Assembly: GCA_964452355.1 (NCBI GenBank)
Contig: CAYVKV010000003.1
Location: 31,152 to 95,151 of the forward strand
Length of the DNA stretch: 64,000 bases
Reading direction: 5' to 3'
Source of the DNA: an uncultured Gammaproteobacteria bacterium
Lineage (GTDB): Bacteria; Patescibacteriota; Microgenomatia; UBA1406; GWC2-37-13
Part shown: piece by piece, positions 1 through 64,000 of the stretch
Layout: every line of letters starts with the position of its first letter
Numbering within the stretch: position 1 is the stretch's first letter
Program-made: the position numbers and the translations under genes
Notes under the pieces: model-generated
What the model saw: only the letters and a program-made list of their open reading frames with translations
The model's database searches: none
Told to the model about the DNA's origin: nothing

Positions 1-1
1 T

Positions 2-175
2 TTTGATGCAGCACACAAACTTCTTGGACTCAGTGAAGATTGGCAAGTCGATGTGATGCTTGCAATCGGTGTATTTGACAAAGCAAAGTCTGAGGAAATG
101 AACGAAGAAATATCTGATCGCAAACCTCTTTCTGAGCTTGCCTTTGAGGGAGTGCTGCCGGTAGATTTTGAATAA
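2..175 (+). CDS. 3' end of a CDS starting upstream of the window (nitroreductase-family-like C-terminus)
   Basis: Open frame from the window edge to TAA at 173-175. Translation ...DVMLAIGVFDKAKSEEMNEEISDRKPLSELAFEGVLPVDFE resembles the conserved tail of FMN nitroreductases. Absent from the ORF track because there is no start codon in the window. Confidence 0.35.
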   Translation, partial: FDAAHKLLGLSEDWQVDVMLAIGVFDKAKSEEMNEEISDRKPLSELAFEGVLPVDFE

Positions 176-209
176 CTATTTTTTGTCATGATAAAATTTA
201 TGCGATGAT

Positions 210-686
210 ATGGCTGATTTAAAACTGACAAAACAACATGTTCTTGATTTTTTGAAAAAGCACAAACTCATGTCGATTGCGACATACGGCGATCATCCGT
301 GGATTGCATCGGTGTACTATTCGAACGACGACGACATGAATATTTATTTTTTAAGCAGCCCAGAGACGCTTCATGCACGACATATTGCCAAAAATGAACG
401 TGTCGCTATTTCAATCGCTGCTTCTGATCAAAAACCTTCAGATACCAAGCGCGGCTTGCAGCTTTATGGAGAAGCACAACAAATCTCAGACGGCGCAAAG
501 ATTCAACACGCGCTGAGACTCTGGAAAGAAACCTTGAATATCTCCGATCCCCTTCTCACCTATCAAAACATGATGAAGAAAGTGGTGAAGGGGAGAATGT
601 ATCGTATCACACCGAAAAAGATAAAGTTGTTTGACCAGCATTTATTTGATGTCGATGATGGACAGGAACCGGTGTTATTGGTATAA
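210..686 (+). CDS. Pyridoxamine 5'-phosphate oxidase-like FMN-binding split-barrel protein
   Basis: 158 aa. The HKLMSIATYGDHPWIASVYY...IYFLSSPETLHARHI pattern and the size are typical of the PNPOx-like family. Confidence 0.6.
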   Translation: MADLKLTKQHVLDFLKKHKLMSIATYGDHPWIASVYYSNDDDMNIYFLSSPETLHARHIAKNERVAISIAASDQKPSDTKRGLQLYGEAQQISDGAKIQHALRLWKETLNISDPLLTYQNMMKKVVKGRMYRITPKKIKLFDQHLFDVDDGQEPVLLV

Positions 687-692
687 ATAAGT

Positions 693-1247
693 ATGAGCTA
701 TCGATTCGGATTTACTCTCGTTGAGATGATTGTGGTAATTGCCATCATTGGAACATTGAGCACCATGGGTTTTGCCGCATATACCAATATCCAAGAGGAC
801 TCCCGCGCTTCTCGGATTGCTGCAGATTTTCAACAAATAAAACTTGCTATGAAAGTATGGAGGAGTAGTGGCAATACAGGACAGTACCCCAGAGAAACAA
901 CTTTATCTCCTGCAGTAAATTTTTGCACCTACAATTTTTATCCAATCAGGTTAACGGGCGCACAAACATATCTCGAAAACACCATGAGAGATCCATGGGG
1001 TCAAGAATATTTTTATGATAATGATGGCGATACCTATATCAGTGGCAATGGCGCAACACTTACCAGAGGTGTTAATGTAAACATCTGGGGATGTGGCAAC
1101 AATGCACAACGATATCGAGATGTCGTAGATCAAATTGATCGAACGATTGATGGTTCTGATGGAGCAAATAGTGGGCTTGTGCGTTGGGCAAATTCTGGAT
1201 CTGATTTTTATATTATGTTTTTGATCGTAAACAATGAGCTTCAATAG
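693..1247 (+). CDS. Prepilin-type N-terminal cleavage/methylation domain protein (type IV pilin / pseudopilin-like)
   Basis: The N-terminus MSYRFG|FTLVEMIVVIAIIGTLSTMGFAAY has a class III signal: Gly-1, Phe+1, Glu+5 and a hydrophobic helix. Two Cys in the C-terminal globular part. Confidence 0.8.
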   Translation: MSYRFGFTLVEMIVVIAIIGTLSTMGFAAYTNIQEDSRASRIAADFQQIKLAMKVWRSSGNTGQYPRETTLSPAVNFCTYNFYPIRLTGAQTYLENTMRDPWGQEYFYDNDGDTYISGNGATLTRGVNVNIWGCGNNAQRYRDVVDQIDRTIDGSDGANSGLVRWANSGSDFYIMFLIVNNELQ

Positions 1248-1315
1248 ACTTCATCCCGCCTCATGCCTCCCACATGCACCTCAATACAACTCTGCCATGT
1301 TCCGGACTGAATCTG

Positions 1316-1321
1316 TATAAT
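1316..1321 (+). promoter_or_regulatory. Candidate -10 box (TATAAT) 7 nt upstream of the cysS ATG
   Basis: Perfect TATAAT at 1316-1321; ATG at 1329. The spacing implies a leaderless or near-leaderless transcript. Confidence 0.3.
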
Positions 1322-1328
1322 AAGAATC

Positions 1329-2753
1329 ATGAAACTCTACAACACGCTCACTCGTGAGAAAGATGAACTCCCCGAACCAATTTTACAAAAAATATTAACG
1401 ATGTATTCGTGTGGACCGACCGTATACGATGAAACTCACATTGGACACATGAGAAAGTTTACGATGGACGATGTATTAAAACGGTCATTGCGCTTTCTTG
1501 GATATGAAGTGACACATGTCATGAATATAACCGATGTCGGCCACCTCACCGGAGATGATGACAGTGGGGAGGACAAGCTTGAAAAAGGTGCAAAGAAACA
1601 CGGAAAGACGGTCTGGGATGTTGCAAAAGAATACGAGGAAAAATTTTGGGAGACCCTGAAAGCGCTTGGAATTGATCAGCACGATATCAAAGTGATGCAT
1701 GCGACCAAATGTATTCCGGATATGATCGCTTTGAATAAACGGCTGGAAGAGAAAGGTTTTACGTATCAGACGGATGAAGCGTTATATTTTGACGTAACAA
1801 AATTTCCCTCCTATGGAAAGCTTTCGGGACAAAAAATGGAGGACAAGAAACAAGCCGCTCGGTCAGAGGTAACTATTGATCCCGAAAAAAAACATCCTGC
1901 TGATTTTGCACTCTGGTTCAAACGGGTGGGGCGCTTTGCAGATCACACCATGCACTGGGAAAGCCCGTGGGGAGATGGATTTCCCGGCTGGCACATCGAA
2001 TGTTCGGCGATGGCTATGAAAGGACTAAACGCCGAAACCATCGATATTCATACCGGTGGCATTGATCATATCCCCGTCCATCATGAAAATGAGATCGCCC
2101 AGTCTGAAGCTGCGACGGGAAAACCGTTTGTAAAGTGGTGGGTACATCATGCATTTTTGCAGGTTGATGGGGAAAAAATGAGCAAATCAAAAGAAAATTT
2201 TTATACGCTTAAAGACATTCATGATCGAAATGTCGATCCGCTCACCTTGAAATATCTGTTTCTCCAAACGCATTACCGAAAACCGATGAACTTTACATGG
2301 GAAGCAGCACATGCTGCGGCAACGGCTTACGGACAACTGCAATCAATATATCAAGATCTAAAAAAGCAAGCCGCTGGGACAAAGATCACTCATGAACAGA
2401 ATCTTTCAGGTACTGCACAATTTATGCTCAATACGTTTAAGAAGGATATTTCTGACGACCTAAACACTGCTCGACTTCTTGGGAATGTTTGGTACATGCT
2501 TAAAGAAGAGCATTTGAAACCGGAGGATCAGCTCTTTTTACTTGATCAAGTGAATATGATTTTTGGATTTAATCTTGATGGTAAAAAGCAAAATGAGTCA
2601 ATACCCGTTGAAGTTCAGTCACTCGCAAAACAAAGACTCCAAGCACGTACTGACAAGAATTTTCAAAAATCAGATGATCTCCGGATGCAGATTGAAGATC
2701 ATGGATACACGATTGAGGATGCGGATGGTACGTACGTGATTAAGAAAAAATAA
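1329..2753 (+). CDS. cysS: Cysteine--tRNA ligase
   Basis: 474 aa. Class I signatures HIGHMR and KMSKSKENF; N-terminus MKLYNTLTREK...YSCGPTVYD is typical of CysRS. Confidence 0.95.
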   Translation: MKLYNTLTREKDELPEPILQKILTMYSCGPTVYDETHIGHMRKFTMDDVLKRSLRFLGYEVTHVMNITDVGHLTGDDDSGEDKLEKGAKKHGKTVWDVAKEYEEKFWETLKALGIDQHDIKVMHATKCIPDMIALNKRLEEKGFTYQTDEALYFDVTKFPSYGKLSGQKMEDKKQAARSEVTIDPEKKHPADFALWFKRVGRFADHTMHWESPWGDGFPGWHIECSAMAMKGLNAETIDIHTGGIDHIPVHHENEIAQSEAATGKPFVKWWVHHAFLQVDGEKMSKSKENFYTLKDIHDRNVDPLTLKYLFLQTHYRKPMNFTWEAAHAAATAYGQLQSIYQDLKKQAAGTKITHEQNLSGTAQFMLNTFKKDISDDLNTARLLGNVWYMLKEEHLKPEDQLFLLDQVNMIFGFNLDGKKQNESIPVEVQSLAKQRLQARTDKNFQKSDDLRMQIEDHGYTIEDADGTYVIKKK

Positions 2754-2760
2754 GTACCTT

Positions 2761-3984
2761 ATGTCTATCTATACCCCACAGGGTGCGAAAAAATACTTTC
2801 ACGTCATAAAACGTTTTCTTGCCATAAACTGGCTTTCTCTCTGGAATCCCACTCAACTTGCCATAACCGGCAGTCAGGGAAAAACGAATGTGACCCATAT
2901 GCTTTCCGGGATTCTTGCTCAATTTGGTTCTACTGTTTGCACCGATCTTACGCTTGATACAACCTTTAACGTACCCATTACCGCCCTGAAAGTACGCCCG
3001 TGGACAAAATTTTTAGTATGGGAGCTTGGAATCGATCATCCTGAGGAAATGGAAGATCATCTTGAGATCGCACGTCCAAATATCGCATGCGTGACTGGAA
3101 TCTCACCAGTGCACACGGACCAAGAGCACATGGGATCGCTTGATGTACTGATTCAAGAAAAAAGAAAACTTATTGAGGCGCTTCCCGAAAATGGTACTGC
3201 AGTGCTCAATCATGATGATGAGTTGGTACGAAAAATGGCTCCATATACAAAAGCGCACATCAAATGGTATGGGTCAACGAACGAATGTGATATTTCTGTT
3301 GATAAAAAATCAATCAAGGTGGCGCTTGTTGGAACATCTGCACATTTTTCTATAAACGGAAAAACTCAAAACATTAAAACCGGCTTGATAGGTGTCCATC
3401 ATATCGAGACGATCATGGCATCCTATCTTCTTGCGCAGTCGGCAATACAATCAGATATTCTTGATACTTTTTGCAAATCTGTTGCAACAACAATGCCCCT
3501 TCGGGGCAGGATGAGTGTGGAGAAGGGACCAATGAATACGATATTACTCAATGATTCATTAAGGGCTAACCCACAAAGTACGAATGCCGGTTTGAAAACA
3601 CTTGAAATGATTGAGCACTCAATAGGCAAAAAGATTGCAGTTATCGGTGAAATGGGGGAACTCGAACATCCCGAACAAGAACACAAAAAAACCGGAGAAC
3701 TTCTCGCAAAGCTCACTATTGATTTTGTGATCGGAATCGGACCCCTCAGAAAATACACCATAGACGAAGCAATAAAACAAGGTTTTCCCAAAGAAAAAAC
3801 AGCATATGCCCAAGATGTGTTTCAGGCGACAGAACTTCTCAAATCAACGCTCAAATCGGGTGATTTATGGTATCTCAAGGGGTCGCTTCTCAGAAACTAT
3901 AAACGAATCGTACAGCTTCTGAATAATGAGGAAGTTTGCTGCAGCCAAGTCATGTGTCCGTATGAACATTGTGGGTATAAATAA
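2761..3984 (+). CDS. murF: Mur ligase family, MurF-like (UDP-MurNAc-tripeptide--D-Ala-D-Ala ligase) with a short N-terminal domain
   Basis: P-loop ITGSQGKTNVTHML, ELGIDHPEEM, ISPVHTDQEHMGS, LLNDSLRANPQST and VIGEMGELEHPEQEH match MurF motifs. Only ~35 aa precede the P-loop. Confidence 0.7.
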   Translation: MSIYTPQGAKKYFHVIKRFLAINWLSLWNPTQLAITGSQGKTNVTHMLSGILAQFGSTVCTDLTLDTTFNVPITALKVRPWTKFLVWELGIDHPEEMEDHLEIARPNIACVTGISPVHTDQEHMGSLDVLIQEKRKLIEALPENGTAVLNHDDELVRKMAPYTKAHIKWYGSTNECDISVDKKSIKVALVGTSAHFSINGKTQNIKTGLIGVHHIETIMASYLLAQSAIQSDILDTFCKSVATTMPLRGRMSVEKGPMNTILLNDSLRANPQSTNAGLKTLEMIEHSIGKKIAVIGEMGELEHPEQEHKKTGELLAKLTIDFVIGIGPLRKYTIDEAIKQGFPKEKTAYAQDVFQATELLKSTLKSGDLWYLKGSLLRNYKRIVQLLNNEEVCCSQVMCPYEHCGYK

Positions 3985-6064
3985 TCCTCCCATCCACCGC
4001 AGTCAGCACTTCTCCTGACACAATTAATGGATTTATATCGATCTCCGCAATCTGTTTATGACGGTCAAAGAGCGCTCCAACAGACAGTGCAACTTCATAA
4101 AGTTTTCGCGCATTTAGAGGAGGAGATCCTCTGAATGGTTTGGTTAATGCATCCAACTTACTGTTTTTGATCTCATGCATAAATTGAGCGTAAGTAAACG
4201 GATATACAAACTGCATTGTTTCGTGTAAAAGCTCTGCATATACGCCACCAATGCCGACCAGAGCAACGGTTCCAAATGTTGTGTCTTTTTTTGCTCCCAC
4301 AATCAGTTCATGCCCTGCATATTCCTTTTGAACATAACACCCCGATCCTTTCCCTCCCACGCGTTCCAATGTTTTGAATGCATTAACAAGCTCTTCCATA
4401 ACCGTGATACCGGTGATCACTCCTTTTATTTCTGTCTTGTGTGTTATTTTGTCAGTTGCTATTTTAGCAACCAGTGGAAACCCTTCTTGCTCAACGATCG
4501 TATCGAGATCCGAAACTGAAGTTGCATGAAAGATCTTTCCGGTTGCAATACCTGACCACTCAAGGAGTTTCAAAGAATCATATTGATTTAAGAACGGTTT
4601 CATACTATTTTCATTAAGAACTGCCTCAATGTCATACTTATGAGTGGAAAGCGGGATCGACAAATCAGATATGACCTTTTCTGTAATCCTTTGAGTTTTA
4701 ATTTCCTGGGCATCGATCATTTTAGAAAGTGCCCGAGGAAGCGCTGCAAAATATCTAAAACTTGCAATTCCTTCTTTTTCAAAAAATGTATGCGCCTCAG
4801 TTACTGATTTTTTGCCCATGAATATCGGGTAGAGCGGTTTAAATTTAAGTGAACGATATATTTTTTGAAGCACATGCGCCGTCTCGATAATCTCGGTATT
4901 TGCCTGTGGCGTCAGAAGGACAATGACACCGCCAATATCCTTTTCCTTCATCGTAAGATCAATCGCCTTTTTATAATCAAATGCACTCGCATCACCCAAG
5001 AGATCAATGGGATTGTGTATGCTAATTTTTTTGGTGTCTTCAAACGCTTGCTTCAGCTCTTCTGAGGTTGACTCTGAAACCGTGACCAGCTGAAGTTTCT
5101 GCTTCACAATCTCATCAGCAAGAAGCACTCCCATGCCACCGGCGTTTGAAAGGACAAGCATTCTGCGATTACTGGGTACCGCACCCAAACTATAGAGCGA
5201 AAGAAGCATCTGAAACTCAGCAAAAGAATCTGCGCGAATCGCCCCGGCTTGCTGAATGACGGCAGAAAACACCTCATCATCACCGACCATACTGCCCGTG
5301 TGAGACATTGCAGCCTTCGAGCCTTCAGCAGTTCGTCCTGATTTGAGCACAATTACTGGTTTTATTTTGGTAACTTGAGATATTATTTCTGAAAATGTAT
5401 CCCCATCAACAACATCTTCTAAATACATACCAATAACCTCAGTAGATTTGTCTGTGAGTAAATACTCAAGACAGTCCGATTCATTGATCACGCTTTTGTT
5501 GCCCAGGCTCACAAAATGAGAAATCCCGAGATGGGTCTTTGCCGCTGAATAATCAAGCATTGCACTTCCAAGTGCGCCTGATTGAGATATGATGCTGATA
5601 TTTCCCTTCTTCGGTACCGTATTAAAAAACGTGGCGTTCAAACTATTGTTTGTATTGATACACCCAATACAATTCGGCCCAAGAAGTGAAAGATTGTATC
5701 TTTTCGCTTTCTCAAGAAGTTGCTTTTCCAACTCATCTCCGTCAGTGGTCTTCGTCTCACCAAAACCGGCTGCAAACATGACCACATTGGTACATCCGAC
5801 CTGGTGAACGGAATCAAGATAGGAAACGGCGACTTTTGCCGGAACCGCCAGAACGACTAAATCAATTGATCTTCCTATGGAGTTCATGTCTTTGTACGTC
5901 TGTTTTCCAAGAATTGTTGCGCCTGAGGGATTGACGAAATAAAGTTCTTTGTCATATCCTTGGTCGATCATATTTTTTGCAACCAGATATCCGACTTTTT
6001 TTGGATTTTCTGAAACACCCACGATCGCAATAGAGCGGGGATTGAAGAATCTATTTAAGAGCAT
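3950..6064 (-). CDS. ADP-forming acetyl-CoA synthetase (acetate--CoA ligase), fused alpha/beta
   Basis: 704 aa. The N-terminus FFNPRSIAIVGVSENPKKVGY is a CoA-binding domain; this is followed by a succinyl-CoA-synthetase-like flavodoxin domain and a C-terminal ATP-grasp domain. The convergent 35-nt overlap with murF is seen directly. Confidence 0.8.
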   Translation of the reverse strand: MLLNRFFNPRSIAIVGVSENPKKVGYLVAKNMIDQGYDKELYFVNPSGATILGKQTYKDMNSIGRSIDLVVLAVPAKVAVSYLDSVHQVGCTNVVMFAAGFGETKTTDGDELEKQLLEKAKRYNLSLLGPNCIGCINTNNSLNATFFNTVPKKGNISIISQSGALGSAMLDYSAAKTHLGISHFVSLGNKSVINESDCLEYLLTDKSTEVIGMYLEDVVDGDTFSEIISQVTKIKPVIVLKSGRTAEGSKAAMSHTGSMVGDDEVFSAVIQQAGAIRADSFAEFQMLLSLYSLGAVPSNRRMLVLSNAGGMGVLLADEIVKQKLQLVTVSESTSEELKQAFEDTKKISIHNPIDLLGDASAFDYKKAIDLTMKEKDIGGVIVLLTPQANTEIIETAHVLQKIYRSLKFKPLYPIFMGKKSVTEAHTFFEKEGIASFRYFAALPRALSKMIDAQEIKTQRITEKVISDLSIPLSTHKYDIEAVLNENSMKPFLNQYDSLKLLEWSGIATGKIFHATSVSDLDTIVEQEGFPLVAKIATDKITHKTEIKGVITGITVMEELVNAFKTLERVGGKGSGCYVQKEYAGHELIVGAKKDTTFGTVALVGIGGVYAELLHETMQFVYPFTYAQFMHEIKNSKLDALTKPFRGSPPLNARKLYEVALSVGALFDRHKQIAEIDINPLIVSGEVLTAVDGRIIYTHNVHTDT

Positions 6065-6104
6065 ATCTCCTAAGTATATACAAATGAAAGATATTTGAGC
6101 AATA

Positions 6105-7844
6105 CTACTTTCGCTGATATATCCGTATCACCGGATGATCAAATACGGTCCACGTCTCCTCAGCTTCCTCATCGGGAAATTCAAAGAGTATTTGACCGAA
6201 TAGCTCGATGCGGGGATATGAACGAAACTCTGCAACCTTTTCAAATCCAAGATTTCCAGAAAAGAGATCTTGATAATACGCATTCACCAGAGGATATTCT
6301 TTTTCCAAAGATTCACATCTTTTTTCTTCATACGTATTTTTCATTTGCTGCAGAGTGCCCGAACTTTGAAGACAGGTATGATTCCAAAAAATACGACGAG
6401 AAGGAACGAAAATGTACTCAGCTTCCTCAATATGATCTTTCAATTCACTTTCGAGAATCTCATTTTTTTCTACTTCATAAAAATCAAAAGATATGGGTCT
6501 GAGATTCTTTTGAAAAACAATCTCATTATCAACAAGAGGATTTTGCATCGGAATATCTACCACATTCGCCGTTTCTGACAATATATATGCATCCGTAGGG
6601 ATATTGTTATATATCCATTCAGAAGCTTTAAATCGGACATCCGGAAACCGATAAATTGACACATATGCCGCTCCATATATCATGATCGCAATCACAATGA
6701 GTGACAGGGCGATCGAATGGAGCGTGTGCAGAATCTTGATTTTGACCCGAAGATTCATATCAATGAGTTGAATCAATACCAAACACCCGATAAGAATCAT
6801 GACCGGAAATACCGGTGAGTAGAACCGAGACCATTTCGCATACATAAATGCATTTGGAATGAATAATGCTATTGCAGCAAGTCGCAACAGGATATGAGAC
6901 TTATTCCACGGAAGAGAAAAGAACCCAAAAATCGAAAGAATAAAGAGGGGAATGCCAAGGGTGTAGGGAAAGACATGCAAAAACTGAAAAGCCAAAGGCA
7001 TCGTATACTCAAACTGTCGGGTGTAAAAAGCTTTATAAGTACCCAAGCCAACAGAAGATTCATAATTCATCGAATGAACAAAAGCCTCCCAATCAAGCAG
7101 ATTGTAGGGAGAGGTGATCACAAAAACGATAACGGAAAGAAGGCCAATTTTTATCAGTGAAAAAAACAGCGTAAAAATTGAACTGTTTTTTTCACTTCTA
7201 AACGAAGCAATAAAAATACTGAGAATAGGGATCACTGCAAAAAACATAGATGATACTTTCGTGCTTACGGCAAGACCAAAAATTACACCGGTCCATAAAA
7301 TATATCGAGTAAGCGGAAGATCCATTTGGAGAAACATAACCGCAAGATAGATCAGTATCGATACAAATAACATGAGCAGCGATTCGGTGGTTCCAAAATG
7401 TGCAAACTGGATAAAAACCGGTGAAAAAATAAACGTAATCAGTGCAATAAACACATTGCGAGTTGCTTTTTTAGAAAGTAATACCGCCACCTTTGTCATG
7501 ACAAATACGGTCAAAACCGATGAAATGGCTGATAGCACGCGAAGAGAAAGAACGGTTTCAACAAAATCTATGCGAAAAGTCTGCGTCCAAACGCTTGCTA
7601 TAGTCGTTAAGAAGTATCCAATAAAGAGCGGAATCTGACCATAGGCATAAAAACGGGGATTTAAACAATCAATATTCCACCCTTGGTGACAGGTCATGCC
7701 TAAAATGGCAACAACCATGTTTCGCTCATCGGGATGCATGGGATACGGAAGGCCCCAATCAAGTCCAATAAAGCGAGTATAGATGAGTGTGACAATGAGT
7801 GCTATCCAAAGTCCAAACTTCAATAGTGATTTTTTTACAATCAT
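6105..7844 (-). CDS. GT-C fold glycosyltransferase, family 39 / PMT_2-like (polyprenol-phosphate-sugar dependent)
   Basis: 579 aa and polytopic. The first loop carries GLPYPMHPDERN (an Asp-Glu motif typical of PMT/ArnT-like enzymes). About 150 aa soluble C-terminal domain. Confidence 0.65.
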   Translation of the reverse strand: MIVKKSLLKFGLWIALIVTLIYTRFIGLDWGLPYPMHPDERNMVVAILGMTCHQGWNIDCLNPRFYAYGQIPLFIGYFLTTIASVWTQTFRIDFVETVLSLRVLSAISSVLTVFVMTKVAVLLSKKATRNVFIALITFIFSPVFIQFAHFGTTESLLMLFVSILIYLAVMFLQMDLPLTRYILWTGVIFGLAVSTKVSSMFFAVIPILSIFIASFRSEKNSSIFTLFFSLIKIGLLSVIVFVITSPYNLLDWEAFVHSMNYESSVGLGTYKAFYTRQFEYTMPLAFQFLHVFPYTLGIPLFILSIFGFFSLPWNKSHILLRLAAIALFIPNAFMYAKWSRFYSPVFPVMILIGCLVLIQLIDMNLRVKIKILHTLHSIALSLIVIAIMIYGAAYVSIYRFPDVRFKASEWIYNNIPTDAYILSETANVVDIPMQNPLVDNEIVFQKNLRPISFDFYEVEKNEILESELKDHIEEAEYIFVPSRRIFWNHTCLQSSGTLQQMKNTYEEKRCESLEKEYPLVNAYYQDLFSGNLGFEKVAEFRSYPRIELFGQILFEFPDEEAEETWTVFDHPVIRIYQRK

Positions 7845-7862
7845 TGTATTTTCTTACTGCAA

Positions 7863-7871
7863 TGGTATAAT
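7863..7871 (+). promoter_or_regulatory. Candidate extended -10 promoter (TGGTATAAT) upstream of rpsF-ssb-rpsR
   Basis: Exact TGnTATAAT in the divergent intergenic region between the GT39 gene and rpsF. Confidence 0.3.
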
Positions 7872-7983
7872 AAAGCTTGATTTTCGCAATCGTACTTACT
7901 ATTATATGATCTGCGATCGTCAATTGTTAATCAATTTACCGCGTTTGTTACCAACAAATATAGTATACGCGAACCCATGACCT

Positions 7984-8262
7984 ATGAGCACATTTGAGTT
8001 TACATTCTTAGTGAATGACAAGAAATCCGTTACAAATCTTGAGGCAGTATTAAAATCGTATAACGGTAAAAAGATCAATGAAGAATCTCTGGGAAAAAGA
8101 CTTCTTGCGTACCCTATTGATAAAAATGAATCTGCCGAATATTTGGTTTGGCAAATTGAACTTGAAAAAAATGTGGTAAAGGATTTCAAACAAAAGCTCA
8201 ATTTTGATAAAGTCGTCATGAGATATCTCATGCTTTTAAAAGAGGACAAAAAAAAGAAATAA
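7984..8262 (+). CDS. rpsF: 30S ribosomal protein S6
   Basis: 92 aa. FEFTFLV...EESLGKRLLAYPIDKNESAEYLVWQIE is the S6 pattern. Classic rpsF-ssb-rpsR gene order. Confidence 0.9.
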   Translation: MSTFEFTFLVNDKKSVTNLEAVLKSYNGKKINEESLGKRLLAYPIDKNESAEYLVWQIELEKNVVKDFKQKLNFDKVVMRYLMLLKEDKKKK

Positions 8263-8286
8263 ACTATTAATTTGTACCGTTCATGT

Positions 8287-8778
8287 ATGTCAAGTAGGTC
8301 GATCAATAAAATTACGCTTCTTGGAAATCTCACCCGAGATCCGGAGCTTAAATATACGCCAACCGGTACTGCAGTATGTACTTTTGGCTTAGCAACAAAT
8401 CGATCATGGACCACGCAAGAAGGTAAGACACGCGAAGAAGCGCAGTATCATCGAATTGTTGCATGGCAAAAATTAGCTGAGCTTTGCAATAAACTGTTGT
8501 CAAAAGGTCGAAAAGCATATCTTGAAGGAAGAATCACCTATCGAGAATATGTCGATAAAAATGGTCAGCAAAGGAATATTACCGAGATTGTGCTTGACGA
8601 CTTTATTGTGTTTTACGACGGAAAACACGAAGACGAAAACACAGCACCCGCAGAAGAATCGGCACCAGTAACTCATGAAGAAGGTCATGACAATAAAAAA
8701 GAAGATACTACCAATGATCCGGTAGAAGCCAAAGAACAAAATGATGAAGACGTTAATCCTGATGATATTCCATTCTAA
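8287..8778 (+). CDS. ssb: Single-stranded DNA-binding protein
   Basis: OB fold INKITLLGNLTRDPELKYTPTGTAVCTFGLATNRSW, an acidic tail and a terminal DDIPF. The second in-frame ATG (8287) is preferred over 8272. Confidence 0.9.
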   Translation: MSSRSINKITLLGNLTRDPELKYTPTGTAVCTFGLATNRSWTTQEGKTREEAQYHRIVAWQKLAELCNKLLSKGRKAYLEGRITYREYVDKNGQQRNITEIVLDDFIVFYDGKHEDENTAPAEESAPVTHEEGHDNKKEDTTNDPVEAKEQNDEDVNPDDIPF

Positions 8779-8792
8779 ATTATTTAATACTT

Positions 8793-8996
8793 ATGAAATG
8801 TTTTTTTTGTAAATACAGTGTTGCTCCCGACTTCAAAGATATTGAAAATATCGAAAAATTTGTAACACCTCGAAAGAAAATTTTGAGTAGAGACAAAAGC
8901 AATGTATGTGCAAAGCATCAACGTGCACTCTCAAAACAGATAAAGCACGCACGGTATCTTGCCATACTTCCATACACTTCTTATCAAGGAGCCTAA
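8793..8996 (+). CDS. rpsR: 30S ribosomal protein S18
   Basis: 67 aa. CFFCK...FVTPRKKILSRDKSNVCAKHQRALSKQIKHARYLAILPYT is the S18 pattern. Confidence 0.9.
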   Translation: MKCFFCKYSVAPDFKDIENIEKFVTPRKKILSRDKSNVCAKHQRALSKQIKHARYLAILPYTSYQGA

Positions 8997-9106
8997 CCGA
9001 CAGGTTTCCTTATACCTTCGAAGAAGAAATCATGCTCCCTCTTAAGCTGAATAATATTCTCGCACGATGCAGAATATATTGGTACAATGAATGTCACTAT
9101 TGTTAG

Positions 9107-9835
9107 ATGTCGGAAGAAATTATGAAAATTAAAGCAAAAATTCCCGAAAAAGCAAAGATCGTGGTGAAACCCGGTCAAAAAGTTGACTTCACAACGCCCC
9201 TTGCAGAAACAGCAGAGAAACAAATGATCTATATTCCCATTGCAGAAATGATGGGTTTTGATTCCAAAAATATATTCCATTATCTCAAGCGGATGATCGG
9301 TGAACAGATTCAAAAGGGAGACGTCTTGGCTGAGATCAAATCGCTTTTCACCACGCGACAGTACTTAAGTGAGGTTTCAGGCATTCTTCGAGAAATCAAG
9401 CATGATACCGGCATCATCGCCATTGAACAGGAAATGAATAACAATCAGATGCTCAACTGTTTCTTTATTGGTGAAATCGCTGAAGTTTATGACGGTTATT
9501 TGGAACTGATCGTTGAAGACGTACACGCCGTAAAACTTCAAGAGGCAACACCGTATTTTGGAGCGTCAATGTACTATCTGAATCCATCAGGAAAATATAG
9601 CGATGCGGACCTTGAAGGCGCATGCGTATTTGCCCCGGAGTTTGATCCCATGGACACCGTCAAAATGGAGACGCTCGGAGCTCAAGGACTTATCACAAAA
9701 ACAAAAATCCCAATGAAAACCATGATTCATCAGATCGTTCTTCAAGATAAAGAGGATTTTGATCACATCCAAAAAAAAGAATATCCATACGTTCTCATTG
9801 GGCATGAGCCAATGACTATTTTATTTTATAAATAA
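9107..9835 (+). CDS. Hypothetical protein (two barrel-sandwich/lipoyl-like hairpin motifs)
   Basis: 242 aa ORF with no competing frame. Motifs VVKPGQKVDFTTPLAE and QIQKGDVLAEIKS resemble biotinyl/lipoyl-like hybrid motifs. Function unknown. Confidence 0.5.
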   Translation: MSEEIMKIKAKIPEKAKIVVKPGQKVDFTTPLAETAEKQMIYIPIAEMMGFDSKNIFHYLKRMIGEQIQKGDVLAEIKSLFTTRQYLSEVSGILREIKHDTGIIAIEQEMNNNQMLNCFFIGEIAEVYDGYLELIVEDVHAVKLQEATPYFGASMYYLNPSGKYSDADLEGACVFAPEFDPMDTVKMETLGAQGLITKTKIPMKTMIHQIVLQDKEDFDHIQKKEYPYVLIGHEPMTILFYK

Positions 9836-9887
9836 CATCTGAGATTGATTTTTGATTAAATATCAGTCACTATAAACAAATCAGCCT

Positions 9888-11150
9888 ATGAAATTACCCG
9901 CAAAAAAAATCACCGACATACTCCTTTATGTATCAATTGGTATTTTTTTGTTTGGGTCAGGATATAAACTTGCCGAGTGGAAGATAAAAAATTCCTCTCG
10001 AGACCAGCTTACCTACACTGTATTCAATGCGCAAAACAATTTACCAAAAGGTACGAAGGCTGAAAATGTCGATTTTAGTCTTTTTTGGGACACTTGGGAA
10101 AAAGTAGAGCAAAAATATGTTGATCGGGGAAAGATTGATCCACAAAAAATGTTTTACGGATCAATAAAAGGTATGGTTGCGTCTGTCGAGGATCCCTATA
10201 CTTTTTTCCTCACTCCGGAAGAAAACAAACAGTCAAAGGCTGATCTTGGAGGAAAATTTGAGGGCATTGGGGCCCAGTTGGGTCTTAAAGAAAATCGTAT
10301 CGTCATAATCGCCCCCCTCAAAGATTCACCGGCTGAAAGTGCTGGCGTGCTGTCGGGTGACATTATCACCAAAGTTGATGGGGAATCAACAGAAAAATGG
10401 ACCCTTCTCCAAACCGTTTCAAAAATTCGCGGAGATAATGGAACGGAAGTAATATTGACAGTCGCTCGCGCAAGTGGTGAAAAAGACATTCCAATCATTC
10501 GTCAAGAAATCAAAGTTCCATCGGTAGAACTAACATATGAGAAAAAGAATGGAAAAACAGTTGCATATCTTCGACTCAGTCAATTTGGGGACTCGACAAA
10601 TAATGAATGGGAGACTGCTGCAACTGAAATTGCAGACAAGTGGAGTAACAAAGAAATCGCCGGACTCGTACTTGATGTACGCGGCAATCCGGGCGGATAT
10701 CTTGAAAGTTCGGTATTTATTGCATCGGAATTTTTGGAACAAGGAAAAATGGTAGTAAAACAAGAAACAACCAATTCAGATGACCGGGTATATTCGGTGA
10801 AAAGAAATGGATTACTGCTTGATATCCCCTTGACCGTACTGATAAATCAAGGATCGGCATCTGCATCAGAAATTCTTTCTGGAGCATTGCGAGATCACAA
10901 ACGTGCGACGCTTGTGGGACAAAAAAGCTTTGGAAAAGGATCTGTTCAGGAAGCGCTTGATCTTCAGGATGGGGCCGGACTGCATGTCACGATTGCAAAA
11001 TGGCTTTTGCCAAATGGCGAATGGATCAATGGAAAAGGAATAGAGCCGGAAGTTTTGGTAGAAAATGAGGTAAATGAAGAAAGTACCCTTACCAATGAAC
11101 AGGATGCTCAACTTCAGAAAGCCCTTGAACTGGTGATAAATGGCAAATAA
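9888..11150 (+). CDS. Carboxyl-terminal processing peptidase (S41 family) with PDZ domain
   Basis: N-terminal TM. GGKFEGIGAQLG, PDZ segment SPAESAGVLSGDIITKVDG, DVRGNPGGYL, GSASASEI and FGKGSVQ are S41 signatures. Confidence 0.88.
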   Translation: MKLPAKKITDILLYVSIGIFLFGSGYKLAEWKIKNSSRDQLTYTVFNAQNNLPKGTKAENVDFSLFWDTWEKVEQKYVDRGKIDPQKMFYGSIKGMVASVEDPYTFFLTPEENKQSKADLGGKFEGIGAQLGLKENRIVIIAPLKDSPAESAGVLSGDIITKVDGESTEKWTLLQTVSKIRGDNGTEVILTVARASGEKDIPIIRQEIKVPSVELTYEKKNGKTVAYLRLSQFGDSTNNEWETAATEIADKWSNKEIAGLVLDVRGNPGGYLESSVFIASEFLEQGKMVVKQETTNSDDRVYSVKRNGLLLDIPLTVLINQGSASASEILSGALRDHKRATLVGQKSFGKGSVQEALDLQDGAGLHVTIAKWLLPNGEWINGKGIEPEVLVENEVNEESTLTNEQDAQLQKALELVINGK

Positions 11151-12357
11151 AATAACGTCTATGCGTATGAAACTGGTGAAATTCATAAACATCAAAGTCA
11201 TAGTATTACTGGTCTCCGCACTCATACTTCTCCTTTCTATTTTTAAAGATACGAAAATCATTCAATCATCTCCGTTTGCAAGAATTTTTGATTTTGGCTC
11301 AAACATGAAAAGCGATCAAGAGCCTGCAGAAACATCAACAACAAAAATTGTATCTGAAGAATCTATCGTCATAGAAGTGGTGGAAAACACGCTTCCATCG
11401 GTGGTCACTATTGGCATATCAAAAAAAACACGGACCCAGGGTACGATCCAAATCGATCCAAGCAATCCCTTTGCGCCATTTAAATCCGTTGAAGGTGAGG
11501 AAAAAACAATTGAACAAAATATAGGAAGTGGATTTATTATTTCAAAAGATGGAATCATTATCACAAATAAGCATGTTGTCCGCGATACTCAAGCCGCATA
11601 TACCGTCATCACCAACGACCAGAAAGAGTACGATGTCACCAAAATCTATCGTGACCCCTTAAACGACCTATCAATACTCAAAATTGAGGCAACTGATCTG
11701 AAACCACTTCCTTTGGGAGATTCTTCAAAACTCAAACTTGGTCAGCTTGCAATAGCAATCGGAACCCCCCTTGGTGAGTTTCAAAACACGATCACAACCG
11801 GCATCGTATCGGGTCTTGGACGAGGAATTACCGCCGGATCACCCTATGAAGGTTTTGTTGAAGAACTCGACAATGTCATACAAACTGATGCGGCAATCAG
11901 CCCGGGAAACTCAGGCGGACCACTCCTAAACTCTTCAGGTCAGGTCATTGGCGTAAATACCGCCATAGCGGGAGAAGGTCAGAATATTGGATTTGCGATT
12001 CCGGTCAACGTGGTCAAAGAACTCATCGCAACATTTGAGTCACAAGGAGGAACATTCGAGCGTCCCTATATCGGCGTACGATACAAAATGATTGATCAGA
12101 AAACGGCGATTCTGAATGAAGTTGTTGAAGGTGCGTTTGTTGAAACCATTATCAAAGATTCTCCCGCTGACACCGCAGGACTCTTGGAACAGGATATAAT
12201 CACCCGAGTTGATGGCAAAAAACTCGATGGTGAAAATGATCAAAGTTTGGCAAAGATTATTCTCAATAAAAAAGTGGGCGACACCATGGATCTTGACGTC
12301 TGGCGAGATGGAAAAGTACTCAACATTACGATCATTCTTGAGGCATTTAGTGAGTAA
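11140..12357 (+). CDS. htrA: HtrA/DegP-family serine protease (S1C) with C-terminal PDZ
   Basis: N-terminal TM. GSGFIISKDGIIITNKHVV (His), DLSILK (Asp), GNSGGPLLN (Ser), and PDZ segment SPADTAGLLEQDIITRVDG. Overlaps the S41 gene by 11 nt. Confidence 0.85.
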   Translation: MANKITSMRMKLVKFINIKVIVLLVSALILLLSIFKDTKIIQSSPFARIFDFGSNMKSDQEPAETSTTKIVSEESIVIEVVENTLPSVVTIGISKKTRTQGTIQIDPSNPFAPFKSVEGEEKTIEQNIGSGFIISKDGIIITNKHVVRDTQAAYTVITNDQKEYDVTKIYRDPLNDLSILKIEATDLKPLPLGDSSKLKLGQLAIAIGTPLGEFQNTITTGIVSGLGRGITAGSPYEGFVEELDNVIQTDAAISPGNSGGPLLNSSGQVIGVNTAIAGEGQNIGFAIPVNVVKELIATFESQGGTFERPYIGVRYKMIDQKTAILNEVVEGAFVETIIKDSPADTAGLLEQDIITRVDGKKLDGENDQSLAKIILNKKVGDTMDLDVWRDGKVLNITIILEAFSE

Positions 12358-12393
12358 TCTGATATACTACGTATTAGTTAAGTAAAAATTGGT

Positions 12394-13638
12394 ATGCAAC
12401 AAAATAAGCTACAAACATTAAAGGGATTTCGTGATTTTTTGCCCGTTGAAAAACGGAAACGGGATTATGTGGCTAAAAAAATCAAAAAATCATTTGAGCT
12501 TTCCGGATTTGAACCGCTTGAGACGCCGACTCTTGAGTATGCAAAGCTTTTACTCGGAAAATATGGAGACGAAGCGGATAAAATGGTCTATACCTTTGAA
12601 GATCGCGGCAAACGAATGATTGGACTCCGCTATGACCAAACCGTACCAACGGCTCGATTTTTATCTCAATACAGCTCAACGCTTCCAAAATATTTTCGAA
12701 GATATCAAATGCAAAACGTATTTCGAGCCGAAAATACACAAAAAGGACGATATCGTGAGTTTGCCCAGTGCGACTGCGACATTTTTGGAACAAACTCCGT
12801 TATTGCTGATGCTGAAATACTTGCCGTATTTTATGCAACGTACCAAGCATTAGGGCTCACCATTTCTCTTCGAATAAATGATCGTCAAACCCTTATCAAT
12901 ACGCTCAAACCGTTTGAAACAAAGGCTGTTTCTGTTTTTTCAATTATTCAATCGATTGACAAACTTGATAAGTTGCAAAAAGTTGATGTCATGCGGGAGT
13001 TAGAAAAAAAAGGAATTGCGCAAGACAAAACACGGGCTATCATTGATGCCATTCTTTCAACAAAACCGACAGATAACCTCAATCAGATCATTGATTATGC
13101 GGAAAATCTTGGCGTCCCCAAGAAGCAAATCGTGTTCACGCCATCTTTGGCGCGAGGACTGGATTATTACACAGGACTCATTTTTGAAGGAGTTGTGCCG
13201 GAATACTCAGGCGGATCAATTGGCGGTGGCGGCAGATACGACAATTTGATCAATCAACTGGGTGGACCGGAAATATCTGCGGTAGGATTTGCCATTGGAT
13301 TTGATCGAACGATTGAAGCGCTTGATGAGCTTAAACTTCTTCCCGCATTTGATTCGACTGCACAGGTACTCGTCACTATATTTGACGAAGACCTTGCTCG
13401 AATTTCAGCTTCCGTTACAAAAACCCTTCGTACAGAAGGAATTCAAACAGAACTGTATCCGACATCAGCTGATACATTTAAAAAACAAATGAAGTATGCC
13501 GATGATAAAAATATTCCATTTGTTATAATATTGGGTCCTGATGAGGCAAAAGAGAATGTCGCAACACTCAAAGACATGAAAAAGGGGATTGAAGTAAAAG
13601 ATACCGTAGCAAATCTCATCAACATTATTAAGCGATAA
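12394..13638 (+). CDS. hisS: Histidine--tRNA ligase
   Basis: 414 aa. LKGFRDFLP, RYDQTVPTARF, YQMQNVFRAENTQKGRYREFAQCD and GGGGRYDNL are HisRS class II motifs. Confidence 0.93.
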   Translation: MQQNKLQTLKGFRDFLPVEKRKRDYVAKKIKKSFELSGFEPLETPTLEYAKLLLGKYGDEADKMVYTFEDRGKRMIGLRYDQTVPTARFLSQYSSTLPKYFRRYQMQNVFRAENTQKGRYREFAQCDCDIFGTNSVIADAEILAVFYATYQALGLTISLRINDRQTLINTLKPFETKAVSVFSIIQSIDKLDKLQKVDVMRELEKKGIAQDKTRAIIDAILSTKPTDNLNQIIDYAENLGVPKKQIVFTPSLARGLDYYTGLIFEGVVPEYSGGSIGGGGRYDNLINQLGGPEISAVGFAIGFDRTIEALDELKLLPAFDSTAQVLVTIFDEDLARISASVTKTLRTEGIQTELYPTSADTFKKQMKYADDKNIPFVIILGPDEAKENVATLKDMKKGIEVKDTVANLINIIKR

Positions 13639-13644
13639 TTTTAT

Positions 13645-14364
13645 ATGAATATAAATCCAAACATTGTGGTGGTAGAAGCTGCACAAGGCGCAGGAGGAGA
13701 TGAATCCAAAATCTGGGGAAAGGACCTGCTTGCGTCTTACGCGAAATTTGCGGATAAAAAAGGATTAAAAGTCCAACAACTTGAAGAGAGTATTTTCCGA
13801 TTTAATGGTCCGAATGCATTCAACTACTTTAAGAATGAAATTGGCGTCCATCGGGTACAAAGAATTCCAACGACTGAAAAACGGGGAAGAATACATACCT
13901 CAACGACGGTCATTATTGTCACCCCCCAAATCTTAGCAAGTGAGATCCAGATTAATAATGCGGATCTCGAATGGCAGTTCTTTCGCTCAAGTGGAGCAGG
14001 TGGACAGAATGTCAATAAGGTGTCATCTGCGGTGCGACTGACCCATAAGCCATCAGGAGTTGTGGTCACGGCAAGCCGAGAACGCACGCAACAAGCAAAT
14101 CGACAGATCGCTCAAGAACTTCTGGCAGGAAAATTGTATCAACTTGAAGAAGAGAAGAAAAAAGGACTTCAATTTTCTTACGTCAAGGATGTCGGTACGG
14201 GAGATCGAGCTGAAAAAATTCGTACCTACAACTACTCCCAAAGCAGGATTACCGACCATCGTATCAATAAAAGCTTTCATAATTTGGAGGATGTAATCGA
14301 GAATGGAAAATGGGATAAAGTCTTTGAAACAGTTCAAACAATGCTTAAAAGTAAATCTACGTGA
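13645..14364 (+). CDS. prfA: Peptide chain release factor 1-type protein lacking N-terminal domain 1
   Basis: 239 aa. GGQ loop [19 protein letters not shown] and a PxT-type tripeptide in [16 protein letters not shown]. The protein begins at the equivalent of the domain 2 start ([12 protein letters not shown]). Confidence 0.75.
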
Positions 14365-14389
14365 CAACCCGACAGTTAATTGTTATAAT
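14361..14389 (+). promoter_or_regulatory. Candidate sigma70-type promoter for rpmE (GTGACA-17 nt-TATAAT with TGn extension)
   Basis: GTGACA at 14361-14366, a 17-nt spacer, then TGTTATAAT at 14381-14389. The rpmE ATG lies 9 nt downstream (14399). Confidence 0.4.
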
Positions 14390-14398
14390 ACTTTTCTT

Positions 14399-14698
14399 AT
14401 GCAGGCAAAAATACATCCACAATTTCATGAAGACGCCATGGTCACCTGTTCTTGTGGAAGCACATTCACCACCGGCTCAACCAAAAAAAATATCATTGTA
14501 GAAGTATGCTCAAAATGCCATCCGTTTTATACCGGTGAGCAGAAATTTTTGGACACAAAAGGAACGGTTGATAAATTCTTACAGAAAGAAAAACAGGCAA
14601 AAGAATATAGAAAGACAGCAGCCTCGAAACGAGACAAAAAACAAAGTTCACAAAACAAAAAGACAAAATCTCTCCGAGAACTTCTGGGAGAAGTGTAA
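14399..14698 (+). CDS. rpmE: 50S ribosomal protein L31 (Zn-ribbon type A) with Lys-rich C-terminal extension
   Basis: MQAKIHPQF...CSCGS...[10 protein letters not shown] is the L31 signature. The internal ATG at 14399 is preferred over the track start 14303, which would overlap prfA. About 30 extra basic residues at the C-terminus. Confidence 0.9.
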
Positions 14699-14771
14699 TT
14701 GCAATAAAGCAAACCATATAGTAAACTGTTTACTCTTGTAATAAATAAACACTATTACGGGAATATTCACC

Positions 14772-14848
14772 AAAACCTGCGGTTTTCCCGATAGACATCG
14801 GGATAGAAAACCAAGTTCCTCAGGTTTGTTCGACAAAAATCGAACAAA
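14772..14848 (+). promoter_or_regulatory. Structured 5' leader upstream of rplJ-rplL (possible L10 autoregulatory leader)
   Basis: Three hairpins in the 160-nt rpmE-rplJ spacer. AAAACC-TGC-GGTTTT at 14772-14786; CCCGAT-AGAC-ATCGGG at 14787-14802; TTTGTTCGA-CAAAAA-TCGAACAAA at 14825-14848, ending 11 nt before the ATG. Confidence 0.35.
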
Positions 14849-14859
14849 GTGAAATAATC

Positions 14860-15399
14860 ATGCCAAACACACAAAAAAAAGACATTGTAGCTTCGGTCAC
14901 CGACTCCATCAAAAATGACGCGAACTTCGCCCTCGTAGAGTTTGATAACATTTCGCATATACAATTTGAGGCTATGCGCCGTGATTTGAAAAAAATCGGT
15001 GCAAAATTACAGGTTATCAAAAATACTCTCTTTGAAAAGGCGGTCAATCAACTTTCCCAAACAAATGATTCTTACAAAAAAATCAGAGAACAGAGTTTTC
15101 CTCTTCAAAATAAATCTGCACTTCTTACGTTTGCGGAAGATTGGATGAATGGACTGAAGAAGTATCAAGAGTTTTCAAAAGAAAATGAACATCTTCTCTT
15201 TAAACTGGGACTTATTGAAAAAGTACCATACAATCAAGAAGGATTGACAAAACTTTCCCTTCTTCCCAGTAAAGGAGAGCTTATTGCAAAGTTTATTGGC
15301 ATTATAAAAAATCCAATGGCACGAACTACTCGATCTTTGAAATCGCCATTGCAAAAATTAGTATACGTTTTGAGTCAACGATCTCAGCAAGCAAATTAA
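14860..15399 (+). CDS. rplJ: 50S ribosomal protein L10
   Basis: 179 aa. KKDIVASVTDSIKNDANFALVEFDNISHIQFEAMRRDLKKIGAKLQVIKNTL is the L10 pattern. Directly upstream of rplL. Confidence 0.9.
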   Translation: MPNTQKKDIVASVTDSIKNDANFALVEFDNISHIQFEAMRRDLKKIGAKLQVIKNTLFEKAVNQLSQTNDSYKKIREQSFPLQNKSALLTFAEDWMNGLKKYQEFSKENEHLLFKLGLIEKVPYNQEGLTKLSLLPSKGELIAKFIGIIKNPMARTTRSLKSPLQKLVYVLSQRSQQAN

Positions 15400-15437
15400 A
15401 TTACTCATTACATTTTTAAAGGGGGTGTCACACAAAT

Positions 15438-15860
15438 ATGGCAGACGAAGAAAATAAAACAGAAATAAAACTTGATGCAAAACTTCAAAAAATTGCAGAG
15501 CAAATCGAAAAGCTTACCGTTTTAGAGGTAGCTGATCTTGCAAAATATCTTGAAGAAAAATTTGGTGTATCTGCAATGCCAATGATGGCAGCAGGTGGAG
15601 TGGCAGGAGCAGCACCAGCAGCAGCCGCAGAACCAGCAGAAGAAAAAACAGCATTTAATGTTGTTATCACTGGCGCAGGGGAACAGAAACTTGCAGTCAT
15701 TAAAGCAGTACGAGAACTTCGACAAGATCTCGGACTCATGGATGCAAAGAAGTTGGTAGAAACACCACCACAAGAACTTATGACCGGCGTTAAAAAAGCA
15801 GAAGCTGAAGAAGCAAAAACAAAGCTTGAAGCAGCAGGTGCAACGGTTGAACTGAAATAA
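15438..15860 (+). CDS. rplL: 50S ribosomal protein L7/L12
   Basis: 140 aa. An Ala-rich hinge is followed by KLAVIKAVRELRQDLGLMDAKKLVE...KLEAAGATVELK. AAGGGGGTG Shine-Dalgarno-like element upstream. Confidence 0.95.
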   Translation: MADEENKTEIKLDAKLQKIAEQIEKLTVLEVADLAKYLEEKFGVSAMPMMAAGGVAGAAPAAAAEPAEEKTAFNVVITGAGEQKLAVIKAVRELRQDLGLMDAKKLVETPPQELMTGVKKAEAEEAKTKLEAAGATVELK

Positions 15861-15889
15861 TAACGAGTCATCATTTGATTCAAAAAAAA

Positions 15890-15920
15890 GAACCTTGTTC
15901 TCACACAAGGTTCTTTTTTT
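15890..15920 (+). terminator. Rho-independent terminator after rplL
   Basis: 9-bp stem GAACCTTGT/ACAAGGTTC (15890-15898 and 15905-15913), a 6-nt loop and a T7 tract at 15914-15920. An upstream A-run makes it potentially bidirectional. Confidence 0.75.
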
Positions 15921-15921
15921 A

Positions 15922-15930
15922 TGTTATAAT
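15922..15930 (+). promoter_or_regulatory. Candidate extended -10 promoter (TGTTATAAT) for gyrB
   Basis: Exact TGnTATAAT immediately after the rplL terminator, 34 nt upstream of the gyrB ATG. Confidence 0.35.
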
Positions 15931-15961
15931 CTTTTTTTAACTTCAATTTGTGCAGTAATAA

Positions 15962-17893
<1,932 letters not shown>

Positions 17894-17934
17894 TATGGTT
17901 AACAACACAAAGATTATTAATTAACTTAACTATT

Positions 17935-18447
17935 ATGAATCTAAAAAAACTAGGCACCGGAGAAAACCCACCAGAATTTATTAATGTTCTTATAGAAATT
18001 CCACAAGGATCACTGATCAAATATGAAATCGATAAGGAATCCGGTTTTATATTTGTTGATCGTTTTCATTATACGTCGATGCCGTATCCGTTCAATTATG
18101 GATTCATTCCCAATACGATGGCAGAGGATGGCGATCCAACGGACGTCATGGTAGTCTCATCTCAACCGATTGCTGTTGGCGTTGTGGTTCCGGTCCGCGT
18201 GATTGGAATGCTTGAAATGGAAGATGAGGCGGGAATTGACACGAAAGTCATTGCAGTACCAACCTCAAAAGTTGATCCATTTTATGCACATATTCAAGAT
18301 ATTTTGGATCTTGATGAACCAACGAGAAATAAGATCAAACACTTTTTTGATCATTACAAGGAGCTCGAACCAAATAAATGGGTGAAAACAAAAGAGTTTT
18401 TAGGAAAAGGGGAAGCGATGAAAAATATTGAAAAATCAATTACCTAA
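17935..18447 (+). CDS. ppa: Inorganic pyrophosphatase (family I)
   Basis: 170 aa. IEIPQGSLIKYEIDKESG, YPFNYGFIPNTMAEDGDPTDV and DEAGIDTKVIAVP are signatures. Confidence 0.93.
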   Translation: MNLKKLGTGENPPEFINVLIEIPQGSLIKYEIDKESGFIFVDRFHYTSMPYPFNYGFIPNTMAEDGDPTDVMVVSSQPIAVGVVVPVRVIGMLEMEDEAGIDTKVIAVPTSKVDPFYAHIQDILDLDEPTRNKIKHFFDHYKELEPNKWVKTKEFLGKGEAMKNIEKSIT

Positions 18448-18468
18448 TTATTCATTTAATACAAATAT

Positions 18469-18849
18469 ATGTCTCAATCAAATCAAAAGGCAGGATTTTG
18501 GGTACGTTTTGTTGCAGCACTTATTGACGGATTAATCTTAATGGCTGTTGGATTTTTGCTTGGGGGCCTTCTTAAGAATAATCAGCTTTTATCAACACTC
18601 ATTGGCGCATCATACTCAATATATTTTTGGGTTAAACAAGACGGTATGACGATTGGAAAAAAAGTAATGAAAATAAAAGTAGTTCGTGTCGATGGGAAGC
18701 CGATTGATTGGATGACTGCTGGACTTCGCTATGTCGGATATTTTGCATCTGCAATACCGCTTTTTGCCGGGTTTATCTGGGTTGCATTTGATAAAGATAG
18801 TCAAGGTTTCCATGACAAAATTGCAGGAACATATGTTGTAAAGGCCTAA
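18469..18849 (+). CDS. RDD family membrane protein
   Basis: 126 aa. FWVRFVAALIDGLIL..., TM helices, then GFHDKIAGTYVV, which is typical of the RDD domain. Confidence 0.7.
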   Translation: MSQSNQKAGFWVRFVAALIDGLILMAVGFLLGGLLKNNQLLSTLIGASYSIYFWVKQDGMTIGKKVMKIKVVRVDGKPIDWMTAGLRYVGYFASAIPLFAGFIWVAFDKDSQGFHDKIAGTYVVKA

Positions 18850-18877
18850 ATAATAATTTTCTTTTAATTGTAGACAC

Positions 18878-21433
18878 ATGACCACCATCCAAATCGCACC
18901 AATCTCTGAGGAAATGAAAAAAGCGTATCTTGATTACGCTATGTCAGTTATCGTGGCACGGGCACTTCCCGATGTTCGCGACGGATTGAAGCCTGTCCAT
19001 AGACGTATATTATTTGCAATGTACAAAATGGGTCTCACGGCAGGGGGACGGTTTTCAAAATCTGCAAAGGTTGTTGGAGAAGTGTTGGGAAAATACCATC
19101 CGCACGGTGATTCACCAGTGTACGATGCATTGGTACGGCTTGCACAAGACTTTTCAATGCGGTATCCATTGGTAAATGGTCAGGGAAACTTTGGATCGAT
19201 TGATGGCGATCCTCCCGCTGCAATGAGATACACCGAGGTCAAGATGACCAAGATCGCTGAGGAACTTCTGTATGATATTGAAAAAGATACCATTACAACT
19301 GTTGATAATTTTGACGGAACTCTTCAAGAACCAATGTATCTTCCGGCAAAACTGCCAAATATGCTTCTGATGGGTGCTGAAGGAATTGCGGTAGGAATGG
19401 CTACGAAAATTCCTCCGCACAATCTTACCGAAGTTGTCGATACGCTCATCACCATGATCGACAATGCAAAATTTCCAGAAATTCAATCAGACAAGACTCA
19501 AGATGCCACCACAGATCAAAAAGTGATTGATGTTTCTCCAGCAAAAAAAACTGTAACAATAAATGATGAACGCCCGGACACCGATCTGGTATTTGGTATT
19601 GATCTTGATCAAATTCTTGAGCACATCAAAGGACCGGATTTCCCAACTGCGGGAAGTATTTATGGGGCGGCAGATATTCGTCAAGCATACCAAACAGGGC
19701 GGGGAAAAATATTAATCAGAGCAAAAGTAAAGGATGAGGATTATGGAAAAGGAAAAACGGCAATTATTGTCAATGAGCTTCCATACCAAGTAAATAAGGC
19801 AAACTTAGTAAAGAAAATCGCACATCTGGTCGTGCATAAGAAAATTAATGGCATTTCAGATCTTCGAGATGAATCAGACAGAGACGGAATTCGCGTCGTT
19901 ATCGAACTCAAACGTGATGCCGTTTACAAGAAAGTAATAAATAATCTTTACAAACACACAGAGCTTCAGACTACATTTCCGGTAAATATGGTTGCACTTG
20001 TTGAGGGAGTTCCCCAAACCCTTTCCCTCAAGTCAATTCTTGAACTCTACATTCATCACCGCGTAAATATCATTCGAAAACGTACTGAATATGAACTTGC
20101 ACAAGCCAAGTATCGCGCACACATCTTGGAAGGATATCTTATCGCACTCGATAATATTGATGAAGTAATTAAAATAATTCGAAACTCCAAAGACGAACCA
20201 ATTGCTCGAGAACAATTAATGAAAAATTTTGGCCTTTCTGAAATTCAGTCGCAAGCAATTCTTGATATGCAACTGAAGCGACTTACCGGACTTGAACGAG
20301 CAAAAATTGAGGATGAGCTGGCAAAGTTAAGAAAATTAATTAGCTATTTGGAAGAGCTTTTGAGAGATGTATTCAAGATATTAAAAGTCATTAAAGATGA
20401 ACTCCTTGAATTAAAAAAGCAATTTGGTGATGCACGCCGCACAAAAGTATTTGTATCAAAACCGGGAGAAATCACTGACGATATGCTTATTGAAAACAAA
20501 GAAGTCATTGTCGTTCTGACCAAAGAAGGATATATAAAACAAGTACCCCGAGAGACATTTAAAGTACAGAAACGAGGAGGCAAGGGAGTTTCAGGAATGA
20601 CAACGAAAGAAAGTGATGATATTTTCTTCATCACGACCGCAATGGCACACGATTACATGCTCTTTTTCAGCAATCAAGGACGAGTATTCAAAACACGCGT
20701 CTGGGAAATTCCACTCGGCGCGCGTACATCAAAAGGGAAGGCAATCGTAAATCTCCTGACCCTTCATCCAAATGAAGTGATCACCTCCGTTCTGTCATTT
20801 AATGAAGAACTCTCTCAGAAAAAGGGAACGAACATTTTGATGGTCACAAAAAACGGATTAATCAAAAAAACAGAATTTAACAAATATGCAAATATTCGAA
20901 GTAACGGACTGATCGCAATCAACCTAAACAATGGAGATGAACTTCTTACTTCTTCTCTTACCGATGGGCACATGAATGTTATGATTATTAGTCGGGGTGG
21001 AAAAGCGATTCTCTTTAAGGAAAAAGAAATTAGAGAAACAGGGAGATCTTCACGAGGCGTTCGAGGAATCAGTTTGGGAGTAGGAGATACGGTAGTTGCC
21101 GCAGATTTCTTCACTGAAGAAGATCTTAAAAAAGCAATAATGGTGATCTTAGAAAAAGGAATTGGAAAACTCGTCAACTTAAAGAACTTCAATGATCAGC
21201 ATCGGGGAGGAAAGGGAGTTAAGATCGCACCAGCAGGCGAGAAAACGGGCAAGGTAGCATTTGCTCAAATTGTTGAACCGGAAGATTCTACTATTATTAT
21301 TACGAGTCAACAAGGTCAAGTGGTTAAAACCGAGATTAATAAAATTCCAAAGTATTCTCGAACCGCAAAAGGAGTTATATTAATGCGATTTTCAAAGTCA
21401 GGTGATAAAGTTGTAAGTGCGACATTTATCTAA
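18878..21433 (+). CDS. gyrA: DNA gyrase subunit A
   Basis: 851 aa. [54 protein letters not shown] and the active-site AMRYTE. C-terminal beta-pinwheel repeats. Confidence 0.97.
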
Positions 21434-21438
21434 ACTCC

Positions 21439-22314
21439 ATGATCATACCGTGTGTAGACATCGTTTCGCACCTTGATGGACTGTTGCGTCAGCAAGTCAT
21501 TCGATTGAAGGAACAAAATATTTCTCCAAAACTGGTGACCATTCTTCTTGGACAAGCCCCGGAGCAACTTTCATTTGTTAATATCAAACAACGAAAAGCC
21601 GAAATGCTCGGCATAGATTTTGAGTTTATAAACCTGAGCAATGTCCCCCCATTTAAAGAATTTTTGAGTCAGTTGCAGCATATTGTGCAGCAACCCGAAA
21701 CTACGGGAGTAATCATCCAGCACCCCCTTCCCGAGCACTACGATCTTGAGAAGATGTACAGCTTCATTCCTTCTTCCAAAGAAATTGAAGGACACATGAC
21801 CAACTCCTATTTTCAATTTCCATTGAGCCTTTCAGTACTTTCAGGACTAAAGTATATTTTTTCTAATGAACACACACCGGAAAATGCAGTAGTCAGTTTT
21901 CAAAATGATATTCCATTTTTTAAACAAGTACTCCAAGGTAAGATTATCGTCATTGTGGGAAAAGGACCAACGGGAGGAAAGCCCATCGGAAAAACGTTCA
22001 CCGAAATGGGTGTCCCATTTATTATGGTAGACTCAAAAACAGTTGATCCGGATAGTATTTTTAAAAAGGCAGACATTATCATCACCGCAACGGGTAGAGA
22101 AGTAATATCCTCCAATAATATTAAATCTGGCGTCATTTTACTCAATGTAGGGCTTCGGAAAGAAAATGGCATGCTCAAAGGTGATCTGAATGAAAAAAGT
22201 GTCGATGGTACCGCCGCTTGGTACAATGTTACGCCTCGAGGATTTGGACCATTGGATGTATCGTATTTATACAAAAATCTTCTTCAATCCGCCAGTCTCA
22301 ATCTTTCACACTAA
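21439..22314 (+). CDS. folD: Bifunctional methylenetetrahydrofolate dehydrogenase/cyclohydrolase (FolD-like)
   Basis: 291 aa. ISPKLVTILLGQAPEQLSFVNIKQRKAEMLGIDFE, VIIQHPLPEH, VIVGKGPTGGKPIG and VTPRGFGPLDVSYL follow the FolD layout. Confidence 0.8.
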   Translation: MIIPCVDIVSHLDGLLRQQVIRLKEQNISPKLVTILLGQAPEQLSFVNIKQRKAEMLGIDFEFINLSNVPPFKEFLSQLQHIVQQPETTGVIIQHPLPEHYDLEKMYSFIPSSKEIEGHMTNSYFQFPLSLSVLSGLKYIFSNEHTPENAVVSFQNDIPFFKQVLQGKIIVIVGKGPTGGKPIGKTFTEMGVPFIMVDSKTVDPDSIFKKADIIITATGREVISSNNIKSGVILLNVGLRKENGMLKGDLNEKSVDGTAAWYNVTPRGFGPLDVSYLYKNLLQSASLNLSH

Positions 22315-22317
22315 GAT

Positions 22318-23244
22318 ATGAAAACAATCTACGTAGTCACCGGTCAAACCGCATCAGGCAAAACTTCATATGCGATAAATCTTGCAAAAGAACTGAATGG
22401 AGAACTGATTAATGCAGACTCGAGACAAATATATAAACATATGGATATCGTCACCGGGAAAGATCTTCATTTGACTCAAGGAGCATTTCAATTGGTTAAT
22501 TTAATTAATGGTTTTGACATTGGGTATTATATGATTCCAATGGTACATTCAAAAATTTGGTTGTATGACATCGGAGAGCCGAACATTCATTTTTCAGCTT
22601 TTGATTATAAAATCTGTGCGCTGAATTGCATCGAAAAAATATTCAACAATCAGAAAGTGCCTATTATTGTTGGCGGAAGCTACCTATATATCAAGAATTT
22701 ACTCTTTAACACCATTGATATCCATGTTCCTCCCGATGTAGGATTGAGAGCTGAACTTTCTGAACTATCGGTTGACGATCTTCAAACAAAACTTAATAAA
22801 ATTAACTCTGCGATTTTGAACACTATGAATGAAAGCGATCGAAAGAATCCCCATCGATTGATCAGAAAAATTGAGATCTTATCAAATGCAAAATCTCAAA
22901 ATAATGATACTTCATCCATTCCTATTGCTGAGAAATATAATATTAAACTGATTGGATTTCGACATAAGGACCCTATTGCCCTTGAAAAGCTCATTGAAAA
23001 AAGAATAAACGAGAGAATTGAAAATGGTGCATTTGACGAAGTGAAAAAACTTCAACAAATGAACTTTACCGATGAAACCCCCGGATTAAATGCAATCGGA
23101 TATAAGCAAATCATCTCATATTTAAATGAAAATATTTCTTATGATGAGTTGATATCGGAATGGAAGACGAAGGAAGTACAATATGCAAAACGTCAATATA
23201 GCTTCATGAAACAAAATGAGAATATTAATTGGATAAACAAATGA
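22318..23244 (+). CDS. miaA: tRNA dimethylallyltransferase
   Basis: 308 aa. P-loop VVTGQTASGKTSYAINLAKELNGELINADSRQIYKHMDIVTGK. Ends with TGA at a normal length. Confidence 0.9.
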   Translation: MKTIYVVTGQTASGKTSYAINLAKELNGELINADSRQIYKHMDIVTGKDLHLTQGAFQLVNLINGFDIGYYMIPMVHSKIWLYDIGEPNIHFSAFDYKICALNCIEKIFNNQKVPIIVGGSYLYIKNLLFNTIDIHVPPDVGLRAELSELSVDDLQTKLNKINSAILNTMNESDRKNPHRLIRKIEILSNAKSQNNDTSSIPIAEKYNIKLIGFRHKDPIALEKLIEKRINERIENGAFDEVKKLQQMNFTDETPGLNAIGYKQIISYLNENISYDELISEWKTKEVQYAKRQYSFMKQNENINWINK

Positions 23245-23288
23245 TAATCAGTTGATATAACTATGTTTTCGTGAAATAATCATTGTAT

Positions 23289-23537
23289 ATGGCTCTTTCA
23301 TTTATCACCAAGGTAGATAAACAACCTGAAAAAAACCACACACCGATTGACACTAAAAAGCTATCTGAACCTACAAAAGTTGTAAATACCCATACTGCGG
23401 TGAGCAATAAAAAGGGTCTCTCAAAAATCCATATACCATTTGAATTTGATAAATATATCCTCATAATCATCGTCTCCGTATTGTTTTTCATATCTGGATT
23501 CGGGTTTTGGATATATGTGAATTATTTTATGTCCTAA
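23289..23537 (+). CDS. Hypothetical small membrane-anchored protein
   Basis: ATG at 23289 (the track start 23283 is TTG). Basic/polar N-terminal part and a single C-terminal TM (ILIIIVSVLFFISGFGFWIYV). Lies directly upstream of the surface-protein pair. An antisense ORF competes. Confidence 0.35.
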   Translation: MALSFITKVDKQPEKNHTPIDTKKLSEPTKVVNTHTAVSNKKGLSKIHIPFEFDKYILIIIVSVLFFISGFGFWIYVNYFMS

Positions 23538-23547
23538 ATAGAAACAC

Positions 23548-24861
23548 ATGGCTCTCGTAAAACAAATCCCAAAAAAAAATATCTTTCTCCTGATCTCGAC
23601 TTCCCTCTTTATTTTAGGGGTAATCTTTTTTTCATTAGCAATCCAAAGATACCAGGTACTTACCTCCTCACGAGCCGAAGATTTCGACCATTACTGTAGG
23701 ATTGATCCAAATGATTGTAAAGCAGGAAATGAATGTTCAAAGGATGGGAGAACCTGTGAAATTAAAACATCAACCTGTGCAAATGGGGTGTATAAAGTAA
23801 ATAAATTTATTTGCGGACCAGGAACGGTCGCGCAGAATCAATACATTTGGAAAGCTCTTGATCAAAATAGTACCGCCTCTTCGTATTGTTCTGGTACTTT
23901 TACCTGTGGACAAGCAACAGCTACCCCAACACCCGGCCAAGCAGGGACAGGCACATGGAACCAATGTGATGCAAGTGGATCAAATAAACCATGCGGGAGC
24001 TGTAGTGTTACAGATATTACAGTCGGTGCCGGTGGTGCTGCTTCAACGACCTTTGGCTGCCAGCTCCTTTGTAATCCTGGTAATTGTCCTTCTGGAACAT
24101 ACCAAATTAATGACACTTCATGGTTTTGGTGCTCTAATAAAGATGGTGCCTCATGCACCCAAGGGAATAGTGACTTGATCGCAAATGTTCATAATACATC
24201 AAGTGTCGGTTCTTTGACTATTAGCGATGCCAGTCCCAATGCTACAAACAATGGCTTCAGTTGGAGCTTTACTATTCCTAATTGGACAGGCTGTGGACGA
24301 GTTCAGACTGACGTTCAAATCAACGCACAAGGCGTGAGCGTAGCTGGTTTAACGAAGAGCTTTGGGTCTGACTGTGCAACAGCACCAACAAACACACCTC
24401 CTCCGGGAACTACGAATACTCCCACAACTCCTCCAAATAATACTAACACGCCGACAACTCCTCCGGGAACTACGAATACTCCCACAACTCCTCCAAATAA
24501 TACTAACACGCCGACAACTCCTCCTACAAATACCCCAACTCATACACCGACAGCAGTCCCACCTACAAGTACGCCAACCAAGACTCCAACAAATACTCCC
24601 ACAAGTACCCCAACAAAGACCGCGACTCCGGTACCAACAAATACTCCCGTTCCAACGAACACTCCGGTACCTACAGCAACTCCGGTACCAACAAACACAC
24701 CGATTCCTCCGACACCAACGACGGTGGTGATCGCACAAGCACCAACTGCGACTCCAACACCAGTGAAGCAACTTACGGTTGACAATCAAAAACCGGGAAT
24801 CACTCCATGGGCACTGATATTGGTACCCATTGGATTGCTGCTCCTTGGACTATTGCTATAA
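23548..24861 (+). CDS. Secreted Cys-rich protein with Thr/Pro-rich linker and conserved hydrophobic C-terminal tail
   Basis: 437 aa. Signal anchor plus IQRYQVLTSSRAED, a ~250 aa region with about 20 Cys, a PTNTP/TPTx linker, and the tail [31 protein letters not shown]. Confidence 0.8.
   Translation: MALVKQIPKKNIFLLISTSLFILGVIFFSLAIQRYQVLTSSRAEDFDHYCRIDPNDCKAGNECSKDGRTCEIKTSTCANGVYKVNKFICGPGTVAQNQYIWKALDQNSTASSYCSGTFTCGQATATPTPGQAGTGTWNQCDASGSNKPCGSCSVTDITVGAGGAASTTFGCQLLCNPGNCPSGTYQINDTSWFWCSNKDGASCTQGNSDLIANVHNTSSVGSLTISDASPNATNNGFSWSFTIPNWTGCGRVQTDVQINAQGVSVAGLTKSFGSDCATAPTNTPPPGTTNTPTTPPNNTNTPTTPPGTTNTPTTPPNNTNTPTTPPTNTPTHTPTAVPPTSTPTKTPTNTPTSTPTKTATPVPTNTPVPTNTPVPTATPVPTNTPIPPTPTTVVIAQAPTATPTPVKQLTVDNQKPGITPWALILVPIGLLLLGLLL
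24401..24520 (+). repeat. Perfect 60-nt tandem duplication inside the Thr/Pro linker
   Basis: 24401-24460 is identical to 24461-24520. It encodes PGTTNTPTTPPNNTNTPTTP twice. Confidence 0.95.
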
Positions 24862-24870
24862 TCTAAATAT

Positions 24871-26001
24871 ATGTCGAGAAAAAGCGTAATGGTCTTGTTC
24901 TCGATACTGCTGATTAGTATTGCAGTGGTCTTGATTTCATTTAGCATCCAAAAATATAGAGTTCTTACCAAGTCTCGGGCCGAAGGACAAAAAACCACTG
25001 AAATGGCTTGTAATACCACTGTCCAACTACTCTCGGATAAATGTTCATCGGGAGTTCTCAATCGAGATGTTTGCGAATTCAAAAATAACAACACAGATAC
25101 TGCACAAGGATGGACAAAATATAAAACACAGGGAGATCCAAAATATGAAAATGTGGACTACTCAAGTATGGGTGCTGGAACTATCAAAATGACTCCCAAT
25201 GGAAGCTCGACGTACTCTGCAGGAGCATATACCCAGGCTTCTGTGACACCAGAAAAAGTGTACTGTGCAAGCTGGCGATGGGGTGCACCTGGAGGACCAG
25301 GCGACCATGGTCGTACTCTCGGGATAGATCCTTATGGTGGCACAGATCCAAACTCTCCAAATGTCATCTGGGGAAACACTCATAGGGGGGCTGGTAGACA
25401 CCTTGATTATGTCCCTCCTGATGTAAATGTGGATATTAAAACAATCGCCAAAAGCACATCGATTACGGTATTTTATAAAGTGGATTACACAGGTAACTCG
25501 AATGATAGCTTGATTTATATCGATGGTATCAACCTCTATGATGAAGGAGTACCGCATTCAGCAATAGCTACGTTGACGCCAACGCCAACTCAGGATATCG
25601 GAAATCCAACACCTACTCTCACTCCTACAACGACGCCATCAACAACTCTCACTGCTACTCCTACTACATCTCCCACTGGTACTCCAATACCAACTCCTAC
25701 TCTCACCAAAACTTCGACACCTTCACCAACTCATACGCTTACCCCAACTTTGACACCAACCCTAACTCCAATACCAACTGCCATTCCAACACAAACTTCT
25801 ACACCCACACCGACAGCGACTCCAATCCCAACCAATACGCCTGTTCCAACAAGTACATTAACCCCAACCAATACGCCTGTTCCAATAAATACTCCAACAC
25901 CAATTACTCAACTTACGGTTGACAATCAAAAACCGGGAATCACTCCATGGACTCTGATATTGGTACCCATTGGATTGTTACTGCTTGGATTGCTACTATA
26001 A
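24871..26001 (+). CDS. Secreted protein (possible beta-sandwich/carbohydrate-binding-like domain) with Thr/Pro linker and the same C-terminal tail
   Basis: 376 aa. Signal anchor plus [14 protein letters not shown], a ~190 aa globular part, a TPTxTPT linker, and the tail [31 protein letters not shown]. Confidence 0.8.
25909..26001 (+). repeat. Dispersed ~93-nt repeat (second copy; the first is at 24769-24861) encoding the shared C-terminal tail
   Basis: The copies are offset by exactly 1140 nt. The first 42 nt are identical (caacttacggttgacaatcaaaaaccgggaatcactccatgg); about 9 mismatches overall by eye. Confidence 0.9.
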
Positions 26002-26116
26002 GTAGTATCAATAAACAAAGCGAAAAAAATAAAATTTATTCAAAAGTGGATGTTTGAGTGTTCTCGATATGTTTGAGTTCACTTTTGGATTAATTTTCGT
26101 TTTTGAGCGTAGAATC

Positions 26117-27844
26117 TTATTTGTTGAACAACTTCGTGAAGACTTCTTTCGGCACTTCCACTTTCCCGATCATTTTCATTTTCTTTTTTCCTTCTTTTTG
26201 TTTTTCAAGAACCTTCTTTTTACGACTCACATCACCACCTCCAACGGTCTTACCACCTTTGGTCAAAACATCTTTTCGAAAGGGTGATAACCTCTCTGAT
26301 GCAATGATCTTTCCCTTGTATTGCGCTTGAATTTTTACTTCAAACTGCTGACGAGGAATCAAATCTTTCATGCTTTTTGTCAAATGTGCTGCAATTTTTT
26401 GTGCGTGCTCATGCACAACAATTTGAGAAAATTCTTCAATTTCATCTCCGTTTAAAAGAAGTAACAGGCGTGAGGCATCGACTATTTCATATCGAAGCAT
26501 CTCCCAGTCAAATGAGGCATATCCGGAAGTCACGGATTTTAACTGATCAAAAAAGTCTGAGATCATTTCGGCAAGGGGCATTTCATATTCGATGGAAACT
26601 TGATTTTTATTGTCCATATGTTTAAATGTTGCACGATGATCTTCACACAGCTGCATAACTCCTCCAAGATATTCTTGTGGCGTTATTATAAGAACTTTGA
26701 CAATAGGTTCTTTGATCTGGTCCCCTTCTATTTGATAATCAACTTGTGGAGGAGTCAAGACGAGACTTAAGTCATACTCGCGTTCGAGTCGTTCACGGAT
26801 AACATCAGCGTGGAGCAGTCCTAAAAACCCAACACGATACCCTGCACCAAGCGCCTGACTGTACATTGGTTTAAACTCAAGGGCCGAATCGGTCAGATAG
26901 ATTTTTTCAAGTGCTTTCATAAGTCGCTCGTAATCTGCTGCATCGGTGGGAAACAGTGATGCAAATACCACCGGATTAACTTTTTTATACCCCGGTACGC
27001 CAACACTTTTCCCTTGATCAATTACCGAATCACCGACTCGAACATCCCGGATATCTTTGAGATTGGTGACAATGTATCCGATCTCACCTGCTGAAATTGA
27101 GGTTTGCGCGACAAGGTCGGGAGTAAAGATGCCCACTTCTGTTGATTCAAAAATGCGATTTCCAATGGCAAGCTTCATTTTCATCCCTCGGCGTGCGTGT
27201 CCTTCAAAAATACGAACAAATGCAATCACTCCTTTGTGAGTATCAAAATATGAATCAAAAATGAGCGCTTTTAAAAGATCATCAGATTCAACAAAATCCG
27301 GAAGTGCTGGTGGAGGAGGAATTTTTTCAATAATAGCCGAAAGTACTTTTTCAACATTTTGTCCGGTTTTTGCAGAAATTTGAATAACTTCTTCTGGGTA
27401 AACTCCAAGAAAATCCGAGAGTGCATTGATCGTTTTTTCAACTTCCGCGTTTGGCATATCAATTTTATTGACTACCGGAATGATCACCAAATTTTTATCA
27501 AGTGCTTTGTAGATATTTGAGATTGTCTGAGCTTGAATTCCTTGTGTTGCGTCAACGAGAAGTACCGCACCTTCGACACATGCAAGCGTTCGATCAACTT
27601 CATAGGAAAAATCCACATGCCCCGGAGTATCGATCAAGTTTAATATATATTCTCCATAGTTCATACGTACAGGAGCTAGTTTGATTGTTATGCCACGCTC
27701 ACGAGAGATTGGATTCCGATCCAACATCTGTTCATCATGTTTATTTTTATCGATCGTTCCCGTCATCTCCAAAAGACGATCTGCAAGAGTTGACTTGCCG
27801 TGGTCTACATGAGCGATAATAGCAAAGTTTCGAATTTGTTTCAT
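26117..27844 (-). CDS. lepA: Elongation factor 4 (LepA)
   Basis: MKQIRNFAIIAHVDHGKSTLADRLL, DTPGHVDF and NKID GTPase motifs, plus a LepA-specific C-terminal domain. ATG at 27844 is preferred over 27877. Confidence 0.95.
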   Translation of the reverse strand: MKQIRNFAIIAHVDHGKSTLADRLLEMTGTIDKNKHDEQMLDRNPISRERGITIKLAPVRMNYGEYILNLIDTPGHVDFSYEVDRTLACVEGAVLLVDATQGIQAQTISNIYKALDKNLVIIPVVNKIDMPNAEVEKTINALSDFLGVYPEEVIQISAKTGQNVEKVLSAIIEKIPPPPALPDFVESDDLLKALIFDSYFDTHKGVIAFVRIFEGHARRGMKMKLAIGNRIFESTEVGIFTPDLVAQTSISAGEIGYIVTNLKDIRDVRVGDSVIDQGKSVGVPGYKKVNPVVFASLFPTDAADYERLMKALEKIYLTDSALEFKPMYSQALGAGYRVGFLGLLHADVIRERLEREYDLSLVLTPPQVDYQIEGDQIKEPIVKVLIITPQEYLGGVMQLCEDHRATFKHMDNKNQVSIEYEMPLAEMISDFFDQLKSVTSGYASFDWEMLRYEIVDASRLLLLLNGDEIEEFSQIVVHEHAQKIAAHLTKSMKDLIPRQQFEVKIQAQYKGKIIASERLSPFRKDVLTKGGKTVGGGDVSRKKKVLEKQKEGKKKMKMIGKVEVPKEVFTKLFNK

Positions 27845-27895
27845 AGTACATTCTTTCACAATGATGTATTGTACCAAAATACTGATTTATAAATG

Positions 27896-27904
27896 TGGTA
27901 TAAT
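27896..27904 (+). promoter_or_regulatory. Candidate extended -10 promoter (TGGTATAAT) 6 nt upstream of an ATG
   Basis: Exact TGnTATAAT at 27896-27904. It lies inside the track ORF start (27893), which argues for the ATG at 27911 as the real, leaderless start. Confidence 0.35.
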
Positions 27905-27910
27905 ATTACT

Positions 27911-28600
27911 ATGGGATATAAAGATAAATTACGTAGAGTTACGGATGAGGAAGCTAACATACGAAGAAAAAAAGCAATAGCATTTGCAACGCGTCCTGGA
28001 ATTGAAATTGGATATGATAACCATCCTAAAACTTGGAAAATGACTGGTCACGACAAACCAAATTCCTCATACCAAGAGCGGTTGCCAATATTTTCTAATA
28101 GAGATGACCAGCATGTTAATGCAATAGAACTTGTAGAACATTTAGTTTCTCAGGGGAATAACCCAACTATTCTAGATCTTGGTTGTGGCAAAGAAGCGCG
28201 AGCATTAGAGGAACTCCATCTATTGTATGGCACGTCTATTCAATTATGGGGATTAGATGTGAAGCCAATTGTTCCATCAAATCCTCGCGAAGGCATAGTT
28301 CTATTCCAGGGAAATATCGTGGAACTTTCAGAGTTAGTTCCCCCAAACAGCGTTGATGTTATAGTATCTACAGGAGCCTTATTATATCTTCATCATGAAT
28401 ACCCTAAATCAGTACTACTTGGTCAGATGAGTAGTAGACTAAAGATCGGTGGATTTGGTTTTGTCGAAGGATTAAATGTTAAGGATTATTTTATTGCCCA
28501 CCTAAATGGTATTACACCGTATTTCCCAGACTTTCTTTATGATCAATTTGGCGTTGTATCAGGCGATTCTCAGTGCTCTTCGTTCCAAAGAATACGGTAG
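27911..28600 (+). CDS. Class I SAM-dependent methyltransferase
   Basis: Motif I ILDLGCGKEARALE, post-I LWGLDV and VDVIVSTGALLYL. The start is moved to 27911 because of the -10 box. Confidence 0.65.
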   Translation: MGYKDKLRRVTDEEANIRRKKAIAFATRPGIEIGYDNHPKTWKMTGHDKPNSSYQERLPIFSNRDDQHVNAIELVEHLVSQGNNPTILDLGCGKEARALEELHLLYGTSIQLWGLDVKPIVPSNPREGIVLFQGNIVELSELVPPNSVDVIVSTGALLYLHHEYPKSVLLGQMSSRLKIGGFGFVEGLNVKDYFIAHLNGITPYFPDFLYDQFGVVSGDSQCSSFQRIR

Positions 28601-28602
28601 TT

Positions 28603-30027
28603 TTAAATAATTCTTATCGTAGTAGCACCTTTTCCCTGACCCCACAAATCACCATGAACAACAATAAATTTACTGTTCCGTTTTTGTTCAATTTTATCCT
28701 GTAGAAATCGTACTGCTTGTTTTATTGCAACCATCTCCGCATTGAGCGTACTATCAAACTCGTATAGATATGGTCGAATGCCAAAATTTATGGTAAGAGA
28801 CTCATAAACTCCTTGTGATGGAGTGAATGCATAAATGGGTACTTGAGGTCGATATCGCGAAAGGAGTCGTGCGGTATTGCCGGTTTGCGTAAATACAATA
28901 AACCCACTGATTGACTGTTTAGCAGCGACATACCGTCGATACAGATTGTAAGCTGTATCACAGATCATTGCACCAGTATCTTTTGCTGAATATTGAATAT
29001 AACTTCGGATATCATGTTCTGGCTTTGGTTCATAAAACAGTGCGGTTTTCCTCATGACATCCACCGTTTTTTCCGGATACTTTCCTGAGGCGGTCTCTCC
29101 TGAAAGCATGATTGCATCAGTATAATCGTAGATGGCGTTTGCAATATCCGAAACCTCGGCTCGAGTTGGCAACGGTTGTGCAATCATCGATTGCAGCATT
29201 TGTGTTGCGGTTATGACAAATTTTCCCGCAATAAGACATTTTCGAATCATCATTTTTTGATAAAATGGTACTTGCTCTATAGGAATTTCAACACCAAGGT
29301 CGCCACGGGCAACCATGATTCCATCGGTTGCATCAATAATTTTATCGATATTATCAAGCGATTTCTGTGTTTCAATTTTTGATACAACTAAACCGGTAAC
29401 ACCAAATTTCTTTGCCTCTTTGCGAAGTGTCTGGATGTCAGAGGGCGATCTCACAAATGAAAGCGCAATAAAATCAACCTCATGTTTTGCGGCAAGTTTC
29501 AAACCTTCAAGATCTCGATCAATAAGAGAGGAGAGGGGAATATGTGCGCCGGGTATATTGAGAGATTTATTATTGAGAAGCACTCCTTCAGTATGAGATT
29601 TAAGGAATATATCGTTTCCTTTTTTCACCACCTCAAATGAAAACATACCATCATCTGCAACAAGCACCTGTCCATGTTTTAAATGTTCAATTATTTCCGG
29701 GTGCGTGATGGAGAGTCCTTTCACTCCTTTTTGTGAGTACAATGCAGGTCCAAAGAGTATTTCTTCACCGATCTTAAGTGCAATTTTTTCAAACGGCATG
29801 GTGATTCGAATTTCAGGACCAGCAAGATCTATGAGCGTCCCAATGGGAATTCCAAGTGAACGCGCAATCGAATTGACACGTTTTATTCGATCTGCATGCC
29901 ATTCTACCGTGTTATGTTTAAAATTGAATCGGAATACGTTGACTCCTTTGTTTATGAGTGAAATTATTTTTTCTTCAGTGTCACAAGCGGGACCGATCGT
30001 TGCGATAATTTTCGTTAATTTATCCAT
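28603..30027 (-). CDS. pyk: Pyruvate kinase
   Basis: KLTKIIATIGPACDT, NVFRFNFKHN, IALSFVRSPSDI, VSKIETQKSLDNIDKI, MVARGDLGVEIP and VITATQMLQSM are signatures. Confidence 0.93.
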   Translation of the reverse strand: MDKLTKIIATIGPACDTEEKIISLINKGVNVFRFNFKHNTVEWHADRIKRVNSIARSLGIPIGTLIDLAGPEIRITMPFEKIALKIGEEILFGPALYSQKGVKGLSITHPEIIEHLKHGQVLVADDGMFSFEVVKKGNDIFLKSHTEGVLLNNKSLNIPGAHIPLSSLIDRDLEGLKLAAKHEVDFIALSFVRSPSDIQTLRKEAKKFGVTGLVVSKIETQKSLDNIDKIIDATDGIMVARGDLGVEIPIEQVPFYQKMMIRKCLIAGKFVITATQMLQSMIAQPLPTRAEVSDIANAIYDYTDAIMLSGETASGKYPEKTVDVMRKTALFYEPKPEHDIRSYIQYSAKDTGAMICDTAYNLYRRYVAAKQSISGFIVFTQTGNTARLLSRYRPQVPIYAFTPSQGVYESLTINFGIRPYLYEFDSTLNAEMVAIKQAVRFLQDKIEQKRNSKFIVVHGDLWGQGKGATTIRII

Positions 30028-30083
30028 ATGAAGCAAACATTATACTGTCCAAATGAATAATAAACAATTGCTCTCTTTGGTTT

Positions 30084-31337
30084 TTATGTTCCTTCTTGCC
30101 AGCTATTGAGGTATGTTTTCTGCTCTTGCGTCAATACGTCAATCTGAATTCCCCGACTTTTCAGTTTAAGTCGAGCAATTTCTGTATCAATTTTTGCAGG
30201 AAGCGCATACACTTTATACTCAAGTTTGCTTTTATTTTTCCAAATATACTCGGCAGCCAAAGCCTGTCCTGCAAAACTCGTATCCATGACTGAGGCAGGA
30301 TGTCCATCTGCAGCAGCAAGATTCACAAGTCGCCCCTCTCCAACAAGATAGAGAATCTTCTTTCCGGCAGAATACTCATCAACCATTGGTCTGACTCTTC
30401 GCACTTTTTGAGACATCTTTTCAAGAGACTTTATGTTGATTTCAACATCAAAATGTCCTGATTGTGCAAGAATGATACCATCTTTTGCAACCTTCAAATG
30501 CCGCTCGTCGATTACGTGTTTGTTTCCCGTGACAGATACTGCAAAATCAGCAATGCGAATTGCTTGAGACAGTGTCATCACCTGATACCCATCCATGACC
30601 GCTTCAAGCGCTTTGATTGGATCAATCTCACAAACGATAACCAATGCGCCCATACCTCGTGCCCTCATCGCAATTCCTCGACCACACCATCCATAGCCAC
30701 ATACGACAAACACACTTCCCGCTATGAGTTTATTTGTTGATCGCATAAGTGCATCAATCGTAGACTGTCCCGTCCCATATCGATTGTCAAAAAGATGTTT
30801 GGTAAGATTGTCGTTCACCGCTAACACAGGAATTTTTAACGCATTGTCTTTCTCCATTGCTTTCAGTCGAATAACACCCGTTGTTGTTTCCTCTGTTGAA
30901 CCAGTAACTTCACTTAATTGCTTCATTCGTTCTGAATGCAACATACTTACCAAATCTGCGCCATCATCCATCGTTTGATTTGGACGCACGTCAAGAACTT
31001 GATTTAAGTGTTGATAATACGTTTTATTATTCTCACCCTTGATCGCAAAAACAGGGATTTTATAATCTTTAACAAGTGACGCGGCAACCTCGTCATTGGT
31101 CGAAAGGGGATTACTCGCACACAGATACACATCGGCGCCACCTTCTTTCAAGGTAATCATAAGATTTGCTGTTTCTGAGGTAACATGAAGACAGGCTGAT
31201 AATTTTACCCCGTTAAGAGATTTATTTTTTTTAAAACGTTCTCGAATTTGCCTGAGAACTGGCATGTCTTTTTCCGCCCATTCAATGCGATTTTTCCCCG
31301 CAGCTGCAAGAGAGATATCTTTGATGTCGTATTTCAT
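30084..31337 (-). CDS. ahcY: Adenosylhomocysteinase
   Basis: 417 aa. [47 protein letters not shown] and [12 protein letters not shown] are AhcY motifs. Confidence 0.95.
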
Positions 31338-31358
31338 ACGTTATTTCTTAAATAATAA

Positions 31359-32312
31359 TTATGTGATGACCGTTAATGATTGCGCACGATTTAAGATATC
31401 TTGACTCCTTGGGTTATGATTAATGGTCCCAACATGCTCAATTGCAAAACTTGCGAGTGCGTTTCCTATCTTCAGTGAGTTTTCAAGAGACATTCCTTCA
31501 AGAAGTCCCCCAATAAACCCTCCGCGCCACGCATCACCTGCGCCGGTTGGGTCAATGATAGATTCTATAGGATATCCTCCGATTGCACAATCAAATGAAT
31601 CGGATTGGAAATGAATACCCTTTGAGCCAAGGGTCGTAATGAGTCCCGCTTCCTTTGGGATAATATTCAAAATTGTTCGTTTTAATCTTCGCTCAATCTG
31701 GGCAATCTCATAATCATTGCCAACAACAAATCTCGCCGAGCGAATACCTTCTTCAAGATCTTTATCTGAGATAAACGTGAGTGACATTCCGGGATCATAC
31801 AGATAGGCAATACTGTTTTCAATACAATACTTTTGAACATGGAGAAATGCATCCGCATGATTTGCTGAAATGACAAAAAGGGGAGAGCCTTCAGAATATT
31901 TTTTAAAATCAATATCTTTGCCTCGTACTCCCGCTCCATAATAATATCCCCATATTTGATTACCCGCTTTGTCCGTCATCACTTTTCCCGTTGAAGTATA
32001 CAAATTGCCGTCGATAATTGATCCGGAGTAATCTATCTTTTTTTCTTTAAACATCCGAGTAATATCGTCATGATCTTTGCCCATTGCGCCAAGCACGGAA
32101 ACCTCTGAAGAGGTACAAATTGAGGTGTTGTATGCAATATTGGTAGCCGTGCCACCGAGATGTTTTGCAAGCTTATCAACGACAAACGAAACATTAATTT
32201 GGTGCAGTTTTTCCGGATGAAAATGATCTTTGAAAAATCCCGGAAAATCCATAATTTCATCATAGGCTATGGAGCCGGTGACAATTACTGAAGAATAGGT
32301 ATATTGGTTCAT
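31359..32312 (-). CDS. PfkB-family carbohydrate/nucleoside kinase (adenosine kinase plausible)
   Basis: 317 aa. GGTATNIAY near the N-terminus and the PfkB signature DPTGAGDAWRGGFIGGL. Lies immediately downstream of ahcY on the same strand. Confidence 0.7.
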   Translation of the reverse strand: MNQYTYSSVIVTGSIAYDEIMDFPGFFKDHFHPEKLHQINVSFVVDKLAKHLGGTATNIAYNTSICTSSEVSVLGAMGKDHDDITRMFKEKKIDYSGSIIDGNLYTSTGKVMTDKAGNQIWGYYYGAGVRGKDIDFKKYSEGSPLFVISANHADAFLHVQKYCIENSIAYLYDPGMSLTFISDKDLEEGIRSARFVVGNDYEIAQIERRLKRTILNIIPKEAGLITTLGSKGIHFQSDSFDCAIGGYPIESIIDPTGAGDAWRGGFIGGLLEGMSLENSLKIGNALASFAIEHVGTINHNPRSQDILNRAQSLTVIT

Positions 32313-32348
32313 GATTAGTAAGTGAAAATAAAAATACCATTATACATA

Positions 32349-34169
32349 TTATTGAGAAAGACCTCTCATTCCTTTTAGAGCAGTTTCGTTTGTTGGGTCC
32401 AGTTCAAGAGCCTTTTGATATGATTTCCGAGCTAATTCATTCTCTCCTTTATTCATATATACCGTGCCAAGATTAACATAAAGCTCGGGATATGTTGGAT
32501 ACACTTCAATTGCATGAAGCGTATATTTTTCAGATGTCTCAAAATCTCCCTTTTCAAAATACATTGCAGCTATATTTTGATAGGATTGCCACAATGCAGG
32601 GTTGAGCTCAACTGCTTTCAAATAATATTTTTCTGCTTCCTCATTCTTTCCCGCTTGTCTAAATATATTGGCAAGATTGTGATGTGCATCTGGATAACTG
32701 GGACTCAATTCTATTGCACGGCTAAACTCCTGAGCGGCACTTTGAAGATCGCCGATCCGCGCATAGTAGTCTCCCAGATTATTGTGCGTTTTTGGATCAG
32801 ATGGAGATGCTTTTCCGGTTGCAATCCATAATTTGTCTTCATTTTGCCAGTCTATATTTCGAACAATCGTACGCACAGAAAAAGACAAGAGGAGTATCGT
32901 AAAAATGATGTACCCAACCGACTTGTATGTTTTGCTGTCAATGAGCTTGGAGAGGAGTACCGAAAATACAAAAAAGAGACCGATGGAACCTAAGTAAGAA
33001 TATCTCTCTGCGACTAACCAAGATAAGCCGAATGGATTGAGGGTTGGAAGCAACGTAATGATAAAAAAACTGAGCCAAAAAAATACCGATTTATTTTTTC
33101 GAAAACTGACCATTATCAATCCAAAAAAAAGTAATGTGAGGCTCAGTAGAACTAAAAATTGAAACGGTGAAAAACGAAACTCCGATTGATACAGAGTGAG
33201 GTGTCGTGGCCAAATAAAAAGCTTGATGTAGGTGCCAAGTGCCGCTGGAATTTGAAAAAAGGGATTTTCGACGTTGAACGTTGCGGTTTTACCTTGAGAC
33301 ACTGCCAAGTACTCAATTCGTTCTTGTACCCGCGTCAGAATAATAAGTCCCCAGATAAATGAAACACTAAAGTACGAGCCGAGAAGAATCCAACTTTTTC
33401 GTACCGAACCAAATGTAAATTCGTATAATCCAATAATGAAGGGAAATACGATTACTTTTTCGGACGCAGATAACGAAATAATAAACGCTAAGATCGAATA
33501 AGCAATATACCGTATTAATTTCTGGGATTTAAATCGTAAATAGAAATAAAATGATGTCAAAATGCCAAACCCTGCCTGCGCATAAATACCTCCTGATATC
33601 CATGTCACCGACTCAGTCATCATCGGATGCACTGCGGCAAATGAAGCAACAATGAATGGCAAGAATTTCTTTTTCGAGAAATAGGGAACAATGAGATACG
33701 TCATCCAAACAAATCCCAGATGAAAAAGTATGTTCCAAATGCGAAATGCAAACGGAGTAAGCCCACCAATAGTATAAGAAATCAAATATTGAGCCGCACG
33801 GATTATAAACGTCGGAACCGCAAATAAATAGCCAGGTTCTTTAAATGCATTCTCATTTCTCAATATGGCATACACGTCGTCTGATACAAACTCAGCTCCG
33901 AATCCATTTGCATAGACAATGAGGATAAACACGAAGAAAAGGATAAAGTAAGGAACATGCTCTTTGAAAATAAATTTTGGTTGTTCTTGAATACTCTCTT
34001 CTGATTTTGTGACGAATCTTTTATGATTCGTCACATGTTGAAGAATTAAATCCTCGGGAATTTTTTTTCGTTTTGAAATCATTTCGACCGATTCTTTCGG
34101 ATAGTGTTTTTGGATATATCTTTTTTGAGAGTACGTCAACTTCATAGTATCCATTGTAGCGTTTTGCAT
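32349..34169 (-). CDS. TMTC-like GT-C glycosyltransferase: polytopic N-terminal domain plus C-terminal TPR repeats
   Basis: 606 aa. The first extracytoplasmic loop is GFGAEFVSDDVYAILRNENA (the FVxDDxxAI motif of TMTC/DUF1736 proteins). About 11 TM helices, then 4-5 TPR units (NLGDYYARIGDLQSAAQEFSRAIELSPSYPDAHHNLANIF...). Confidence 0.7.
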   Translation of the reverse strand: MQNATMDTMKLTYSQKRYIQKHYPKESVEMISKRKKIPEDLILQHVTNHKRFVTKSEESIQEQPKFIFKEHVPYFILFFVFILIVYANGFGAEFVSDDVYAILRNENAFKEPGYLFAVPTFIIRAAQYLISYTIGGLTPFAFRIWNILFHLGFVWMTYLIVPYFSKKKFLPFIVASFAAVHPMMTESVTWISGGIYAQAGFGILTSFYFYLRFKSQKLIRYIAYSILAFIISLSASEKVIVFPFIIGLYEFTFGSVRKSWILLGSYFSVSFIWGLIILTRVQERIEYLAVSQGKTATFNVENPFFQIPAALGTYIKLFIWPRHLTLYQSEFRFSPFQFLVLLSLTLLFFGLIMVSFRKNKSVFFWLSFFIITLLPTLNPFGLSWLVAERYSYLGSIGLFFVFSVLLSKLIDSKTYKSVGYIIFTILLLSFSVRTIVRNIDWQNEDKLWIATGKASPSDPKTHNNLGDYYARIGDLQSAAQEFSRAIELSPSYPDAHHNLANIFRQAGKNEEAEKYYLKAVELNPALWQSYQNIAAMYFEKGDFETSEKYTLHAIEVYPTYPELYVNLGTVYMNKGENELARKSYQKALELDPTNETALKGMRGLSQ

Positions 34170-34224
34170 CTAAAATGCAAAATGAACTTTGTATTTACTC
34201 GTAAGCATTTTCAAGTGAGTAGGG

Positions 34225-34230
34225 TATAGT
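34225..34230 (+). promoter_or_regulatory. Candidate -10 box (TATAGT) 7 nt upstream of the first glycan-cluster ATG
   Basis: TATAGT at 34225-34230; ATG at 34238. Located in the divergent intergenic region. Confidence 0.3.
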
Positions 34231-34237
34231 ATATGAT

Positions 34238-35059
34238 ATGCAAACTGTTTCGGTTATCGTTCCTACGCATAATTCGGGTAAAACTCTTACCCGATGTCTT
34301 AAATCAGTTCGATCTCAAACTTTTAAAAATATTGAACTCATTGTTGTTGATAATTTTTCTACAGACAACACCTTGAAGATTGCCAAACGCTTCGCAGACA
34401 AGGTCTTTTCGGTTCCTCCTGAAAGAAGTACCCAACGCAATTATGGAGTTAAAAAAAGTACCGGTGAATATATTATGTTTGCTGATTCAGACATGTACCT
34501 CAGTTCATCTGTTATACGGGAATGCGTGAGTGCCTTGAAAAAGGATATCATTGGAATATATATTCCTGAACAAATTCTTGGCGATTCTTTTTGGGCAGAG
34601 GTACGAAATTTTGAAAGAGGATTTTACAATAGTACCTGCGTCGATGCGATTCGTTTTTTGAGGAAAAAAGATTTTGAAAAAATGGGAGGATTTGACGAGC
34701 AGTTAAGAGTGGCAGAGGACTGGGATTTTGACCGGCGAATACGAAACTATGGAACGACCGCCGAAATTACTGCACATGTATTTCATGACGAATCGGCTTT
34801 TTCGATTGATACATATATTGGGAAGAAAAAATCCTATTTTGATGATCTTCAAATATATCAACAAAAATGGAACGGGCATCCTGAAGTAAATAAACAACTA
34901 GGTTTTATGTACCGAATGATAGGGGTATTTATTGAGAATAATAAATGGAAACGATTGCTGCGGCAGCCAATTTTATCTATGGCAATGATAGTACTTCGAA
35001 CGATGGTTGGTTTTGAGTATCTTATTTCAAAAATCGTATTAAGAAAAGTTACATCATAA
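34238..35059 (+). CDS. Glycosyltransferase family 2
   Basis: VSVIVPTHNSGKTLTRCLKSVRSQTFKNIELIVVDNFSTD and FADSDM are GT-A/GT2 motifs. Confidence 0.88.
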   Translation: MQTVSVIVPTHNSGKTLTRCLKSVRSQTFKNIELIVVDNFSTDNTLKIAKRFADKVFSVPPERSTQRNYGVKKSTGEYIMFADSDMYLSSSVIRECVSALKKDIIGIYIPEQILGDSFWAEVRNFERGFYNSTCVDAIRFLRKKDFEKMGGFDEQLRVAEDWDFDRRIRNYGTTAEITAHVFHDESAFSIDTYIGKKKSYFDDLQIYQQKWNGHPEVNKQLGFMYRMIGVFIENNKWKRLLRQPILSMAMIVLRTMVGFEYLISKIVLRKVTS

Positions 35060-35067
35060 CTTCAACT

Positions 35068-35787
35068 ATGCAAAATAATACAAATCCCCTCAGTTCAACG
35101 TGGAATATTCAATGGCGAAATTATAATAAAGCTCCTTTTTTCAAGCCAAATCATAAAGTTATTCAGGAGATTGTTCGCTGTTTTGATGGAAATGTAAAGA
35201 ATAAGAAAATACTCGAAATCGGTGCCGGTTCCGGTTGTGACGTTCTTTGTTTGTCCAAAATGGGAGCTTACGGATATGCGTTGGATTTCTCTTCCGAATC
35301 AATCAAAACAATGCGATACTGGTCGAAGAAAACAAAAACGAATATCAGTATCAAGCAGGCAGATATTAGAAACTTACCTTATGAAAAGTCACTATTTGAT
35401 ATGATTTATTCGGTAGGACTTATGGAACATTTCGAAAACCCCCTTCCGTTACTGGAAAAGCAATTATCTTCAATAAAAAAGGGAGGATTTCTTCTCATTG
35501 ATCTTCCACAGAAATATTCGTTATACACTATTGCAAAACACGTTCGAATGAGATTGGGTACCCATCCATTTGGCTGGGAAACAGAATATTCCTTGGGAGA
35601 ATTGAGAAAAATGTCTGAAAAATTAAACACAAAGATCGTCAGATGGTATGGAAGAGATCTGGATATTATTCAAAAAATCCCCCTCAGCATTAGACCATAT
35701 GTTGATTCCGTATACAAGAAAACTATTGAAAACACGTGGATTTCTCCCTATATCGGCCTTTCCATTGGAATCATCTTGCAAAAATAA
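35068..35787 (+). CDS. Class I SAM-dependent methyltransferase
   Basis: Motif I ILEIGAGSGCDVLCL, YALDFS, FDMIYSVGLMEHF and KKGGFLLI. Confidence 0.8.
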   Translation: MQNNTNPLSSTWNIQWRNYNKAPFFKPNHKVIQEIVRCFDGNVKNKKILEIGAGSGCDVLCLSKMGAYGYALDFSSESIKTMRYWSKKTKTNISIKQADIRNLPYEKSLFDMIYSVGLMEHFENPLPLLEKQLSSIKKGGFLLIDLPQKYSLYTIAKHVRMRLGTHPFGWETEYSLGELRKMSEKLNTKIVRWYGRDLDIIQKIPLSIRPYVDSVYKKTIENTWISPYIGLSIGIILQK

Positions 35788-35808
35788 TCAGCATTTTTGA
35801 GAATATCC

Positions 35809-36837
35809 ATGAAAAATCAATCAACAAAAAAACAGAAAACAATCTCACTCATTGTCGTAAACTACAATGGTCGAGAACATTTGGATGAATATTTTACCTC
35901 TGTTTTTTCACAAACAAGAGTTCCTGACGAAGTGATCATGTTTGACAACTTGTGCACCGATGGCAGTCGAGCATTTGTAGGAAAAAAATTCCCAACCGTC
36001 AAAATCATCACCGAGGATCGATTTAACACCGGAACAGCACGCGCATACAACACAGCCTTTCAAAAATCTTCAGGAAATTTTGTTGTTTTACAGTCAAATG
36101 ATATTGTTTTGGATTCTAAGTGTATTGAAACCTTATATAAGAAAATAAGCAGTGATGATTCAATAGGCATCGTCTCGAGCATTACAATACGGTATCCCAA
36201 TAAAAAATTGCGAAAATTTATCGTAGATCAAGCGGGGGGACAGATGGATATATATGGATTTGGCATGCAGAACTATCCGCAAGTGCCGGTAATTGATATC
36301 CCTGATGCCGGAGAAGTTTTTTTTGCATATGGTGATTCGATCATTATGAGAAGGGAGGCTTTTCAAAAAGTAAACGGACTTGATGAACGAATGTTTATGC
36401 TTCATGACGATATAGATTTATCCTGGCGCATGAGACTGCTTGGCTACAAAATCATGTATACAAAACATTCCTTTGTATATCACAAGGGAAGTGCAACGAT
36501 TGGATCAAATTACAAACGTCCACAGATACGATTTTTGAGTGAACGAAATGGAATGAGATGCTATTTAAAAAATACTTCATATGCTCATTTCTTCAAAACC
36601 TTTCCCATGTATATGATACTCTTATGCGGAGAAATGGGATATTTTTTATTCCGAGGAAAATTTCAATTATTTTTTGCAGATGTACGAGCCATACTTTGGA
36701 ATCTGTACTATCTTCCCGAAACACTCCTCCTGAAAATTCAAATTCAGTCTCATGCAAAAATGGATAATACAAACAAACTTTTCCACCACAAAAGCTTCAA
36801 ACTCATGCTCTTCAAAAATTTTAGCAAATCACTTTGA
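35809..36837 (+). CDS. Glycosyltransferase family 2 (rhamnosyltransferase-like)
   Basis: ISLIVVNYNGREHLDEYFTSVFSQT...MFDNLCTDGS and a later HDDIDLSWR. ATG at 35809 is preferred over the TTG at 35797. Confidence 0.85.
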   Translation: MKNQSTKKQKTISLIVVNYNGREHLDEYFTSVFSQTRVPDEVIMFDNLCTDGSRAFVGKKFPTVKIITEDRFNTGTARAYNTAFQKSSGNFVVLQSNDIVLDSKCIETLYKKISSDDSIGIVSSITIRYPNKKLRKFIVDQAGGQMDIYGFGMQNYPQVPVIDIPDAGEVFFAYGDSIIMRREAFQKVNGLDERMFMLHDDIDLSWRMRLLGYKIMYTKHSFVYHKGSATIGSNYKRPQIRFLSERNGMRCYLKNTSYAHFFKTFPMYMILLCGEMGYFLFRGKFQLFFADVRAILWNLYYLPETLLLKIQIQSHAKMDNTNKLFHHKSFKLMLFKNFSKSL

Positions 36838-36887
36838 AATCTCCTCAAAATTATTATGGTACTATTTAGTACAATGGTGCTACTTTT

Positions 36888-38675
36888 ATGAAAGTTTCAG
36901 ATTACATCGTTTCCTATCTTGAATCAATCAAAGTTACGACCGTGTTTGGTATAACCGGATCGGTGATCGCCGATATTCTCGACTCCTTCCACGGTAAGAA
37001 AAAAATTCATCTTTATCATCCTATTCACGAACAAACGGCTGCAATGTCAGCACATGCATACACCATGGCCAGTGGAAAAATCGGTGTCGCAATCTCTACA
37101 TCCGGCCCGGGAGCCACGAATCTTTTGACCGGTCTCACGTGTGCATGGTATGACTCGATTCCCGCACTCTATATCAGTGGTCAAGTAAATAGCAACTTCA
37201 CCAGGGGCAAAAAGGCAGTCCGCCAGATTGGATTTCAAGAAACTGACGTGGTCGGCATCGTCAAATGTGTTACAAAATATACGACGATGGTGACCGATCC
37301 TTCCCTGATTCGGTATGAACTTGAAAAGGCAGTTCACCTTGCCACTACTGGACGGCCAGGTCCGGTACTTCTTGATATTCCCATCGATGTACAAAGAGCC
37401 GATATCGACCCGTCAAAATTAAAACGGTTTATTCCAGAAATACAATCGAAAACAAAAAATAGTACATTAATACAAGAAAAAATAAAAGAATATATCACTG
37501 ATCTAAAAAAAGCCAAACATCCTGTGGCGCTTGTTGGTGGGGGAGTAACACACGCAAACGCGATCAAAGAGGCAGAATCACTCTTTCACTATCTGAAGGT
37601 TCCGACGGTACTGACATGGGTCGGCATCGATACGCTCCCCAAGGCGCACCCACTCTATCGTGGACGGATTGGTACCTATGGCCAACGAGGAGCAAATTTT
37701 ACCATTCAAAATGCAGATCTATTACTATCTCTCGGGTCTCGTCATGATGGAAGACAGACCGGCGGTCGACTTGATAGCTTTGCCCGAGAAGCAAAGAGAT
37801 ATATTGTTGATGTTGACGAAGGAGAACTCAAGGATCAGCCAATTCATGGTCATGTCAATATTCATGCAGATCTGAAGGAGTTTATTCCACTCCTTACTCA
37901 GAAAATTCAATCAGAAAACATTCCTTCGTTTACTCATTGGCTCAAAGAGACAAAAGAGTGGCAATTGGAGTTCCCAACGGTTCTCCCCAATTATGAAAAG
38001 CCAAATCGAAGAGTAAACACCTATTCGTTTATGAAAAAACTATCCCATATTTTGGAAGTGGGGGATATTATCGTTGGAGATTGCGGCGGGAATATCGTAC
38101 CGCTTGCACAGGCTTTTGAGGTCAAGAAACATCAAAAGCTCATCACGTCTTGGTCTCATAGCCCGATGGGATATGCATTTGCGGCAAGCATAGGAGCGTA
38201 CCTTGGGAAAAGTAAAGAGACAAAACATGTCGTTTGTACCATTGGAGATGGGGGTATGCAAGTGAATATTCAAGAACTTCAGACGTATAAGATGTACAAC
38301 ATTCCGGTAAAAGTTTTTGTACTCAACAATCAGTCATACGGAATTATCATGCAGTACCAAGACACCTATCTGAACTCGCGATATGTTGGCGCAGCTCCAA
38401 AATGGGGATATACCTACCCGGATTTCAGAAAAGTAGCTGAGGCATTTGGTATCAAGACTGAACTCATACGTACAAATGGAGAAGTTGAGTCAAAGATCAA
38501 AAAAGTACTTGCAATGAAAGGACCCGTGATATGTGAGGTCAATCTTGAGAAAAAAACAGTCCTCGAACCGAGACTCGGATGGAATGCCGGTATTGAAGAT
38601 CAGTTTCCAAAAATTGATCAGGATGTTTTGAAGCGTCACTTGTACGTAAAACAGTTTAACCCTGATAAGAAGTAG
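36888..38675 (+). CDS. Thiamine-diphosphate-dependent enzyme, acetolactate-synthase-large-subunit-like (YerE-like context)
   Basis: 595 aa. GPGATNLLTGLTCAWYDSIPALYISGQV, and the C-terminal TPP motif GDGGMQVNIQELQT...VLNNQSYG. Confidence 0.85.
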   Translation: MKVSDYIVSYLESIKVTTVFGITGSVIADILDSFHGKKKIHLYHPIHEQTAAMSAHAYTMASGKIGVAISTSGPGATNLLTGLTCAWYDSIPALYISGQVNSNFTRGKKAVRQIGFQETDVVGIVKCVTKYTTMVTDPSLIRYELEKAVHLATTGRPGPVLLDIPIDVQRADIDPSKLKRFIPEIQSKTKNSTLIQEKIKEYITDLKKAKHPVALVGGGVTHANAIKEAESLFHYLKVPTVLTWVGIDTLPKAHPLYRGRIGTYGQRGANFTIQNADLLLSLGSRHDGRQTGGRLDSFAREAKRYIVDVDEGELKDQPIHGHVNIHADLKEFIPLLTQKIQSENIPSFTHWLKETKEWQLEFPTVLPNYEKPNRRVNTYSFMKKLSHILEVGDIIVGDCGGNIVPLAQAFEVKKHQKLITSWSHSPMGYAFAASIGAYLGKSKETKHVVCTIGDGGMQVNIQELQTYKMYNIPVKVFVLNNQSYGIIMQYQDTYLNSRYVGAAPKWGYTYPDFRKVAEAFGIKTELIRTNGEVESKIKKVLAMKGPVICEVNLEKKTVLEPRLGWNAGIEDQFPKIDQDVLKRHLYVKQFNPDKK

Positions 38676-38676
38676 T

Positions 38677-39717
38677 ATGAACTCCACCATTACCCATGAT
38701 ATCGAACAGATTGTCGATCGATTAGATCTCAGTCCATTGAAAGGAAAGAGCGTTCTTCTTACCGGCTCAAATGGTTTTCTTGGAAGATACATCGCGATGG
38801 TCGTTTCGATGTTGAATCAAAAATATGATTATGGAACCACGTTGTACTGTTGGAGCCTCCACGCGCCAAATGATGATATAAAAAACCTTGCAAAAAATGA
38901 CCCAAACATCATCCCTCAATCCGTAAATCTTTCAAAACCAATTACCTTTACAAAAGAAGTTGATTTCATTCTTCATGCGGCAGGTTATGCGCAGCCAAAA
39001 AAATTTATTGAGAATATATTTGAAACCATTGAGCTAAATATTCACGCAACTCACTCCCTTCTCGAAATTGCAAAAAAGAATAATGCCCGTTTCTTATTTT
39101 TCAGTTCCGCAGAGGTGTATGGCGATATTCCAAAAAATCTTATTTCCGTATCTGAGAAATACAACGGTTGTATCGACACCTCAAATATTAGATCAATGTA
39201 TGCTGAATCGAAACGTCTTGGCGAGACTATCTGCTCAATGTACCGACAAAATGAAGACGTAAATGCATTTGTCGCACGTATTTCTCATGTATACGGACCG
39301 GGTATCTCAACAACTGACAAAAGGGTGATTGGAGAATGTATACGAAAAGCATTTGAAGAAAAAGTCATAACTCTTGAGGATCAGGGCACCGCAATAAAAA
39401 CGTGGGGATATATCGCAGATATCATACAAATGATTCTCAATATACTCACTCATGGAACTGAATTGATATATAACGTAGGAGGTATTGATACCATGAGCAT
39501 CAAAGAATTAGCTGAAGAAATCGGTCGCCAAACAAATGCGGATGTGGTCACTCCTCAATCAAATGGAAAAAAAGACAATAGCATACATGATCCTCAATTT
39601 GTAAAATTGAATATCACAAAATATTCGAAAGAATTCGGCGATCCAACATTTATATCATTTTCAGAAGGGATACGACGAACAATAGAATGGAATAGAAACA
39701 TTAGTCAACTCGTATGA
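38677..39717 (+). CDS. Extended SDR NAD-dependent nucleotide-sugar epimerase/dehydratase/reductase
   Basis: Rossmann fold LLTGSNGFLGRYI, SSAEVYG and catalytic YAESK. The start is 1 nt after the TPP-enzyme stop. Confidence 0.8.
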   Translation: MNSTITHDIEQIVDRLDLSPLKGKSVLLTGSNGFLGRYIAMVVSMLNQKYDYGTTLYCWSLHAPNDDIKNLAKNDPNIIPQSVNLSKPITFTKEVDFILHAAGYAQPKKFIENIFETIELNIHATHSLLEIAKKNNARFLFFSSAEVYGDIPKNLISVSEKYNGCIDTSNIRSMYAESKRLGETICSMYRQNEDVNAFVARISHVYGPGISTTDKRVIGECIRKAFEEKVITLEDQGTAIKTWGYIADIIQMILNILTHGTELIYNVGGIDTMSIKELAEEIGRQTNADVVTPQSNGKKDNSIHDPQFVKLNITKYSKEFGDPTFISFSEGIRRTIEWNRNISQLV

Positions 39718-40910
39718 ATAAAGACAGATTATTTTGGAAACTCCAAGACAACATTCTTGATACAGAAAATAAACAAACCCTCATCAAATTCATAAAATCT
39801 ACCGATCGCTTTACTCAGTTTGAGGAGGTGAAAAAATTTGAAAGAGAATGGTCGACATGGCAAGGGAGAAGGCATAGTGTTTTTGTAAATTCAGGGAGTT
39901 CTGCAATCCTGGTCATTATTTCTGCACTGAAAGAATATTACAAATGGGGTAAAGGCGCTGAAATAATGGTACCCGCGGTAACATGGATTACTGATATTTC
40001 AGTACTTCTTCAGCTTGATTTAAAACCGGTATTTGTCGATGTGAATCTTGAAGATTTTTCATTTGATTATGAAGATTTAGCATCAAAGATTACTTCAAAA
40101 ACAAAAGCGATATTTCTCACTCATCTCATTGGGTTTCCAGCAGATATTAATAAAGTGAAGCAAATGATTGGTAAGAAAAAAATCCATCTCATTGAAGATT
40201 GCTGTGAATCACATGGAGCAAAAATTTCAAATACAAAAGTCGGCAATCACGGATTGGTAAGTTTGTTTAGTTTTTACTGGGGTCACCATATTACGACTGT
40301 TGAGGGTGGAATGATCTGCACCGATAATAAAAAACTATATCATCTCTTTCTGCTCAAACGCTCTCACGGCCTGGCTCGGGAACTTCCCAAAAAACTGCAT
40401 CAATATTACAAAAACAAACACAAAGACATTGATTTTAATTTTCTCTTTCTTACCAATGGGTTCAATGTTCGAAATACAGAACTCAATGCAGTACTGGGAA
40501 GTTCACAATTAAAAAAACTGGATAAATACATTGAACATAGGAATAAAGTACATGAAAAATTCCTGAAAATTATCAGTCATTATCCGGAATATTTATTTGC
40601 ACCCTACAAAGACGGTATCTCCTCATTCTCACTGCCATTCATCATGAAGAAACAATATATCAAAAATCGACTCCAAAAGTTTCTGACAAAAAATGGCGTA
40701 GAAACGCGACCTATTATTGGAGGAAATTTACTTCGCCAACCATTTTTAAAAGCTGAATTTAAAAATAAAGGTTTTCCCAATGCAGATTTTCTTCATAAGA
40801 ATGCATTTTATATTGGAAATAATCAATTCGTGGATTCTCAGAAACTCAACCGACTCAAAGAACTACTGGATATATTTTTTACCAATCCAAAAAATATCAC
40901 CCATGAATAA
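39714..40910 (+). CDS. DegT/DnrJ/EryC1/StrS-family PLP/PMP enzyme with His in place of the Schiff-base Lys (nucleotide-sugar 3-dehydratase, ColD/E1-like)
   Basis: 398 aa. SFYWGHHITTVEGG (40269-40310) aligns with SFHxxKxITxxEGG of family aminotransferases, with K replaced by H191. ATGA-type overlap with the SDR gene. Confidence 0.7.
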   Translation: MNKDRLFWKLQDNILDTENKQTLIKFIKSTDRFTQFEEVKKFEREWSTWQGRRHSVFVNSGSSAILVIISALKEYYKWGKGAEIMVPAVTWITDISVLLQLDLKPVFVDVNLEDFSFDYEDLASKITSKTKAIFLTHLIGFPADINKVKQMIGKKKIHLIEDCCESHGAKISNTKVGNHGLVSLFSFYWGHHITTVEGGMICTDNKKLYHLFLLKRSHGLARELPKKLHQYYKNKHKDIDFNFLFLTNGFNVRNTELNAVLGSSQLKKLDKYIEHRNKVHEKFLKIISHYPEYLFAPYKDGISSFSLPFIMKKQYIKNRLQKFLTKNGVETRPIIGGNLLRQPFLKAEFKNKGFPNADFLHKNAFYIGNNQFVDSQKLNRLKELLDIFFTNPKNITHE

Positions 40911-41835
40911 ATCATCAAAAATATACATTGCCGGACATACGGGACTTATCGGAAGCGCCCTTGTTCGCAAATACACCCGAGAAGGATACCCGAATATTCT
41001 GACCAAAACTCATCACGAACTTGATTTAACCGACAACACAAAAGTCAATCAATTTTTTTTAAAGAAGCAGCCTGATTATGTGATTTTGGCTGCAGCAAAA
41101 GTTGGGGGAATACAAGCAAATATTGCGCGTCCTGCACGTTTTTTGATTGAAAATATGCTCATTCAAAATAATGTCATTCTGTCAGCCCTTGAATATGGGG
41201 TAAAAAAGTTGTTATTTATCTCCTGTGGATGTGCATACCCGACACAATCTCCGCAACCGATAAAAGAAGAGTACCTCCTGTCGGGGAAGCTTGAACAAAC
41301 AAATGAAGGTTTTGCGATTGCAAAAATTGCAGGAATGAAACTCTGTGAAAAAATCAACCTTGAATATAAGAAAGAGTTTCTTACATGCATCGCAGCAAAT
41401 ACCTACGGAGAACATGACCATTTTGATGAAGAAAGATCGCACGTCATATCGGCCCTCATAAAGAAGTTTCATCAGGCAAAAGTCGAAAATCTATCTAATG
41501 TAACAATCTGGGGAACGGGAACGGCTCAGCGAGAATTTATCTACGTTGATGATCTTGCTGATGGTTTGCATCTTCTTATGGAGGAATATTCCAGTTCCGA
41601 ACCGATTAATATCGGCAGTGGTCAAGAATTCACTATCAAAAAATTGAGTGAAATTATTCAAAGAGTAGTAAAATATGAAGGAAAAGTCACATTTGATTCC
41701 TCAAAACCTGACGGGATGAAACGAAGAATATTTGATAGTAATAAAATCATGGATCTTGGATTTAAGCCACAAATATCATTTGAAGAAGGAATAAAACGAG
41801 CGTATCAGTTTTATTGCGTGTCATCCCGCACTTGA
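40903..41835 (+). CDS. GDP-L-fucose synthase family (Fcl / GDP-L-colitose synthase ColC-like 3,5-epimerase-4-reductase)
   Basis: KIYIAGHTGLIGSALVRKY and ELDLTDNTKVNQFFLKKQPDYVILAAAKVGGIQAN match Fcl closely. ATG at 40903 overlaps the upstream stop by 8 nt. The track start 40780 is rejected. Confidence 0.85.
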   Translation: MNKSSKIYIAGHTGLIGSALVRKYTREGYPNILTKTHHELDLTDNTKVNQFFLKKQPDYVILAAAKVGGIQANIARPARFLIENMLIQNNVILSALEYGVKKLLFISCGCAYPTQSPQPIKEEYLLSGKLEQTNEGFAIAKIAGMKLCEKINLEYKKEFLTCIAANTYGEHDHFDEERSHVISALIKKFHQAKVENLSNVTIWGTGTAQREFIYVDDLADGLHLLMEEYSSSEPINIGSGQEFTIKKLSEIIQRVVKYEGKVTFDSSKPDGMKRRIFDSNKIMDLGFKPQISFEEGIKRAYQFYCVSSRT

Positions 41836-41843
41836 TGCGGGAT
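41823..41843 (+). other. Small hairpin spanning the fcl-like stop codon
   Basis: ATCCCGCA-CTTGA-TGCGGGAT (8-bp stem, 5-nt loop) covers the TGA at 41833-41835. No T tract, so it is not a canonical terminator. Confidence 0.3.
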
Positions 41844-41868
41844 CCACTCTTAATTCACAACAAACATC

Positions 41869-42411
41869 ATGAGCATTTTTTCAAAATTAATTTGTTATTT
41901 ACTGAGGATTCCCGCACAACTCAAGGGAATGCGGTTTGGAAAAAATAGTTTTATCGGCCCAGGGTATGATTTTCTCTTTTTAAATCTGAGAAATGTAGAA
42001 GTCAAAAACAATGTTATGATCGGGTCTCGGGCATGGTTTCAGACCGTTGACTCTGGAAAAATAACGATTGGATCGGGGACACATATCGGACGAGATGCTG
42101 TTCTTTCTGCACGGGATGAAATAACAATCGGTGAAAATTGTTTACTGTCATATCGTGTGTCCATTCTTGACCACGATCATAAACTTGATCGTTCAATAAA
42201 ATCTCCTATGAGGAGCGGTCTCACGAAAGGACAAAAAGTGACAATTGGCAATAACTGCTTTATCGGAGCAAATGTTTGTATTATAAAAGGAGTTACTCTT
42301 GGAAATCATTGTGTCGTTGGTGCAAATAGCGTCGTGACAAAATCCTATCCGGCATTTTCAATGTTGGGTGGAAATCCTGCAAAACGTATTAAAAAACTTC
42401 CCTTAAAATAA
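41869..42411 (+). CDS. Left-handed beta-helix (hexapeptide repeat) O-acetyltransferase
   Basis: Hexapeptide repeats IGNNCFIGANVCIIKGVTLGNHCVVGANSVV. About 180 aa, like WbbJ/MAT-type sugar acetyltransferases. Confidence 0.85.
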   Translation: MSIFSKLICYLLRIPAQLKGMRFGKNSFIGPGYDFLFLNLRNVEVKNNVMIGSRAWFQTVDSGKITIGSGTHIGRDAVLSARDEITIGENCLLSYRVSILDHDHKLDRSIKSPMRSGLTKGQKVTIGNNCFIGANVCIIKGVTLGNHCVVGANSVVTKSYPAFSMLGGNPAKRIKKLPLK

Positions 42412-43680
42412 TTACACAATCTTCAAATAGGGGATCGTAATGATAAACTGCCCACCACGTTCTCGATATTCTTTATTTTTTTCGATAATCTCTTTGGCAA
42501 AATTCCACGACATGAGAAGTGCATAGTCGGGAGTATCTGTTTTTAATTTAGTTTCTGAATAAATGGGAATATGAGTTCCCGGTGTATATTTTCCTTGTTT
42601 ATAGGGAGTTGAGTCGACAATATAATCGAGAATGTCTGTTGAAATATTGCAATAATTAGTAAGGACATTACCTTTTGCAGAAGCGCCATACCCAATGATT
42701 GATCGATTCTCCTTTTTTATTCGTTTTAAGAAATGAAGTAAATCCCGTTTGATCACTTTGACTCTCCGTGCAAACTCATCATAGGTGGATCTTACATGTA
42801 ATTTTTTGAGATTTTCCTCTGCGACAAATTTTCCAACCCGTGGGTGGATTGAATACGAACCATCAACATGAGCAGCAAAAATACGTACCGTCCCACCATG
42901 AATACTTTGTTTTTTGATATCAACAATTTTGAGTTTATATTTTTCAAATAACTTCATGAGTGGTCGAATGGAAATGTAGCTCAGATGTTCATGATAGATT
43001 GTGTCAAATTCATTATTGTCCAATAAATCAATGAGATATGGCGCCTCAATCACAAATAAACCTTTTGAATGAAGGAGTATTTTTACTCCCTTCATGACGC
43101 TGTGAAGATCATCAATATGCGCAAAAACATTCGTTGCGGTGATCGCTTTAGCAGTGCCAAATTTTTGGTAAACTTTTTGGGCCGTTTTTTCATTGAAATA
43201 ATCGGCTATTGTTGCGATGCCACGGGCGTTTGTGTCTTTGGCAATATTTTCTGCAGGATCAATACCGAGAACGTTCAGTTTTTTCTTTTTGAAAAATGAC
43301 AAGAGTGTCCCGTCATTACTTCCAATATCAATAACCAGTTCATTTTTGAGGGGGTTTATCGCGGCGATCACATCGGTTGCTAATTTTTGAAAATGTTCAA
43401 CCATTGTTTTGGATGCTGAAGGAATATAGAGATAATTCTTAAACATAATTTCTGCGGGTATTGTATGCGTAAGTTGCACAAGCCAACATGATTCACATAC
43501 GCAGATTTTCAAAGGGTAATGGAGTTCTTGCTTTTTCAGATCTTTCTTCCCAAGAAACCCATTGGGTATCGGCATAGATCCGAGAGAGAGGAAGGAATAT
43601 AGTTTTGAAGACCCACACATCCGACAGGTGGTGCGTCGATATTCGCTTGCAGAAACCTTCTTTTTTTGGCGCTTTCTCAT
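42412..43680 (-). CDS. NDP-hexose C-methyltransferase family (TylC3/EvaC-like: Zn-ribbon + class I MT + C-terminal domain)
   Basis: 422 aa. CRMCGSSKL...PLKICVCESCWLVQL...FKNYLYIPSASKTMVEHF, then VIDIGSNDGTLL. Its stop codon abuts the acetyltransferase stop with 0 nt between them. Confidence 0.75.
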   Translation of the reverse strand: MRKRQKKKVSASEYRRTTCRMCGSSKLYSFLSLGSMPIPNGFLGKKDLKKQELHYPLKICVCESCWLVQLTHTIPAEIMFKNYLYIPSASKTMVEHFQKLATDVIAAINPLKNELVIDIGSNDGTLLSFFKKKKLNVLGIDPAENIAKDTNARGIATIADYFNEKTAQKVYQKFGTAKAITATNVFAHIDDLHSVMKGVKILLHSKGLFVIEAPYLIDLLDNNEFDTIYHEHLSYISIRPLMKLFEKYKLKIVDIKKQSIHGGTVRIFAAHVDGSYSIHPRVGKFVAEENLKKLHVRSTYDEFARRVKVIKRDLLHFLKRIKKENRSIIGYGASAKGNVLTNYCNISTDILDYIVDSTPYKQGKYTPGTHIPIYSETKLKTDTPDYALLMSWNFAKEIIEKNKEYRERGGQFIITIPYLKIV

Positions 43681-43712
43681 AGTACAATTATACTGAAAAA
43701 AGAATTCACACT

Positions 43713-44630
43713 ATGAGCACTTCAAAAAAACCAATGGTCAGCGTTGGCATTCCCGTTTGCAATGGGGAACAGTACATTCAAGAATCTCTTGTTTGCATTT
43801 TGAATCAGACATACTCAAACCTTGAGATTATCATTTCTGACGATAACTCAAAAGATAAATCGTACAAAATTCTTAAATCGTATGCTACCACTGACTCACG
43901 AATCACATTGGTTCAGCAAAAAAAACGAATTGGACCAATCAACAATTTCAATTATGTACTGGAGAAAGCACGGGGAGAATATTTTGTTTGGGTAGCACAA
44001 GATGATCTGCATGATAAGGAGTTTATAAAAGCACTGCTTGATCACATGCAAAAAGATAAGAATGTAACCCTTGCAATGAGTGATTATCGAAATCTATACA
44101 AGGACAAAACGTATAAAGTCTATGAAGCGCCGTCTCATAGCATAAAGTCACCGACTGATTCCCTAAATTACTTTCTCAAAACACATAATCTTTCACTGTT
44201 TTATGGTCTCCACCTGACGAATGTTCTTAAGAAAATTGGAGGATATCATACGGATATGAGACCATACTTTGGAAGCAGTGATTTTTTGATGATCTTTAAA
44301 ACGCTTCTTCTTGGAAATCTGAGTTTTGTTGACAAAGTGTTGTTTTACAAACGTGACACAGGAATGTATACCGATGAATTTTCAAATTTACGAAACCGTC
44401 CAATGAACATTTTGAGTAATAAAATAGTAAGATATGCATTATTTCCCATTCATTATGTCTTTGATTGTATTTTTGGAATAAATTATTTATTGCGATCCGA
44501 TCTAAAAATTGTTGACAAAATGCAAGTTGCCCTGTGGCTTACCAAATGCACGTTTCGACTTTTTGGAGGATATATTGTCAAATCAACAAAAGGGAGCATG
44601 ATATTATTTCGAAGAATGATAGGGGTATGA
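43713..44630 (+). CDS. Glycosyltransferase family 2
   Basis: VSVGIPVCNGEQYIQESLVCILNQTYSNLEIIISDDNSKDKS and WVAQDD. Confidence 0.9.
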   Translation: MSTSKKPMVSVGIPVCNGEQYIQESLVCILNQTYSNLEIIISDDNSKDKSYKILKSYATTDSRITLVQQKKRIGPINNFNYVLEKARGEYFVWVAQDDLHDKEFIKALLDHMQKDKNVTLAMSDYRNLYKDKTYKVYEAPSHSIKSPTDSLNYFLKTHNLSLFYGLHLTNVLKKIGGYHTDMRPYFGSSDFLMIFKTLLLGNLSFVDKVLFYKRDTGMYTDEFSNLRNRPMNILSNKIVRYALFPIHYVFDCIFGINYLLRSDLKIVDKMQVALWLTKCTFRLFGGYIVKSTKGSMILFRRMIGV

Positions 44631-45724
44631 AAAAAATTATCGTATTCTTAAATGCATATAGTCAGGGAATAAGTGGTGCAGACAAAATTTGTATTGAAAC
44701 GTGGAAGCATTTTGATGAGAAGCATGTCACGGTCATGACATCGCGTGAAGGAAAGAACGTATGCGAAAATTTTAAACTCAAAGCGCGCTTTATCATCACC
44801 ACATCCGAACAGACTTTTCATAATCCACTCAATACCTATCTTAAACGAATCATTATTGGCATTTGGAGAGCGATTACCGCTTCAAATCAAGATGTATTGT
44901 ATTCATCATCTGACCAACTGCCTGATATTCTTCCGGCTCTGATTTTCAAACTCAGAAACAGAGATGCTCAATGGATTGTGCGTAGCTATCATATCATTCC
45001 AAAAAAACGACTCATATCCTATCTTGCTCAAAGATTTAGCTTTTTTATCATAAATATTCTTGAAGCGACAATGATCACTGCAAGCACATTGATGAAGAAT
45101 GAGTTGCTTCGGAATGGATTTCCATCAGAGCATGTTCATATTGTTTATCCGGGAATTACGATATCTAAAATGCTAAAGAGAAGAACAACAAATAAATACG
45201 AGGCAGTGTTTATGTCGAGACTTCACGAGTCGAAAGGTATTTTTGACCTTATTGATATCTGGAAAAAAGTTATAAAAAAAATGCCGAATGCTTCACTCAA
45301 AATCATAGGAACTGGTGAAAAACAGACAATTCAGAAACTAAATAATTTAATTAAGATAAATAATCTTGAAAGTACTATTACGCTTCTCGGACACCAGTCT
45401 GATGAAAAAGCAAAGTTAATTATTTCTAATTGTCATTTATTCGTATTTCCCAGTCATGAAGAAGGGTTTAGCCTGACAATCGCCGAGGTACTGCTCATGG
45501 AGATACCAATCATAACCTATGATCTGCCGATTTATCAGGATGTATTTCCCAATGCATTATCTAAGGTACCCAATGCGGATATCAATGCGTTTGCAGATCG
45601 GATTATTGATGTATTTCACAACAAACACAAGTATGATAAGAAAGTTAATCTTGGAAGAGATATGGTAAAAAAATATACATGGAAACATGCAATTGCAAAT
45701 GAACTTAGATTATTAGATTTATGA
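44627..45724 (+). CDS. Glycosyltransferase family 4 (GT-B, Glycos_transf_1)
   Basis: The ATG at 44627 forms an ATGA overlap with the upstream stop. C-terminal FVFPSHEEGFSLTIAEVLLMEIPIITYD is the EX7E motif. Confidence 0.85.
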   Translation: MKKIIVFLNAYSQGISGADKICIETWKHFDEKHVTVMTSREGKNVCENFKLKARFIITTSEQTFHNPLNTYLKRIIIGIWRAITASNQDVLYSSSDQLPDILPALIFKLRNRDAQWIVRSYHIIPKKRLISYLAQRFSFFIINILEATMITASTLMKNELLRNGFPSEHVHIVYPGITISKMLKRRTTNKYEAVFMSRLHESKGIFDLIDIWKKVIKKMPNASLKIIGTGEKQTIQKLNNLIKINNLESTITLLGHQSDEKAKLIISNCHLFVFPSHEEGFSLTIAEVLLMEIPIITYDLPIYQDVFPNALSKVPNADINAFADRIIDVFHNKHKYDKKVNLGRDMVKKYTWKHAIANELRLLDL

Positions 45725-46815
45725 GTATCATAAATAACATTCGATATACAATTCAATACATCCGAGTCACAATTATTGAATATACTTTATATGCAATAGA
45801 TGATCCGAAGCTTATTTGGAATATTCCCCGACGATTTTTTGAAGAAATCTCATTGTACGTCAAATATTGGATTGCAAAAAGTACTCATTCGAGCAAAAAT
45901 ACTCACGTCCGACAGGAGCTTTTTAAGCTTAACGCAGAGATGGAAAAAGGAGATGATCTTTATAAGCCATCTCTTATTTGGAAAGATATTTATGAGCAGT
46001 TTGATCGCGTTCTTCATGTTGAACATTTATCAAACTTTAAATCACAACGATACAATTCGCGATTTGCAGATCTGCCGCCGACTTCTCAGGATATTTACCC
46101 CCGATTTCTTTGGATCTATTGGAACAGTATTAAACAGAGAGACACATTAAACTTACTAAACACTATCCATGAGCCAAAGCTTGGAGGAGCAAAAACGTAT
46201 AAAATCGATGGGAAAGAAATAACTCACGACTTACTTCAATCTTTCGATGAATTTTATCAAATGTATCCCCACTTAAATTCTTTAAAGAATCATACTGTTA
46301 TTGCAGAGCTGGGAGCAGGGTATGGTCGACTGGGGTACGTTTTTCTCAAAGCAATGACAAATAACACCTATGTTGTCATTGATCTTCCAGGAACCTTGGT
46401 TATTGCCCAATATTACCTTTCAAAAGTCTTCTCAAATGAAAAAATATTGACGTACCAAAAAAGCAAAAAGCTCAAAAAAATAACTAAAAAAATACTCTCT
46501 CAGTATAGAATTGTATTTCTTGCCCCGTGGCAACTTCCCGATGTCGATGAAAAAGTCTTTGACTTATTTATAAATATTTATTCATTTCAAGAAATGACCG
46601 TTGACCAAATTCAAAACTACTTTCGCTTAATTGATTTAACATGTTGTCGTTTATTCTTTACCAAACAATTTACTCGTTCATACAATCCAAAAGATGAGAT
46701 TGTTATTCTGAAAAAACAGTACCCTGTCTATTCAACATGGAAAAAAATCTATGACCGTCCCTCGACAATAAGTCAAGATATTTTTGAAGCGCTCTATAAA
46801 ATTCCATCTCATTAA
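45721..46815 (+). CDS. Putative SAM-dependent (sugar O-) methyltransferase-like protein
   Basis: 364 aa with an ATGA overlap upstream. The glycine-rich IAELGAGYGRLGYVFLK...VVIDLP resembles the motif I/post-I arrangement. The family assignment is tentative. Confidence 0.45.
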   Translation: MSIINNIRYTIQYIRVTIIEYTLYAIDDPKLIWNIPRRFFEEISLYVKYWIAKSTHSSKNTHVRQELFKLNAEMEKGDDLYKPSLIWKDIYEQFDRVLHVEHLSNFKSQRYNSRFADLPPTSQDIYPRFLWIYWNSIKQRDTLNLLNTIHEPKLGGAKTYKIDGKEITHDLLQSFDEFYQMYPHLNSLKNHTVIAELGAGYGRLGYVFLKAMTNNTYVVIDLPGTLVIAQYYLSKVFSNEKILTYQKSKKLKKITKKILSQYRIVFLAPWQLPDVDEKVFDLFINIYSFQEMTVDQIQNYFRLIDLTCCRLFFTKQFTRSYNPKDEIVILKKQYPVYSTWKKIYDRPSTISQDIFEALYKIPSH

Positions 46816-46828
46816 CGTGCAAAAAAAT

Positions 46829-48544
46829 ATGAAGCAACATATCCAGAAATCCGTTTCTCTCCTCATTCCCGTTTACAAAGGATCGCAAACTCTTGACGCA
46901 GCTCTCAACAGCGTATTAGATCAAACAACACCTCCTGATGAAGTCATTATCGGAGATGATACGCCACTATCTGATAAACGAGAGGTTCAAAAGATTAGAA
47001 AAATGGTCGAACGCTTTCAAAAAAAAACATCGTATCCTGTTCTCTTTATCAAAAATAAAATCAATCTTGGTTGTCAGGGAAACTTTCAAAAATTGACTGA
47101 TCGCGCAACTAAAGATATTGTATTTTACCTTGCACATGATGATATTTTATCGACAGATGCAATCGCAATTGTTAAGAACGTTTTTCAAAAAAATCCAACC
47201 GTTGGGTTCATGACCCGTCCCTATTTCTGGTTTTATGAAAATATCAATAAGCCCATTCGTCATGTTCCACCGCCAAATCTTGAAGCTCATACTATCATTC
47301 CTTCAGTAACTGAACTTATCAAAAAGAATAATGACCGTGAAATTCAAAAAGCAATCCATGCCGTTTTTGGTTCAATTGGTCAAATCTCCGGACTTGGCTT
47401 AAGAAGAAAATGGATTAAGGAATCATTTCATGAAGATATTTTTCCCGGTCATATGTATCCGATTGCAGATATGTGGAAGACGCGCCGTGGAATATTTATT
47501 AAAGAATATATTCTCGCGCTCGGCACTGCGACAAGTCAAAGTCGCACTCTTTCCGGAATATACGATGATTCGCCAACTGAACAATGGATGCGAATGTTTC
47601 GATATACCTTTGAAAAAAGAATGTACCGAAAAATACTCTATGAATGTACAGAGCATATCGCAACAAATTACCTCGGACTCATTCAAATCAAAAATTTTAG
47701 CTCCTTGAGAAATGTTTTCAAAGAAATAATGATTCTTTTAAAGTATCGATTCAATAACATCCTCGAAATCAATTTCTGGTTCTATGTCGCACTGTCCCTT
47801 CTTATTCCCCGAAAAATCTTGTCGTTTGGTACTGATTGGTATAAAAATACCATTCTGTCCCGAACAATTCCCTGCATAGCATTTGTACGGGCAGATCATG
47901 TTCTGCCCCCTTCACACAACATTAATTATGATAGCTGTGCCCGAGCATACAAGCAAAAAATCGAGTCGTTTGCAAAAAATACAAAAAATAAAAAAGTATT
48001 GGATTTTGGATGTGGATTTGGCAATTACACATCGCTTTTTACCCATTCAAAAAACTCGGTAATCGGACTTGATATCCATGATATCCGCTCAAAGCAATAC
48101 CGCGATTTTAAAATCAAACTGTACGATGGATTTACCATTCCTTTTAAAGCAAATACGTTTGATGTTGTCGTTTCATTTGATGTTATTGAACATATTGAAC
48201 ATGACGTACATTCAATAAAAGAAATGTATCGAGTATTAAAACCGGGGGGTGTGATTTTTATAGCCACCCCAAATAGGCACCGACTCGCAAGTCTCATCAA
48301 AATGGTTATTGGAAAAAAAGATATATTTCCTAAAGTTATGCAATATGATGGAATCGGTGGCAAATCAACTCATATCACTGAGTACACAACTCAAGAACTA
48401 AGCAAACTCCTTAAAGGTGCGGGATTTACAAATGTACAGCCATCACCCATTTGGCTTGGATTACGTGGTCGGATTAATTTTGGCTTTAACCAGAACATCA
48501 TTCCATTCTTAAATCACTCGTTGTTTATCCTGGCTTCAAAATAG
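46829..48544 (+). CDS. Fusion protein: N-terminal GT2 glycosyltransferase + C-terminal class I SAM methyltransferase
   Basis: VSLLIPVYKGSQTLDAALNSVLDQTTPPDEVIIGDD and AHDD form the N-terminal part. The C-terminal part is VLDFGCGFGNYTSLF...FDVVVSFDVIEHIEHD...LKPGGVIFIATPN. ATG at 46829 is preferred over 46784. Confidence 0.8.
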   Translation: MKQHIQKSVSLLIPVYKGSQTLDAALNSVLDQTTPPDEVIIGDDTPLSDKREVQKIRKMVERFQKKTSYPVLFIKNKINLGCQGNFQKLTDRATKDIVFYLAHDDILSTDAIAIVKNVFQKNPTVGFMTRPYFWFYENINKPIRHVPPPNLEAHTIIPSVTELIKKNNDREIQKAIHAVFGSIGQISGLGLRRKWIKESFHEDIFPGHMYPIADMWKTRRGIFIKEYILALGTATSQSRTLSGIYDDSPTEQWMRMFRYTFEKRMYRKILYECTEHIATNYLGLIQIKNFSSLRNVFKEIMILLKYRFNNILEINFWFYVALSLLIPRKILSFGTDWYKNTILSRTIPCIAFVRADHVLPPSHNINYDSCARAYKQKIESFAKNTKNKKVLDFGCGFGNYTSLFTHSKNSVIGLDIHDIRSKQYRDFKIKLYDGFTIPFKANTFDVVVSFDVIEHIEHDVHSIKEMYRVLKPGGVIFIATPNRHRLASLIKMVIGKKDIFPKVMQYDGIGGKSTHITEYTTQELSKLLKGAGFTNVQPSPIWLGLRGRINFGFNQNIIPFLNHSLFILASK

Positions 48545-48625
48545 TACAAATAAACGAGTTTAAGCGTTGTCATTTGTACAAAAGAGTTTAAAATGAGATA
48601 TGCGCAAAAATTTCGTTAAACCAAT

Positions 48626-49888
48626 ATGAAGCCGAAACTTCTCAAGTTTGCAAAAAACACTTTTATTCAGGGAGGATTCCTCATAACCGCCTCAAGTTTT
48701 ATTGGAGGTTTTTTGAATTATCTTTTTAATATTTTTGCCGGTCGCGCACTTGGCCCTGAAGGGTATGGTGAGATTGCAGCGCTCTTTGCTTATATGGCTG
48801 TTTTATCGATTCCTATGGGGACGATCACCTCGCTTCTCATTCAAAAAATAGGAAGCGCCGAAAATCCAAATGAATATGCGGTTGCCGTTCATACGTGGAT
48901 TTTAGATAAATCAAAAAAATGGTGGTTCTTGCTATTGGGAACTGTTGCAATAACCCCATTCATTCCTGCACTCACCAATCTGACTCCACTCAGTGGATAT
49001 ATACTTCCAGTAATAATGGTTCTGTCGTTTGCCGGCTCCTACTACACGGGAGCGCTACAAGGACTTCATATATTCTTTTGGTTTGCAATAATTTCAATTG
49101 GAAGTGTCGCGTTAAAACTTGCCGGTTCTCTCCTGGCATTATACGGATTTGGCGGGCTTGAAATGGTTCTCATATTTCTGGTTGTTTCTGGGGTGGCGAG
49201 CCTTCTGATGAGTCATATTGTTTTTGTGCGGCAAATTCAGAAAAAAGGGGACACAACAATCATCAAATCAAAACGAATCAGAGATATTTTCAAGGATCGT
49301 CAACTGTGGTTGACCACTGGAGTGACCGGGGCGCTCGCGCTTATCAATAATGTTGATATCATGTTTGTTAAAAAAGTTTTTGATGCAGAGCAGGCGGGGA
49401 TTTATAGTTCATGGTCATTATTTGCCAAAATTATCTTTTATATACTGGGTCCGATCTTGACAATGGCCTTCATATTCTTTTCAAGCAAAAAACACGAAAT
49501 CAAACATCAAATTGTGTTTATCGGCTCATTTATATTCCTTGCAGCAATTGGGGTTATTGCCAATTTGGGATATGGCGCGTTTGGCAGACAAATTGTAGAC
49601 AATCTCTTTGGGCAAAAATTTTGGAGCGTCATTCCGTACCTTGAATGGGCTGCATATTTTGGTACCGGATACACCATGATGACGTTTATGACATTTTACT
49701 ATTTGGCAAAAAAAAGCAAACTTTCGCTTCTACCGGTTGCACTGTTTCCCGTGTATTTAGTAATTCTTTTACTGTTTTCCAAAATTCTTCCTGATGTCAT
49801 GTACATAAGCACCATATATACGTACGTAGTCATTACCATCTTTCTTTTAGTATTTTTCAAAGACCGATTGTTATTTTTAATTCGGTAA
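48626..49888 (+). CDS. Wzx-like oligosaccharide flippase (MOP superfamily)
   Basis: 420 aa with ~12 predicted TM helices. The N-terminus KNTFIQGGFLITASSFIGGFLNYLFNIFAGRALGPEGYGEIAALFA is typical of polysaccharide-biosynthesis flippases. Confidence 0.75.
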   Translation: MKPKLLKFAKNTFIQGGFLITASSFIGGFLNYLFNIFAGRALGPEGYGEIAALFAYMAVLSIPMGTITSLLIQKIGSAENPNEYAVAVHTWILDKSKKWWFLLLGTVAITPFIPALTNLTPLSGYILPVIMVLSFAGSYYTGALQGLHIFFWFAIISIGSVALKLAGSLLALYGFGGLEMVLIFLVVSGVASLLMSHIVFVRQIQKKGDTTIIKSKRIRDIFKDRQLWLTTGVTGALALINNVDIMFVKKVFDAEQAGIYSSWSLFAKIIFYILGPILTMAFIFFSSKKHEIKHQIVFIGSFIFLAAIGVIANLGYGAFGRQIVDNLFGQKFWSVIPYLEWAAYFGTGYTMMTFMTFYYLAKKSKLSLLPVALFPVYLVILLLFSKILPDVMYISTIYTYVVITIFLLVFFKDRLLFLIR

Positions 49889-49895
49889 ATTTGGT

Positions 49896-50564
49896 ATGCA
49901 AAATGTTGGATTTAATTCATTGAGAATACGCAGCCTCTTCTTGATTGCAGTGCTCTTATTAAGCTTATTGCTGCCATCAATGAATAGATCAATCATCCAA
50001 GCAGCAGATACACCAACGCCGTCGCCAATAACTCCAACAGTGACTCCAATTACTCCAACCGCAACGCCAATAACTCCAACAGTGACTCCAATTACTCCAA
50101 CCGCAACGCCAATAACTCCAACAGAAACGCCAACAAATACTCCAACACATTCTCCAACCCCTACCAATCAACCGGCAAATGTTGCCGTTGCTACAGCAAC
50201 TCCAACCGAAACCCCAACGCCATCTCCAACTCCTAAAGAAAAATCGACAGATATAACGCCCCCTGACTTGATCGATTCTGAATTACCGGAAAATACAATG
50301 ATTGGCCCACCAGCACCGCGTCAGATGATGAGACAACCGGGACAACAAAATCCTCAGGGACAAGTAAAATCTTCATTTGATGAAGGGGGTCCCGACAATA
50401 TTTTGGATAGTAAGCCAAAAGGTGGTAGTAGTGGGGTAATAAAAATCTTTGTCACGGTAATCGCGCTTACCATAGCAGGAGTAGTCGGCTGGATTGCCAT
50501 TCAATCAAATAAACCTATGGACATTGCAAAAGATAATGACGAGAGCGAGCAACCCATAGAATAG
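49896..50564 (+). CDS. Secreted Thr/Pro-repeat protein with QGQVKS motif and C-terminal TM anchor
   Basis: 222 aa. Signal peptide (..SIIQA|AD), (PITPTVTPITPTAT)n repeats, NPQGQVKSSF, and the TM VIKIFVTVIALTIAGVVGWIAI plus an acidic tail. Starts 8 nt after the flippase stop. Confidence 0.75.
   Translation: MQNVGFNSLRIRSLFLIAVLLLSLLLPSMNRSIIQAADTPTPSPITPTVTPITPTATPITPTVTPITPTATPITPTETPTNTPTHSPTPTNQPANVAVATATPTETPTPSPTPKEKSTDITPPDLIDSELPENTMIGPPAPRQMMRQPGQQNPQGQVKSSFDEGGPDNILDSKPKGGSSGVIKIFVTVIALTIAGVVGWIAIQSNKPMDIAKDNDESEQPIE
50024..50125 (+). repeat. 42-nt tandem repeat (~2.4 units) in the Thr/Pro linker
   Basis: 50024-50065 is identical to 50066-50107, and a partial third unit begins at 50108. 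Each unit encodes PITPTVTPITPTAT. Confidence 0.9.
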
Positions 50565-50656
50565 ATTTTATCCTATAAAAATTCATTCAAAGGAAGTCAA
50601 CTCATCGTCTTTTCGATCAAATATTGTTATTCCTATACAAATCTTGTATCCTATTT

Positions 50657-53049
50657 ATGATGACTACAAGTGTAAAAATTATTTTTAAGATATTCCTTAT
50701 TGGTCTATTCTTCCTTTTTATACCAAGAGAGATATATATGGCGGTGAAATAAAATGGTATCCGATCACAGAGCATAAAGAAATACAAATTAAGCAGAGTA
50801 CCGATAAATCCTTCTTTACCAAAACGGTGAAGCTGCCTTGGAAATCAGGAAAGATTGTATTAAGTGGAAGCAAGGACGGGACTATGCCAGCAAATATCGG
50901 ATGGCACATTGAAATAAAAAATGCAGCAAGTACTTTTTTATACTCAAATTCGGGCGGTTTAAATGGGTGCGAATATGTTCTTATGGAACCACTTCCCATA
51001 ACTCACCTCCTCCATCGAGGGGAAAATACGATCATCATTACATTCTTAAATCCATGCAATCATGCATTAACCGCTCAGGATATTGGACCGCTCTATATTG
51101 TTCATTTTGACGATTACATTCCCGCAGATAAACCCTTTTTGGACCTCCCGTGGGATTACACCGCAGATGGTAAAAAATTTGAAGACGTCGCGTATCGATT
51201 GAGTTCAAATATCGACCATCAACAACCGCTTCTTGGATCAGAGTTTTATGAATCAGAGATTTATTCTCAGTCAGCGATTCTTTCTCAACAAAGAATAAAA
51301 CAGTCTCGTATCTATTCATCTCATGATGGGTATGACTGGTCGACGGATGCGGGCGTACATTATCTGGACCCAGTACTTGCAGCGGCTCCCGGATGGGCTT
51401 CATATCATTATGAAAAAAGCACCGCAAATGCTATTTTTATCGATCATGAAAACGGATATCAAACACGCTATTACTTTCTTTCACCTGAAGATCTTGTTAC
51501 GCATTCGGCAGAAAAGGTCTGGGTTCAGGATCGCCAACCGATAGGAAGAGTGGGAATTTCCAGCGACGACATTGCTGAGGAAAATTCAGGTGCGCATATC
51601 CATTTCACCGTTATCAAAGACAAAAATGGTGATGGGAACTTTGATGATAATATCGTCGATGGGATCGTCGACCCCTTTGGAGATGAGATGGTATCAGAAG
51701 ACGCAGAGATTTCACCGCTATTATTTCAAAATACTGATCGGACGGGACGAAGAAGTGATTACCTCTGGAAAAAATCTTTAAAAAACAATACCCAGACAAT
51801 CTCATCAGAAAGGGTTGGCGATAGCACGTTTTTCAATAGTGCTTCAAATAGTAGCTTTACCTTTCCCAAGAAGCTCATTTCAAAAGATGTCATCCTTGAA
51901 ACTCTTGCAAAACCCGAAGTGGAAAATCCGGTCATTGAAAACAACTCAGATGAATCATTTCAGATGGTCGGCAATCGGGTTGCGGTGACCATTTCCGATG
52001 CTTACGGAAACCATATCACCGGATTCAACAAGCCATTTACCATTTCCTTCCAACTGAATGACGATGACATTGCTCGATATGACAAACAAACGCTTTCCAT
52101 TTACTCAAGTAATGACGGAGCTATTTGGAAACAAGAAGATACAAATATTGACTTTGAGAGAAATACAGCCTCAATAACCATAGCACATCTTACTGAATTT
52201 GCACTGATTGGCGAACAACTTGATACCACACCTCCCGTCACAACGGTTAATATCAGCGGGACACTTGATGGAGTAAATTATATCGCGCCCATAGAAATTA
52301 CAATGGGAGCCTCAGATGAACCTTCTGGGCAAAGCCTTGGAGTCGCTTTTATAGCCTACAAACTAAACGACGGACCATGGACGCACTATTCAATACCGCT
52401 ATCCCTTTCTGAAGCGGGGAATTATGTACTGGAATATTACTCTGAAGATGGCGATGGCAATGTCGAAACGACCAAACAAATGTCTTTTTCAATGATTAAC
52501 TCAACTCCAACAAATACACCGACACCGACGCTCACTTTCACACCGACAGCTACCCCAGTGACACCAGCTGCGCCGACGCATACGCCGATACCGACGGTCA
52601 CACCGATAACGCCGGGCGCACCTACCCATACGCCGACAGTGACGCTCACTTTCACACCGACACCGACGCTTAGTAATACACCAACTCCAACTCAGACCCT
52701 CACTCCAACACTGACGCTAACTGCTACTCCTACCAAATCGCCAACACCAACGCTTACACCGACAAGAACTCCAACCACTGCGCGCTTTTCAAATACGCCG
52801 ACACCCACGCCAACAAGTACCCCAGAACCCGTGAAAACGTTGGGGACATCTTCAATAGAAACAAATACAACTGATCCAACCAATCAAGGAGAGGTTAAGT
52901 CGATTTTTTTTGAAAATGACCCTGCTTCAAACTCTTCCAGTGATTTAACAAGACAAAAAAAACATATCGACTCGCTTATTTTTGCACTCATCATATGGAG
53001 TGTTACGGGTACGGGAGCATGTATCTATGTGATTAAGTATATTGAGTAA
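50657..53049 (+). pseudogene. M23-peptidase surface protein, paralog 1, split by a 2-nt frameshift between the signal peptide and the mature part
   Basis: ATG 50657..TAA 50752 encodes MMTTSVKIIFKIFLIGLFFLFIPREIYMAVK*. The frame open from 50689 continues ..YGGEIKWYPITEH.., homologous to the paralog N-termini. Deleting one AT from (AT)4 at 50732-50739 fuses the two frames with exact alignment length. Confidence 0.7.
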
Positions 53050-53115
53050 CTGCATTTCTCTTTCTGTTTTGAAATGTAGTTACAAAATGGTCGATTTAAT
53101 TGGTAGGATAAGGAT

Positions 53116-55368
53116 ATGAATCGTTCTCAGATAGTGAGTGCTATTCTTATTTGCCTTACTGTTTTGTCTACTGCACCAATCATATTTGGGATAGAAACGC
53201 GTTCATATCTTGTGACCGATTATCAGGTAGTCACTAAAAATCCACGTCTCGACAAAGTTGTGTACCACAAAAGCATGATGATTCCCTGGAAATCGGGAAA
53301 AGTGATCATCAGTGGCAATCCGGAGGGCACCGCATCAGCAAATATTGGATGGGAAATCCAACTGTCTAACAATCAAAAAAGCTCATCTGCTTTTATCTAC
53401 AACAATGCAGGAAATTCCTTTTCCTGTCTTGACAAAGAAATGCCGCCACTTACGATGACACATCTCATGAATGAGGGAGATAACTCAATTCTTGTCCGTT
53501 TCTACCGTCCATGTAATAGTTCATACACTTCGCTCGATATCGGACCCGTATACATTGTCCACTTTGATGATTCTGAACCATCAGATGAACCATTTTTAGA
53601 TCTTCCCTGGGATTATGCGGCTGATTCTAAGAGGTTTGAGGAAGTGGCACTCCGGGCAATTTCAACCTTTGATCATGCATATCCATTGTCAAGCACGCTC
53701 ATAAGTGAACCTGATGAATATGAAAACGGCACGGTATTTTTTGATGGAAGCGTTGAGATCAAAAAGAATACTTCTTCCCATGATGGCTATGACTGGGCAG
53801 CTCATGCCGGAGTCATGTTGAATGATTCAGTACTTGCAGCAGCTCCGGGTTTTGCGACTTATCACTCGGATAAAAAGAGTGGAAATGCGATATTTATCGA
53901 TCACGACAATGGATACCAGACCCGATACTATCATCTGTCTGCAGAAAATCTCGTGACCATCTCTGCAACTCCGATTTGGGTTCTTGACCGTCAAAAGATT
54001 GGTGAGGTGGGATTTACCGGTTCAATCAATACATATGAACCACCGGGCGCACATATCCATTTCATGGTCGTGAAAGACAAAAATGGAAATGGATCATTTG
54101 ATGACAATATTCCCGATGGAATTGTGGATCCTTTTGGATGGCAGGGGAGTGGGGAAGACCCATGGAGATCATATTCATTTACACTCAATGGAAAGGAACA
54201 GACTGGAATACGAAGTACATATTTGTGGAAAAAATCTCTGAAACCAAGCTTGCAGTCAGTGACTTCCGGAGGAGCAAAGATCAAAAATAGTGCGACAAAT
54301 ACTACATTTGAGTTTCCCTCAAACATTGTGTCTCAAGATACCATTTTCTCTTCAAGGGCACGTGCAATGGTACTCAATCCCAAGATCGGTGGTCAAACAT
54401 CGGATACCTTCATATCAATTGGAAGTGTCGCATCAGCAGATATTACAGACGGTTTTGATAAGTTCATTACAACATTCTCCAAAAATTTTATCCTTACCTT
54501 CTCCTTTCAGACCAATGATGTACTCCGCTATAATCCCAACTCCCTCTCTGTATATTCTCAAACAGGTGATGAAGACTGGAAGCTGGAAGAAACAATCCGC
54601 GATGATACAAAAAAGGAAGCGTCAGCGCAGATCAACCATTTTTCAAAGTTTGCCTTATTGGGAGAAAAGCTTGATTCGATTGCCCTGGTTACTACCATTG
54701 AGGTGAGTGGCACAAAAAAAGGAGAGTACTTTACCTCCCCGGTCACCATGACGTTAAGCGCTATCGATACACCGACCGATACCAGTTTGGGGGTACTTTA
54801 TTCAGGGTACAGTATCAATGGGAATACATGGAAAAAATATTTGACTCCCACACCCATATCGGATGAAGGCACCTATTCGGTTGAATATTTTTCTGAAGAT
54901 GGCGATGGCAATGTCGAAGTCACCAAAGCACTTTCATTTGTTATCAATTTTAATCCTCCAACACCCACGTCAACGGTCATGCCAACATCAACAGCAACAC
55001 CGACAGCAACTCCAACCCAGACACCTACACAAACACCCACACCTACCGCTTCATCAAACTCAGGAGGTACAAGCACAACACATACCCCAACTCCTCCTTT
55101 TTCTCCGACAAAAGTACCAACCACTCAGATAGTAAAGAAGGTGAAAAGCCCTATCCCAACAACGCCTCGTGAGTCAGACAACCAAGGAGAAGTGAAGTCT
55201 GCCTATGCTGCCGAAAATGGGGAAGAGGTCCTGCCAGAGGAAGAATTATTTCCATCAATAAGTTTTAGAAACGTATTTGTCATGATTGTCGTACTGATCA
55301 CCGCACTAATACTTGTTTGGTACAAAATACATAAAGAGCATTTTAGACGCGAAAAAACAACTCAATAA
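53116..55368 (+). CDS. M23-peptidase surface protein, paralog 2 (signal peptide, N-domain, M23 domain, Ig-like domain, Thr/Pro linker, QGEVKS motif, TM anchor)
   Basis: 750 aa. M23 motifs SSHDGYDW (HxxxD) and GAHIHF (HxH), YFSEDGDGNVE in the Ig-like module, a TP linker, DNQGEVKS, and the TM VFVMIVVLITALILVWY plus a basic tail. Confidence 0.85.
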   Translation: MNRSQIVSAILICLTVLSTAPIIFGIETRSYLVTDYQVVTKNPRLDKVVYHKSMMIPWKSGKVIISGNPEGTASANIGWEIQLSNNQKSSSAFIYNNAGNSFSCLDKEMPPLTMTHLMNEGDNSILVRFYRPCNSSYTSLDIGPVYIVHFDDSEPSDEPFLDLPWDYAADSKRFEEVALRAISTFDHAYPLSSTLISEPDEYENGTVFFDGSVEIKKNTSSHDGYDWAAHAGVMLNDSVLAAAPGFATYHSDKKSGNAIFIDHDNGYQTRYYHLSAENLVTISATPIWVLDRQKIGEVGFTGSINTYEPPGAHIHFMVVKDKNGNGSFDDNIPDGIVDPFGWQGSGEDPWRSYSFTLNGKEQTGIRSTYLWKKSLKPSLQSVTSGGAKIKNSATNTTFEFPSNIVSQDTIFSSRARAMVLNPKIGGQTSDTFISIGSVASADITDGFDKFITTFSKNFILTFSFQTNDVLRYNPNSLSVYSQTGDEDWKLEETIRDDTKKEASAQINHFSKFALLGEKLDSIALVTTIEVSGTKKGEYFTSPVTMTLSAIDTPTDTSLGVLYSGYSINGNTWKKYLTPTPISDEGTYSVEYFSEDGDGNVEVTKALSFVINFNPPTPTSTVMPTSTATPTATPTQTPTQTPTPTASSNSGGTSTTHTPTPPFSPTKVPTTQIVKKVKSPIPTTPRESDNQGEVKSAYAAENGEEVLPEEELFPSISFRNVFVMIVVLITALILVWYKIHKEHFRREKTTQ

Positions 55369-55438
55369 ATGTAATACATATGTAGTTACATATGAATTAC
55401 TCTTGCATTCAGAGACCGGACTTGCTACCTTATAAATA

Positions 55439-57706
55439 ATGACTTGGTGTCTTTCACACACCATAAAAACTCTCATCATAATTTTAGTATTCTTTTGGTA
55501 TGCTCCAGAAATATATGCCTTTGAAATCCGATCGTATCTGGTGACTGATCATCGAGTAATTACCAAAAACCCCTATCTGGATAAGGTTGTCTTTTATACC
55601 AATGTCTCACTCCCCTGGAAATCAGGAAGGGTCGTCGTGAGTGGAAGTCCCGATGGCACAAAACCGGCAAATATCGGATGGGAGCTCCAGATCTACAATA
55701 GCAAAAGCAGCTCAAAATCATTTCGCTACAACAACGCAGATCAAATATTTACCTGTCTCGACAAAGATATGCCGCCACTCAATATTTCTCACCTGTTCTT
55801 GGAAGGTGACAATACCTTTTTAGTCCGCTTTTACCGACCATGCAACAATGCGTTTTCATCACTTGATATCGGACCCATATACTTTGTACATTTTGATGAC
55901 TATGAGATCTCGGATGAACCATTTTTGGATCTTCCGTGGGATTATGCAGGAGACGACATGAGATTCGAGGAAGCTGCCCTTCGGATGAGCTCGTATTTTG
56001 ATCATGAGTATCCTTTGTTGAGCACGAGTTTGAGAGAGCCAGATGCGACAGATCAAACTACTATAATCTTTGATAATTTATTAAGAGTAAATAAAGAATA
56101 TTCTTCACATGACGGCTATGACTGGGCACGATCTGCAGGGGCAGTTCTGAATGACCCAGTGCTTGTCGCAGCCAGCGGTTGGGCGACGTATCATAGCAAT
56201 AAATATATTGGCAATGCGATCTTCATCGATCACGAAAATGGGTATCAAACGAGATATTATCATCTTTTGGAAAAGAATCTTTTCACCAAATCATCATCAA
56301 AAACATGGGTAAATGACCGTCAAAAAATTGGAGAGGTCGGTTTCTCCGGCAATGTACAACCATCTGGAAGTAAGGGCGCACATATCCATTTCATGGTCGT
56401 GAAGGACAAAGATGGAAATGGATCATTTGATGATAATATCCCCGATGGAATTGTTGATCCCTTTGGATGGCACGGGAGTGGAGAGGATCCATGGAGATCA
56501 TATTCATTTACCCTGGGCGGAGAAGAACGAACAGGTATGAGAAGTACATACCTATGGATTAAATCTCTGAAAGATGGATCCTCAACCCTCACCTCTGACG
56601 GAGGAACGTTTACCAATAGTGGCTCAAATACGACATTTAACTTCCCATTTCAAGTTGTCTCCCACGATGCAGTCTTTGATTCGGTCACCAGACCTCCGGT
56701 CAGCAAACCAATCATAAGTGGCATCGTCGAGGAAACTCTTGCATCAGTCGGAAATACCGTCACCGCAATCGTGCGGGACGGTTTTGACAATCTGATCACT
56801 TTTTTTACCAAAAAATTTACCCTCATTTTTTCATTTGAGGATACGGATATCAAAAGATTTGATCCAAATACGCTATCGATATATTCAAGCTCCGATGGAA
56901 AGACATGGCAAAAAGAAGATACCGTGATAGATACTGCAAAAAAACAAGCAACCGCAAAACTCAACCATATGACAGAGTTTGCACTCATGGGGAAAAAACT
57001 GGACATACTCGCACCCGTCACCACAATTGAAATAAACGGAACAAAAGAAGGAGGCTACTACACCACACCTGTCCAGTTTATTTTAAACGCACAGGATGAA
57101 CCGAAAGATACCAGTCTTGGTATTTTATATACCGGATACCGTATCAATGATGAAGTGTGGACGACGTATTCCAGCCCGGTGACACTATCTGATGAAGGGA
57201 ACTATACCATCGAGTACTACTCAGAAGATGGCGACGGAAATGGAGAGACAGCAAGCCAAGTGAGTATTACTATTGACTTCACCCCTCCTACTCCTACCCT
57301 GACTATCGAACAAACCCAAACATCCACTCCAACGCCAACTCCTATACCTCAATCGACGATAACTCAAACACCGACAATGACTCAAACTCCAACGTATACG
57401 ATTGCTCCTACTCCTACTCATACTCCCACAACGCTACCAACTCCAACACAAACCCCCAAACCTCTCGCGACTCAAACGACTGTCCCAACTCCAAAAGCAT
57501 CCATTCCTGACGATCAAGGAGAAGTGAAATCCGTATTTGCTTCCGAAACAGGAGGAACTGATTCAGACGCAATACAATTACACCCTTCATTCAGTTTCAG
57601 AAACATCTTTGTCATGTTGGTTTTTTTGACAACAGCACTCTTTCTCATATGGTATCGTTTTAGCAAACGATCATGTAATGGTAAACGCCTGATAAAAAAG
57701 ATATAA
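55439..57706 (+). CDS. M23-peptidase surface protein, paralog 3 (same architecture)
   Basis: 755 aa. SSHDGYDW, GAHIHF, YYSEDGDGNGE, a TP linker, DDQGEVKS, and the TM IFVMLVFLTTALFLIWY plus a basic tail. Confidence 0.85.
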   Translation: MTWCLSHTIKTLIIILVFFWYAPEIYAFEIRSYLVTDHRVITKNPYLDKVVFYTNVSLPWKSGRVVVSGSPDGTKPANIGWELQIYNSKSSSKSFRYNNADQIFTCLDKDMPPLNISHLFLEGDNTFLVRFYRPCNNAFSSLDIGPIYFVHFDDYEISDEPFLDLPWDYAGDDMRFEEAALRMSSYFDHEYPLLSTSLREPDATDQTTIIFDNLLRVNKEYSSHDGYDWARSAGAVLNDPVLVAASGWATYHSNKYIGNAIFIDHENGYQTRYYHLLEKNLFTKSSSKTWVNDRQKIGEVGFSGNVQPSGSKGAHIHFMVVKDKDGNGSFDDNIPDGIVDPFGWHGSGEDPWRSYSFTLGGEERTGMRSTYLWIKSLKDGSSTLTSDGGTFTNSGSNTTFNFPFQVVSHDAVFDSVTRPPVSKPIISGIVEETLASVGNTVTAIVRDGFDNLITFFTKKFTLIFSFEDTDIKRFDPNTLSIYSSSDGKTWQKEDTVIDTAKKQATAKLNHMTEFALMGKKLDILAPVTTIEINGTKEGGYYTTPVQFILNAQDEPKDTSLGILYTGYRINDEVWTTYSSPVTLSDEGNYTIEYYSEDGDGNGETASQVSITIDFTPPTPTLTIEQTQTSTPTPTPIPQSTITQTPTMTQTPTYTIAPTPTHTPTTLPTPTQTPKPLATQTTVPTPKASIPDDQGEVKSVFASETGGTDSDAIQLHPSFSFRNIFVMLVFLTTALFLIWYRFSKRSCNGKRLIKKI

Positions 57707-57726
57707 ATAAATTATTGAACAAAAAT

Positions 57727-58254
57727 ATGAAATATAGAAAAATAACTAAAAAACACCATATCATTTTTCTCATTGCACTGACAGCAATATTTATGCTTGC
57801 ATGGGGTATTTTTTACCAAAATTCATTGTCTGCAAAAAGAAAAATTCAGATAGAAAAGACTCAGGATTTTTACAAGTCAAAAATTTTAAAATATCAATTT
57901 GCTTATCCTGAAAAATATAAGCTATCAGAAACGACAAATACTATAACAATTCGTGATGATAGCAAATCTATAGTTATTGATAAAATATACGGCTATTCAA
58001 ATTCTACAAAAGAGTATATAGAAGACTTGGTTTTAAAAAATAAACTAGAAATATCTCAACTCAACAATGAATCGGAATATGGATTTGATGTATACACGAT
58101 CAATTTTGAAATTAATGAATCTCAAGAAATTCTTTTCATAAAAAACATAGACACGGATACATTCGTCTCCATCTCCACCTCCTCGCCCGAGCTCTATGAT
58201 GAGCTTGAGCAGATCGCTGCTTCATTTGAGTACCTTGGCAATAGCGAAAACTAG
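57727..58254 (+). CDS. Hypothetical membrane-anchored protein
   Basis: ATG at 57727 (the track start 57715 is TTG). N-terminal TM IIFLIALTAIFMLAWGIFY and a ~140 aa extracytoplasmic domain with no recognisable motifs. Confidence 0.5.
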   Translation: MKYRKITKKHHIIFLIALTAIFMLAWGIFYQNSLSAKRKIQIEKTQDFYKSKILKYQFAYPEKYKLSETTNTITIRDDSKSIVIDKIYGYSNSTKEYIEDLVLKNKLEISQLNNESEYGFDVYTINFEINESQEILFIKNIDTDTFVSISTSSPELYDELEQIAASFEYLGNSEN

Positions 58255-58263
58255 TTTTCTTTG

Positions 58264-58269
58264 TATAAT
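58264..58269 (+). promoter_or_regulatory. Candidate -10 box (TATAAT) 10 nt upstream of the GT2 ATG at 58280
   Basis: Perfect TATAAT. It overlaps the in-frame ATG at 58268, which favours 58280 as the start. Confidence 0.3.
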
Positions 58270-58279
58270 GAGTATTGCA

Positions 58280-59092
58280 ATGAGCGTACAAAAAACACAC
58301 TTCCTCAGTTTGATAATACCCGCATATAAACAAGAAAGGACAATTGTTGAGAATATTGTTCACATTCAAGATGCACTCGCAGCAATCCGATATGACCATG
58401 AGATTATTGTTGTCGTGGATGGGAAAGTAGATCAGACCGTAGAAAAGCTAAAAAAAGCACAGCTTTCTAAAGTCAAAATTGTATCCTACACCGAAAACCA
58501 GGGCAAAAGCTATGCAATTCGAGTGGGCATGCATGAGGCAATCGGAGACTATGTCATGTTTATGGATTCGGGTCTTGAGATAGATCCAAATGGCATATCA
58601 ATGCTCTTGGAACACATGGAATGGTATGAGGCTGACATTATTGTGGGATCCAAACGACACCCAGCATCACTCATCAGCTATTCTCTTTCTCGAAAAATTC
58701 TCAGTTATGGGTATTATTATTTTGTGAAACTGTTGTTTGGCGTTAATGTGCGAGACACCCAAGCGGGGATAAAAATTTACAAGAAAAAAGTATTGGAAAA
58801 AGTCCTTCCGAGACTTATTGAAAAAAAATTTGCAGGTGATTTGGAAATACTCGTTGTTGCAAAACAACTCGGATACAACCGTATTTTTGAGGCGCCGATC
58901 AAACTTGATTATCACCTAAGCGATCTCACTTCCGCTGCAACCTGGCAGTCAATACAAAATATATTTATGGATACACTTGGTATTTTTTATCGAAAAAATA
59001 TACTTCACTATTATGACCATCCAAAAAACAAAATGGCATATCCCGAAGATTTGAATATTTTTGAGTCTTCAGTTTCAACGAATACGAAATGA
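58280..59092 (+). CDS. GT2 polyprenol-phosphate sugar synthase-like glycosyltransferase (Ppm1/DPM1/CsbB/GtrB-like)
   Basis: LSLIIPAYKQERTIVENI...IIVVVDGKVDQT...ENQGKSYAIRVGMHEAIGDYVMFMDSGLEIDP. Soluble GT2 of ~270 aa. Alternative starts at 58268 and 58196. Confidence 0.8.
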   Translation: MSVQKTHFLSLIIPAYKQERTIVENIVHIQDALAAIRYDHEIIVVVDGKVDQTVEKLKKAQLSKVKIVSYTENQGKSYAIRVGMHEAIGDYVMFMDSGLEIDPNGISMLLEHMEWYEADIIVGSKRHPASLISYSLSRKILSYGYYYFVKLLFGVNVRDTQAGIKIYKKKVLEKVLPRLIEKKFAGDLEILVVAKQLGYNRIFEAPIKLDYHLSDLTSAATWQSIQNIFMDTLGIFYRKNILHYYDHPKNKMAYPEDLNIFESSVSTNTK

Positions 59093-60111
59093 AAGAGCCA
59101 CTGATAAGTGTGATCATCCCCGTCAAAGAAATTGGGGCATTTTCTATCGATGAAGGTTTACCAGGATTAGACAAACTTGATTATCCCTGTTTTGAGGTGC
59201 TTCTTCTTCCCAATAAACGTCAAGATTCGGATCATGCTCTCTTAAAAAAATATCCCTGGCTTCGAATCATTCCAACAGATGAAATCACCCGTCCGGCACA
59301 AAAACGTAATATTGGCGCACGAGCTTCAAAAGGAGATATTATCGCGTTCATTGACGATGATGCCTATCCGTCAACTCAGTGGCTCAAAAAAGCATCAAAC
59401 CTTTTTCAAGAAAAAAAAGTCGAAGCAGTGTGTGGCCCAGGTGTTCTTCCTAAAAAAACGAATGAATGGGAGCGCATATTTGACTTACTCTTGAAATCTC
59501 CAATCGGCTCTGGTGGATACTCGTATCGCTTTACTCCTGAAAAAGAGCGATACGTTGACGACTTCCCCTCAATGAATCTTCTGATCAAGAAAAAAATATT
59601 TCTTGAGCTGGGGGGATTTGACAATGATTTTTGGCCAGGAGAGGACAGTAAATTATGCGAGGAATTAGTGTATAAAAAGAAAGGTAACATTTTTTATCAT
59701 CCTGATGTGTTGATTTATCATCATCGCAGAGACAACCTTCAAGATTTTCTCAAACAACATAGTCAATATGGGTATCATCGAGGAGCCTTTTTTGCTCATG
59801 GAGACAAGAATTCTCGACGATTTTCATACCTCATCCCTTCGCTATTTGTTTTGTACTTGACTGCAGTTTTGTTATTCAATATTTTCATCCCACCCATGGT
59901 GAAAGCGCTTTTAATTCCAATTCTGTCCATTCCCCTTAAACTGTATATGATCGGCGTTATCATTCAAGGAATATTCTTTACGACCAAAACGAAAGATTTT
60001 ATACTGAGTATGCAAGCAATCATTTCCCTGATGTTGACTCATATTGTTTACGGAATATTTTTTATCAAAGGCTTTTATGTAGGGTGGCAAAAAAAAGATA
60101 AAATATATTAG
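59089..60111 (+). CDS. Glycosyltransferase family 2 with C-terminal TM helices
   Basis: ISVIIPVKE..., RNIGARASKGDIIAFIDDDAYP and GEDSKLCEE, with about 3 C-terminal TM segments. ATGA overlap with the upstream gene. Confidence 0.85.
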   Translation: MKEPLISVIIPVKEIGAFSIDEGLPGLDKLDYPCFEVLLLPNKRQDSDHALLKKYPWLRIIPTDEITRPAQKRNIGARASKGDIIAFIDDDAYPSTQWLKKASNLFQEKKVEAVCGPGVLPKKTNEWERIFDLLLKSPIGSGGYSYRFTPEKERYVDDFPSMNLLIKKKIFLELGGFDNDFWPGEDSKLCEELVYKKKGNIFYHPDVLIYHHRRDNLQDFLKQHSQYGYHRGAFFAHGDKNSRRFSYLIPSLFVLYLTAVLLFNIFIPPMVKALLIPILSIPLKLYMIGVIIQGIFFTTKTKDFILSMQAIISLMLTHIVYGIFFIKGFYVGWQKKDKIY

Positions 60112-60141
60112 GGAATCTGTGTTATATTTTCTGCATACCCT

Positions 60142-60390
60142 ATGATTAAAGATAATATTGATGTTGTCAAAAAAGACGATATAGAAATCAAGATAATCCG
60201 TGGACTGTGCATTAGTGCTGCAACATGCGTAGTGTACGCCCCAAGCACCTTTGATCTTGATGAAGAAAATATTGCAATCATCAAAAATGAAGAATGGGAC
60301 AAGCTTGAAAAAATAATTGCTGCAGCACAATCCTGTCCGGTTGCTGCAATCGAGATATATGTCAAAGGAAAAAAAGTCTGGCCGAAATAA
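60142..60390 (+). CDS. Single-cluster ferredoxin (CxxAxxC...CP, 3Fe-4S-type pattern)
   Basis: 82 aa. GLCISAATCVVYAP...AAAQSCPVAAIEIY is the spacing of mono-cluster ferredoxins. Confidence 0.7.
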   Translation: MIKDNIDVVKKDDIEIKIIRGLCISAATCVVYAPSTFDLDEENIAIIKNEEWDKLEKIIAAAQSCPVAAIEIYVKGKKVWPK

Positions 60391-60419
60391 TTGACATCCC
60401 GTTAATCTAATGTCATACT
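60391..60419 (+). promoter_or_regulatory. Candidate sigma70-type promoter for the radical SAM gene
   Basis: TTGACA (60391-60396), a 17-nt spacer, then TGTCATACT (60411-60419). ATG at 60429, 9 nt downstream. Confidence 0.4.
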
Positions 60420-60428
60420 TACCCTGAC

Positions 60429-62147
60429 ATGGTGAAGCATACTAAAACTATCAAAACAGATACAAAAGGCGTGAAAATAAAATCTCCTTCTGAAATCACC
60501 ATTGTCGTTGGTTATGCACCGATTGAATCAAAAAAAGGAGTGGCGCTTCTTTCCCAAAATAGACAGTTTCAATACTTCAACGCAAAAACATACATTTATC
60601 CAATGGTTCCGGCATATGCCGCCTCAAACCTCAAAAAACATGGATACAACACCTATTGGATGGACGGAATTGCAGAGGAGAAGACCTTTGACCAATGGTT
60701 TGATGAACTTTCTGCAACCAGTCCTGATTATCTGATGGTTGAGACAAAGTCTCCAATCGTAAAAACACATTGGAAACAGATTAAAGATCTCAAGAAAAAA
60801 CTACCACACCTCAAGCTCATCTGGGTGGGCGATCACATCAGCTATCTTCCAATGGAACTATTTGAAAATAGCCCGGTTGATTATGCCATCACCGGAGGAG
60901 ATTATGATTTTGTCGTGGTGAATTTGCTCAATCATATTTATAAAGGCGAACCACTTGAGAGCGGTGTCTATTGGCGAGAAGACAATAAAGATATCAATGT
61001 TCCAAAAGAACAAAGAAGAGCAAAGAAAATAGAATCAGGAGAAACTATTTATAACTCAGGACCTGCATCGCTCAAACACAAACTTGACGATCTTCCGTTT
61101 GTCGACCGAGATCTCACCAAATGGGAGCTCTATGCATATGACAATGGAAACTACAAATATACCCCCGGAACATATATGTATAGCGGCCGAGACTGTTGGT
61201 GGAATCGTTGCACCTTTTGCGTATGGGACCATACCATAAATCCAATCGGATCATATCGCAGCTTTTCCCCTGAGCGACTCTTCGCAGAAGTCAAACACGT
61301 GGTAGATAACTATGGTATCAAAGAAATATTTGATGATGCAGGAACCATGTTTATCGGTCCAAAACTCAAAAAATTCTGCAATTTGCTTATTGACAGTGGC
61401 TATAACAAAAAAGTGGTGTATGGCTGTAATATGCGATTCAATGCCTTAAATCAAGAATATTACAATCTTATGGGCAAGGCAAACTTCCGATTCATTCTGT
61501 ATGGCATGGAGTCAGGCAACCAAAAAACGCTCGACAAGCTCGACAAGGGCACAAAGGAAGCAGATGCCATAAACGGTCCGAAGATGGCAAGTAAGGCGGG
61601 CCTTGACCCTCACATCACGATCATGTTGGGATATCCATGGGAGACCTATGAAGAAGCGAAAAGAACCATTAATATCGCAAAGTATGCATTCAAAAAAGGG
61701 TACTACGAGACAATGCAGGCAACGATTGTGATTCCGTATCCTGGCACGCCACTGTACAAGGAGTGTAAAGAAAAGGGATGGCTTCTCACCGACGATTATG
61801 ATGATTTTGATATGCGACGACCCGTTATGAAGACGCCCTTTCCTCAAGAGAAGATACTGGAACTCGAACAAGACCTCTATTCAGTATTTATGACTCCGCA
61901 ATATATAACGAGAAAAGTTCTTGAAATTCGCAGCTTTCATGATTTCAAATACCTCTTTTACATGGGATGGAAGCTGATCGGACATCTTCTGGACTTTGAT
62001 CCAAATCAGACCAAAGTAAACTTCTTTTCATTTGCTTTTATCAAAAATGCAGGAAAAGCTTTGTTTGGTCATTTCTTCCGACCAAACACTTCAGTAGATC
62101 GTGAGAAGGATGCAATAAAACTCGAAGAGAGTGCGATGAATTTGTAG
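60429..62147 (+). CDS. B12-binding-domain radical SAM protein (class B-like)
   Basis: 572 aa. N-terminal Rossmann-like B12-binding-type domain (LKLIWVGDHISYLP...YAITGGDYD), then the radical SAM core with GRDCWWNRCTFCVW. Confidence 0.85.
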   Translation: MVKHTKTIKTDTKGVKIKSPSEITIVVGYAPIESKKGVALLSQNRQFQYFNAKTYIYPMVPAYAASNLKKHGYNTYWMDGIAEEKTFDQWFDELSATSPDYLMVETKSPIVKTHWKQIKDLKKKLPHLKLIWVGDHISYLPMELFENSPVDYAITGGDYDFVVVNLLNHIYKGEPLESGVYWREDNKDINVPKEQRRAKKIESGETIYNSGPASLKHKLDDLPFVDRDLTKWELYAYDNGNYKYTPGTYMYSGRDCWWNRCTFCVWDHTINPIGSYRSFSPERLFAEVKHVVDNYGIKEIFDDAGTMFIGPKLKKFCNLLIDSGYNKKVVYGCNMRFNALNQEYYNLMGKANFRFILYGMESGNQKTLDKLDKGTKEADAINGPKMASKAGLDPHITIMLGYPWETYEEAKRTINIAKYAFKKGYYETMQATIVIPYPGTPLYKECKEKGWLLTDDYDDFDMRRPVMKTPFPQEKILELEQDLYSVFMTPQYITRKVLEIRSFHDFKYLFYMGWKLIGHLLDFDPNQTKVNFFSFAFIKNAGKALFGHFFRPNTSVDREKDAIKLEESAMNL

Positions 62148-62371
62148 CTATTTTTGAAATGCTTCAGGGTATTTTTCACGAATCCAATTTTTTTGTTTAT
62201 TTTCTACAAGTTCGCCCAATCCCTGTAAAATATCATGAACATTTACATTTTTTTTGAATAAATGGAATTAAATCAATCAAATACTCTTTCCTACTTGTTA
62301 GTATGAAATCGTACGATATGAATCTGATAACTAAGAAGTTTGATCAGCAAAAGAGCCAAAATTATGGAGTG

Positions 62372-63163
62372 CTAGAGGTGAGTAGAAGGGGACGAGGAGC
62401 TTTGATTGTAAACTGATTCGTAGATGAGTTCAGCAAGTTTTTTATACCCTTCCTTTGATAAATGTACTCCATCAGGTCCGTAATATGCCTTGTTTAGAGA
62501 AGTACTATCATTTGGATCAAAAAAATAGGGATAAGCATTAACAAACATCGTAACGCTCTCTGCTTTTACCCGTATCCATTCATTCAACGTCTGGACTGCA
62601 GTATAGCCCTGATCAGCTGAACAGTTACAGCCCCTATATGGCAATACGGATATTGCAATCACACGCATTTTAGAGTCATTTATCTTCTTATACAGAGCTT
62701 GCAGATTATCCTCAGTAGTTTTGAGAGGTATGCCAGTATTTATATCATTGAATCCTCCAAAAACAATAACGTCATCATATTTTTTTCCAGGTTTTAATAT
62801 GAAAGTATCGAACTGATAATTAAAACCCCGAGCATTTCCTACGCTACTTCCTTCATACCACCCTGTTTGGCCTGAAGGCGAACCATATGTTTCTATGATG
62901 AAACCATTCTTTTTATCTAAATCTGAAACATATGTCCCAGGAACAGAAAGAGAGTCTCCAATTACGGCAACTCTTCGTTCACCTGGGACAAGAGGTTTGA
63001 TACTTTGGGTGTTCGTGTTTTCTCTTTGAGTAAATCGACACGTACCATCAGCACATATAAACGAAGGATTAAGTGTAGTTAATGCTTTGTTTTTGAATAT
63101 GGAAAAAACCGCAATACTACTTACCACAATTAGTGTTGATATTATGAAAATGACTGTCTTCAT
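62372..63163 (-). CDS. Secreted SGNH/GDSL-family hydrolase
   Basis: Signal anchor MKTVIFIISTLIVVSSIAVF. Block I VAVIGDSLS, block III VIVFGGFNDI and block V DGVHLSKEGY. ATG at 63163 is preferred over 63304. Confidence 0.8.
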   Translation of the reverse strand: MKTVIFIISTLIVVSSIAVFSIFKNKALTTLNPSFICADGTCRFTQRENTNTQSIKPLVPGERRVAVIGDSLSVPGTYVSDLDKKNGFIIETYGSPSGQTGWYEGSSVGNARGFNYQFDTFILKPGKKYDDVIVFGGFNDINTGIPLKTTEDNLQALYKKINDSKMRVIAISVLPYRGCNCSADQGYTAVQTLNEWIRVKAESVTMFVNAYPYFFDPNDSTSLNKAYYGPDGVHLSKEGYKKLAELIYESVYNQSSSSPSTHL

Positions 63164-63445
63164 ATTAATAGTCCGCTTGTGAAGTTGCAATAAAACCAAA
63201 CCACGAGATATTATAAATCTTTTTAACAATAACGGAGAAAAATATATCATATCATAGAAACAGCAAATCAATTTAAACAACACTTGGGACTCATATACCT
63301 GCATATGAACTCCTTGGACTTAGAGCTGATCAAATTGAGCAGTTGTGAGTGTGATGTCAATAATATAATAACCCATTTATGTTAGCTTTATAAAGACCAT
63401 TAATTTTTTGATTATTCTGGGGAATCTAATCATCCTGTAGATTCC

Positions 63446-63532
63446 TTGTTTGGTCATTTCTTCCGACCAAACACTTCTGTTGATCGGGAAAAGGATGCGA
63501 TAAAACTCGAAGAGAGTGCGATGAATTTGTGA
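63446..63532 (+). pseudogene. Orphan duplicate of the last 28 codons (plus stop codon) of the radical SAM gene
   Basis: 87 nt aligning to 62061-62147. It encodes the identical LFGHFFRPNTSVDREKDAIKLEESAMNL*. All differences are third-position synonymous changes plus TAG to TGA. No start codon; homology stops at LFGH. Confidence 0.75.
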
Positions 63533-63556
63533 GGAATTTGCTCAATTTAGAATTAT

Positions 63557-64000
63557 CTATTTAGTAATCTTCTTAGATATTTTTTTTACTCTTGCTACCT
63601 TCACTATTACAAGGAATAGCCAAAGTAATAGTGATGCAAAAAAGTATACGATTCCAATTTTTAATCCCATGGGGAAAAAGCTAAATTCGACAATATGTTC
63701 ACCCGATGGAACATACGTTCCCATCATGAACCAGTTTGTTTGAATTGGTTTACTGGAAACCCCATCGATCTTTACCGTCCATCCTGGATAATATGCAGTC
63801 GAGTTTGCAAGATACCCAACGTTTTGAGAGAGTACCTTCGCTCTAATATAGTTTCGCTTATATTCCTCAATTACTACCGTACCTCCGACTGGCTCTACAT
63901 CGTCTCTGAACTGGGCTGGGTTAATAAAAACGTCTCGTGATTCTGCTGAATCAAATTCATTCAGTATATCTGCTGTTTGATTTTTTGAACGAATATTTTT
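63557..64000 (-). CDS. 3' end of a membrane protein gene running off the window (YfhO-like / GT-C C-terminal domain)
   Basis: The minus-strand frame is open from 64000 to the TAG at 63557-63559. Translation ...VVIEEYKRNYIRAKV...ANSTAYYPGWTVKIDGVSSKPIQTNWFMMGTYVPSGEHIVEFSFFPMGLKIGIVYFFASLLLWLF... matches the YYPGW..DG....G.H.v.f.Y.P tail of YfhO-type proteins. Not in the ORF track because there is no start codon in the window. Confidence 0.55.
   Translation of the reverse strand, partial: KNIRSKNQTADILNEFDSAESRDVFINPAQFRDDVEPVGGTVVIEEYKRNYIRAKVLSQNVGYLANSTAYYPGWTVKIDGVSSKPIQTNWFMMGTYVPSGEHIVEFSFFPMGLKIGIVYFFASLLLWLFLVIVKVARVKKISKKITK

What the first reader, a model, noticed from the sequence alone, without database searches (positions are those of the whole stretch)
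23548..26001. Two tandem surface proteins share a signal-anchor motif and a conserved C-terminal tail that looks like an undescribed sorting signal
The globular parts are unrelated: one is Cys-rich, the other is a Cys-poor putative beta-sandwich. Both genes nevertheless begin with a TM plus IQ(R/K)Y(Q/R)VLT(S/K)SRAE(D/G). Both end, after a Thr/Pro linker, with [14 protein letters not shown](A/T)[15 protein letters not shown]-stop. The tail DNA is about 90 percent identical over 93 nt (24769-24861 versus 25909-26001) and identical over the first 42 nt, far more conserved than the rest of the genes. The layout (linker, short polar motif with Pro-Gly, hydrophobic helix) parallels LPXTG, PEP-CTERM and PGF-CTERM signals. 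However, the motif matches none of them and lacks the usual basic tail. No sortase or exosortase-like gene is in the window.
Basis: partly seen in the sequence, partly recalled or inferred. Interest (0 to 1): 0.7.

Follow-up and report, generated by a model that had tools for sequence, protein, structure and literature searches.

The report
Shared anchor tail on surface proteins
Two neighbouring surface-protein genes of an uncultured, small-genome bacterium (Microgenomates, Roizmanbacteria-like) share an uncatalogued 30-residue C-terminal membrane tail and a special export leader, a cassette that recurs on many unrelated proteins beside one tiny membrane-protein gene; whether the tail is cut off or simply holds the protein in the membrane is still open.

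Summary
ORF A (23548-24861) and ORF B (24871-26001) share a leader (membrane helix + IQ(R/K)Y(Q/R)VLTxSRA) and a tail ([14 protein letters not shown] + 16 hydrophobic residues, then stop).

It is not a private duplication. I found 63 complete distinct tail-bearing proteins (57 distinct tails), with at least 7 unrelated passenger types, in Roizmanbacteria, Woesebacteria and related contigs. The genes nearly always lie in one slot, between the housekeeping genes miaA and lepA.

The tail is under protein-level selection. Invariant Pro, Gly and Thr positions each use all four codons. All 57 tails have exactly 16 residues after the Trp and no charged residue.

No Pfam or NCBIfam model matches the tail. 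Homologous passengers carry a different C-terminal module instead, so the tail is an exchangeable anchoring module.

- Leader and tail co-occur in 57 of 63 proteins.
- Every complete array (12 of 12) holds one gene for a 60-90 aa tail-anchored membrane protein (window 23289-23537).

No sortase, exosortase, rhomboid or CPBP gene is in the window, and none recurs next to the arrays.

"Undescribed C-terminal anchor domain" is supported. "Cleaved sorting signal" is untested. I slightly favour an uncleaved anchor helix that docks to the small protein.

The parts
23252..23280 (+). Promoter-like site (TTGATA-17-AATAAT, with TG) upstream of the small gene; possible start of a three-gene operon
   Evidence: This is a consensus match only (10 of 12), and the number of such sites in the region is not above the shuffles. 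Weak evidence.
23289..23537 (+). Small gene (82 aa): hydrophilic N-terminal part with NHTP(I/L)D..KK, then one C-terminal membrane helix ...ILIIIVSVLFFISGFGFWIYVNYFMS. It is the conserved partner of the arrays.
   Evidence: 32 clusters, found in Roizmanbacteria and Woesebacteria; T18, P19, S63, F73 and W74 invariant; K24, K55, G70 and V77 at least 90% conserved; present once in 12 of 12 complete miaA-lepA arrays; next to tail-bearing genes in every further contig checked. No Pfam or NCBIfam hit.
23548..24861 (+). ORF A (437 aa), a tail-bearing surface protein with a Cys-rich passenger
   Evidence: Orthologues in L001, L022, L026, L033 and P0015.
23548..23676 (+). Leader of ORF A (aa 1-43): basic start, 21-residue hydrophobic stretch, then IQRYQVLTSSRA. 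S-R-A fits the small-x-small (-3/-1) rule for signal peptidase I.
   Evidence: the motif is in 57 of 63 complete tail-bearing proteins. Cleavage is inferred, not shown.
23677..24381 (+). Passenger domain of ORF A (aa 44-278, 18 Cys), predicted beta-rich, fold not determined
   Evidence: mean pLDDT 43.9, too low for a fold search. No Pfam or NCBIfam hit.
24382..24768 (+). Thr/Pro linker of ORF A (129 aa, 69% T+P), encoded partly by tandem DNA repeats
   Evidence: a 60-nt unit repeated 2.2 times at 24394-24524.
24769..24861 (+). Tail of ORF A: [14 protein letters not shown] + [16 protein letters not shown] + stop
24871..26001 (+). ORF B (376 aa), a tail-bearing surface protein with a beta-sandwich passenger
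24871..24981 (+). Leader of ORF B (aa 1-37), ending in [12 protein letters not shown]
   Evidence: leader DNA of A and B is only moderately alike (74% mean column identity), so the similarity is at protein level.
24982..25566 (+). Passenger of ORF B (aa 38-232): jelly-roll beta-sandwich resembling carbohydrate-binding modules
   Evidence: strands 82-226, with blocks of pLDDT 87-97. Foldseek against PDB gives CBM61 (2xon, E 1e-5, TM 0.66 on the target), CBM16, CBM4 and CBM22. Fold-level resemblance only.
25567..25908 (+). Thr/Pro linker of ORF B (114 aa, 67% T+P), predicted disordered
25909..26001 (+). Tail of ORF B: [14 protein letters not shown] + [16 protein letters not shown] + stop
   Evidence: Its first 14 codons are identical to ORF A's. 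ORF B orthologues elsewhere have NLTVQG(Q/R)PPG or NLTVNEQPPG, which points to gene conversion from ORF A.

Best explanation
The locus is a lineage-specific surface-protein cassette of Microgenomates (candidate phyla radiation). It sits between the housekeeping genes miaA and lepA.

Each protein has four parts:
1. A conserved Sec-type leader: ...G(V/I)(I/L)FFSLAIQ(K/R)YQV(L)TxSRA.
2. A freely exchanged passenger domain. In ORF B this is a fold like a carbohydrate-binding module; in ORF A it is Cys-rich; in a relative it is a family 28 glycoside hydrolase (GH28).
3. A Thr/Pro stalk of 100-150 residues.
4. A 30-residue C-terminal domain: (L/I)(T/A)Vxx(Q)(P/K)PGx(T)PW, then exactly 16 uncharged hydrophobic residues (xxIxxPxGLxLxGLxL), then the stop codon.

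Proposed mechanism; every step below is inferred. The leader drives Sec export and is probably removed after S-R-A by signal peptidase I. The stalk carries the passenger away from the membrane through the wall or S-layer. The tail stays as a sequence-specific membrane helix, N-terminus outside and free C-terminal Leu at the inner face. This helix packs against the co-encoded 60-90 aa tail-anchored membrane protein. That protein's conserved Lys/Arg just before its helix could supply, in trans, the positive charge the tail lacks.

Shown here:
- Modularity, distribution and the fixed genomic slot.
- Protein-level constraint on the tail.
- Co-occurrence of leader and tail.
- Co-location with the small gene.
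- Absence from Pfam and NCBIfam.

Not shown: topology, any cleavage, and any physical contact between the tail and the small protein.
For: - **Tail on many proteins.** It is at the extreme C-terminus of 63 complete distinct proteins and gives 57 distinct tail sequences. All-against-all BLAST of 52 tail-bearing ORFs from the loci gave 14 groups, at least 7 of them with a substantial passenger domain.
- **Rarity.** A tail profile against 1.84 billion representative proteins gave 24 hits at E<=1e-3. Of these, 22 are real and all are C-terminal.
- **Constraint beyond hydrophobicity.** All 57 tails have exactly 16 residues after the Trp, no charged residue, and a last residue of Leu (55) or Phe (2). 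Most helix positions carry more than 3 bits.
- **Protein-level selection.** The invariant P, G, T and P+6 each use all four codons, and G+13 uses three.
- **Exchangeable anchor.** ORF B orthologues P0002 and P0003, and the neighbour and paralogue of P0028 (L053 6596-7252), carry a different Cys-flanked, Asp/Asn-rich C-terminal module. More distant relatives P0009-P0011 end in a helix plus RRRR.
- **Small gene.** One copy is present in 12 of 12 complete arrays and in four further contigs reached through it. In L017 and L019 its stop overlaps the start of the next tail-bearing gene. In the window it ends 10 nt before ORF A.
- **Leader.** It is present in 57 of 63 tail-bearing proteins and absent from the orthologues that lack the tail.
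- **No enzyme nearby.** No sortase, exosortase, rhomboid or CPBP gene is in the window, and none recurs within about 10 kb of the arrays.
- **Contrast within the window.** The other surface proteins in the window (three M23 paralogues) use ordinary helices with basic ends.
Against: - No direct evidence of contact between the tail and the small protein; no multimer prediction was possible with these tools.
- The most conserved tail block, (P/K)PGxTPW, lies outside the membrane, where the small protein has almost no residues. Something else may read it.
- P0028 and the L014 and L009 proteins carry the tail outside the slot, with no small gene adjacent. Co-location is therefore not obligatory, although the small gene may exist elsewhere in those genomes.
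- Conserved Pro and Gly inside a helix are also typical of substrates of intramembrane proteases.
- A 17-residue hydrophobic stretch with no charged stop is short for a stable anchor.
Confidence: 0.45

Rival explanations
1. True sorting signal. After Sec export, an enzyme encoded elsewhere in the genome recognises and cleaves the tail at or next to the PGxTP motif. The enzyme could be a sortase-type transpeptidase, a rhomboid-type or CPBP-type intramembrane protease, or an unknown one. The passenger is then transferred to the wall, a lipid or an S-layer, and the helix is discarded.
For: - The layout parallels LPXTG, PEP-CTERM and PGF-CTERM: low-complexity linker, Pro/Gly/Thr motif at the membrane edge, hydrophobic helix, extreme C-terminus, many unrelated passengers.
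- A nearly invariant Thr (56 of 57) sits three residues before the helix. Thr is the P1 residue of sortase substrates; that is established knowledge, not tested here.
- A sortase family is reported as near ubiquitous in Microgenomates (PMC6744442, read).
- Conserved Pro and Gly lie inside the helix.
- One tail-bearing gene (L009) has a rhomboid gene 1.3 kb downstream, and another (L014) has an M50 protease nearby.
- The tail is interchangeable with another anchoring module.
Against: - All 57 tails lack the basic cluster that is part of the textbook description of sortase and exosortase-type signals (the comparison rests on my own knowledge).
- The helix is conserved in sequence and in exact length to the last residue. 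That is unexpected for a part that is thrown away.
- No NCBIfam C-terminal signal model matches even at E<=10.
- PGxTP does not fit LPXTG-type spacing.
- There are only 1-4 substrates per array. No enzyme gene recurs within about 10 kb across the arrays checked, whereas small dedicated sorting systems usually keep enzyme and substrate adjacent.
- The rhomboid and M50 neighbours are single cases.
Confidence: 0.3
2. Plain membrane anchor with no specific partner. Leader and tail look conserved only because the array genes descend from one ancestor and keep exchanging ends by recombination through the repetitive Thr/Pro-coding DNA.
For: - Gene conversion is visible in the window. The first 14 tail codons of ORF A and ORF B are identical, and ORF B carries the ORF A-type variant.
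- The genes sit in tandem arrays in one slot.
- The linkers are tandem-repeat DNA.
- The family is small and lineage-restricted.
Against: - The invariant P, G, T and P+6 each use all four codons across lineages. Synonymous codon differences (9766) outnumber non-synonymous ones (8146) over all pairs.
- There are no indels in the 16-residue segment across 57 tails, from Roizmanbacteria to Woesebacteria.
- Leader DNA of A and B is only moderately alike, although the peptide motif is kept.
- The tail is also kept on proteins outside the array (P0028, L014, L009).
- Ordinary anchors in the same window have basic ends and diverge freely between paralogues.
Confidence: 0.15
3. Hairpin anchoring. The leader is not cleaved, and the N-terminal and C-terminal helices pair in the membrane. 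The two conserved strands just outside the membrane (YQVLT and LTV) would contact each other, so the passenger becomes a large external loop.
For: - Leader and tail co-occur in 57 of 63 proteins, and both are lost together in P0002 and P0003.
- The leader's hydrophobic stretch is about 20 residues long and conserved in sequence, more like a membrane helix than a typical signal-peptide core.
- Both conserved motifs lie on the outer side of the membrane.
Against: - P0028, the GH28 protein P0017/P0035 and the L014 protein carry the tail with ordinary or different N-termini.
- The (S/T)-x-A site is conserved at a fixed position. It aligns with the VKA|A site of the orthologues that lack the tail, which fits signal peptidase cleavage.
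Confidence: 0.07

Closest known systems
LPXTG-type sortase signals of Gram-positive bacteria, often paired with the YSIRK-type signal peptide
   Same: - Extreme C-terminal position after a Pro/Thr-rich wall-spanning linker.
- A short Pro/Thr/Gly motif just before a hydrophobic helix.
- Occurrence on many unrelated surface proteins.
- Pairing of a special leader motif with a special C-terminal signal.
- Host lineage reported to encode sortases (PMC6744442).
   Different: - The motif is (P/K)PGxTPW, not LPXTG, NPQTN or LAXTG.
- There is no basic tail.
- The helix has a fixed length and a conserved sequence.
- The leader motif lies after the hydrophobic core, whereas YSIRK lies before it.
- No NCBIfam or Pfam LPXTG model matches.
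- No sortase gene lies nearby.
PGF-CTERM / archaeosortase A and PEP-CTERM / exosortase signals
   Same: - A Pro-Gly-x motif at the outer edge of a C-terminal helix.
- A preceding Thr-rich stalk, probably glycosylated, as in haloarchaeal S-layer glycoprotein.
- A modular domain on diverse passengers.
   Different: - No match to the TIGRFAM/NCBIfam models.
- TPW is inserted between PGx and the helix.
- No Arg/Lys cluster at the end.
- No exosortase or archaeosortase gene was seen in the window or the flanks.
GlyGly-CTERM / rhombosortase and other substrates of intramembrane proteases
   Same: - A type I helix with helix-breaking Pro and Gly.
- One rhomboid gene lies near one tail-bearing gene (L009).
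   Different: - No GlyGly motif and no basic end.
- The rhomboid neighbour is a single case.
- Rhomboids are widespread housekeeping genes.
Eukaryotic GPI-attachment signals
   Same: The protein ends in a purely hydrophobic stretch with no charged residue after it, preceded by a short polar spacer.
   Different: - Different domain of life.
- The small-residue omega-site pattern is not evident.
- No transamidase is known in bacteria.
- This is a resemblance of form only, drawn from my own knowledge.
Simple C-terminal transmembrane anchors of candidate phyla radiation surface and pilus proteins (for example PamC, PamD and PamR in bioRxiv 10.64898/2026.03.03.709456)
   Same: Sec-exported proteins of candidate phyla radiation bacteria held in the membrane by a single C-terminal helix.
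   Different: In the locus studied here the helix and the motif just outside the membrane are one conserved, transferable domain. It is linked to a dedicated leader and to a small membrane-protein gene.

Membership tests
Sortase (LPXTG-type) sorting signal | LPXTG-like pentapeptide (LPXTG, NPQTN, LAXTG or LPNTA) matched by the curated models | tested here: not met
   No NCBIfam or Pfam hit for the whole proteins at E<=1 or for the tails alone at E<=10. The motif is (P/K)PGxTPW.
Sortase (LPXTG-type) sorting signal | Hydrophobic segment followed by a cluster of basic residues | tested here: not met
   No charged residue after the Trp in 57 distinct tails. Every protein ends in L or F.
Sortase (LPXTG-type) sorting signal | A sortase in the same genome that cleaves after Thr | not testable with these tools
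   No sortase in the window or in flanks of about 10 kb. Whole genomes could not be read. The literature says sortases are near ubiquitous in Microgenomates.
Exosortase / archaeosortase signals (PEP-CTERM, PGF-CTERM and relatives) | Match to one of the curated C-terminal signal models (signature motif + helix + Arg-rich end) | tested here: not met
   no hits. No basic end.
Exosortase / archaeosortase signals (PEP-CTERM, PGF-CTERM and relatives) | Co-occurring exosortase or archaeosortase (EpsH family) gene | tested here: inconclusive
   None found among the ORFs scanned in the window and in the flanks of the arrays. The rest of each genome was not seen.
Generic C-terminal protein-sorting or anchoring domain (criteria used by Haft and co-workers) | Located at the extreme C-terminus, on several non-homologous proteins, more than one per genome, after a low-complexity linker | tested here: met
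   1-4 per array, at least 7 passenger types, always ending at the stop codon.
Generic C-terminal protein-sorting or anchoring domain (criteria used by Haft and co-workers) | Alternates with other anchors on homologous passengers ('choice of anchor') | tested here: met
   P0002 and P0003 versus ORF B, P0001 and P0004-P0007. L053 6596-7252 versus P0028. P0009-P0011 end in a helix plus RRRR.
Generic C-terminal protein-sorting or anchoring domain (criteria used by Haft and co-workers) | A dedicated processing enzyme with a matching phylogenetic profile | not testable with these tools
   Only neighbourhoods could be read. The only gene with a matching distribution and location is the 60-90 aa membrane protein, which has no evident catalytic residues.
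Sec signal peptide cleaved by signal peptidase I (the leader) | Basic start, hydrophobic core, small residues at -3 and -1 | tested here: inconclusive
   Basic start, core of about 20 residues, and (S/T/P)-x-A conserved in all 44 distinct leaders. No signal-peptide predictor was available. The 11-residue stretch between core and site is unusually long.
Carbohydrate-binding-module-like beta-sandwich (ORF B passenger) | Jelly-roll fold similar to solved CBM structures | tested here: met
   (fold level only, 10-18% identity). No sequence-family membership. Sugar binding was not tested.

The most novel reading that the evidence does not exclude
A new three-part surface-anchoring or sorting system specific to a branch of the candidate phyla radiation. 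It would consist of a dedicated leader, a charge-free PGxTPW tail of fixed length and a 60-90 aa tail-anchored membrane protein. The system would work without a sortase or exosortase. The small protein might act as the receptor or clamp for the tails. Alternatively, the system could be a new processing pathway, possibly the membrane attachment of the still unidentified S-layer or adhesin proteins of these episymbiotic bacteria.
Probability: 0.25. Interest if true: 0.8.

Novelty: new variant of a known kind. Interest (0 to 1): 0.55.

Why it matters
Candidate phyla radiation bacteria live attached to other cells, yet how they display surface proteins is almost unknown. This cassette marks a small, fast-changing set of surface proteins in Roizmanbacteria, Woesebacteria and their relatives. 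The set includes lectin-like, Cys-rich and glycoside hydrolase passengers.

- The leader and tail give a simple sequence handle for finding these proteins in metagenomes.
- The locus points to a tiny membrane protein as a testable partner.
- If the tail is processed, it would define a new bacterial sorting pathway.
- If it is not processed, it is an example of a sequence-specific, charge-free C-terminal anchor, which is unusual for bacteria.
- Either way, the domain and the small protein family deserve curated models. None exists in Pfam or in NCBIfam release 20.

Tried and rejected
- **Tail-only search of the 5.8-billion protein index.** One candidate, no hit. I take this as a limit of the word index and bias filter, not absence, because later searches found the family.
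- **Exact look-up of ORF A and ORF B.** Not on record, so the source genome is not in that collection.
- **Pfam and NCBIfam scans.** Nothing for the whole proteins, tails, leaders, small protein or the alternative C-terminal module. The only passenger hit was GH28 in P0017. The 'dockerin-like' look of the alternative module is by eye only and unconfirmed.
- **Degenerate DNA pattern scans.** These gave about 10 chance hits that translate to PGLTPWA..P.GL in Acidobacteriota or soil DNA. They are not at ORF ends and were rejected.
- **Neighbourhood search for an enzyme.** The rhomboid (L009) and M50 protease (L014) near single tail-bearing genes do not recur, so I do not treat them as partners. 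The S41 C-terminal processing peptidase and HtrA-like protease 12 kb upstream in the window were considered, because a PDZ domain could bind a hydrophobic C-terminus. Their synteny with the array could not be checked, and the C-terminus is expected on the cytoplasmic side.
- **Screen for LPXTG-type ends and TLxTC sortase motifs.** None in any Microgenomates-type locus held.
- **AlphaFold model of ORF A.** pLDDT 43.9, too poor for a fold search, so none was run.
- **Literature.** No paper mentions the motif or a C-terminal sorting signal in Microgenomates.
- **Cluster look-up.** No source names for the hits.
Full report
**1.

ORF A (23548-24861, 437 aa) and ORF B (24871-26001, 376 aa) lie on the + strand, 9 nt apart. 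They sit between miaA (22318-23244) and lepA (26117-27877, minus strand).

Both begin with a basic start and a hydrophobic stretch of about 20 residues, followed by IQRYQVLTSSRAE or [13 protein letters not shown]. Both end, after Thr/Pro linkers of 129 and 114 aa (69% and 67% T+P), with [14 protein letters not shown](A/T)[15 protein letters not shown]-stop.

The tail DNA is 90% identical over 93 nt, and the first 42 nt are identical. A degenerate DNA pattern for the tail core matches only these two sites in the window and never in 100 shuffles. Six-frame motif scans also find only these two copies.

The passengers are unrelated:
- ORF A has 18 Cys. Its AlphaFold model is unreliable (pLDDT 43.9).
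- ORF B folds confidently into a jelly-roll beta-sandwich (strands 82-226). Its helices are residues 3-37 and 360-375, with a disordered linker between the sandwich and the C-terminal helix.
- The ORF B sandwich resembles carbohydrate-binding modules CBM61, CBM16, CBM4 and CBM22.

**2. The tail is not a private duplication**

Homologues of the ORF B passenger come from Candidatus Roizmanbacteria and relatives. Five of them end in the same kind of tail, for example NLTVQGQPPGVTPWIFIFVPVGLLLLGLFL.

I ran one degenerate-pattern scan of GTDB species genomes, one of JGI metagenomes, and a profile search of 1.84 billion representative proteins. With the neighbours of those hits, the totals are:
- 63 complete distinct tail-bearing proteins and 57 distinct tails.
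- 14 groups from all-against-all BLAST of the passengers of 52 locus ORFs, at least 7 with a substantial passenger domain. P0017, found only in the profile search, adds a GH28 glycoside hydrolase passenger.

The family is rare. Only 22 true clusters at 50% identity exist among 1.84 billion representatives, and most clusters have 1-4 members. The named sources are Roizmanbacteria and Woesebacteria. Several MAGs titled Gammaproteobacteria or Weeksellaceae carry the same Microgenomates-type synteny and are probably mislabelled.

**3. The tail is a constrained domain**

In all 57 distinct tails:
- Exactly 16 residues follow the Trp.
- None of those residues is charged.
- The last residue is Leu (55) or Phe (2).

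P-5, G-4, W0, P+6 and G+13 are invariant; part of this follows from how the tails were selected. T-2 (56 of 57), P-1, G+8, L-12 and V-10 are nearly invariant.

Across 41 distinct tail DNAs, the invariant Pro, Gly (-4) and Thr positions each use all four codons, and G+13 uses three. Synonymous codon differences outnumber non-synonymous ones. Selection therefore acts on the peptide, not on a DNA element.

The near-identity of the two tails in this window is a separate, local effect. ORF B carries the [10 protein letters not shown] variant typical of ORF A orthologues (L001, L026, L033). ORF B orthologues elsewhere have NLTVQG(Q/R)PPG or NLTVNEQPPG. This indicates a short gene-conversion tract. 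Four of the five codon differences between the two tails are synonymous.

**4. Not a catalogued signal**

Pfam and NCBIfam (release 20, June 2026) give no hit for the whole proteins at E<=1. They give none for four tails alone at E<=10 and none for the leaders. Full-text searches found no description of the motif or of a C-terminal sorting signal in these bacteria.

**5. Evidence that the tail is an anchoring module**

Homologous passengers occur with other C-termini:
- P0002 and P0003 (Roizmanbacteria) have the ORF B-type passenger. They end in a Cys-flanked, Asp/Asn-rich module and lack both the tail and the IQxYQV leader.
- In L053, two adjacent paralogues differ in the same way. One ends in that alternative module and the other (P0028) in TPPGSTPWGFYAFPIGLILLGFLL.
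- More distant relatives (P0009-P0011) end in a helix followed by RRRR.

This 'choice of anchor' pattern, the Thr/Pro stalk and the Sec-type leader all point to cell-surface display.

**6.

*Leader and tail are coupled.* 57 of 63 complete tail-bearing proteins have the leader ...G(V/I)(I/L)FFSLAIQ(K/R)YQV(L)TxSRA. Conservation reaches into the hydrophobic core. The (S/T/P)-x-A end fits the -3/-1 rule of signal peptidase I and aligns with the VKA|A site of the orthologues that lack the tail. The exceptions (P0028, the GH28 protein, L014) show that the tail can work with another N-terminus.

*Every array contains one small gene.* In the window it is 23289-23537 (82 aa), ending 10 nt before ORF A and preceded by a promoter-like site.
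- The family has 32 clusters at 90% identity, again from Roizmanbacteria and Woesebacteria.
- It has a hydrophilic N-terminal part with an invariant T-P, a conserved Lys/Arg just before the helix, and a C-terminal helix ending ...SILxFIAGFSFW(I/M)(Y/F)Vx(Y/F)(F/M)L. S, F and W in that helix are invariant and G is at least 90% conserved.
- All 12 loci that show both the miaA and lepA flanks hold exactly one copy and 1-3 tail-bearing genes. One further array without the miaA flank (L006) holds four tail-bearing genes.
- Four further contigs reached through the small protein, including its most divergent member, have tail-bearing genes beside it.
- In L017 and L019 its stop codon overlaps the next gene's start.

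**7. Search for a processing enzyme**

The window has no sortase, exosortase, rhomboid or CPBP domain. This rests on Pfam scans of 20 ORFs without an obvious identity. The remaining ORFs are recognisable housekeeping or glycosyltransferase genes by their translations. A screen for TLxTC motifs and LPXTG-type ends found none in any Microgenomates-type locus.

Flanks of up to 10 kb around the arrays show the same housekeeping synteny. The order is gyrB, pyrophosphatase, gyrA, folD, miaA, the array, lepA, pyruvate kinase.

Single cases do not recur: a rhomboid 1.3 kb from the L009 gene and an M50 protease near the L014 gene. An S41 C-terminal processing peptidase and an HtrA-like protease lie 12 kb upstream in the window, and their linkage could not be tested.

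Méheust et al. 2019 report a sortase family as near ubiquitous in Microgenomates (PMC6744442). An unlinked enzyme therefore remains possible. Genome-wide co-occurrence could not be tested, because each large collection could be scanned only once.

**8. Interpretation**

Shown:
- A modular leader / passenger / stalk / tail architecture.
- A fixed genomic slot.
- Peptide-level constraint on the tail.
- Coupling to the leader and to the small gene.
- Absence from the curated libraries.

Inferred mechanism (confidence 0.45): Sec export, leader removal after SRA, the stalk spanning the envelope, and the tail retained as a sequence-specific helix that packs against the small membrane protein. The conserved juxtamembrane Lys/Arg of the small protein may replace the missing basic end of the tail.

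I prefer this to a cleaved signal (0.30) for four reasons:
- The helix is conserved in sequence and exact length to its last residue.
- It has no basic end.
- There are few substrates per genome.
- No enzyme is adjacent, whereas a membrane partner always is.

The strongly conserved external block (P/K)PGxTPW, the near-invariant Thr and the helix-breaking Pro and Gly keep the sorting-signal reading alive. A plain anchor kept alike by descent and conversion (0.15) is disfavoured by the codon data and by the absence of indels. A hairpin with an uncleaved leader (0.07) is disfavoured by tails that occur with other N-termini.

**9. Comparison and novelty**

In form it is closest to the LPXTG (plus YSIRK leader), PGF-CTERM and PEP-CTERM signals. 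It fails their defining features: signature motif, basic cluster and model match. It should not be filed under any of them.

It meets the general criteria for a C-terminal sorting or anchoring domain, except for a demonstrated enzyme. I rate it a new variant of a known kind. It is of moderate interest because it is lineage-restricted and functionally untested, but it gives a concrete and testable three-part system in bacteria whose surface biology is largely unknown.

Noticed in passing
window 50827-57706: Three tandem paralogues (740-755 aa), each with a Peptidase_M23 domain and an ordinary C-terminal membrane helix followed by a basic tail. A 222-aa Thr/Pro-rich protein with a helix and an acidic end lies just upstream (49896-50564). 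This looks like a second surface-protein cluster with conventional anchors.
   Followed up: partly
window 9888-12357: An S41 C-terminal processing peptidase (PDZ + Peptidase_S41) overlaps an HtrA-like trypsin/PDZ protease, 12 kb upstream of the array. S41 enzymes read hydrophobic C-termini. Any link to the tail is untested.
   Followed up: partly
L004, L011, L021, L032, L037, L041, L042, L044, L046, L047: The chance hits of the DNA pattern in Acidobacteriota or soil contigs all translate to PGLTPWA(K/R)xxxPxGL. They are not at ORF ends, and L046 has two copies in tandem. This looks like a dispersed repeat element in those genomes.
   Followed up: no
L006-L010, L013-L015: MAG records titled 'uncultured Gammaproteobacteria' or 'Weeksellaceae' carry the Microgenomates-type gyrA-folD-miaA-array-lepA synteny and tail-bearing genes. 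They are probably mislabelled or contaminated bins.
   Followed up: no
L003 around 5700-6600 and L024 (Roizmanbacteria GW2011_GWA2_37_7): One tail-bearing gene is out of frame with its upstream part, with the break inside the Thr/Pro linker. This is either an assembly error in repetitive DNA or a pseudogene.
   Followed up: partly
L008 2620-4476, L013 3373-5229, L056 13149-15005, L060 11301-13133: A conserved ORF of about 610 aa lies between lepA and the pyruvate kinase gene in some lineages. It has no Pfam hit and only weak viperin / radical-SAM-like NCBIfam hits (E about 4e-4). The window has a methyltransferase-like ORF (by comparison with L019) at that position instead.
   Followed up: partly
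P0002, P0003; L053 6596-7252: An alternative C-terminal module of about 45-60 aa, with flanking Cys and Asp/Asn-rich stretches, ending ...FEYWRRAFY or ...LQFFINYLI. It replaces the tail on homologous passengers. It looks dockerin-like by eye but has no Pfam or NCBIfam match, so it may be another uncatalogued anchoring module.
   Followed up: partly
window 24001-26000; 24394-24524: Strongly negative GC skew (-0.21) and a 60-nt tandem repeat (2.2 copies, 98% matches). Both come from the ACN/CCN codons of the Thr/Pro linkers.
   Followed up: yes
window 693-1247 and 6105-7844: 693-1247 is a type IV pilin-like gene (N_methyl + T2SSG). 6105-7844 (minus strand) is a 579-aa ORF with a hydrophobic N-terminus and no Pfam hit. 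By eye it recalls GT-C / PMT-like glycosyltransferases, which could glycosylate the Thr/Pro stalks. This is untested.
   Followed up: partly

Follow-up and report, generated by a model that had tools for sequence, protein, structure and literature searches.

The animal TMTC1–4 proteins (CAZy family GT105) are endoplasmic reticulum protein O-mannosyltransferases of cadherins and protocadherins, and to our knowledge their direct enzymology is limited. Secreted proteins rich in Ser, Thr, and Pro are the substrates of the PMT enzymes (GT39); actinobacterial and fungal PMT with Ppm1 resemble the locus described here in combining a polyprenyl-phosphate-sugar synthase with a GT-C enzyme outside the membrane. 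TMTC1–4, the only characterized homologs of the bacterial family studied here, modify proteins (PMC7801869, PMC11292533), and mutations in TMTC3 cause cobblestone lissencephaly (PMC7801869); no solved TMTC structure was present in the PDB copy that we searched. Pseudomonas aeruginosa TfpW, a GT-C enzyme with ArnT as its closest structural template, is a pilin O-arabinofuranosyltransferase that puts a polyprenyl-phosphate-linked sugar on protein Ser/Thr; its N-terminus is cytoplasmic, 11 transmembrane helices (TMs) are predicted, periplasmic loop 1 carries an essential DDx motif, and the C-terminal TPRs lie in the periplasm (bioRxiv 10.1101/2020.04.19.049825). Finally, Gtr-type/GT136 three-component systems likewise join a GtrB/DPM1-like GT2 to a GT-C in a surface-glycan cluster setting (PMC11127046); their GT-Cs modify polysaccharides and, unlike the protein described below, carry no TPR domains.

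We analyzed a 64-kb stretch of DNA (the window) from an uncultured small-genome Roizmanbacteria-like bacterium, in which a minus-strand ORF of 606 aa encodes a TMTC-like protein (Table 1). The ORF is a genuine gene, and its true start is likely M9 (ATG at 34145), since this methionine is almost invariant among homologs and the alignment of most homologs begins there. The protein belongs to a very large family that is common across Patescibacteria and is among the few recurrent candidates for surface decoration of episymbiotic Patescibacteria cells.

Table 1. Features of the window, with coordinates counted from its first nucleotide
Feature	Coordinates	Strand	Remarks
Second GT-C candidate, PMT_2/ArnT type	6105–7844	−	HPDE in first loop; type from homolog domains
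Two Thr/Pro-linker surface proteins	23548–26001	+	Common C-terminal tail
TMTC-like GT-C/TPR glycosyltransferase gene (putative)	32349–34169	−	606 aa as ORF; 598 aa from probable start M9
Extracytoplasmic TPR domain (aa 444–605)	32355–32840	−	Four canonical TPRs plus capping helices
GT-C membrane domain, 11 TM helices (aa 68–440)	32850–33968	−	AlphaFold2, Foldseek, hhalign to TMTC
EL1, first extracytoplasmic loop (aa 90–138)	33756–33902	−	Invariant, putatively catalytic pair D97-D98 within FVSDDVYAILRNENA (33846–33890)
N-terminal cytoplasmic four-helix module (aa 9–53)	34011–34145	−	K/R-rich; AlphaFold2 helices 13–22, 28–35, 39–48, 50–53, pLDDT ∼90
Glycan biosynthesis cluster	34238–49888	+	GT2s, GT4, methyltransferases, TPP enzyme, SDR epimerases/dehydratases, DegT-family enzyme, LbH acyltransferase
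Divergently transcribed GT2, first gene of glycan cluster	34238–35059	+	Best matches chondroitin/heparosan synthase-type GT2s
Wzx-type flippase, within glycan cluster	48626–49888		
Four membrane-anchored Thr/Pro-linker proteins	49896–57706	+	Three with M23 peptidase domains
DPM1/GtrB/ArnC-type GT2	58196–59092	+	Candidate polyprenyl-phosphate-sugar synthase and donor supplier; PDB and NCBIfam
GT2 with hydrophobic C-terminal region	59089–60111	+	Recurrent neighbor in relatives
B12-type radical SAM enzyme, HpnJ-like	60429–62147	+	Commonest immediate downstream neighbor in relatives

An AlphaFold2 model of the full-length protein (pLDDT 90.3, pTM 0.83; pLDDT 89 for the membrane domain alone) placed 11 membrane helices across aa 68–440 and built the TPR domain after them from 10 further helices; in this domain, Pfam identified four TPR units (aa ∼461–594). 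[quoted passage not shown] By its published description, TfpW has the same layout of 11 TMs, DDx motif, and periplasmic TPRs. Compared with TMTC1–4, the bacterial protein has a shorter array of only four TPRs and an extra cytoplasmic N-terminal helical module, which is kept in the subfamily (consensus LTxxQKxYI) and missing from the published animal TMTC alignment. A known DNA-binding domain was considered for this module and rejected, the PDB matches being insignificant (E 0.32).

A Foldseek search with the full-length model returned TPR proteins only, and we therefore used the membrane-domain model. The matches judged real were GT-C enzymes only, with ArnT first and STT3, PglB, AglB, DPY19, and Emb also among the top matches. 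This ranking would suit a lipid glycosyltransferase of the ArnT kind, with a membrane lipid or lipoglycan as its acceptor and not a protein or polysaccharide, as would the PMT_2 (PF13231) matches in 10 of 22 family members (best 6e-8), the protein itself having none. However, the ranking is nondiscriminating because human TMTCs also find their best structural match in ArnT (PMC7801869), and ArnT is without a TPR domain; an hhalign probability of 0.1% for ArnT further stands against overwhelming similarity to TMTC. We consider a lipid-directed role very improbable, and the PMT_2/ArnT resemblance is clan-level kinship only. The original prediction had held that a best match to ArnT with no TMTC-like loop would speak against it; ArnT does top the list, but the TMTC-like loop is present, and given the behavior of the human proteins this match leaves the assignment standing.

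With the membrane domain as query, neither single-sequence nor profile searches matched anything in Pfam, NCBIfam, or PDB sequences, and TMTC homology was detectable only once the published TMTC1–4 alignment was brought in. With that alignment, the family HMM matched 10 out of 10 TMTC N-domains (HMMER, E 3e-25 to 5e-11 at Z = 1e6), and the reciprocal search, from TMTC profile to family, gave E 3e-16. Alignment of the two profiles by hhalign spanned 361 columns at 24% identity (probability 99.8%, E 3e-28), homology extending over the full length of the membrane domain. The hhalign controls (ArnT, Pmt1, PglB, and STT3) reached 0.1%–0.4%, and the second GT-C of the window, used as a further control against TMTC, gave no score. 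Because the TMTC comparisons were significant in both hhalign and HMMER while the four control enzymes scored nothing, specific homology to TMTC1–4, beyond a general GT-C likeness, is supported at the sequence level. The protein is a true relative of these animal protein O-mannosyltransferases, though a divergent one.

The profile comparison that upheld the proposed TMTC relationship also separated the protein from PMT, with an hhalign probability of 0.3% for Pmt1. The protein had no match to PMT (PF02366) at E ≤ 10 (weak matches occurred in merely two of 22 relatives), and a MIR domain was absent among its Pfam matches, the C-terminus being TPR. A GT39 identity was rejected on the absence of these PMT and MIR signals, and the profiles indicate a GT-C family distinct from PMT/GT39. 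An O-antigen ligase/polymerase identity was rejected as well; neither this protein nor any ORF scanned in the window matched Wzy_C, and the fold matches are GT-C_A.

Membership of a TMTC/DUF1736 family, as first proposed, stood for TMTC and failed for the Pfam signature. None of 22 family membrane domains matched DUF1736 (PF08409) at E ≤ 1, whereas human TMTCs score E < 1e-30 for this segment, which is the TM7–TM8 loop (PMC7801869). The motif cited for that assignment, FVxDDxxAI..N, sits in EL1, outside the DUF1736 loop. It was located in the first outer loop, as claimed, beginning with FVSDD at residue 94 and spanning aa 94–108. A six-frame translation of the window contained a single FV.DD..AI..N match (mean 0 in 200 shuffles); among animal TMTC sequences the pattern was present in eight out of 10, or in all 10 with F[VC] allowed. 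The TMTC HMM leaves out the DUF1736 region; hhalign does align the loop, with [DE]NP and LxxxP..L preserved.

Motifs shared with TMTC1–4 comprise the DD within FVxDDxxAIxxN (M1, EL1), PFxF[HR]xxNxxxH, AVHPxxTExV, the M4 Glu, ERxxY (M7, EL5), and an RNxDW junction before the TPRs. D97/D98 were invariant in 40 out of 40 sequences and aligned to TMTC1 D52/D53; E388, R389, and Y392 of M7 were invariant and aligned to E403, R404, and Y407. In M4 (KE(T/Q)xxT, EL3), K219-E220-T221 aligned to S236-E237-K238, so that K-E-T becomes S-E-K, with the Glu kept and a Lys two positions on. The remaining TMTC motifs are replaced: M2 (SHKSYRP, EL1) retains the Arg alone (R93 to R124), the R167/D169 of M3 (RxD, EL2) align to G194/Y196, a GxY near-invariant in the family, and the D330/W331 of M5 (DW, EL4) align to Y327/Q328 (family consensus Y-H), followed by S-E. 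In TMTC models, M2 and M3 are proposed to contact mannose, M4 to bind metal and phosphate, M5 to be a metal ligand, and M7 to bind phosphate. Because M2, M3, and M5 have given way to other family-invariant residues, the sugar is probably handled otherwise than in TMTC and may be other than mannose. The putative catalytic and phosphate-binding motifs (D97/D98, E237, E388-R389-x-x-Y392, AVHPxxTE, and PFxF[HR]xxNxxxH) are kept and invariant, and these compact bacterial homologs of ∼600 aa may be tractable models for TMTC structure and mechanism.

We assign a probability of roughly 60% to the reading in which the protein is a polytopic GT-C (GT-C_A type), with ancestry and architecture common to TMTC1–4, that moves a polyprenyl-phosphate sugar to an extracytoplasmic acceptor, likeliest surface-protein Ser/Thr. 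The enzyme would take the sugar from a polyprenyl-phosphate carrier at the outer face of the membrane, the carrier probably being charged by the DPM1/GtrB-like GT2, and pass it to an acceptor that the TPR domain may help recruit. Analogy with TMTC and with bacterial TfpW suggests Ser/Thr of surface proteins as that acceptor. Counting against this reading are the replacement of M2, M3, and M5 (the chemistry may differ), the missing DUF1736 signature, and the short TPR array; the conserved neighbors, moreover, are glycan-synthesis genes and not surface-protein genes, and a GtrA-type flippase was not identified.

A Ppm1/DPM1-like GT2 had been proposed as donor supplier, and its type was borne out for the gene delimited here at 58196–59092, with matches to DPMS (5mlz, 7e-14), GtrB (1.5e-10), and ArnC in the PDB and to PgfS (2.7e-16) and ArnC (1e-11) in NCBIfam. 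A polyprenyl-phosphate-sugar donor class is plausible for the TMTC-like enzyme. A homolog of this GT2 lies immediately beside the TMTC-like gene in three related loci (L015, L034, and L042); a DPM1-like GT2 is found within 10 kb in only about 18%–33% of related loci and is 24 kb distant here. The GT2 at 34238 was also considered as the synthase and rejected, its best matches being chondroitin/heparosan synthase-type GT2s and DPMS reaching only 6e-4; the GT2 at 58196 is preferred.

Members of the family lie within surface-glycan gene clusters of the Wzx type, and the conserved neighbors are genes of these clusters: the divergent GT2, the HpnJ-like B12 radical SAM enzyme, further GT2s, and Wzx. 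The radical SAM gene lies directly downstream of the TMTC-like gene in 28 out of 63 relative loci, the divergent pairing with the GT2 is kept in 19 out of 59 related loci whose flanks are long enough, and the 59089-type GT2 is a neighbor in 19 of the 34 loci that extend 8 kb or more in each direction. Best-hit counts within 10 kb across 80 related loci were 46 for the 34238-type GT2, 42 for the 59089-type GT2, 41 for the radical SAM enzyme, 30 for Wzx, and 27 for GT4. The bacterial gene differs from TMTC1–4 in its bacterial carrier lipid, Wzx glycan cluster setting, and B12 radical SAM partner, and it differs from tfpW, which adjoins its pilin substrate gene. The glycan cluster of the window also holds a C-methyltransferase on the minus strand.

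This setting also fits a three-component system made up of a GtrB-like synthase, a flippase, and a glycan-modifying GT-C, in which the protein would add a side-chain sugar to a polysaccharide that the adjacent Wzx cluster makes and that is linked to lipid or attached to the wall. Glycan clusters enclose the gene in most of the 80 loci, and here it shares a divergent promoter region of 68–92 bp with the cluster and has a DPM1/GtrB-like GT2 in its window, while surface-protein genes are not among its conserved neighbors. The TPR domain would in that case bind polymer or the export/assembly machinery instead of a protein substrate; bacterial TPRs also bind or escort polysaccharides, and the weak matches include BcsC, PgaA, and similar families. 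Three-component GT-C systems that work on glycans are widespread, but the extra domains of known glycan-modifying GT-Cs (GtrC types and GT136), where there are any, are CBM-like and not TPRs (PMC11127046). With no GtrA-type or MATE-type donor flippase identified here, and with proteins modified both by TMTC, its nearest characterized homologs, and by TfpW, its twin in architecture, we regard a polysaccharide acceptor as possible but doubtful.

The 64-kb window holds no initiating phosphoglycosyltransferase and no polymerase or ligase (Wzy, O-antigen ligase, or LCP ligase); an initiator or ligase may be encoded outside it. The missing initiator and ligase roles would be supplied if the protein were a terminal en bloc transferase (an O-oligosaccharyltransferase or ligase), handing to surface proteins or the wall a glycan begun on polyprenyl monophosphate by a DPM1/AglJ-like GT2 and flipped by Wzx. 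The GT2s of the window weakly match the archaeal Dol-P pathway enzymes AglJ, AglG, and Dol-P hexose transferase, sugar genes vary between loci while the GT-C stays conserved, and STT3, PglB, and AglB are among the structural matches. Yet this evidence is contextual throughout, TMTCs add single mannoses, and Wzx is found within 10 kb in only ∼38% of loci, and we consider en bloc transfer unlikely. Quite unlikely, in our estimate, is its archaeal-style form, a bacterial pathway with the TMTC-like GT-C as the missing terminal transferase onto surface proteins: the DPM1/AglJ-like GT2 would start the glycan on polyprenyl monophosphate, the GT2/GT4 enzymes of the cluster would extend it, the HpnJ-like B12 radical SAM enzyme would possibly remodel it, and Wzx would flip it before its en bloc transfer. 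If true, this would add to the bacterial O-oligosaccharyltransferases a new class with homology to animal TMTCs.

Returning to the reading of single-sugar transfer to surface proteins, the Thr/Pro-rich ORFs that had been suggested as substrates are present on both sides of the TMTC-like gene. Candidate acceptors in the window include a Thr/Pro-linker protein of 222 aa (49896–50564) and a pilin-like protein (693–1247). The co-occurrence of Thr/Pro-rich ORFs with the TMTC-like gene, however, did not extend to gene neighborhoods across the family: only four out of 80 related loci had a Thr/Pro-rich ORF lying up to 10 kb away, and one out of 80 had an M23 gene nearby. Since the four loci are mainly those of the closest relatives, the pairing looks like inherited synteny, and Thr/Pro-linker co-localization was rejected as a family trait. 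The linkers are possible acceptors, with proximity in the present lineage as the sole support. The association first proposed is therefore not family-wide, and the recurrent partners are the B12 radical SAM enzyme and GT2s.

The second GT-C candidate had been described as GT39/PMT-like, a label that we revised. It showed no PMT or MIR signal and itself matched nothing in Pfam or NCBIfam; PMT_2, DUF2723, or Glyco_transf_22 domains occur in its homologs, one of which is named "ArnT family." Judged by these homologs, it appears to be a generic GT-C of the PMT_2/ArnT type.

Translation, a pattern search, AlphaFold2 and Pfam all confirmed the sequence features of the original prediction, namely the ORF, the FVxDDxxAI..N motif, the membrane helices, and the C-terminal TPRs. 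FVSDD begins at residue 94 (FVSDDVYAILRNENA, aa 94–108). With all six frames of the window translated, FV.DD..AI..N turns up a single time, against no occurrence in 200 shuffles; 8/10 animal TMTC sequences carry it (10/10 once F[VC] is permitted). TPR repeats (aa ∼455–600) were the sole Pfam and NCBIfam matches. An AlphaFold2 model built on 40 homologs was confident (pLDDT 90.3, pTM 0.83), with a four-helix N-terminal module (aa 13–53), 11 membrane helices (aa 68–440), and ten TPR-type helices. Lys and Arg are concentrated in the N-terminal segment and in short loops of the same side, so an N-in, C-out topology with an extracellular TPR domain would fit. M9 is nearly invariant in homologs, most of which begin there, and the true start is therefore probably the ATG at 34145. 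The K/R-rich cytoplasmic module ahead of TM1 is conserved (consensus LTxxQKxYI) and is missing from the published animal TMTC alignment; its PDB matches were insignificant (e.g., a TetR-type regulator, E 0.32).

Even with the threshold relaxed to E ≤ 10, the membrane domain alone (aa 1–450) matched no Pfam or NCBIfam model and no PDB sequence; a 22-sequence family profile likewise matched no PDB chain. When the 22 family membrane domains were scanned singly, PMT_2 was found in 10 (best 6e-8), PMT in two, and DUF1736 in none. Our TMTC set comprised ten N-terminal domains (human, zebrafish, fly) rebuilt from the Additional file 1 alignment of Eisenhaber et al. 2021 (PMC7801869). With the search space set to 10^6, the family HMM matched all ten (E 2.7e-25 to 5e-11); the ArnT, Pmt1, PglB, and STT3 rows of that alignment went unmatched with all filters off. 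The reverse search, TMTC HMM against our protein, gave E 3.3e-16 over three stretches (aa 80–107, 129–251, and 341–438) and no match to the other GT-C of the window. Profile–profile alignment (hhalign) of family and TMTC reached a probability of 99.8% (E 3e-28, 361 columns aligned, 24% identity), with the four control sequences and the second GT-C at 0.1%–0.4%. A Foldseek search with a membrane-only model (pLDDT 88.8), in a PDB set holding no TMTC structure, gave credible matches only to ArnT, STT3, PglB, AglB, DPY19, and Emb, nearly the same ordering as human TMTCs give under HHpred (PMC7801869). Together, the HMM, hhalign, and Foldseek results identify the protein as a GT-C glycosyltransferase with a specific kinship to TMTC. 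An ArnT-like lipid transferase, with ArnT both among the Foldseek matches and among the unmatched profile controls, is unlikely. Profile and structure comparison, the check put forward with the original prediction, thus upheld the TMTC half of its "TMTC/DUF1736 family"; the Pfam DUF1736 domain was not detected in the family.

We transferred the TMTC motif residues through the hhalign alignment, with numbering that agrees with the published one (PMC7801869).

Fate of the TMTC motifs in the window enzyme
Motif	TMTC1	Window enzyme	Outcome
M1	D52/D53	D97/D98	kept, invariant
M2	SHKSYRP	R93 -> R124 only	lost
M3	R167/D169	G194/Y196	lost
M4	K219-E220-T221	S236-E237-K238	Glu kept
M5	D330/W331	Y327/Q328 (Y-H in most family members)	lost
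M6	PxxP	P389 -> P375 only	half kept
M7	E403/R404/Y407	E388/R389/Y392	kept, invariant

In TMTC docking models, mannose is contacted by M2 and M3 and metal is bound by M4 and M5 (PMC7801869). Given these roles, the retention of M1 and M7 and the loss of M2, M3, and M5 suggest that the catalytic and phosphate-binding parts are conserved and that the sugar/metal pocket has been rebuilt from other family-invariant residues. The pattern would be compatible with a polyprenyl-phosphate-sugar donor, of whichever sugar. Both families also share PFxF[HR]xxNxxxH, AVHPxxTExV, and an RNxDW junction ahead of the TPRs.

Features in the window
Feature	Position	Strand	Remarks
Type IV pilin-like protein	693–1247	+	N_methyl motif, T2SSG domain
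Second GT-C	6105–7844		
Two tandem surface proteins	23548–26001	+	identical C-terminal tail
TMTC-like GT-C/TPR ORF	32349–34169	−	606 aa
FVSDD stretch	33846–33890		
N-terminal module	34011–34145	−	aa 9–53
Wzx-type glycan cluster	34238–49888		
Protein of glycan cluster	45721–46815	+	364 aa
Four TP-linker proteins	49896–57706	+	
DPM1-like GT2	58196–59092		
B12-type radical SAM enzyme	60429–62147	+	572 aa; also in related loci L005 (11681–13351) and L008 (11630–13291)
GDSL/SGNH-family protein	62372–63304	−	

Two partner enzymes had been proposed. The Ppm1/DPM1-like GT2 at 58280–59092 was borne out: its ORF has Pyrococcus Dol-P-Man synthase (7e-14), GtrB (1.5e-10), and ArnC as best PDB matches and PgfS and ArnC as best NCBIfam matches, all of the latter under their cut-offs, and by sequence it is assigned to the polyprenyl-phosphate glycosyltransferase type. 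The supposed GT39/PMT-like enzyme at 6105–7844 matched nothing in Pfam or NCBIfam itself, and its homologs carry PMT_2 often and DUF2723 or Glyco_transf_22 sometimes (one is named "ArnT family"); we rejected GT39 for a generic GT-C. The GT2 directly adjoining the TMTC-like gene, which opens the glycan cluster at 34238, is an ordinary chain-building GT2.

Neighbors were counted with window proteins as phmmer queries and best-hit assignment. The commonest immediate neighbor was the B12-type radical SAM enzyme, ≤4 kb downstream in 28/63 loci; a 34238-type GT2 stood divergently upstream in 19/59 loci with enough flank. For the 34 loci flanked by 8 kb or more on each side, the counts were 18 for the radical SAM enzyme, 19 for the GT2 of 59089 type, 14 for GT4, 13 for Wzx, and six for a strong DPM1-like GT2; a DPM1-like GT2 directly adjoins the TMTC-like gene in L015, L034, and L042. 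In the window, the trio of DPM1-like GT2, second GT2 (59089), and radical SAM enzyme sits 24 kb away, past the glycan cluster and M23 genes. The radical SAM enzyme is closest to HpnJ (1.9e-40, under the cut-off), with weak likeness to AprD4; one possible role would be to remodel a lipid-linked sugar. The adjoining GDSL/SGNH protein may act on glycan O-acetyl groups, as an esterase or a transferase. Within the glycan cluster, the 364-aa protein is soluble-looking, lacks a Pfam match, and has a homolog in the L007 glycan cluster; its ELGAGYGRLG stretch is reminiscent of a SAM-binding glycine-rich loop.

The enzyme thus combines a TMTC-type GT-C fold, an invariant catalytic DD, conserved phosphate-binding Arg/Tyr, outward TPRs, and glycan-cluster context. 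The DPM1-like GT2 would make a polyprenyl-phosphate sugar donor, from which the enzyme would transfer sugar at the outer face of the membrane. By analogy with TMTC and TfpW, the acceptor is probably protein Ser/Thr: Pseudomonas aeruginosa TfpW, which O-glycosylates pilin (bioRxiv 10.1101/2020.04.19.049825), has the same layout of 11 TM helices, DD (DDx in TfpW), and outward (periplasmic) TPRs. Alternatively, the enzyme may modify a glycan, as GT-Cs of three-component systems do (PMC11127046), or act as an en bloc terminal transferase for a Wzx-flipped glycan. The Wzx-type cluster has no recognizable initiator, polymerase, or ligase in the 64-kb window (phosphoglycosyltransferase, Wzy, O-antigen ligase, LCP ligase), where the DPM1/AglJ-like GT2 is the sole candidate initiator.

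The Thr/Pro (TP)-rich proteins claimed as acceptors do exist, six in the window. Across 80 related loci (1.3 Mb), a TP-rich ORF lay ≤10 kb from the TMTC-like gene in only four and an M23 homolog occurred in one. Two of the four (L006 and L008), together with L001 from a separate look-up, are among the closest relatives and syntenic over the whole region. The proximity therefore looks like inherited, lineage-specific synteny rather than independent co-occurrence, and the proposed TP-linker association failed at the neighborhood level. Because pilins elsewhere among bacteria are textbook substrates of O-glycosylation, the pilin-like protein is an alternative candidate acceptor. The four TP-linker proteins have in common a TP-linker/QGEVKS-like motif/C-terminal TM module, with M23 peptidase domains in three (E 1e-10 to 4e-13). 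The tail of the tandem surface proteins (14 residues, then a hydrophobic 15-residue stretch) resembles a signal for sorting or anchoring.

A search for homologous proteins found hundreds of relatives in Microgenomates and other Patescibacteria, a few already named "protein O-mannosyl-transferase" by JGI; in an exhaustive search, 18,722 representative clusters fell within E ≤ 1e-3, and 341 within E ≤ 1e-30. The architecture is common and partly auto-annotated; the enzyme is a divergent TMTC relative. In the papers searched, we found no published TMTC-like enzyme from Patescibacteria and no characterized bacterial GT105 member. Our analysis adds a controlled TMTC homology test, a motif map, recurrent gene partners, and evidence for the lineage-specific nature of the TP-linker association. 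The nearest species-representative locus belongs to a Candidatus Roizmanbacteria MAG (85% identity). In some relatives, TMTC-like paralogs number two to three, arranged in tandem or sharing a contig (L020, 9965–13448; the contigs of relatives P0023/P0036/P0042 and P0029/P0039/P0041), which suggests diversified donor or acceptor specificity.

Follow-up and report, generated by a model that had tools for sequence, protein, structure and literature searches.

We found that a YerE-like ThDP-dependent carboligase, a 346-aa SDR, a ColD-like dehydratase and an altered member of the Fcl family (here Fcl*) are encoded by a four-gene, translationally coupled module in the window (the whole 64,000-nucleotide stretch of DNA analysed). 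We favour, as the probable reading of these genes, a GDP-linked route to a yersiniose-like, C-4-branched 3,6-dideoxyhexose in which Fcl* would serve mainly as an epimerase; every function in this reading is predicted from sequence, while what it draws on (residues, gene coupling, clade structure and gene associations) was observed directly. The original prediction was a 3,6-dideoxyhexose of colitose type. Its core, a ColD-type His dehydratase coupled to an Fcl-family gene, was retained, but the dehydratase lies outside the ColD clade, Fcl* has lost part of the redox triad, and a YerE-like enzyme and an SDR are encoded upstream. These two genes, part of the same coupled string, point to C-4 branching of a 3,6-dideoxy-4-keto intermediate, rather than to its simple reduction to colitose.

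The gene string and its upstream enzymes

The coupling extends upstream of the dehydratase, which the original prediction did not list. The stop codon of the ThDP-enzyme gene (38673-38675) lies one base before the ATG of the SDR gene at 38677, and the SDR gene ends with TGA (39715-39717) and shares 4 nt with the start of the dehydratase gene. Fcl* starts at ATG 40903 (ATGAATAA) and overlaps by 8 nt the dehydratase gene, which ends with TAA at 40908-40910; homologues of Fcl* have the same start, MNKSSKIY. The dehydratase and Fcl* are the downstream half of the coupled module (Table 1). The acetyltransferase that ends the co-oriented string has a WbbJ-like family as its best NCBIfam match, and its position is conserved in two related loci (L029 and L030). 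Its stop codon abuts that of the C-methyltransferase gene, and this convergent arrangement is conserved in loci L029-L031. The C-methyltransferase matched D-mycarose 3-C-methyltransferase (4rv9) with 344 bits and carries the PF08421, PF13489 and PF08484 domains (Zn-ribbon, SAM domain and C-terminal domain) of the TylC3/TcaB9 type.

Table 1. Genes and key codons of the locus (positions in the window)
Feature	Position	Strand	Basis
GT2, methyltransferase and GT2 genes, upstream and co-oriented; context of sugar transfer and decoration	34238..36837	+	
YerE-like ThDP-dependent carboligase, 595 aa, acetolactate-synthase fold	36888..38675	+	TPP_enzyme_N/M/C domains
Extended SDR, 346 aa, proposed YerF-like acyl side-chain reductase	38677..39717	+	PF01370
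ColD-like predicted PMP-dependent nucleotide-sugar 3-dehydratase, 398 aa, 'FYWGHH' clade	39714..40910	+	PF01041
His191 codon CAC, Schiff-base lysine column (ColD His188)	40284..40286	+	Alignment to ColD
Fcl*, Fcl-family SDR without catalytic Ser and Tyr, 310 aa; proposed GDP-4-keto-sugar epimerase	40903..41835	+	
Cys108 codon TGT, replaces E. coli Fcl Ser107	41224..41226	+	Alignment
Phe137 codon TTT, replaces E. coli Fcl catalytic Tyr136	41311..41313	+	Alignment
Hexapeptide-repeat O-acetyltransferase, 180 aa, final gene of the co-oriented string	41869..42411	+	Hexapep domains
TylC3/TcaB9-type NDP-hexose C-methyltransferase, 422 aa, convergent	42412..43680	-	Methyltransf_13 and Methyltransf_14

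The ThDP enzyme contains PF02776, PF00205 and PF02775, the three domains of the AHAS fold. Its solved relatives were JanthE (8rph, 352 bits), 5ahk (307 bits) and AHAS (266 bits), and 8rph is YerE-like (PMC12188165). A separate ilv operon on contig C2 encodes both subunits of a true AHAS, large and small, 33% identical to the window enzyme. By these scores the window enzyme resembles the YerE-like JanthE more closely than AHAS, and its gene lies in a sugar cluster, apart from the ilv genes. For the 346-aa SDR, no specific NCBIfam model matched, and its best solved relatives, UDP-glucuronate decarboxylases, scored 98 bits only; GxxGxxG and YxxxK motifs are present in the translation. Members of this SDR family were found in 42 of 55 sets of genes around dehydratases of the window type (clade A, described below; 54 fetched loci and the window), mostly adjoining the ThDP enzyme, and also beside YerE-like genes in CDP/E1-type loci. 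Based on this conserved adjacency to ThDP enzymes, we propose the SDR as a candidate YerF-like side-chain reductase.

The ColD-like dehydratase and its associated genes

The segment SFYWGHHITTVEGG (40269-40310) is present in the translation of the plus-strand ORF 39714-40910, and, as originally claimed, His191 aligns with the Schiff-base lysine. In a phmmer search against ColD structures, the Gly-His-His of the query aligned with Ser187-His188-His189; the deposited ColD mutants (3b8x 'SNH', 2r0t 'SKH' and 3gr9 'NKH') establish that the first His is position 188, so that His191 corresponds to the catalytic His188 of E. coli ColD. When 80 DegT-family proteins of related loci were aligned with MAFFT, this column had His in 69 dehydratase-like sequences and Lys in the 11 aminotransferase-like ones, and this split by type indicates that the His characterises the family rather than being a chance substitution. 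Replacement of the Schiff-base Lys by His is the mark of PMP-dependent nucleotide-sugar 3-dehydratases (PMC8987622).

The protein has the DegT/DnrJ/EryC1 fold (PF01041, 231.3 bits, residues 17-368), and its best solved relative is ColD (2gms, E 5e-68, 233 bits); E1 (3bcx) scored 120 bits. Its identity is 37% with E. coli O55 ColD and 31% with the RfbH of the same genome. Of the four Fe-S cysteines of E1, three are missing: at Cys249, Cys251 and Cys262 the window protein has Arg, Leu and a gap, and so do ColD and every member of clade A. With these cysteines missing and a score of 210.3 bits against the RfbH NCBIfam cut-off of 423, the protein is not E1/RfbH. Judged by its residues, it is a His-for-Lys, Fe-S-free homologue of ColD type rather than E1 type, and a predicted PMP-dependent 3-dehydratase.

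The likeness to ColD (WbdK), the GDP-4-keto-6-deoxy-D-mannose 3-dehydratase of E. coli O55 (2gms, 3b8x, 2r0t, 3gr9), comprises the DegT fold, the His for Lys, the missing Fe-S cysteines and the motif RxHG..R.LPKK, and a GDP-mannose-derived substrate is likely for both enzymes. In the tree, however, the window protein belongs to a widespread clade (clade A, with an invariant FSFYWGHH) separate from canonical ColD, and the tree together with the 37% identity places it outside the characterised ColD clade. ColD reads [YF]SHH, whereas WGHH is invariant in clade A, with Gly in place of ColD Ser187. Gene order also differs: E. coli O55 has colC in front of colD, overlapping it by 4 nt, whereas the window has the Fcl relative behind the dehydratase.

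The conserved partners of canonical colD are gmd and colC, whereas those of clade A are a ThDP carboligase and an SDR. In loci collected by similarity to the window protein, with ORFs called by a simple script, a ThDP-dependent C-C ligase, usually with an SDR, was encoded within 8 kb in 42 of 54 clade A sets (that of the window among them) and in none of 14 canonical colD loci (Fisher p = 8e-8), all 14 of which contained Gmd. The ThDP enzymes at the clade A loci are of four architectures (YerE-like, split transketolase, PDH-E1 alpha/beta and a small alpha/beta pair). No ThDP gene was found within 8 kb in the remaining 12 of the 54 loci, several of which are truncated, but one (L032) is a complete chromosome. 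Among 38 YerE-like loci with any DegT gene, 36 had one of the His type.

Fcl* and the colitose alternative

The downstream gene had been described as a close look-alike of Fcl, in the manner of ColC. It does encode an Fcl-family SDR, with the 8-nt overlap, but the product differs from both a normal Fcl and a canonical ColC. Fcl*, the sole Fcl homologue of the genome, matched E. coli Fcl structures with 282 bits, PF01370 with 194 bits and NCBIfam NF047922 with 388.9 bits, under the cut-off of 500; it shares 43% identity with E. coli Fcl and 39% with the ColC of E. coli O55. With Fcl and ColC it shares the extended SDR fold, the GxxGxxG and AAKVGG motifs, Lys140 and the Cys109/His179 pair, but where they have Ser107 and Tyr136, the Fcl* clade has Cys and Phe. 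The triad of Fcl* reads Cys108, Phe137 and Lys141; in E. coli numbering, this corresponds to S107C and Y136F, with C109, K140 and H179 kept. Both substitutions occur in nine of nine locus copies and, among the 120 nearest clusters of the database, in the 55 of the Fcl* clade, with Leu instead of Phe in one, so that the Ser/Thr-Tyr-Lys reduction triad is incomplete in all 55 members. In the phylogeny, the Fcl* clade received 100/100 support. The Cys109/His179 epimerisation pair is invariant across the clade, the cofactor motifs GHTGLIGS and AAKVGG are conserved, and further clade changes are G106S, S108G, I110A, T164A, L166T, N172H and W295F. Every clade member with a specific database name is called 'GDP-L-fucose synthase', a label that is probably wrong. 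A partial parallel is WbmF of Bordetella, whose triad is likewise incomplete; this SDR retains the cysteine for epimerisation together with a basic partner and was proposed to be an epimerase, not an oxidoreductase; however, WbmF lacks only the Ser/Thr, belongs to a UDP-sugar pathway and has a function that is predicted only, whereas Fcl* lacks both Ser and Tyr (PMC2279256).

Fcl* lies directly 3' of the dehydratase gene in all 12 cases with known context, and a ThDP enzyme is encoded within 8 kb in ten of these and on the same contig in one more (L034). Approximately 20 clade A loci outside the group of the window contain an embedded Fcl homologue with an intact triad; such a reductase would compete with branching, which counts against the branched-sugar reading.

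These observations bear on the possibility that the locus is a plain GDP-L-colitose module, with Fcl* acting as ColC (C-5 epimerisation and C-4 reduction) and the upstream ThDP enzyme and SDR serving a different sugar. The 8-nt coupling supports a shared role of the dehydratase and Fcl*, gmd is present in the genome, and clade B, the sister clade of the dehydratase, occurs in gmd-dehydratase-fcl operons that resemble colitose modules. The cofactor motifs, Lys140 and the Cys/His pair are also kept. The Ser and Tyr of the SDR triad are thought to be necessary for C-4 reduction by ColC and Fcl, and some atypical SDRs are able to reduce without the Tyr. In human GFS, both epimerisations proceed without NADPH, and the Y143F variant still forms product at ~3% of the wild-type rate, with reduction rate-limiting and epimerisation little affected (PMC12362431). 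Given this slow reduction and the Tyr-less atypical SDRs, Fcl* may still yield a colitose-type sugar. In the phylogeny, the canonical ColC clade (genes next to characterised-type colD) leaves Fcl* outside with 100/100 support, whereas an AU test did not reject Fcl* and ColC as one clade or sister groups (p = 0.77). Against a colitose product stand the replacement of both Ser107 and Tyr136 in 55 of 55 clade members, the coupling that runs unbroken from the ThDP enzyme via the SDR to the dehydratase, and the association of ThDP enzymes with clade A but with no canonical colD. We therefore regard a plain colitose module as unlikely.

Nucleotide carrier and proposed pathway

The original prediction reported no visible gmd/manC or CDP-glucose pathway genes. 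The genome search, however, found gmd (contig C13), manC-like (C2) and manB-like (C20) genes. The gmd match (415.7 bits) is on a contig other than that of the window in this metagenome-assembled genome, and the locus does not have the gmd-colC-colD context, since its neighbours are the ThDP enzyme and the SDR; gmhA was not found in the genome. A Gmd homologue is encoded in 45 of 49 clade-carrying genomes, compared with 70 of 201 genomes of the phylum. Gmd and Gmm-like Nudix proteins were the sole nucleotide-specific neighbours in the 54 clade A loci, none of which contained RfbF, RmlA or an E1-type dehydratase. The pathway probably starts from mannose, not glucose, with GDP, not CDP, as the carrier.

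The suggested search for rfbF revealed, 38 kb downstream within the same contig, a set of rfbF and rfbH genes. The RfbH scored 539.7 bits (cut-off 423) and the RfbF-like protein 273.8 bits (cut-off 300.25), and RmlC is encoded on this contig as well. This set could be the true supplier of the YerE-like enzyme, which counts against the GDP reading. There would then be two independent pathways: in one, CDP-4-keto-3,6-dideoxyglucose from RfbF and RfbH would be turned into classical CDP-yersiniose by the YerE-like enzyme and the SDR, and in the other the ColD-like dehydratase and Fcl* would make a separate GDP-sugar. All characterised YerE-type enzymes act on a CDP-sugar made by E1 (PMC12247030, PMC9306805), and in other genomes YerE-like genes adjoin those for E1 and RfbF. 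However, no CDP-glucose 4,6-dehydratase scored above the cut-off anywhere in the genome, the coupling ties the ThDP enzyme to the ColD-like gene and not to rfbH, and the clade A loci have a ThDP enzyme in 42 cases and RfbF, RmlA or an E1-type enzyme in none, so that we consider two separate pathways quite improbable. It is very improbable that Fcl* is no epimerase and acts after branching, for example on the side-chain ketone, with another role for the 346-aa SDR: a roomier pocket (S108G, I110A, T164A) could fit a C-4 branch, the clade-specific changes surround the active site and mostly bring smaller side chains, and the cofactor motifs are kept, but Fcl* has neither Tyr nor Ser for alkoxide protonation, the strictly conserved epimerase dyad would be needless in a side-chain reductase, and it is the 346-aa SDR, with its intact YxxxK, that tracks ThDP enzymes across loci.

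For the favoured GDP-linked, C-4-branched product, we infer the substrates, the order of steps and the product as follows. The precursor would be provided by Gmd and by the ManB-like and ManC-like proteins, whose genes lie in other parts of the genome. From this precursor the dehydratase, with PMP and His191, would expel the 3-OH, PMP being regenerated from glutamate. As the dehydratase has no Fe-S cluster, GDP-4-keto-3,6-dideoxymannose is proposed to be released by the hydrolytic route of ColD. Fcl* would then epimerise C-5 with little or no C-4 reduction; because it keeps the Cys/His pair and has Cys and Phe for the Ser and Tyr of the redox triad, the ketone is proposed to survive. The YerE-like enzyme would add a pyruvate-derived acetyl unit to C-4, and the SDR, like YerF, would reduce the ketone of the side chain to a 1-hydroxyethyl group. 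Decoration of the branched sugar or of a sister sugar would fall to the C-methyltransferase and the O-acetyltransferase.

The same logic underlies the yersiniose A pathway of Yersinia pseudotuberculosis (DdhA-D with E1/E3, YerE and YerF) and its erwiniose and caryophyllose relatives, namely 3-deoxygenation of an NDP-4-keto-6-deoxyhexose, ThDP-dependent acyl addition at the C-4 ketone and side-chain reduction; the window encodes both a YerE-like enzyme and an adjacent reductase. The pathway proposed here differs in that its dehydratase is of the Fe-S-free ColD type, which makes an E3 reductase unneeded, that it probably uses GDP instead of CDP and mannose instead of glucose, and that an Fcl-derived enzyme is added. 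More tentatively, Fcl* could be a naturally reductase-disabled descendant of GDP-fucose synthase, a stand-alone 5-epimerase acting on a GDP-4-keto-3,6-dideoxyhexose and passing an L-configured ketone to the ThDP carboligase. The product of the module might then be a GDP-linked L-series C-4 acyl-branched 3,6-dideoxyhexose, and the 'FYWGHH' dehydratases might be dedicated, E3-independent suppliers of ketone acceptors for ThDP-dependent branching in many phyla. We know of no description of such a sugar or of such a stand-alone 5-epimerase role.

To our knowledge, acyl-branched 3,6-dideoxy sugars (yersiniose, erwiniose, caryophyllose) are made only by the CDP-glucose route via an Fe-S E1 and the reductase E3. 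The operon in the window and ~40 related loci (in CPR bacteria, Verrucomicrobiota, Omnitrophota, Acidobacteriota and others) suggest that there is another, simpler route, which would start from GDP-mannose and use an Fe-S-free dehydratase and four kinds of ThDP enzyme. Fcl* offers a testable natural experiment on the conversion of an epimerase/reductase into an epimerase, and the ThDP enzymes have a further interest in biocatalysis, for tertiary alcohols (PMC12247030). With regard to CPR biology, the operon indicates that a 1.2-Mb genome makes an elaborate surface glycan.

Anatomy of the gene string and class of the dehydratase

The dehydratase gene lies in a string of closely packed genes whose arrangement can be read directly from the window. 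One base separates the stop codon TAG (38673-38675) of the gene for the thiamine-dependent (ThDP) enzyme from the ATG of the SDR gene, the SDR stop TGA and the DegT start overlap as ATGA at 39714-39717, and the DegT stop TAA (40908-40910) and the Fcl-like ATG at 40903 give the 8-nt overlap stated in the original prediction. The stop codons of the acetyltransferase and C-methyltransferase genes abut with zero intergenic bases (window 42409-42414), leaving no space for a terminator between them. The C-methyltransferase scored 344 bits against 4rv9.

Genes of the string and their positions in the window
Product	Coordinates	Arrangement
ThDP enzyme, YerE-like	36888-38675	co-oriented string
SDR, 346 aa	38677-39717	co-oriented string
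DegT-family protein (ColD-like dehydratase)	39714-40910	co-oriented string
Fcl-family SDR	40903-41835	co-oriented string
Hexapeptide acetyltransferase	41869-42411	co-oriented string
C-methyltransferase, TylC3-like	42412-43680	convergent

The segment SFYWGHHITTVEGG is encoded at 40269-40310, with His191 specified by CAC at 40284-40286. A phmmer alignment placed its G-H-H over S187-H188-H189 of E. coli ColD, the catalytic His of which is identified by the deposited H188N, H188K and S187N/H188K mutants; neither the alignment to solved ColD nor that to solved Fcl had gaps near the critical residues. When 80 DegT-family proteins from related loci were aligned with MAFFT, the Schiff-base column contained His in 69 dehydratase-like and Lys in 11 aminotransferase-like sequences, indicating that His191 is a family trait and not a chance substitution. 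Nucleotide-sugar 3-dehydratases are defined by the aminotransferase fold with His for the catalytic Lys (PMC8987622), and the original prediction of such a replacement was confirmed by alignment with ColD and with aminotransferase-like sequences, in which the window protein had no Lys at the Schiff-base position.

E1 and SpnQ additionally carry four [2Fe-2S] cysteines that are absent from ColD (PMC8987622). The window dehydratase matched ColD structures with 233 bits versus 120 bits for E1, and an E1/RfbH identity was ruled out by its score on the NCBIfam RfbH model (210 bits; cut-off 423) and by the missing Fe-S cysteines, the positions of E1 Cys249, Cys251 and Cys262 being Arg, Leu and a gap. 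It is therefore predicted to be mechanistically ColD-type, Fe-S-free and not in need of an E3 reductase. A tree of His-type proteins resolved four groups: clade A, with an invariant FSFYWGHH (the window and 53 loci from many phyla); a CPR sister clade, B, with VGHH; canonical ColD ([YF]SHH); and E1/RfbH (PAHH). Thus, the predicted ColD-type module stands as regards His191 and the Fe-S-free features, but the dehydratase belongs to a clade separate from characterised ColD, of which, judged from its sequence, it is no orthologue (37% identity to ColD of the E. coli O55:H7 colC-colD pair, our reference, and 31% to the RfbH of its own genome).

One locus from a Vicinamibacterales bin (L067) contains a ColD of canonical type (FFSHH) together with a clade-A dehydratase (YWGHH), at 2107-3291 and 7893-9188, which argues that the two types are not functionally redundant. 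The VGHH dehydratases of other Patescibacteria genomes (L104-L106 and L112-L115) occur in two gene contexts: compact gmd-dehydratase-fcl operons of colitose-like appearance, in which Fcl has an intact triad, and, in L115, next to a PDH-E1 alpha/beta pair and an SDR.

ThDP enzymes beside clade-A dehydratases

The best solved relatives of the window ThDP enzyme were 8rph (352 bits) and 5ahk (307 bits), the latter of which we take to be YerE of Pseudomonas protegens, and every acetohydroxyacid synthase (AHAS) scored at most 266 bits. 8rph is the YerE-like enzyme JanthE (PMC12188165), and solved structures exist for both PpYerE and JanthE (PMC12247030). YerE transfers an acetyl unit from pyruvate onto the C-4 ketone of CDP-4-keto-3,6-dideoxyglucose, after which YerF reduces the side chain (PMC12247030, PMC9306805). 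That the window enzyme is the AHAS of the cell was ruled out by a complete ilv/leu operon on another contig of the same genome (C2), which encodes both AHAS subunits, the large one 33% identical to the window protein; the latter is therefore a paralogue with a different job. This complete-looking operon (C2:167573-179089), with AHAS large and small subunits, ilvC (337 bits) and ilvD-, leuA- and leuBCD-like ORFs, is found in a Roizmanbacteria-like genome of 1.24 Mb.

All ORFs of 54 loci found with the window dehydratase were clustered into families by single linkage; the ORFs were called by a simple script, the loci are non-random, having been gathered by similarity to window proteins, and organism labels from metagenome bins may be wrong. 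A ThDP enzyme occurred within 8 kb of the dehydratase in 42 of the 54 sets, an SDR resembling the 346-aa protein in 42 of 55 and an Fcl homologue in 32 of 55, most commonly in the order ThDP enzyme, SDR, (Fcl), dehydratase. According to Pfam and NCBIfam, the ThDP enzymes have four architectures: YerE-like single-chain, split transketolase, PDH-E1 alpha/beta pair and shortened alpha/beta pair. As a control, 14 loci were found with E. coli ColD; all had gmd and a ColC-type gene beside colD, and none had a ThDP enzyme (Fisher p = 8e-8 versus clade A). The original prediction of a colitose module is upheld for the ColD-type dehydratase, but the ThDP enzyme and SDR in the string set it apart from colD loci. 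Among the 12 clade-A loci with no ThDP gene within 8 kb, several are truncated contigs, and one (L034) has a YerE-like gene and SDR pair at another site of the same contig. The complete chromosome behind L032, with the dehydratase, an Fcl-family gene of the window's type and zero ThDP genes within 8 kb, does not fit the model.

In 17 of the first 54 loci, split-gene transketolases (Transketolase_N plus Transket_pyr/C) adjoin a ColD-like dehydratase. Loci of this kind (L033, L036, L038, L042, L045-L047, L051, L052, L059, L064, L069, L071-L073, L077, L081, L196 and L197) were found in CPR bacteria, Verrucomicrobiota, Omnitrophota, Bacteroidota and an archaeon. A review of 2025 counted no more than 13 putative split transketolases that accept ketones, every one from Streptomycetes (PMC12247030).

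The Fcl-family protein

The Fcl-family SDR, the sole Fcl homologue in its genome, shares 43% identity with E. coli Fcl and 39% with ColC of E. coli O55. Its gap-free active-site alignment with Fcl structures showed Cys108 for Ser107 and Phe137 for Tyr136, with Cys109, Lys140 and His179 (E. coli numbering) retained. The same Cys/Phe substitutions were present in all nine copies in our loci and in 55 of the 120 nearest clusters of a large protein database (one of the 55 has Leu instead of Phe), including every full-length match of at least 58% identity. About six positions that are at least 90% conserved elsewhere in Fcl differ in this clade, two of them being the triad residues; further changes around the active site are G106S, S108G, I110A, T164A, L166T, N172H and W295F, while the cofactor motifs GxxGxxG and AAKVGG are kept. 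All 12 Cys/Phe genes with known context directly follow the dehydratase (spacing -14 to +1 nt, ORF-start over-calls aside), with a ThDP enzyme within 8 kb in 10 of the 12.

In a careful IQ-TREE analysis, the Cys/Phe proteins and canonical ColC formed separate clades (100/100 each) on an Fcl backbone that is a polytomy; the nearest neighbour of the former was the Fcl of a CPR gmd-dehydratase-fcl operon, with support of only 83/83. A sister relation with ColC was not rejected by an AU test on a quick tree (p = 0.77). Homologues at 45-50% identity to the window protein occurred both with and without a dehydratase among 200 genomes of the phylum, hence overall similarity cannot assign function. 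Lacking the Ser and Tyr of the triad, the window protein differs from both Fcl and ColC, and the predicted ColC-like status was not supported. The public names of Cys/Phe clade members (P0006, P0014, P0015, P0033, P0045 and others), 'GDP-L-fucose synthase' or 'GDP-fucose synthetase', are doubtful for the same reason.

In human GFS, C-4 reduction draws its proton from the Tyr; the Y143F variant retains about 3% activity, its rate being limited by reduction while epimerisation hardly changes, and earlier work reported there found that neither epimerisation requires NADPH (PMC12362431). WbmF, an SDR with an incomplete triad and a conserved epimerase cysteine, is a proposed epimerase without redox function (PMC2279256). 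Based on these data and the triad loss, we infer that the window protein is an epimerase whose reductive activity is abolished or much reduced, as a pathway that needs the C-4 ketone for ThDP addition would require. Outside the window's group, however, about 20 clade-A loci contain an embedded Fcl homologue with an intact triad upstream of the dehydratase. Such an enzyme would be expected to compete with branching, which does not fit the model; perhaps these hosts produce colitose alongside a branched sugar, or perhaps the model lacks a component.

Nucleotide carrier and proposed pathway

The original prediction had left the nucleotide carrier open. A search of the genome (29-contig bin, 96.8% complete, 0.12% contamination) for gmd, manB/manC and rfbF found a solitary gmd on C13 (8796-9785; 415.7 bits, barely above cut-off), a manC-like guanylyltransferase on C2, which matched the N-terminal portion of the bifunctional model with 244 bits, a gene resembling phosphomannomutase on C20 and an RfbF-like gene on C3, the contig of the window. 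A Gmd homologue was present in 45 of 49 genomes with a clade-A dehydratase versus 70 of 201 genomes sampled from the phylum (Fisher p = 1e-13; 9e-6 in the small-genome subset). The only nucleotide-specific neighbours in the 54 loci were Gmd (9-10 loci) and a Nudix protein like GDP-mannose mannosyl hydrolase (7-10 loci); sugar-1-phosphate nucleotidyltransferases were absent from these loci. Taken together, the precursor genes, the Gmd enrichment and the GDP-type neighbours make GDP the best-supported carrier, short of proof. In the same 201 Patescibacteria genomes an Fcl-family homologue was found in only 17, so in most of these organisms GDP-4-keto-6-deoxymannose must serve some end other than fucose.

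Use of a CDP-sugar by the YerE-like enzyme is a live alternative, since a genuine CDP-type set lies 38 kb downstream on the same contig: RfbF-like (273.8 bits; cut-off 300.25), SDR, RmlC (181 bits; cut-off 155.75) and RfbH (539.7 bits; cut-off 423). A search of the whole genome detected no CDP-glucose 4,6-dehydratase above its cut-off. The set (C3:108961-112690, about 13.8-17.5 kb past the window end) comprises a glucose-1-phosphate cytidylyltransferase (RfbF-like), an RmlC-like epimerase, an SDR and RfbH (436 aa, motifs ESFYPAHH and CWCG...C), which is a second 3-dehydratase, of the classical Fe-S class. A precursor of the GDP-heptose kind known from the 3,6-dideoxyheptose pathways of Campylobacter was rejected as unlikely in this genome, since gmhA was not found (sole match 26 bits, inside a 593-aa ORF).

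The gene anatomy, the active-site residues and the gene associations are observed directly; with GDP as the preferred carrier, we infer the following substrates, order of steps and product. Gmd would convert GDP-mannose to GDP-4-keto-6-deoxymannose, from which the ColD-like enzyme (His191, PMP, hydrolytic release) would form a 3,6-dideoxy-4-keto sugar; the Fcl-derived enzyme would epimerise C-5, the YerE-like enzyme would add an acetyl unit to C-4, and the 346-aa SDR, as a YerF-like reductase, would reduce the side chain. Further possible steps are O-acetylation and, by the TylC3-like enzyme, C-methylation at the position alpha to the ketone, before the flanking GT2 enzymes transfer the sugar. 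The module would work similarly to the yersiniose pathway, but its ColD-type dehydratase belongs to a distinct clade, its carrier is probably GDP, and an Fcl-derived enzyme is added. A profile of the window ThDP enzyme retrieved 80 loci with very mixed gene contexts; 38 contained a DegT gene, His-type in 36, consistent with such carboligases generally depending on a 3-dehydratase.
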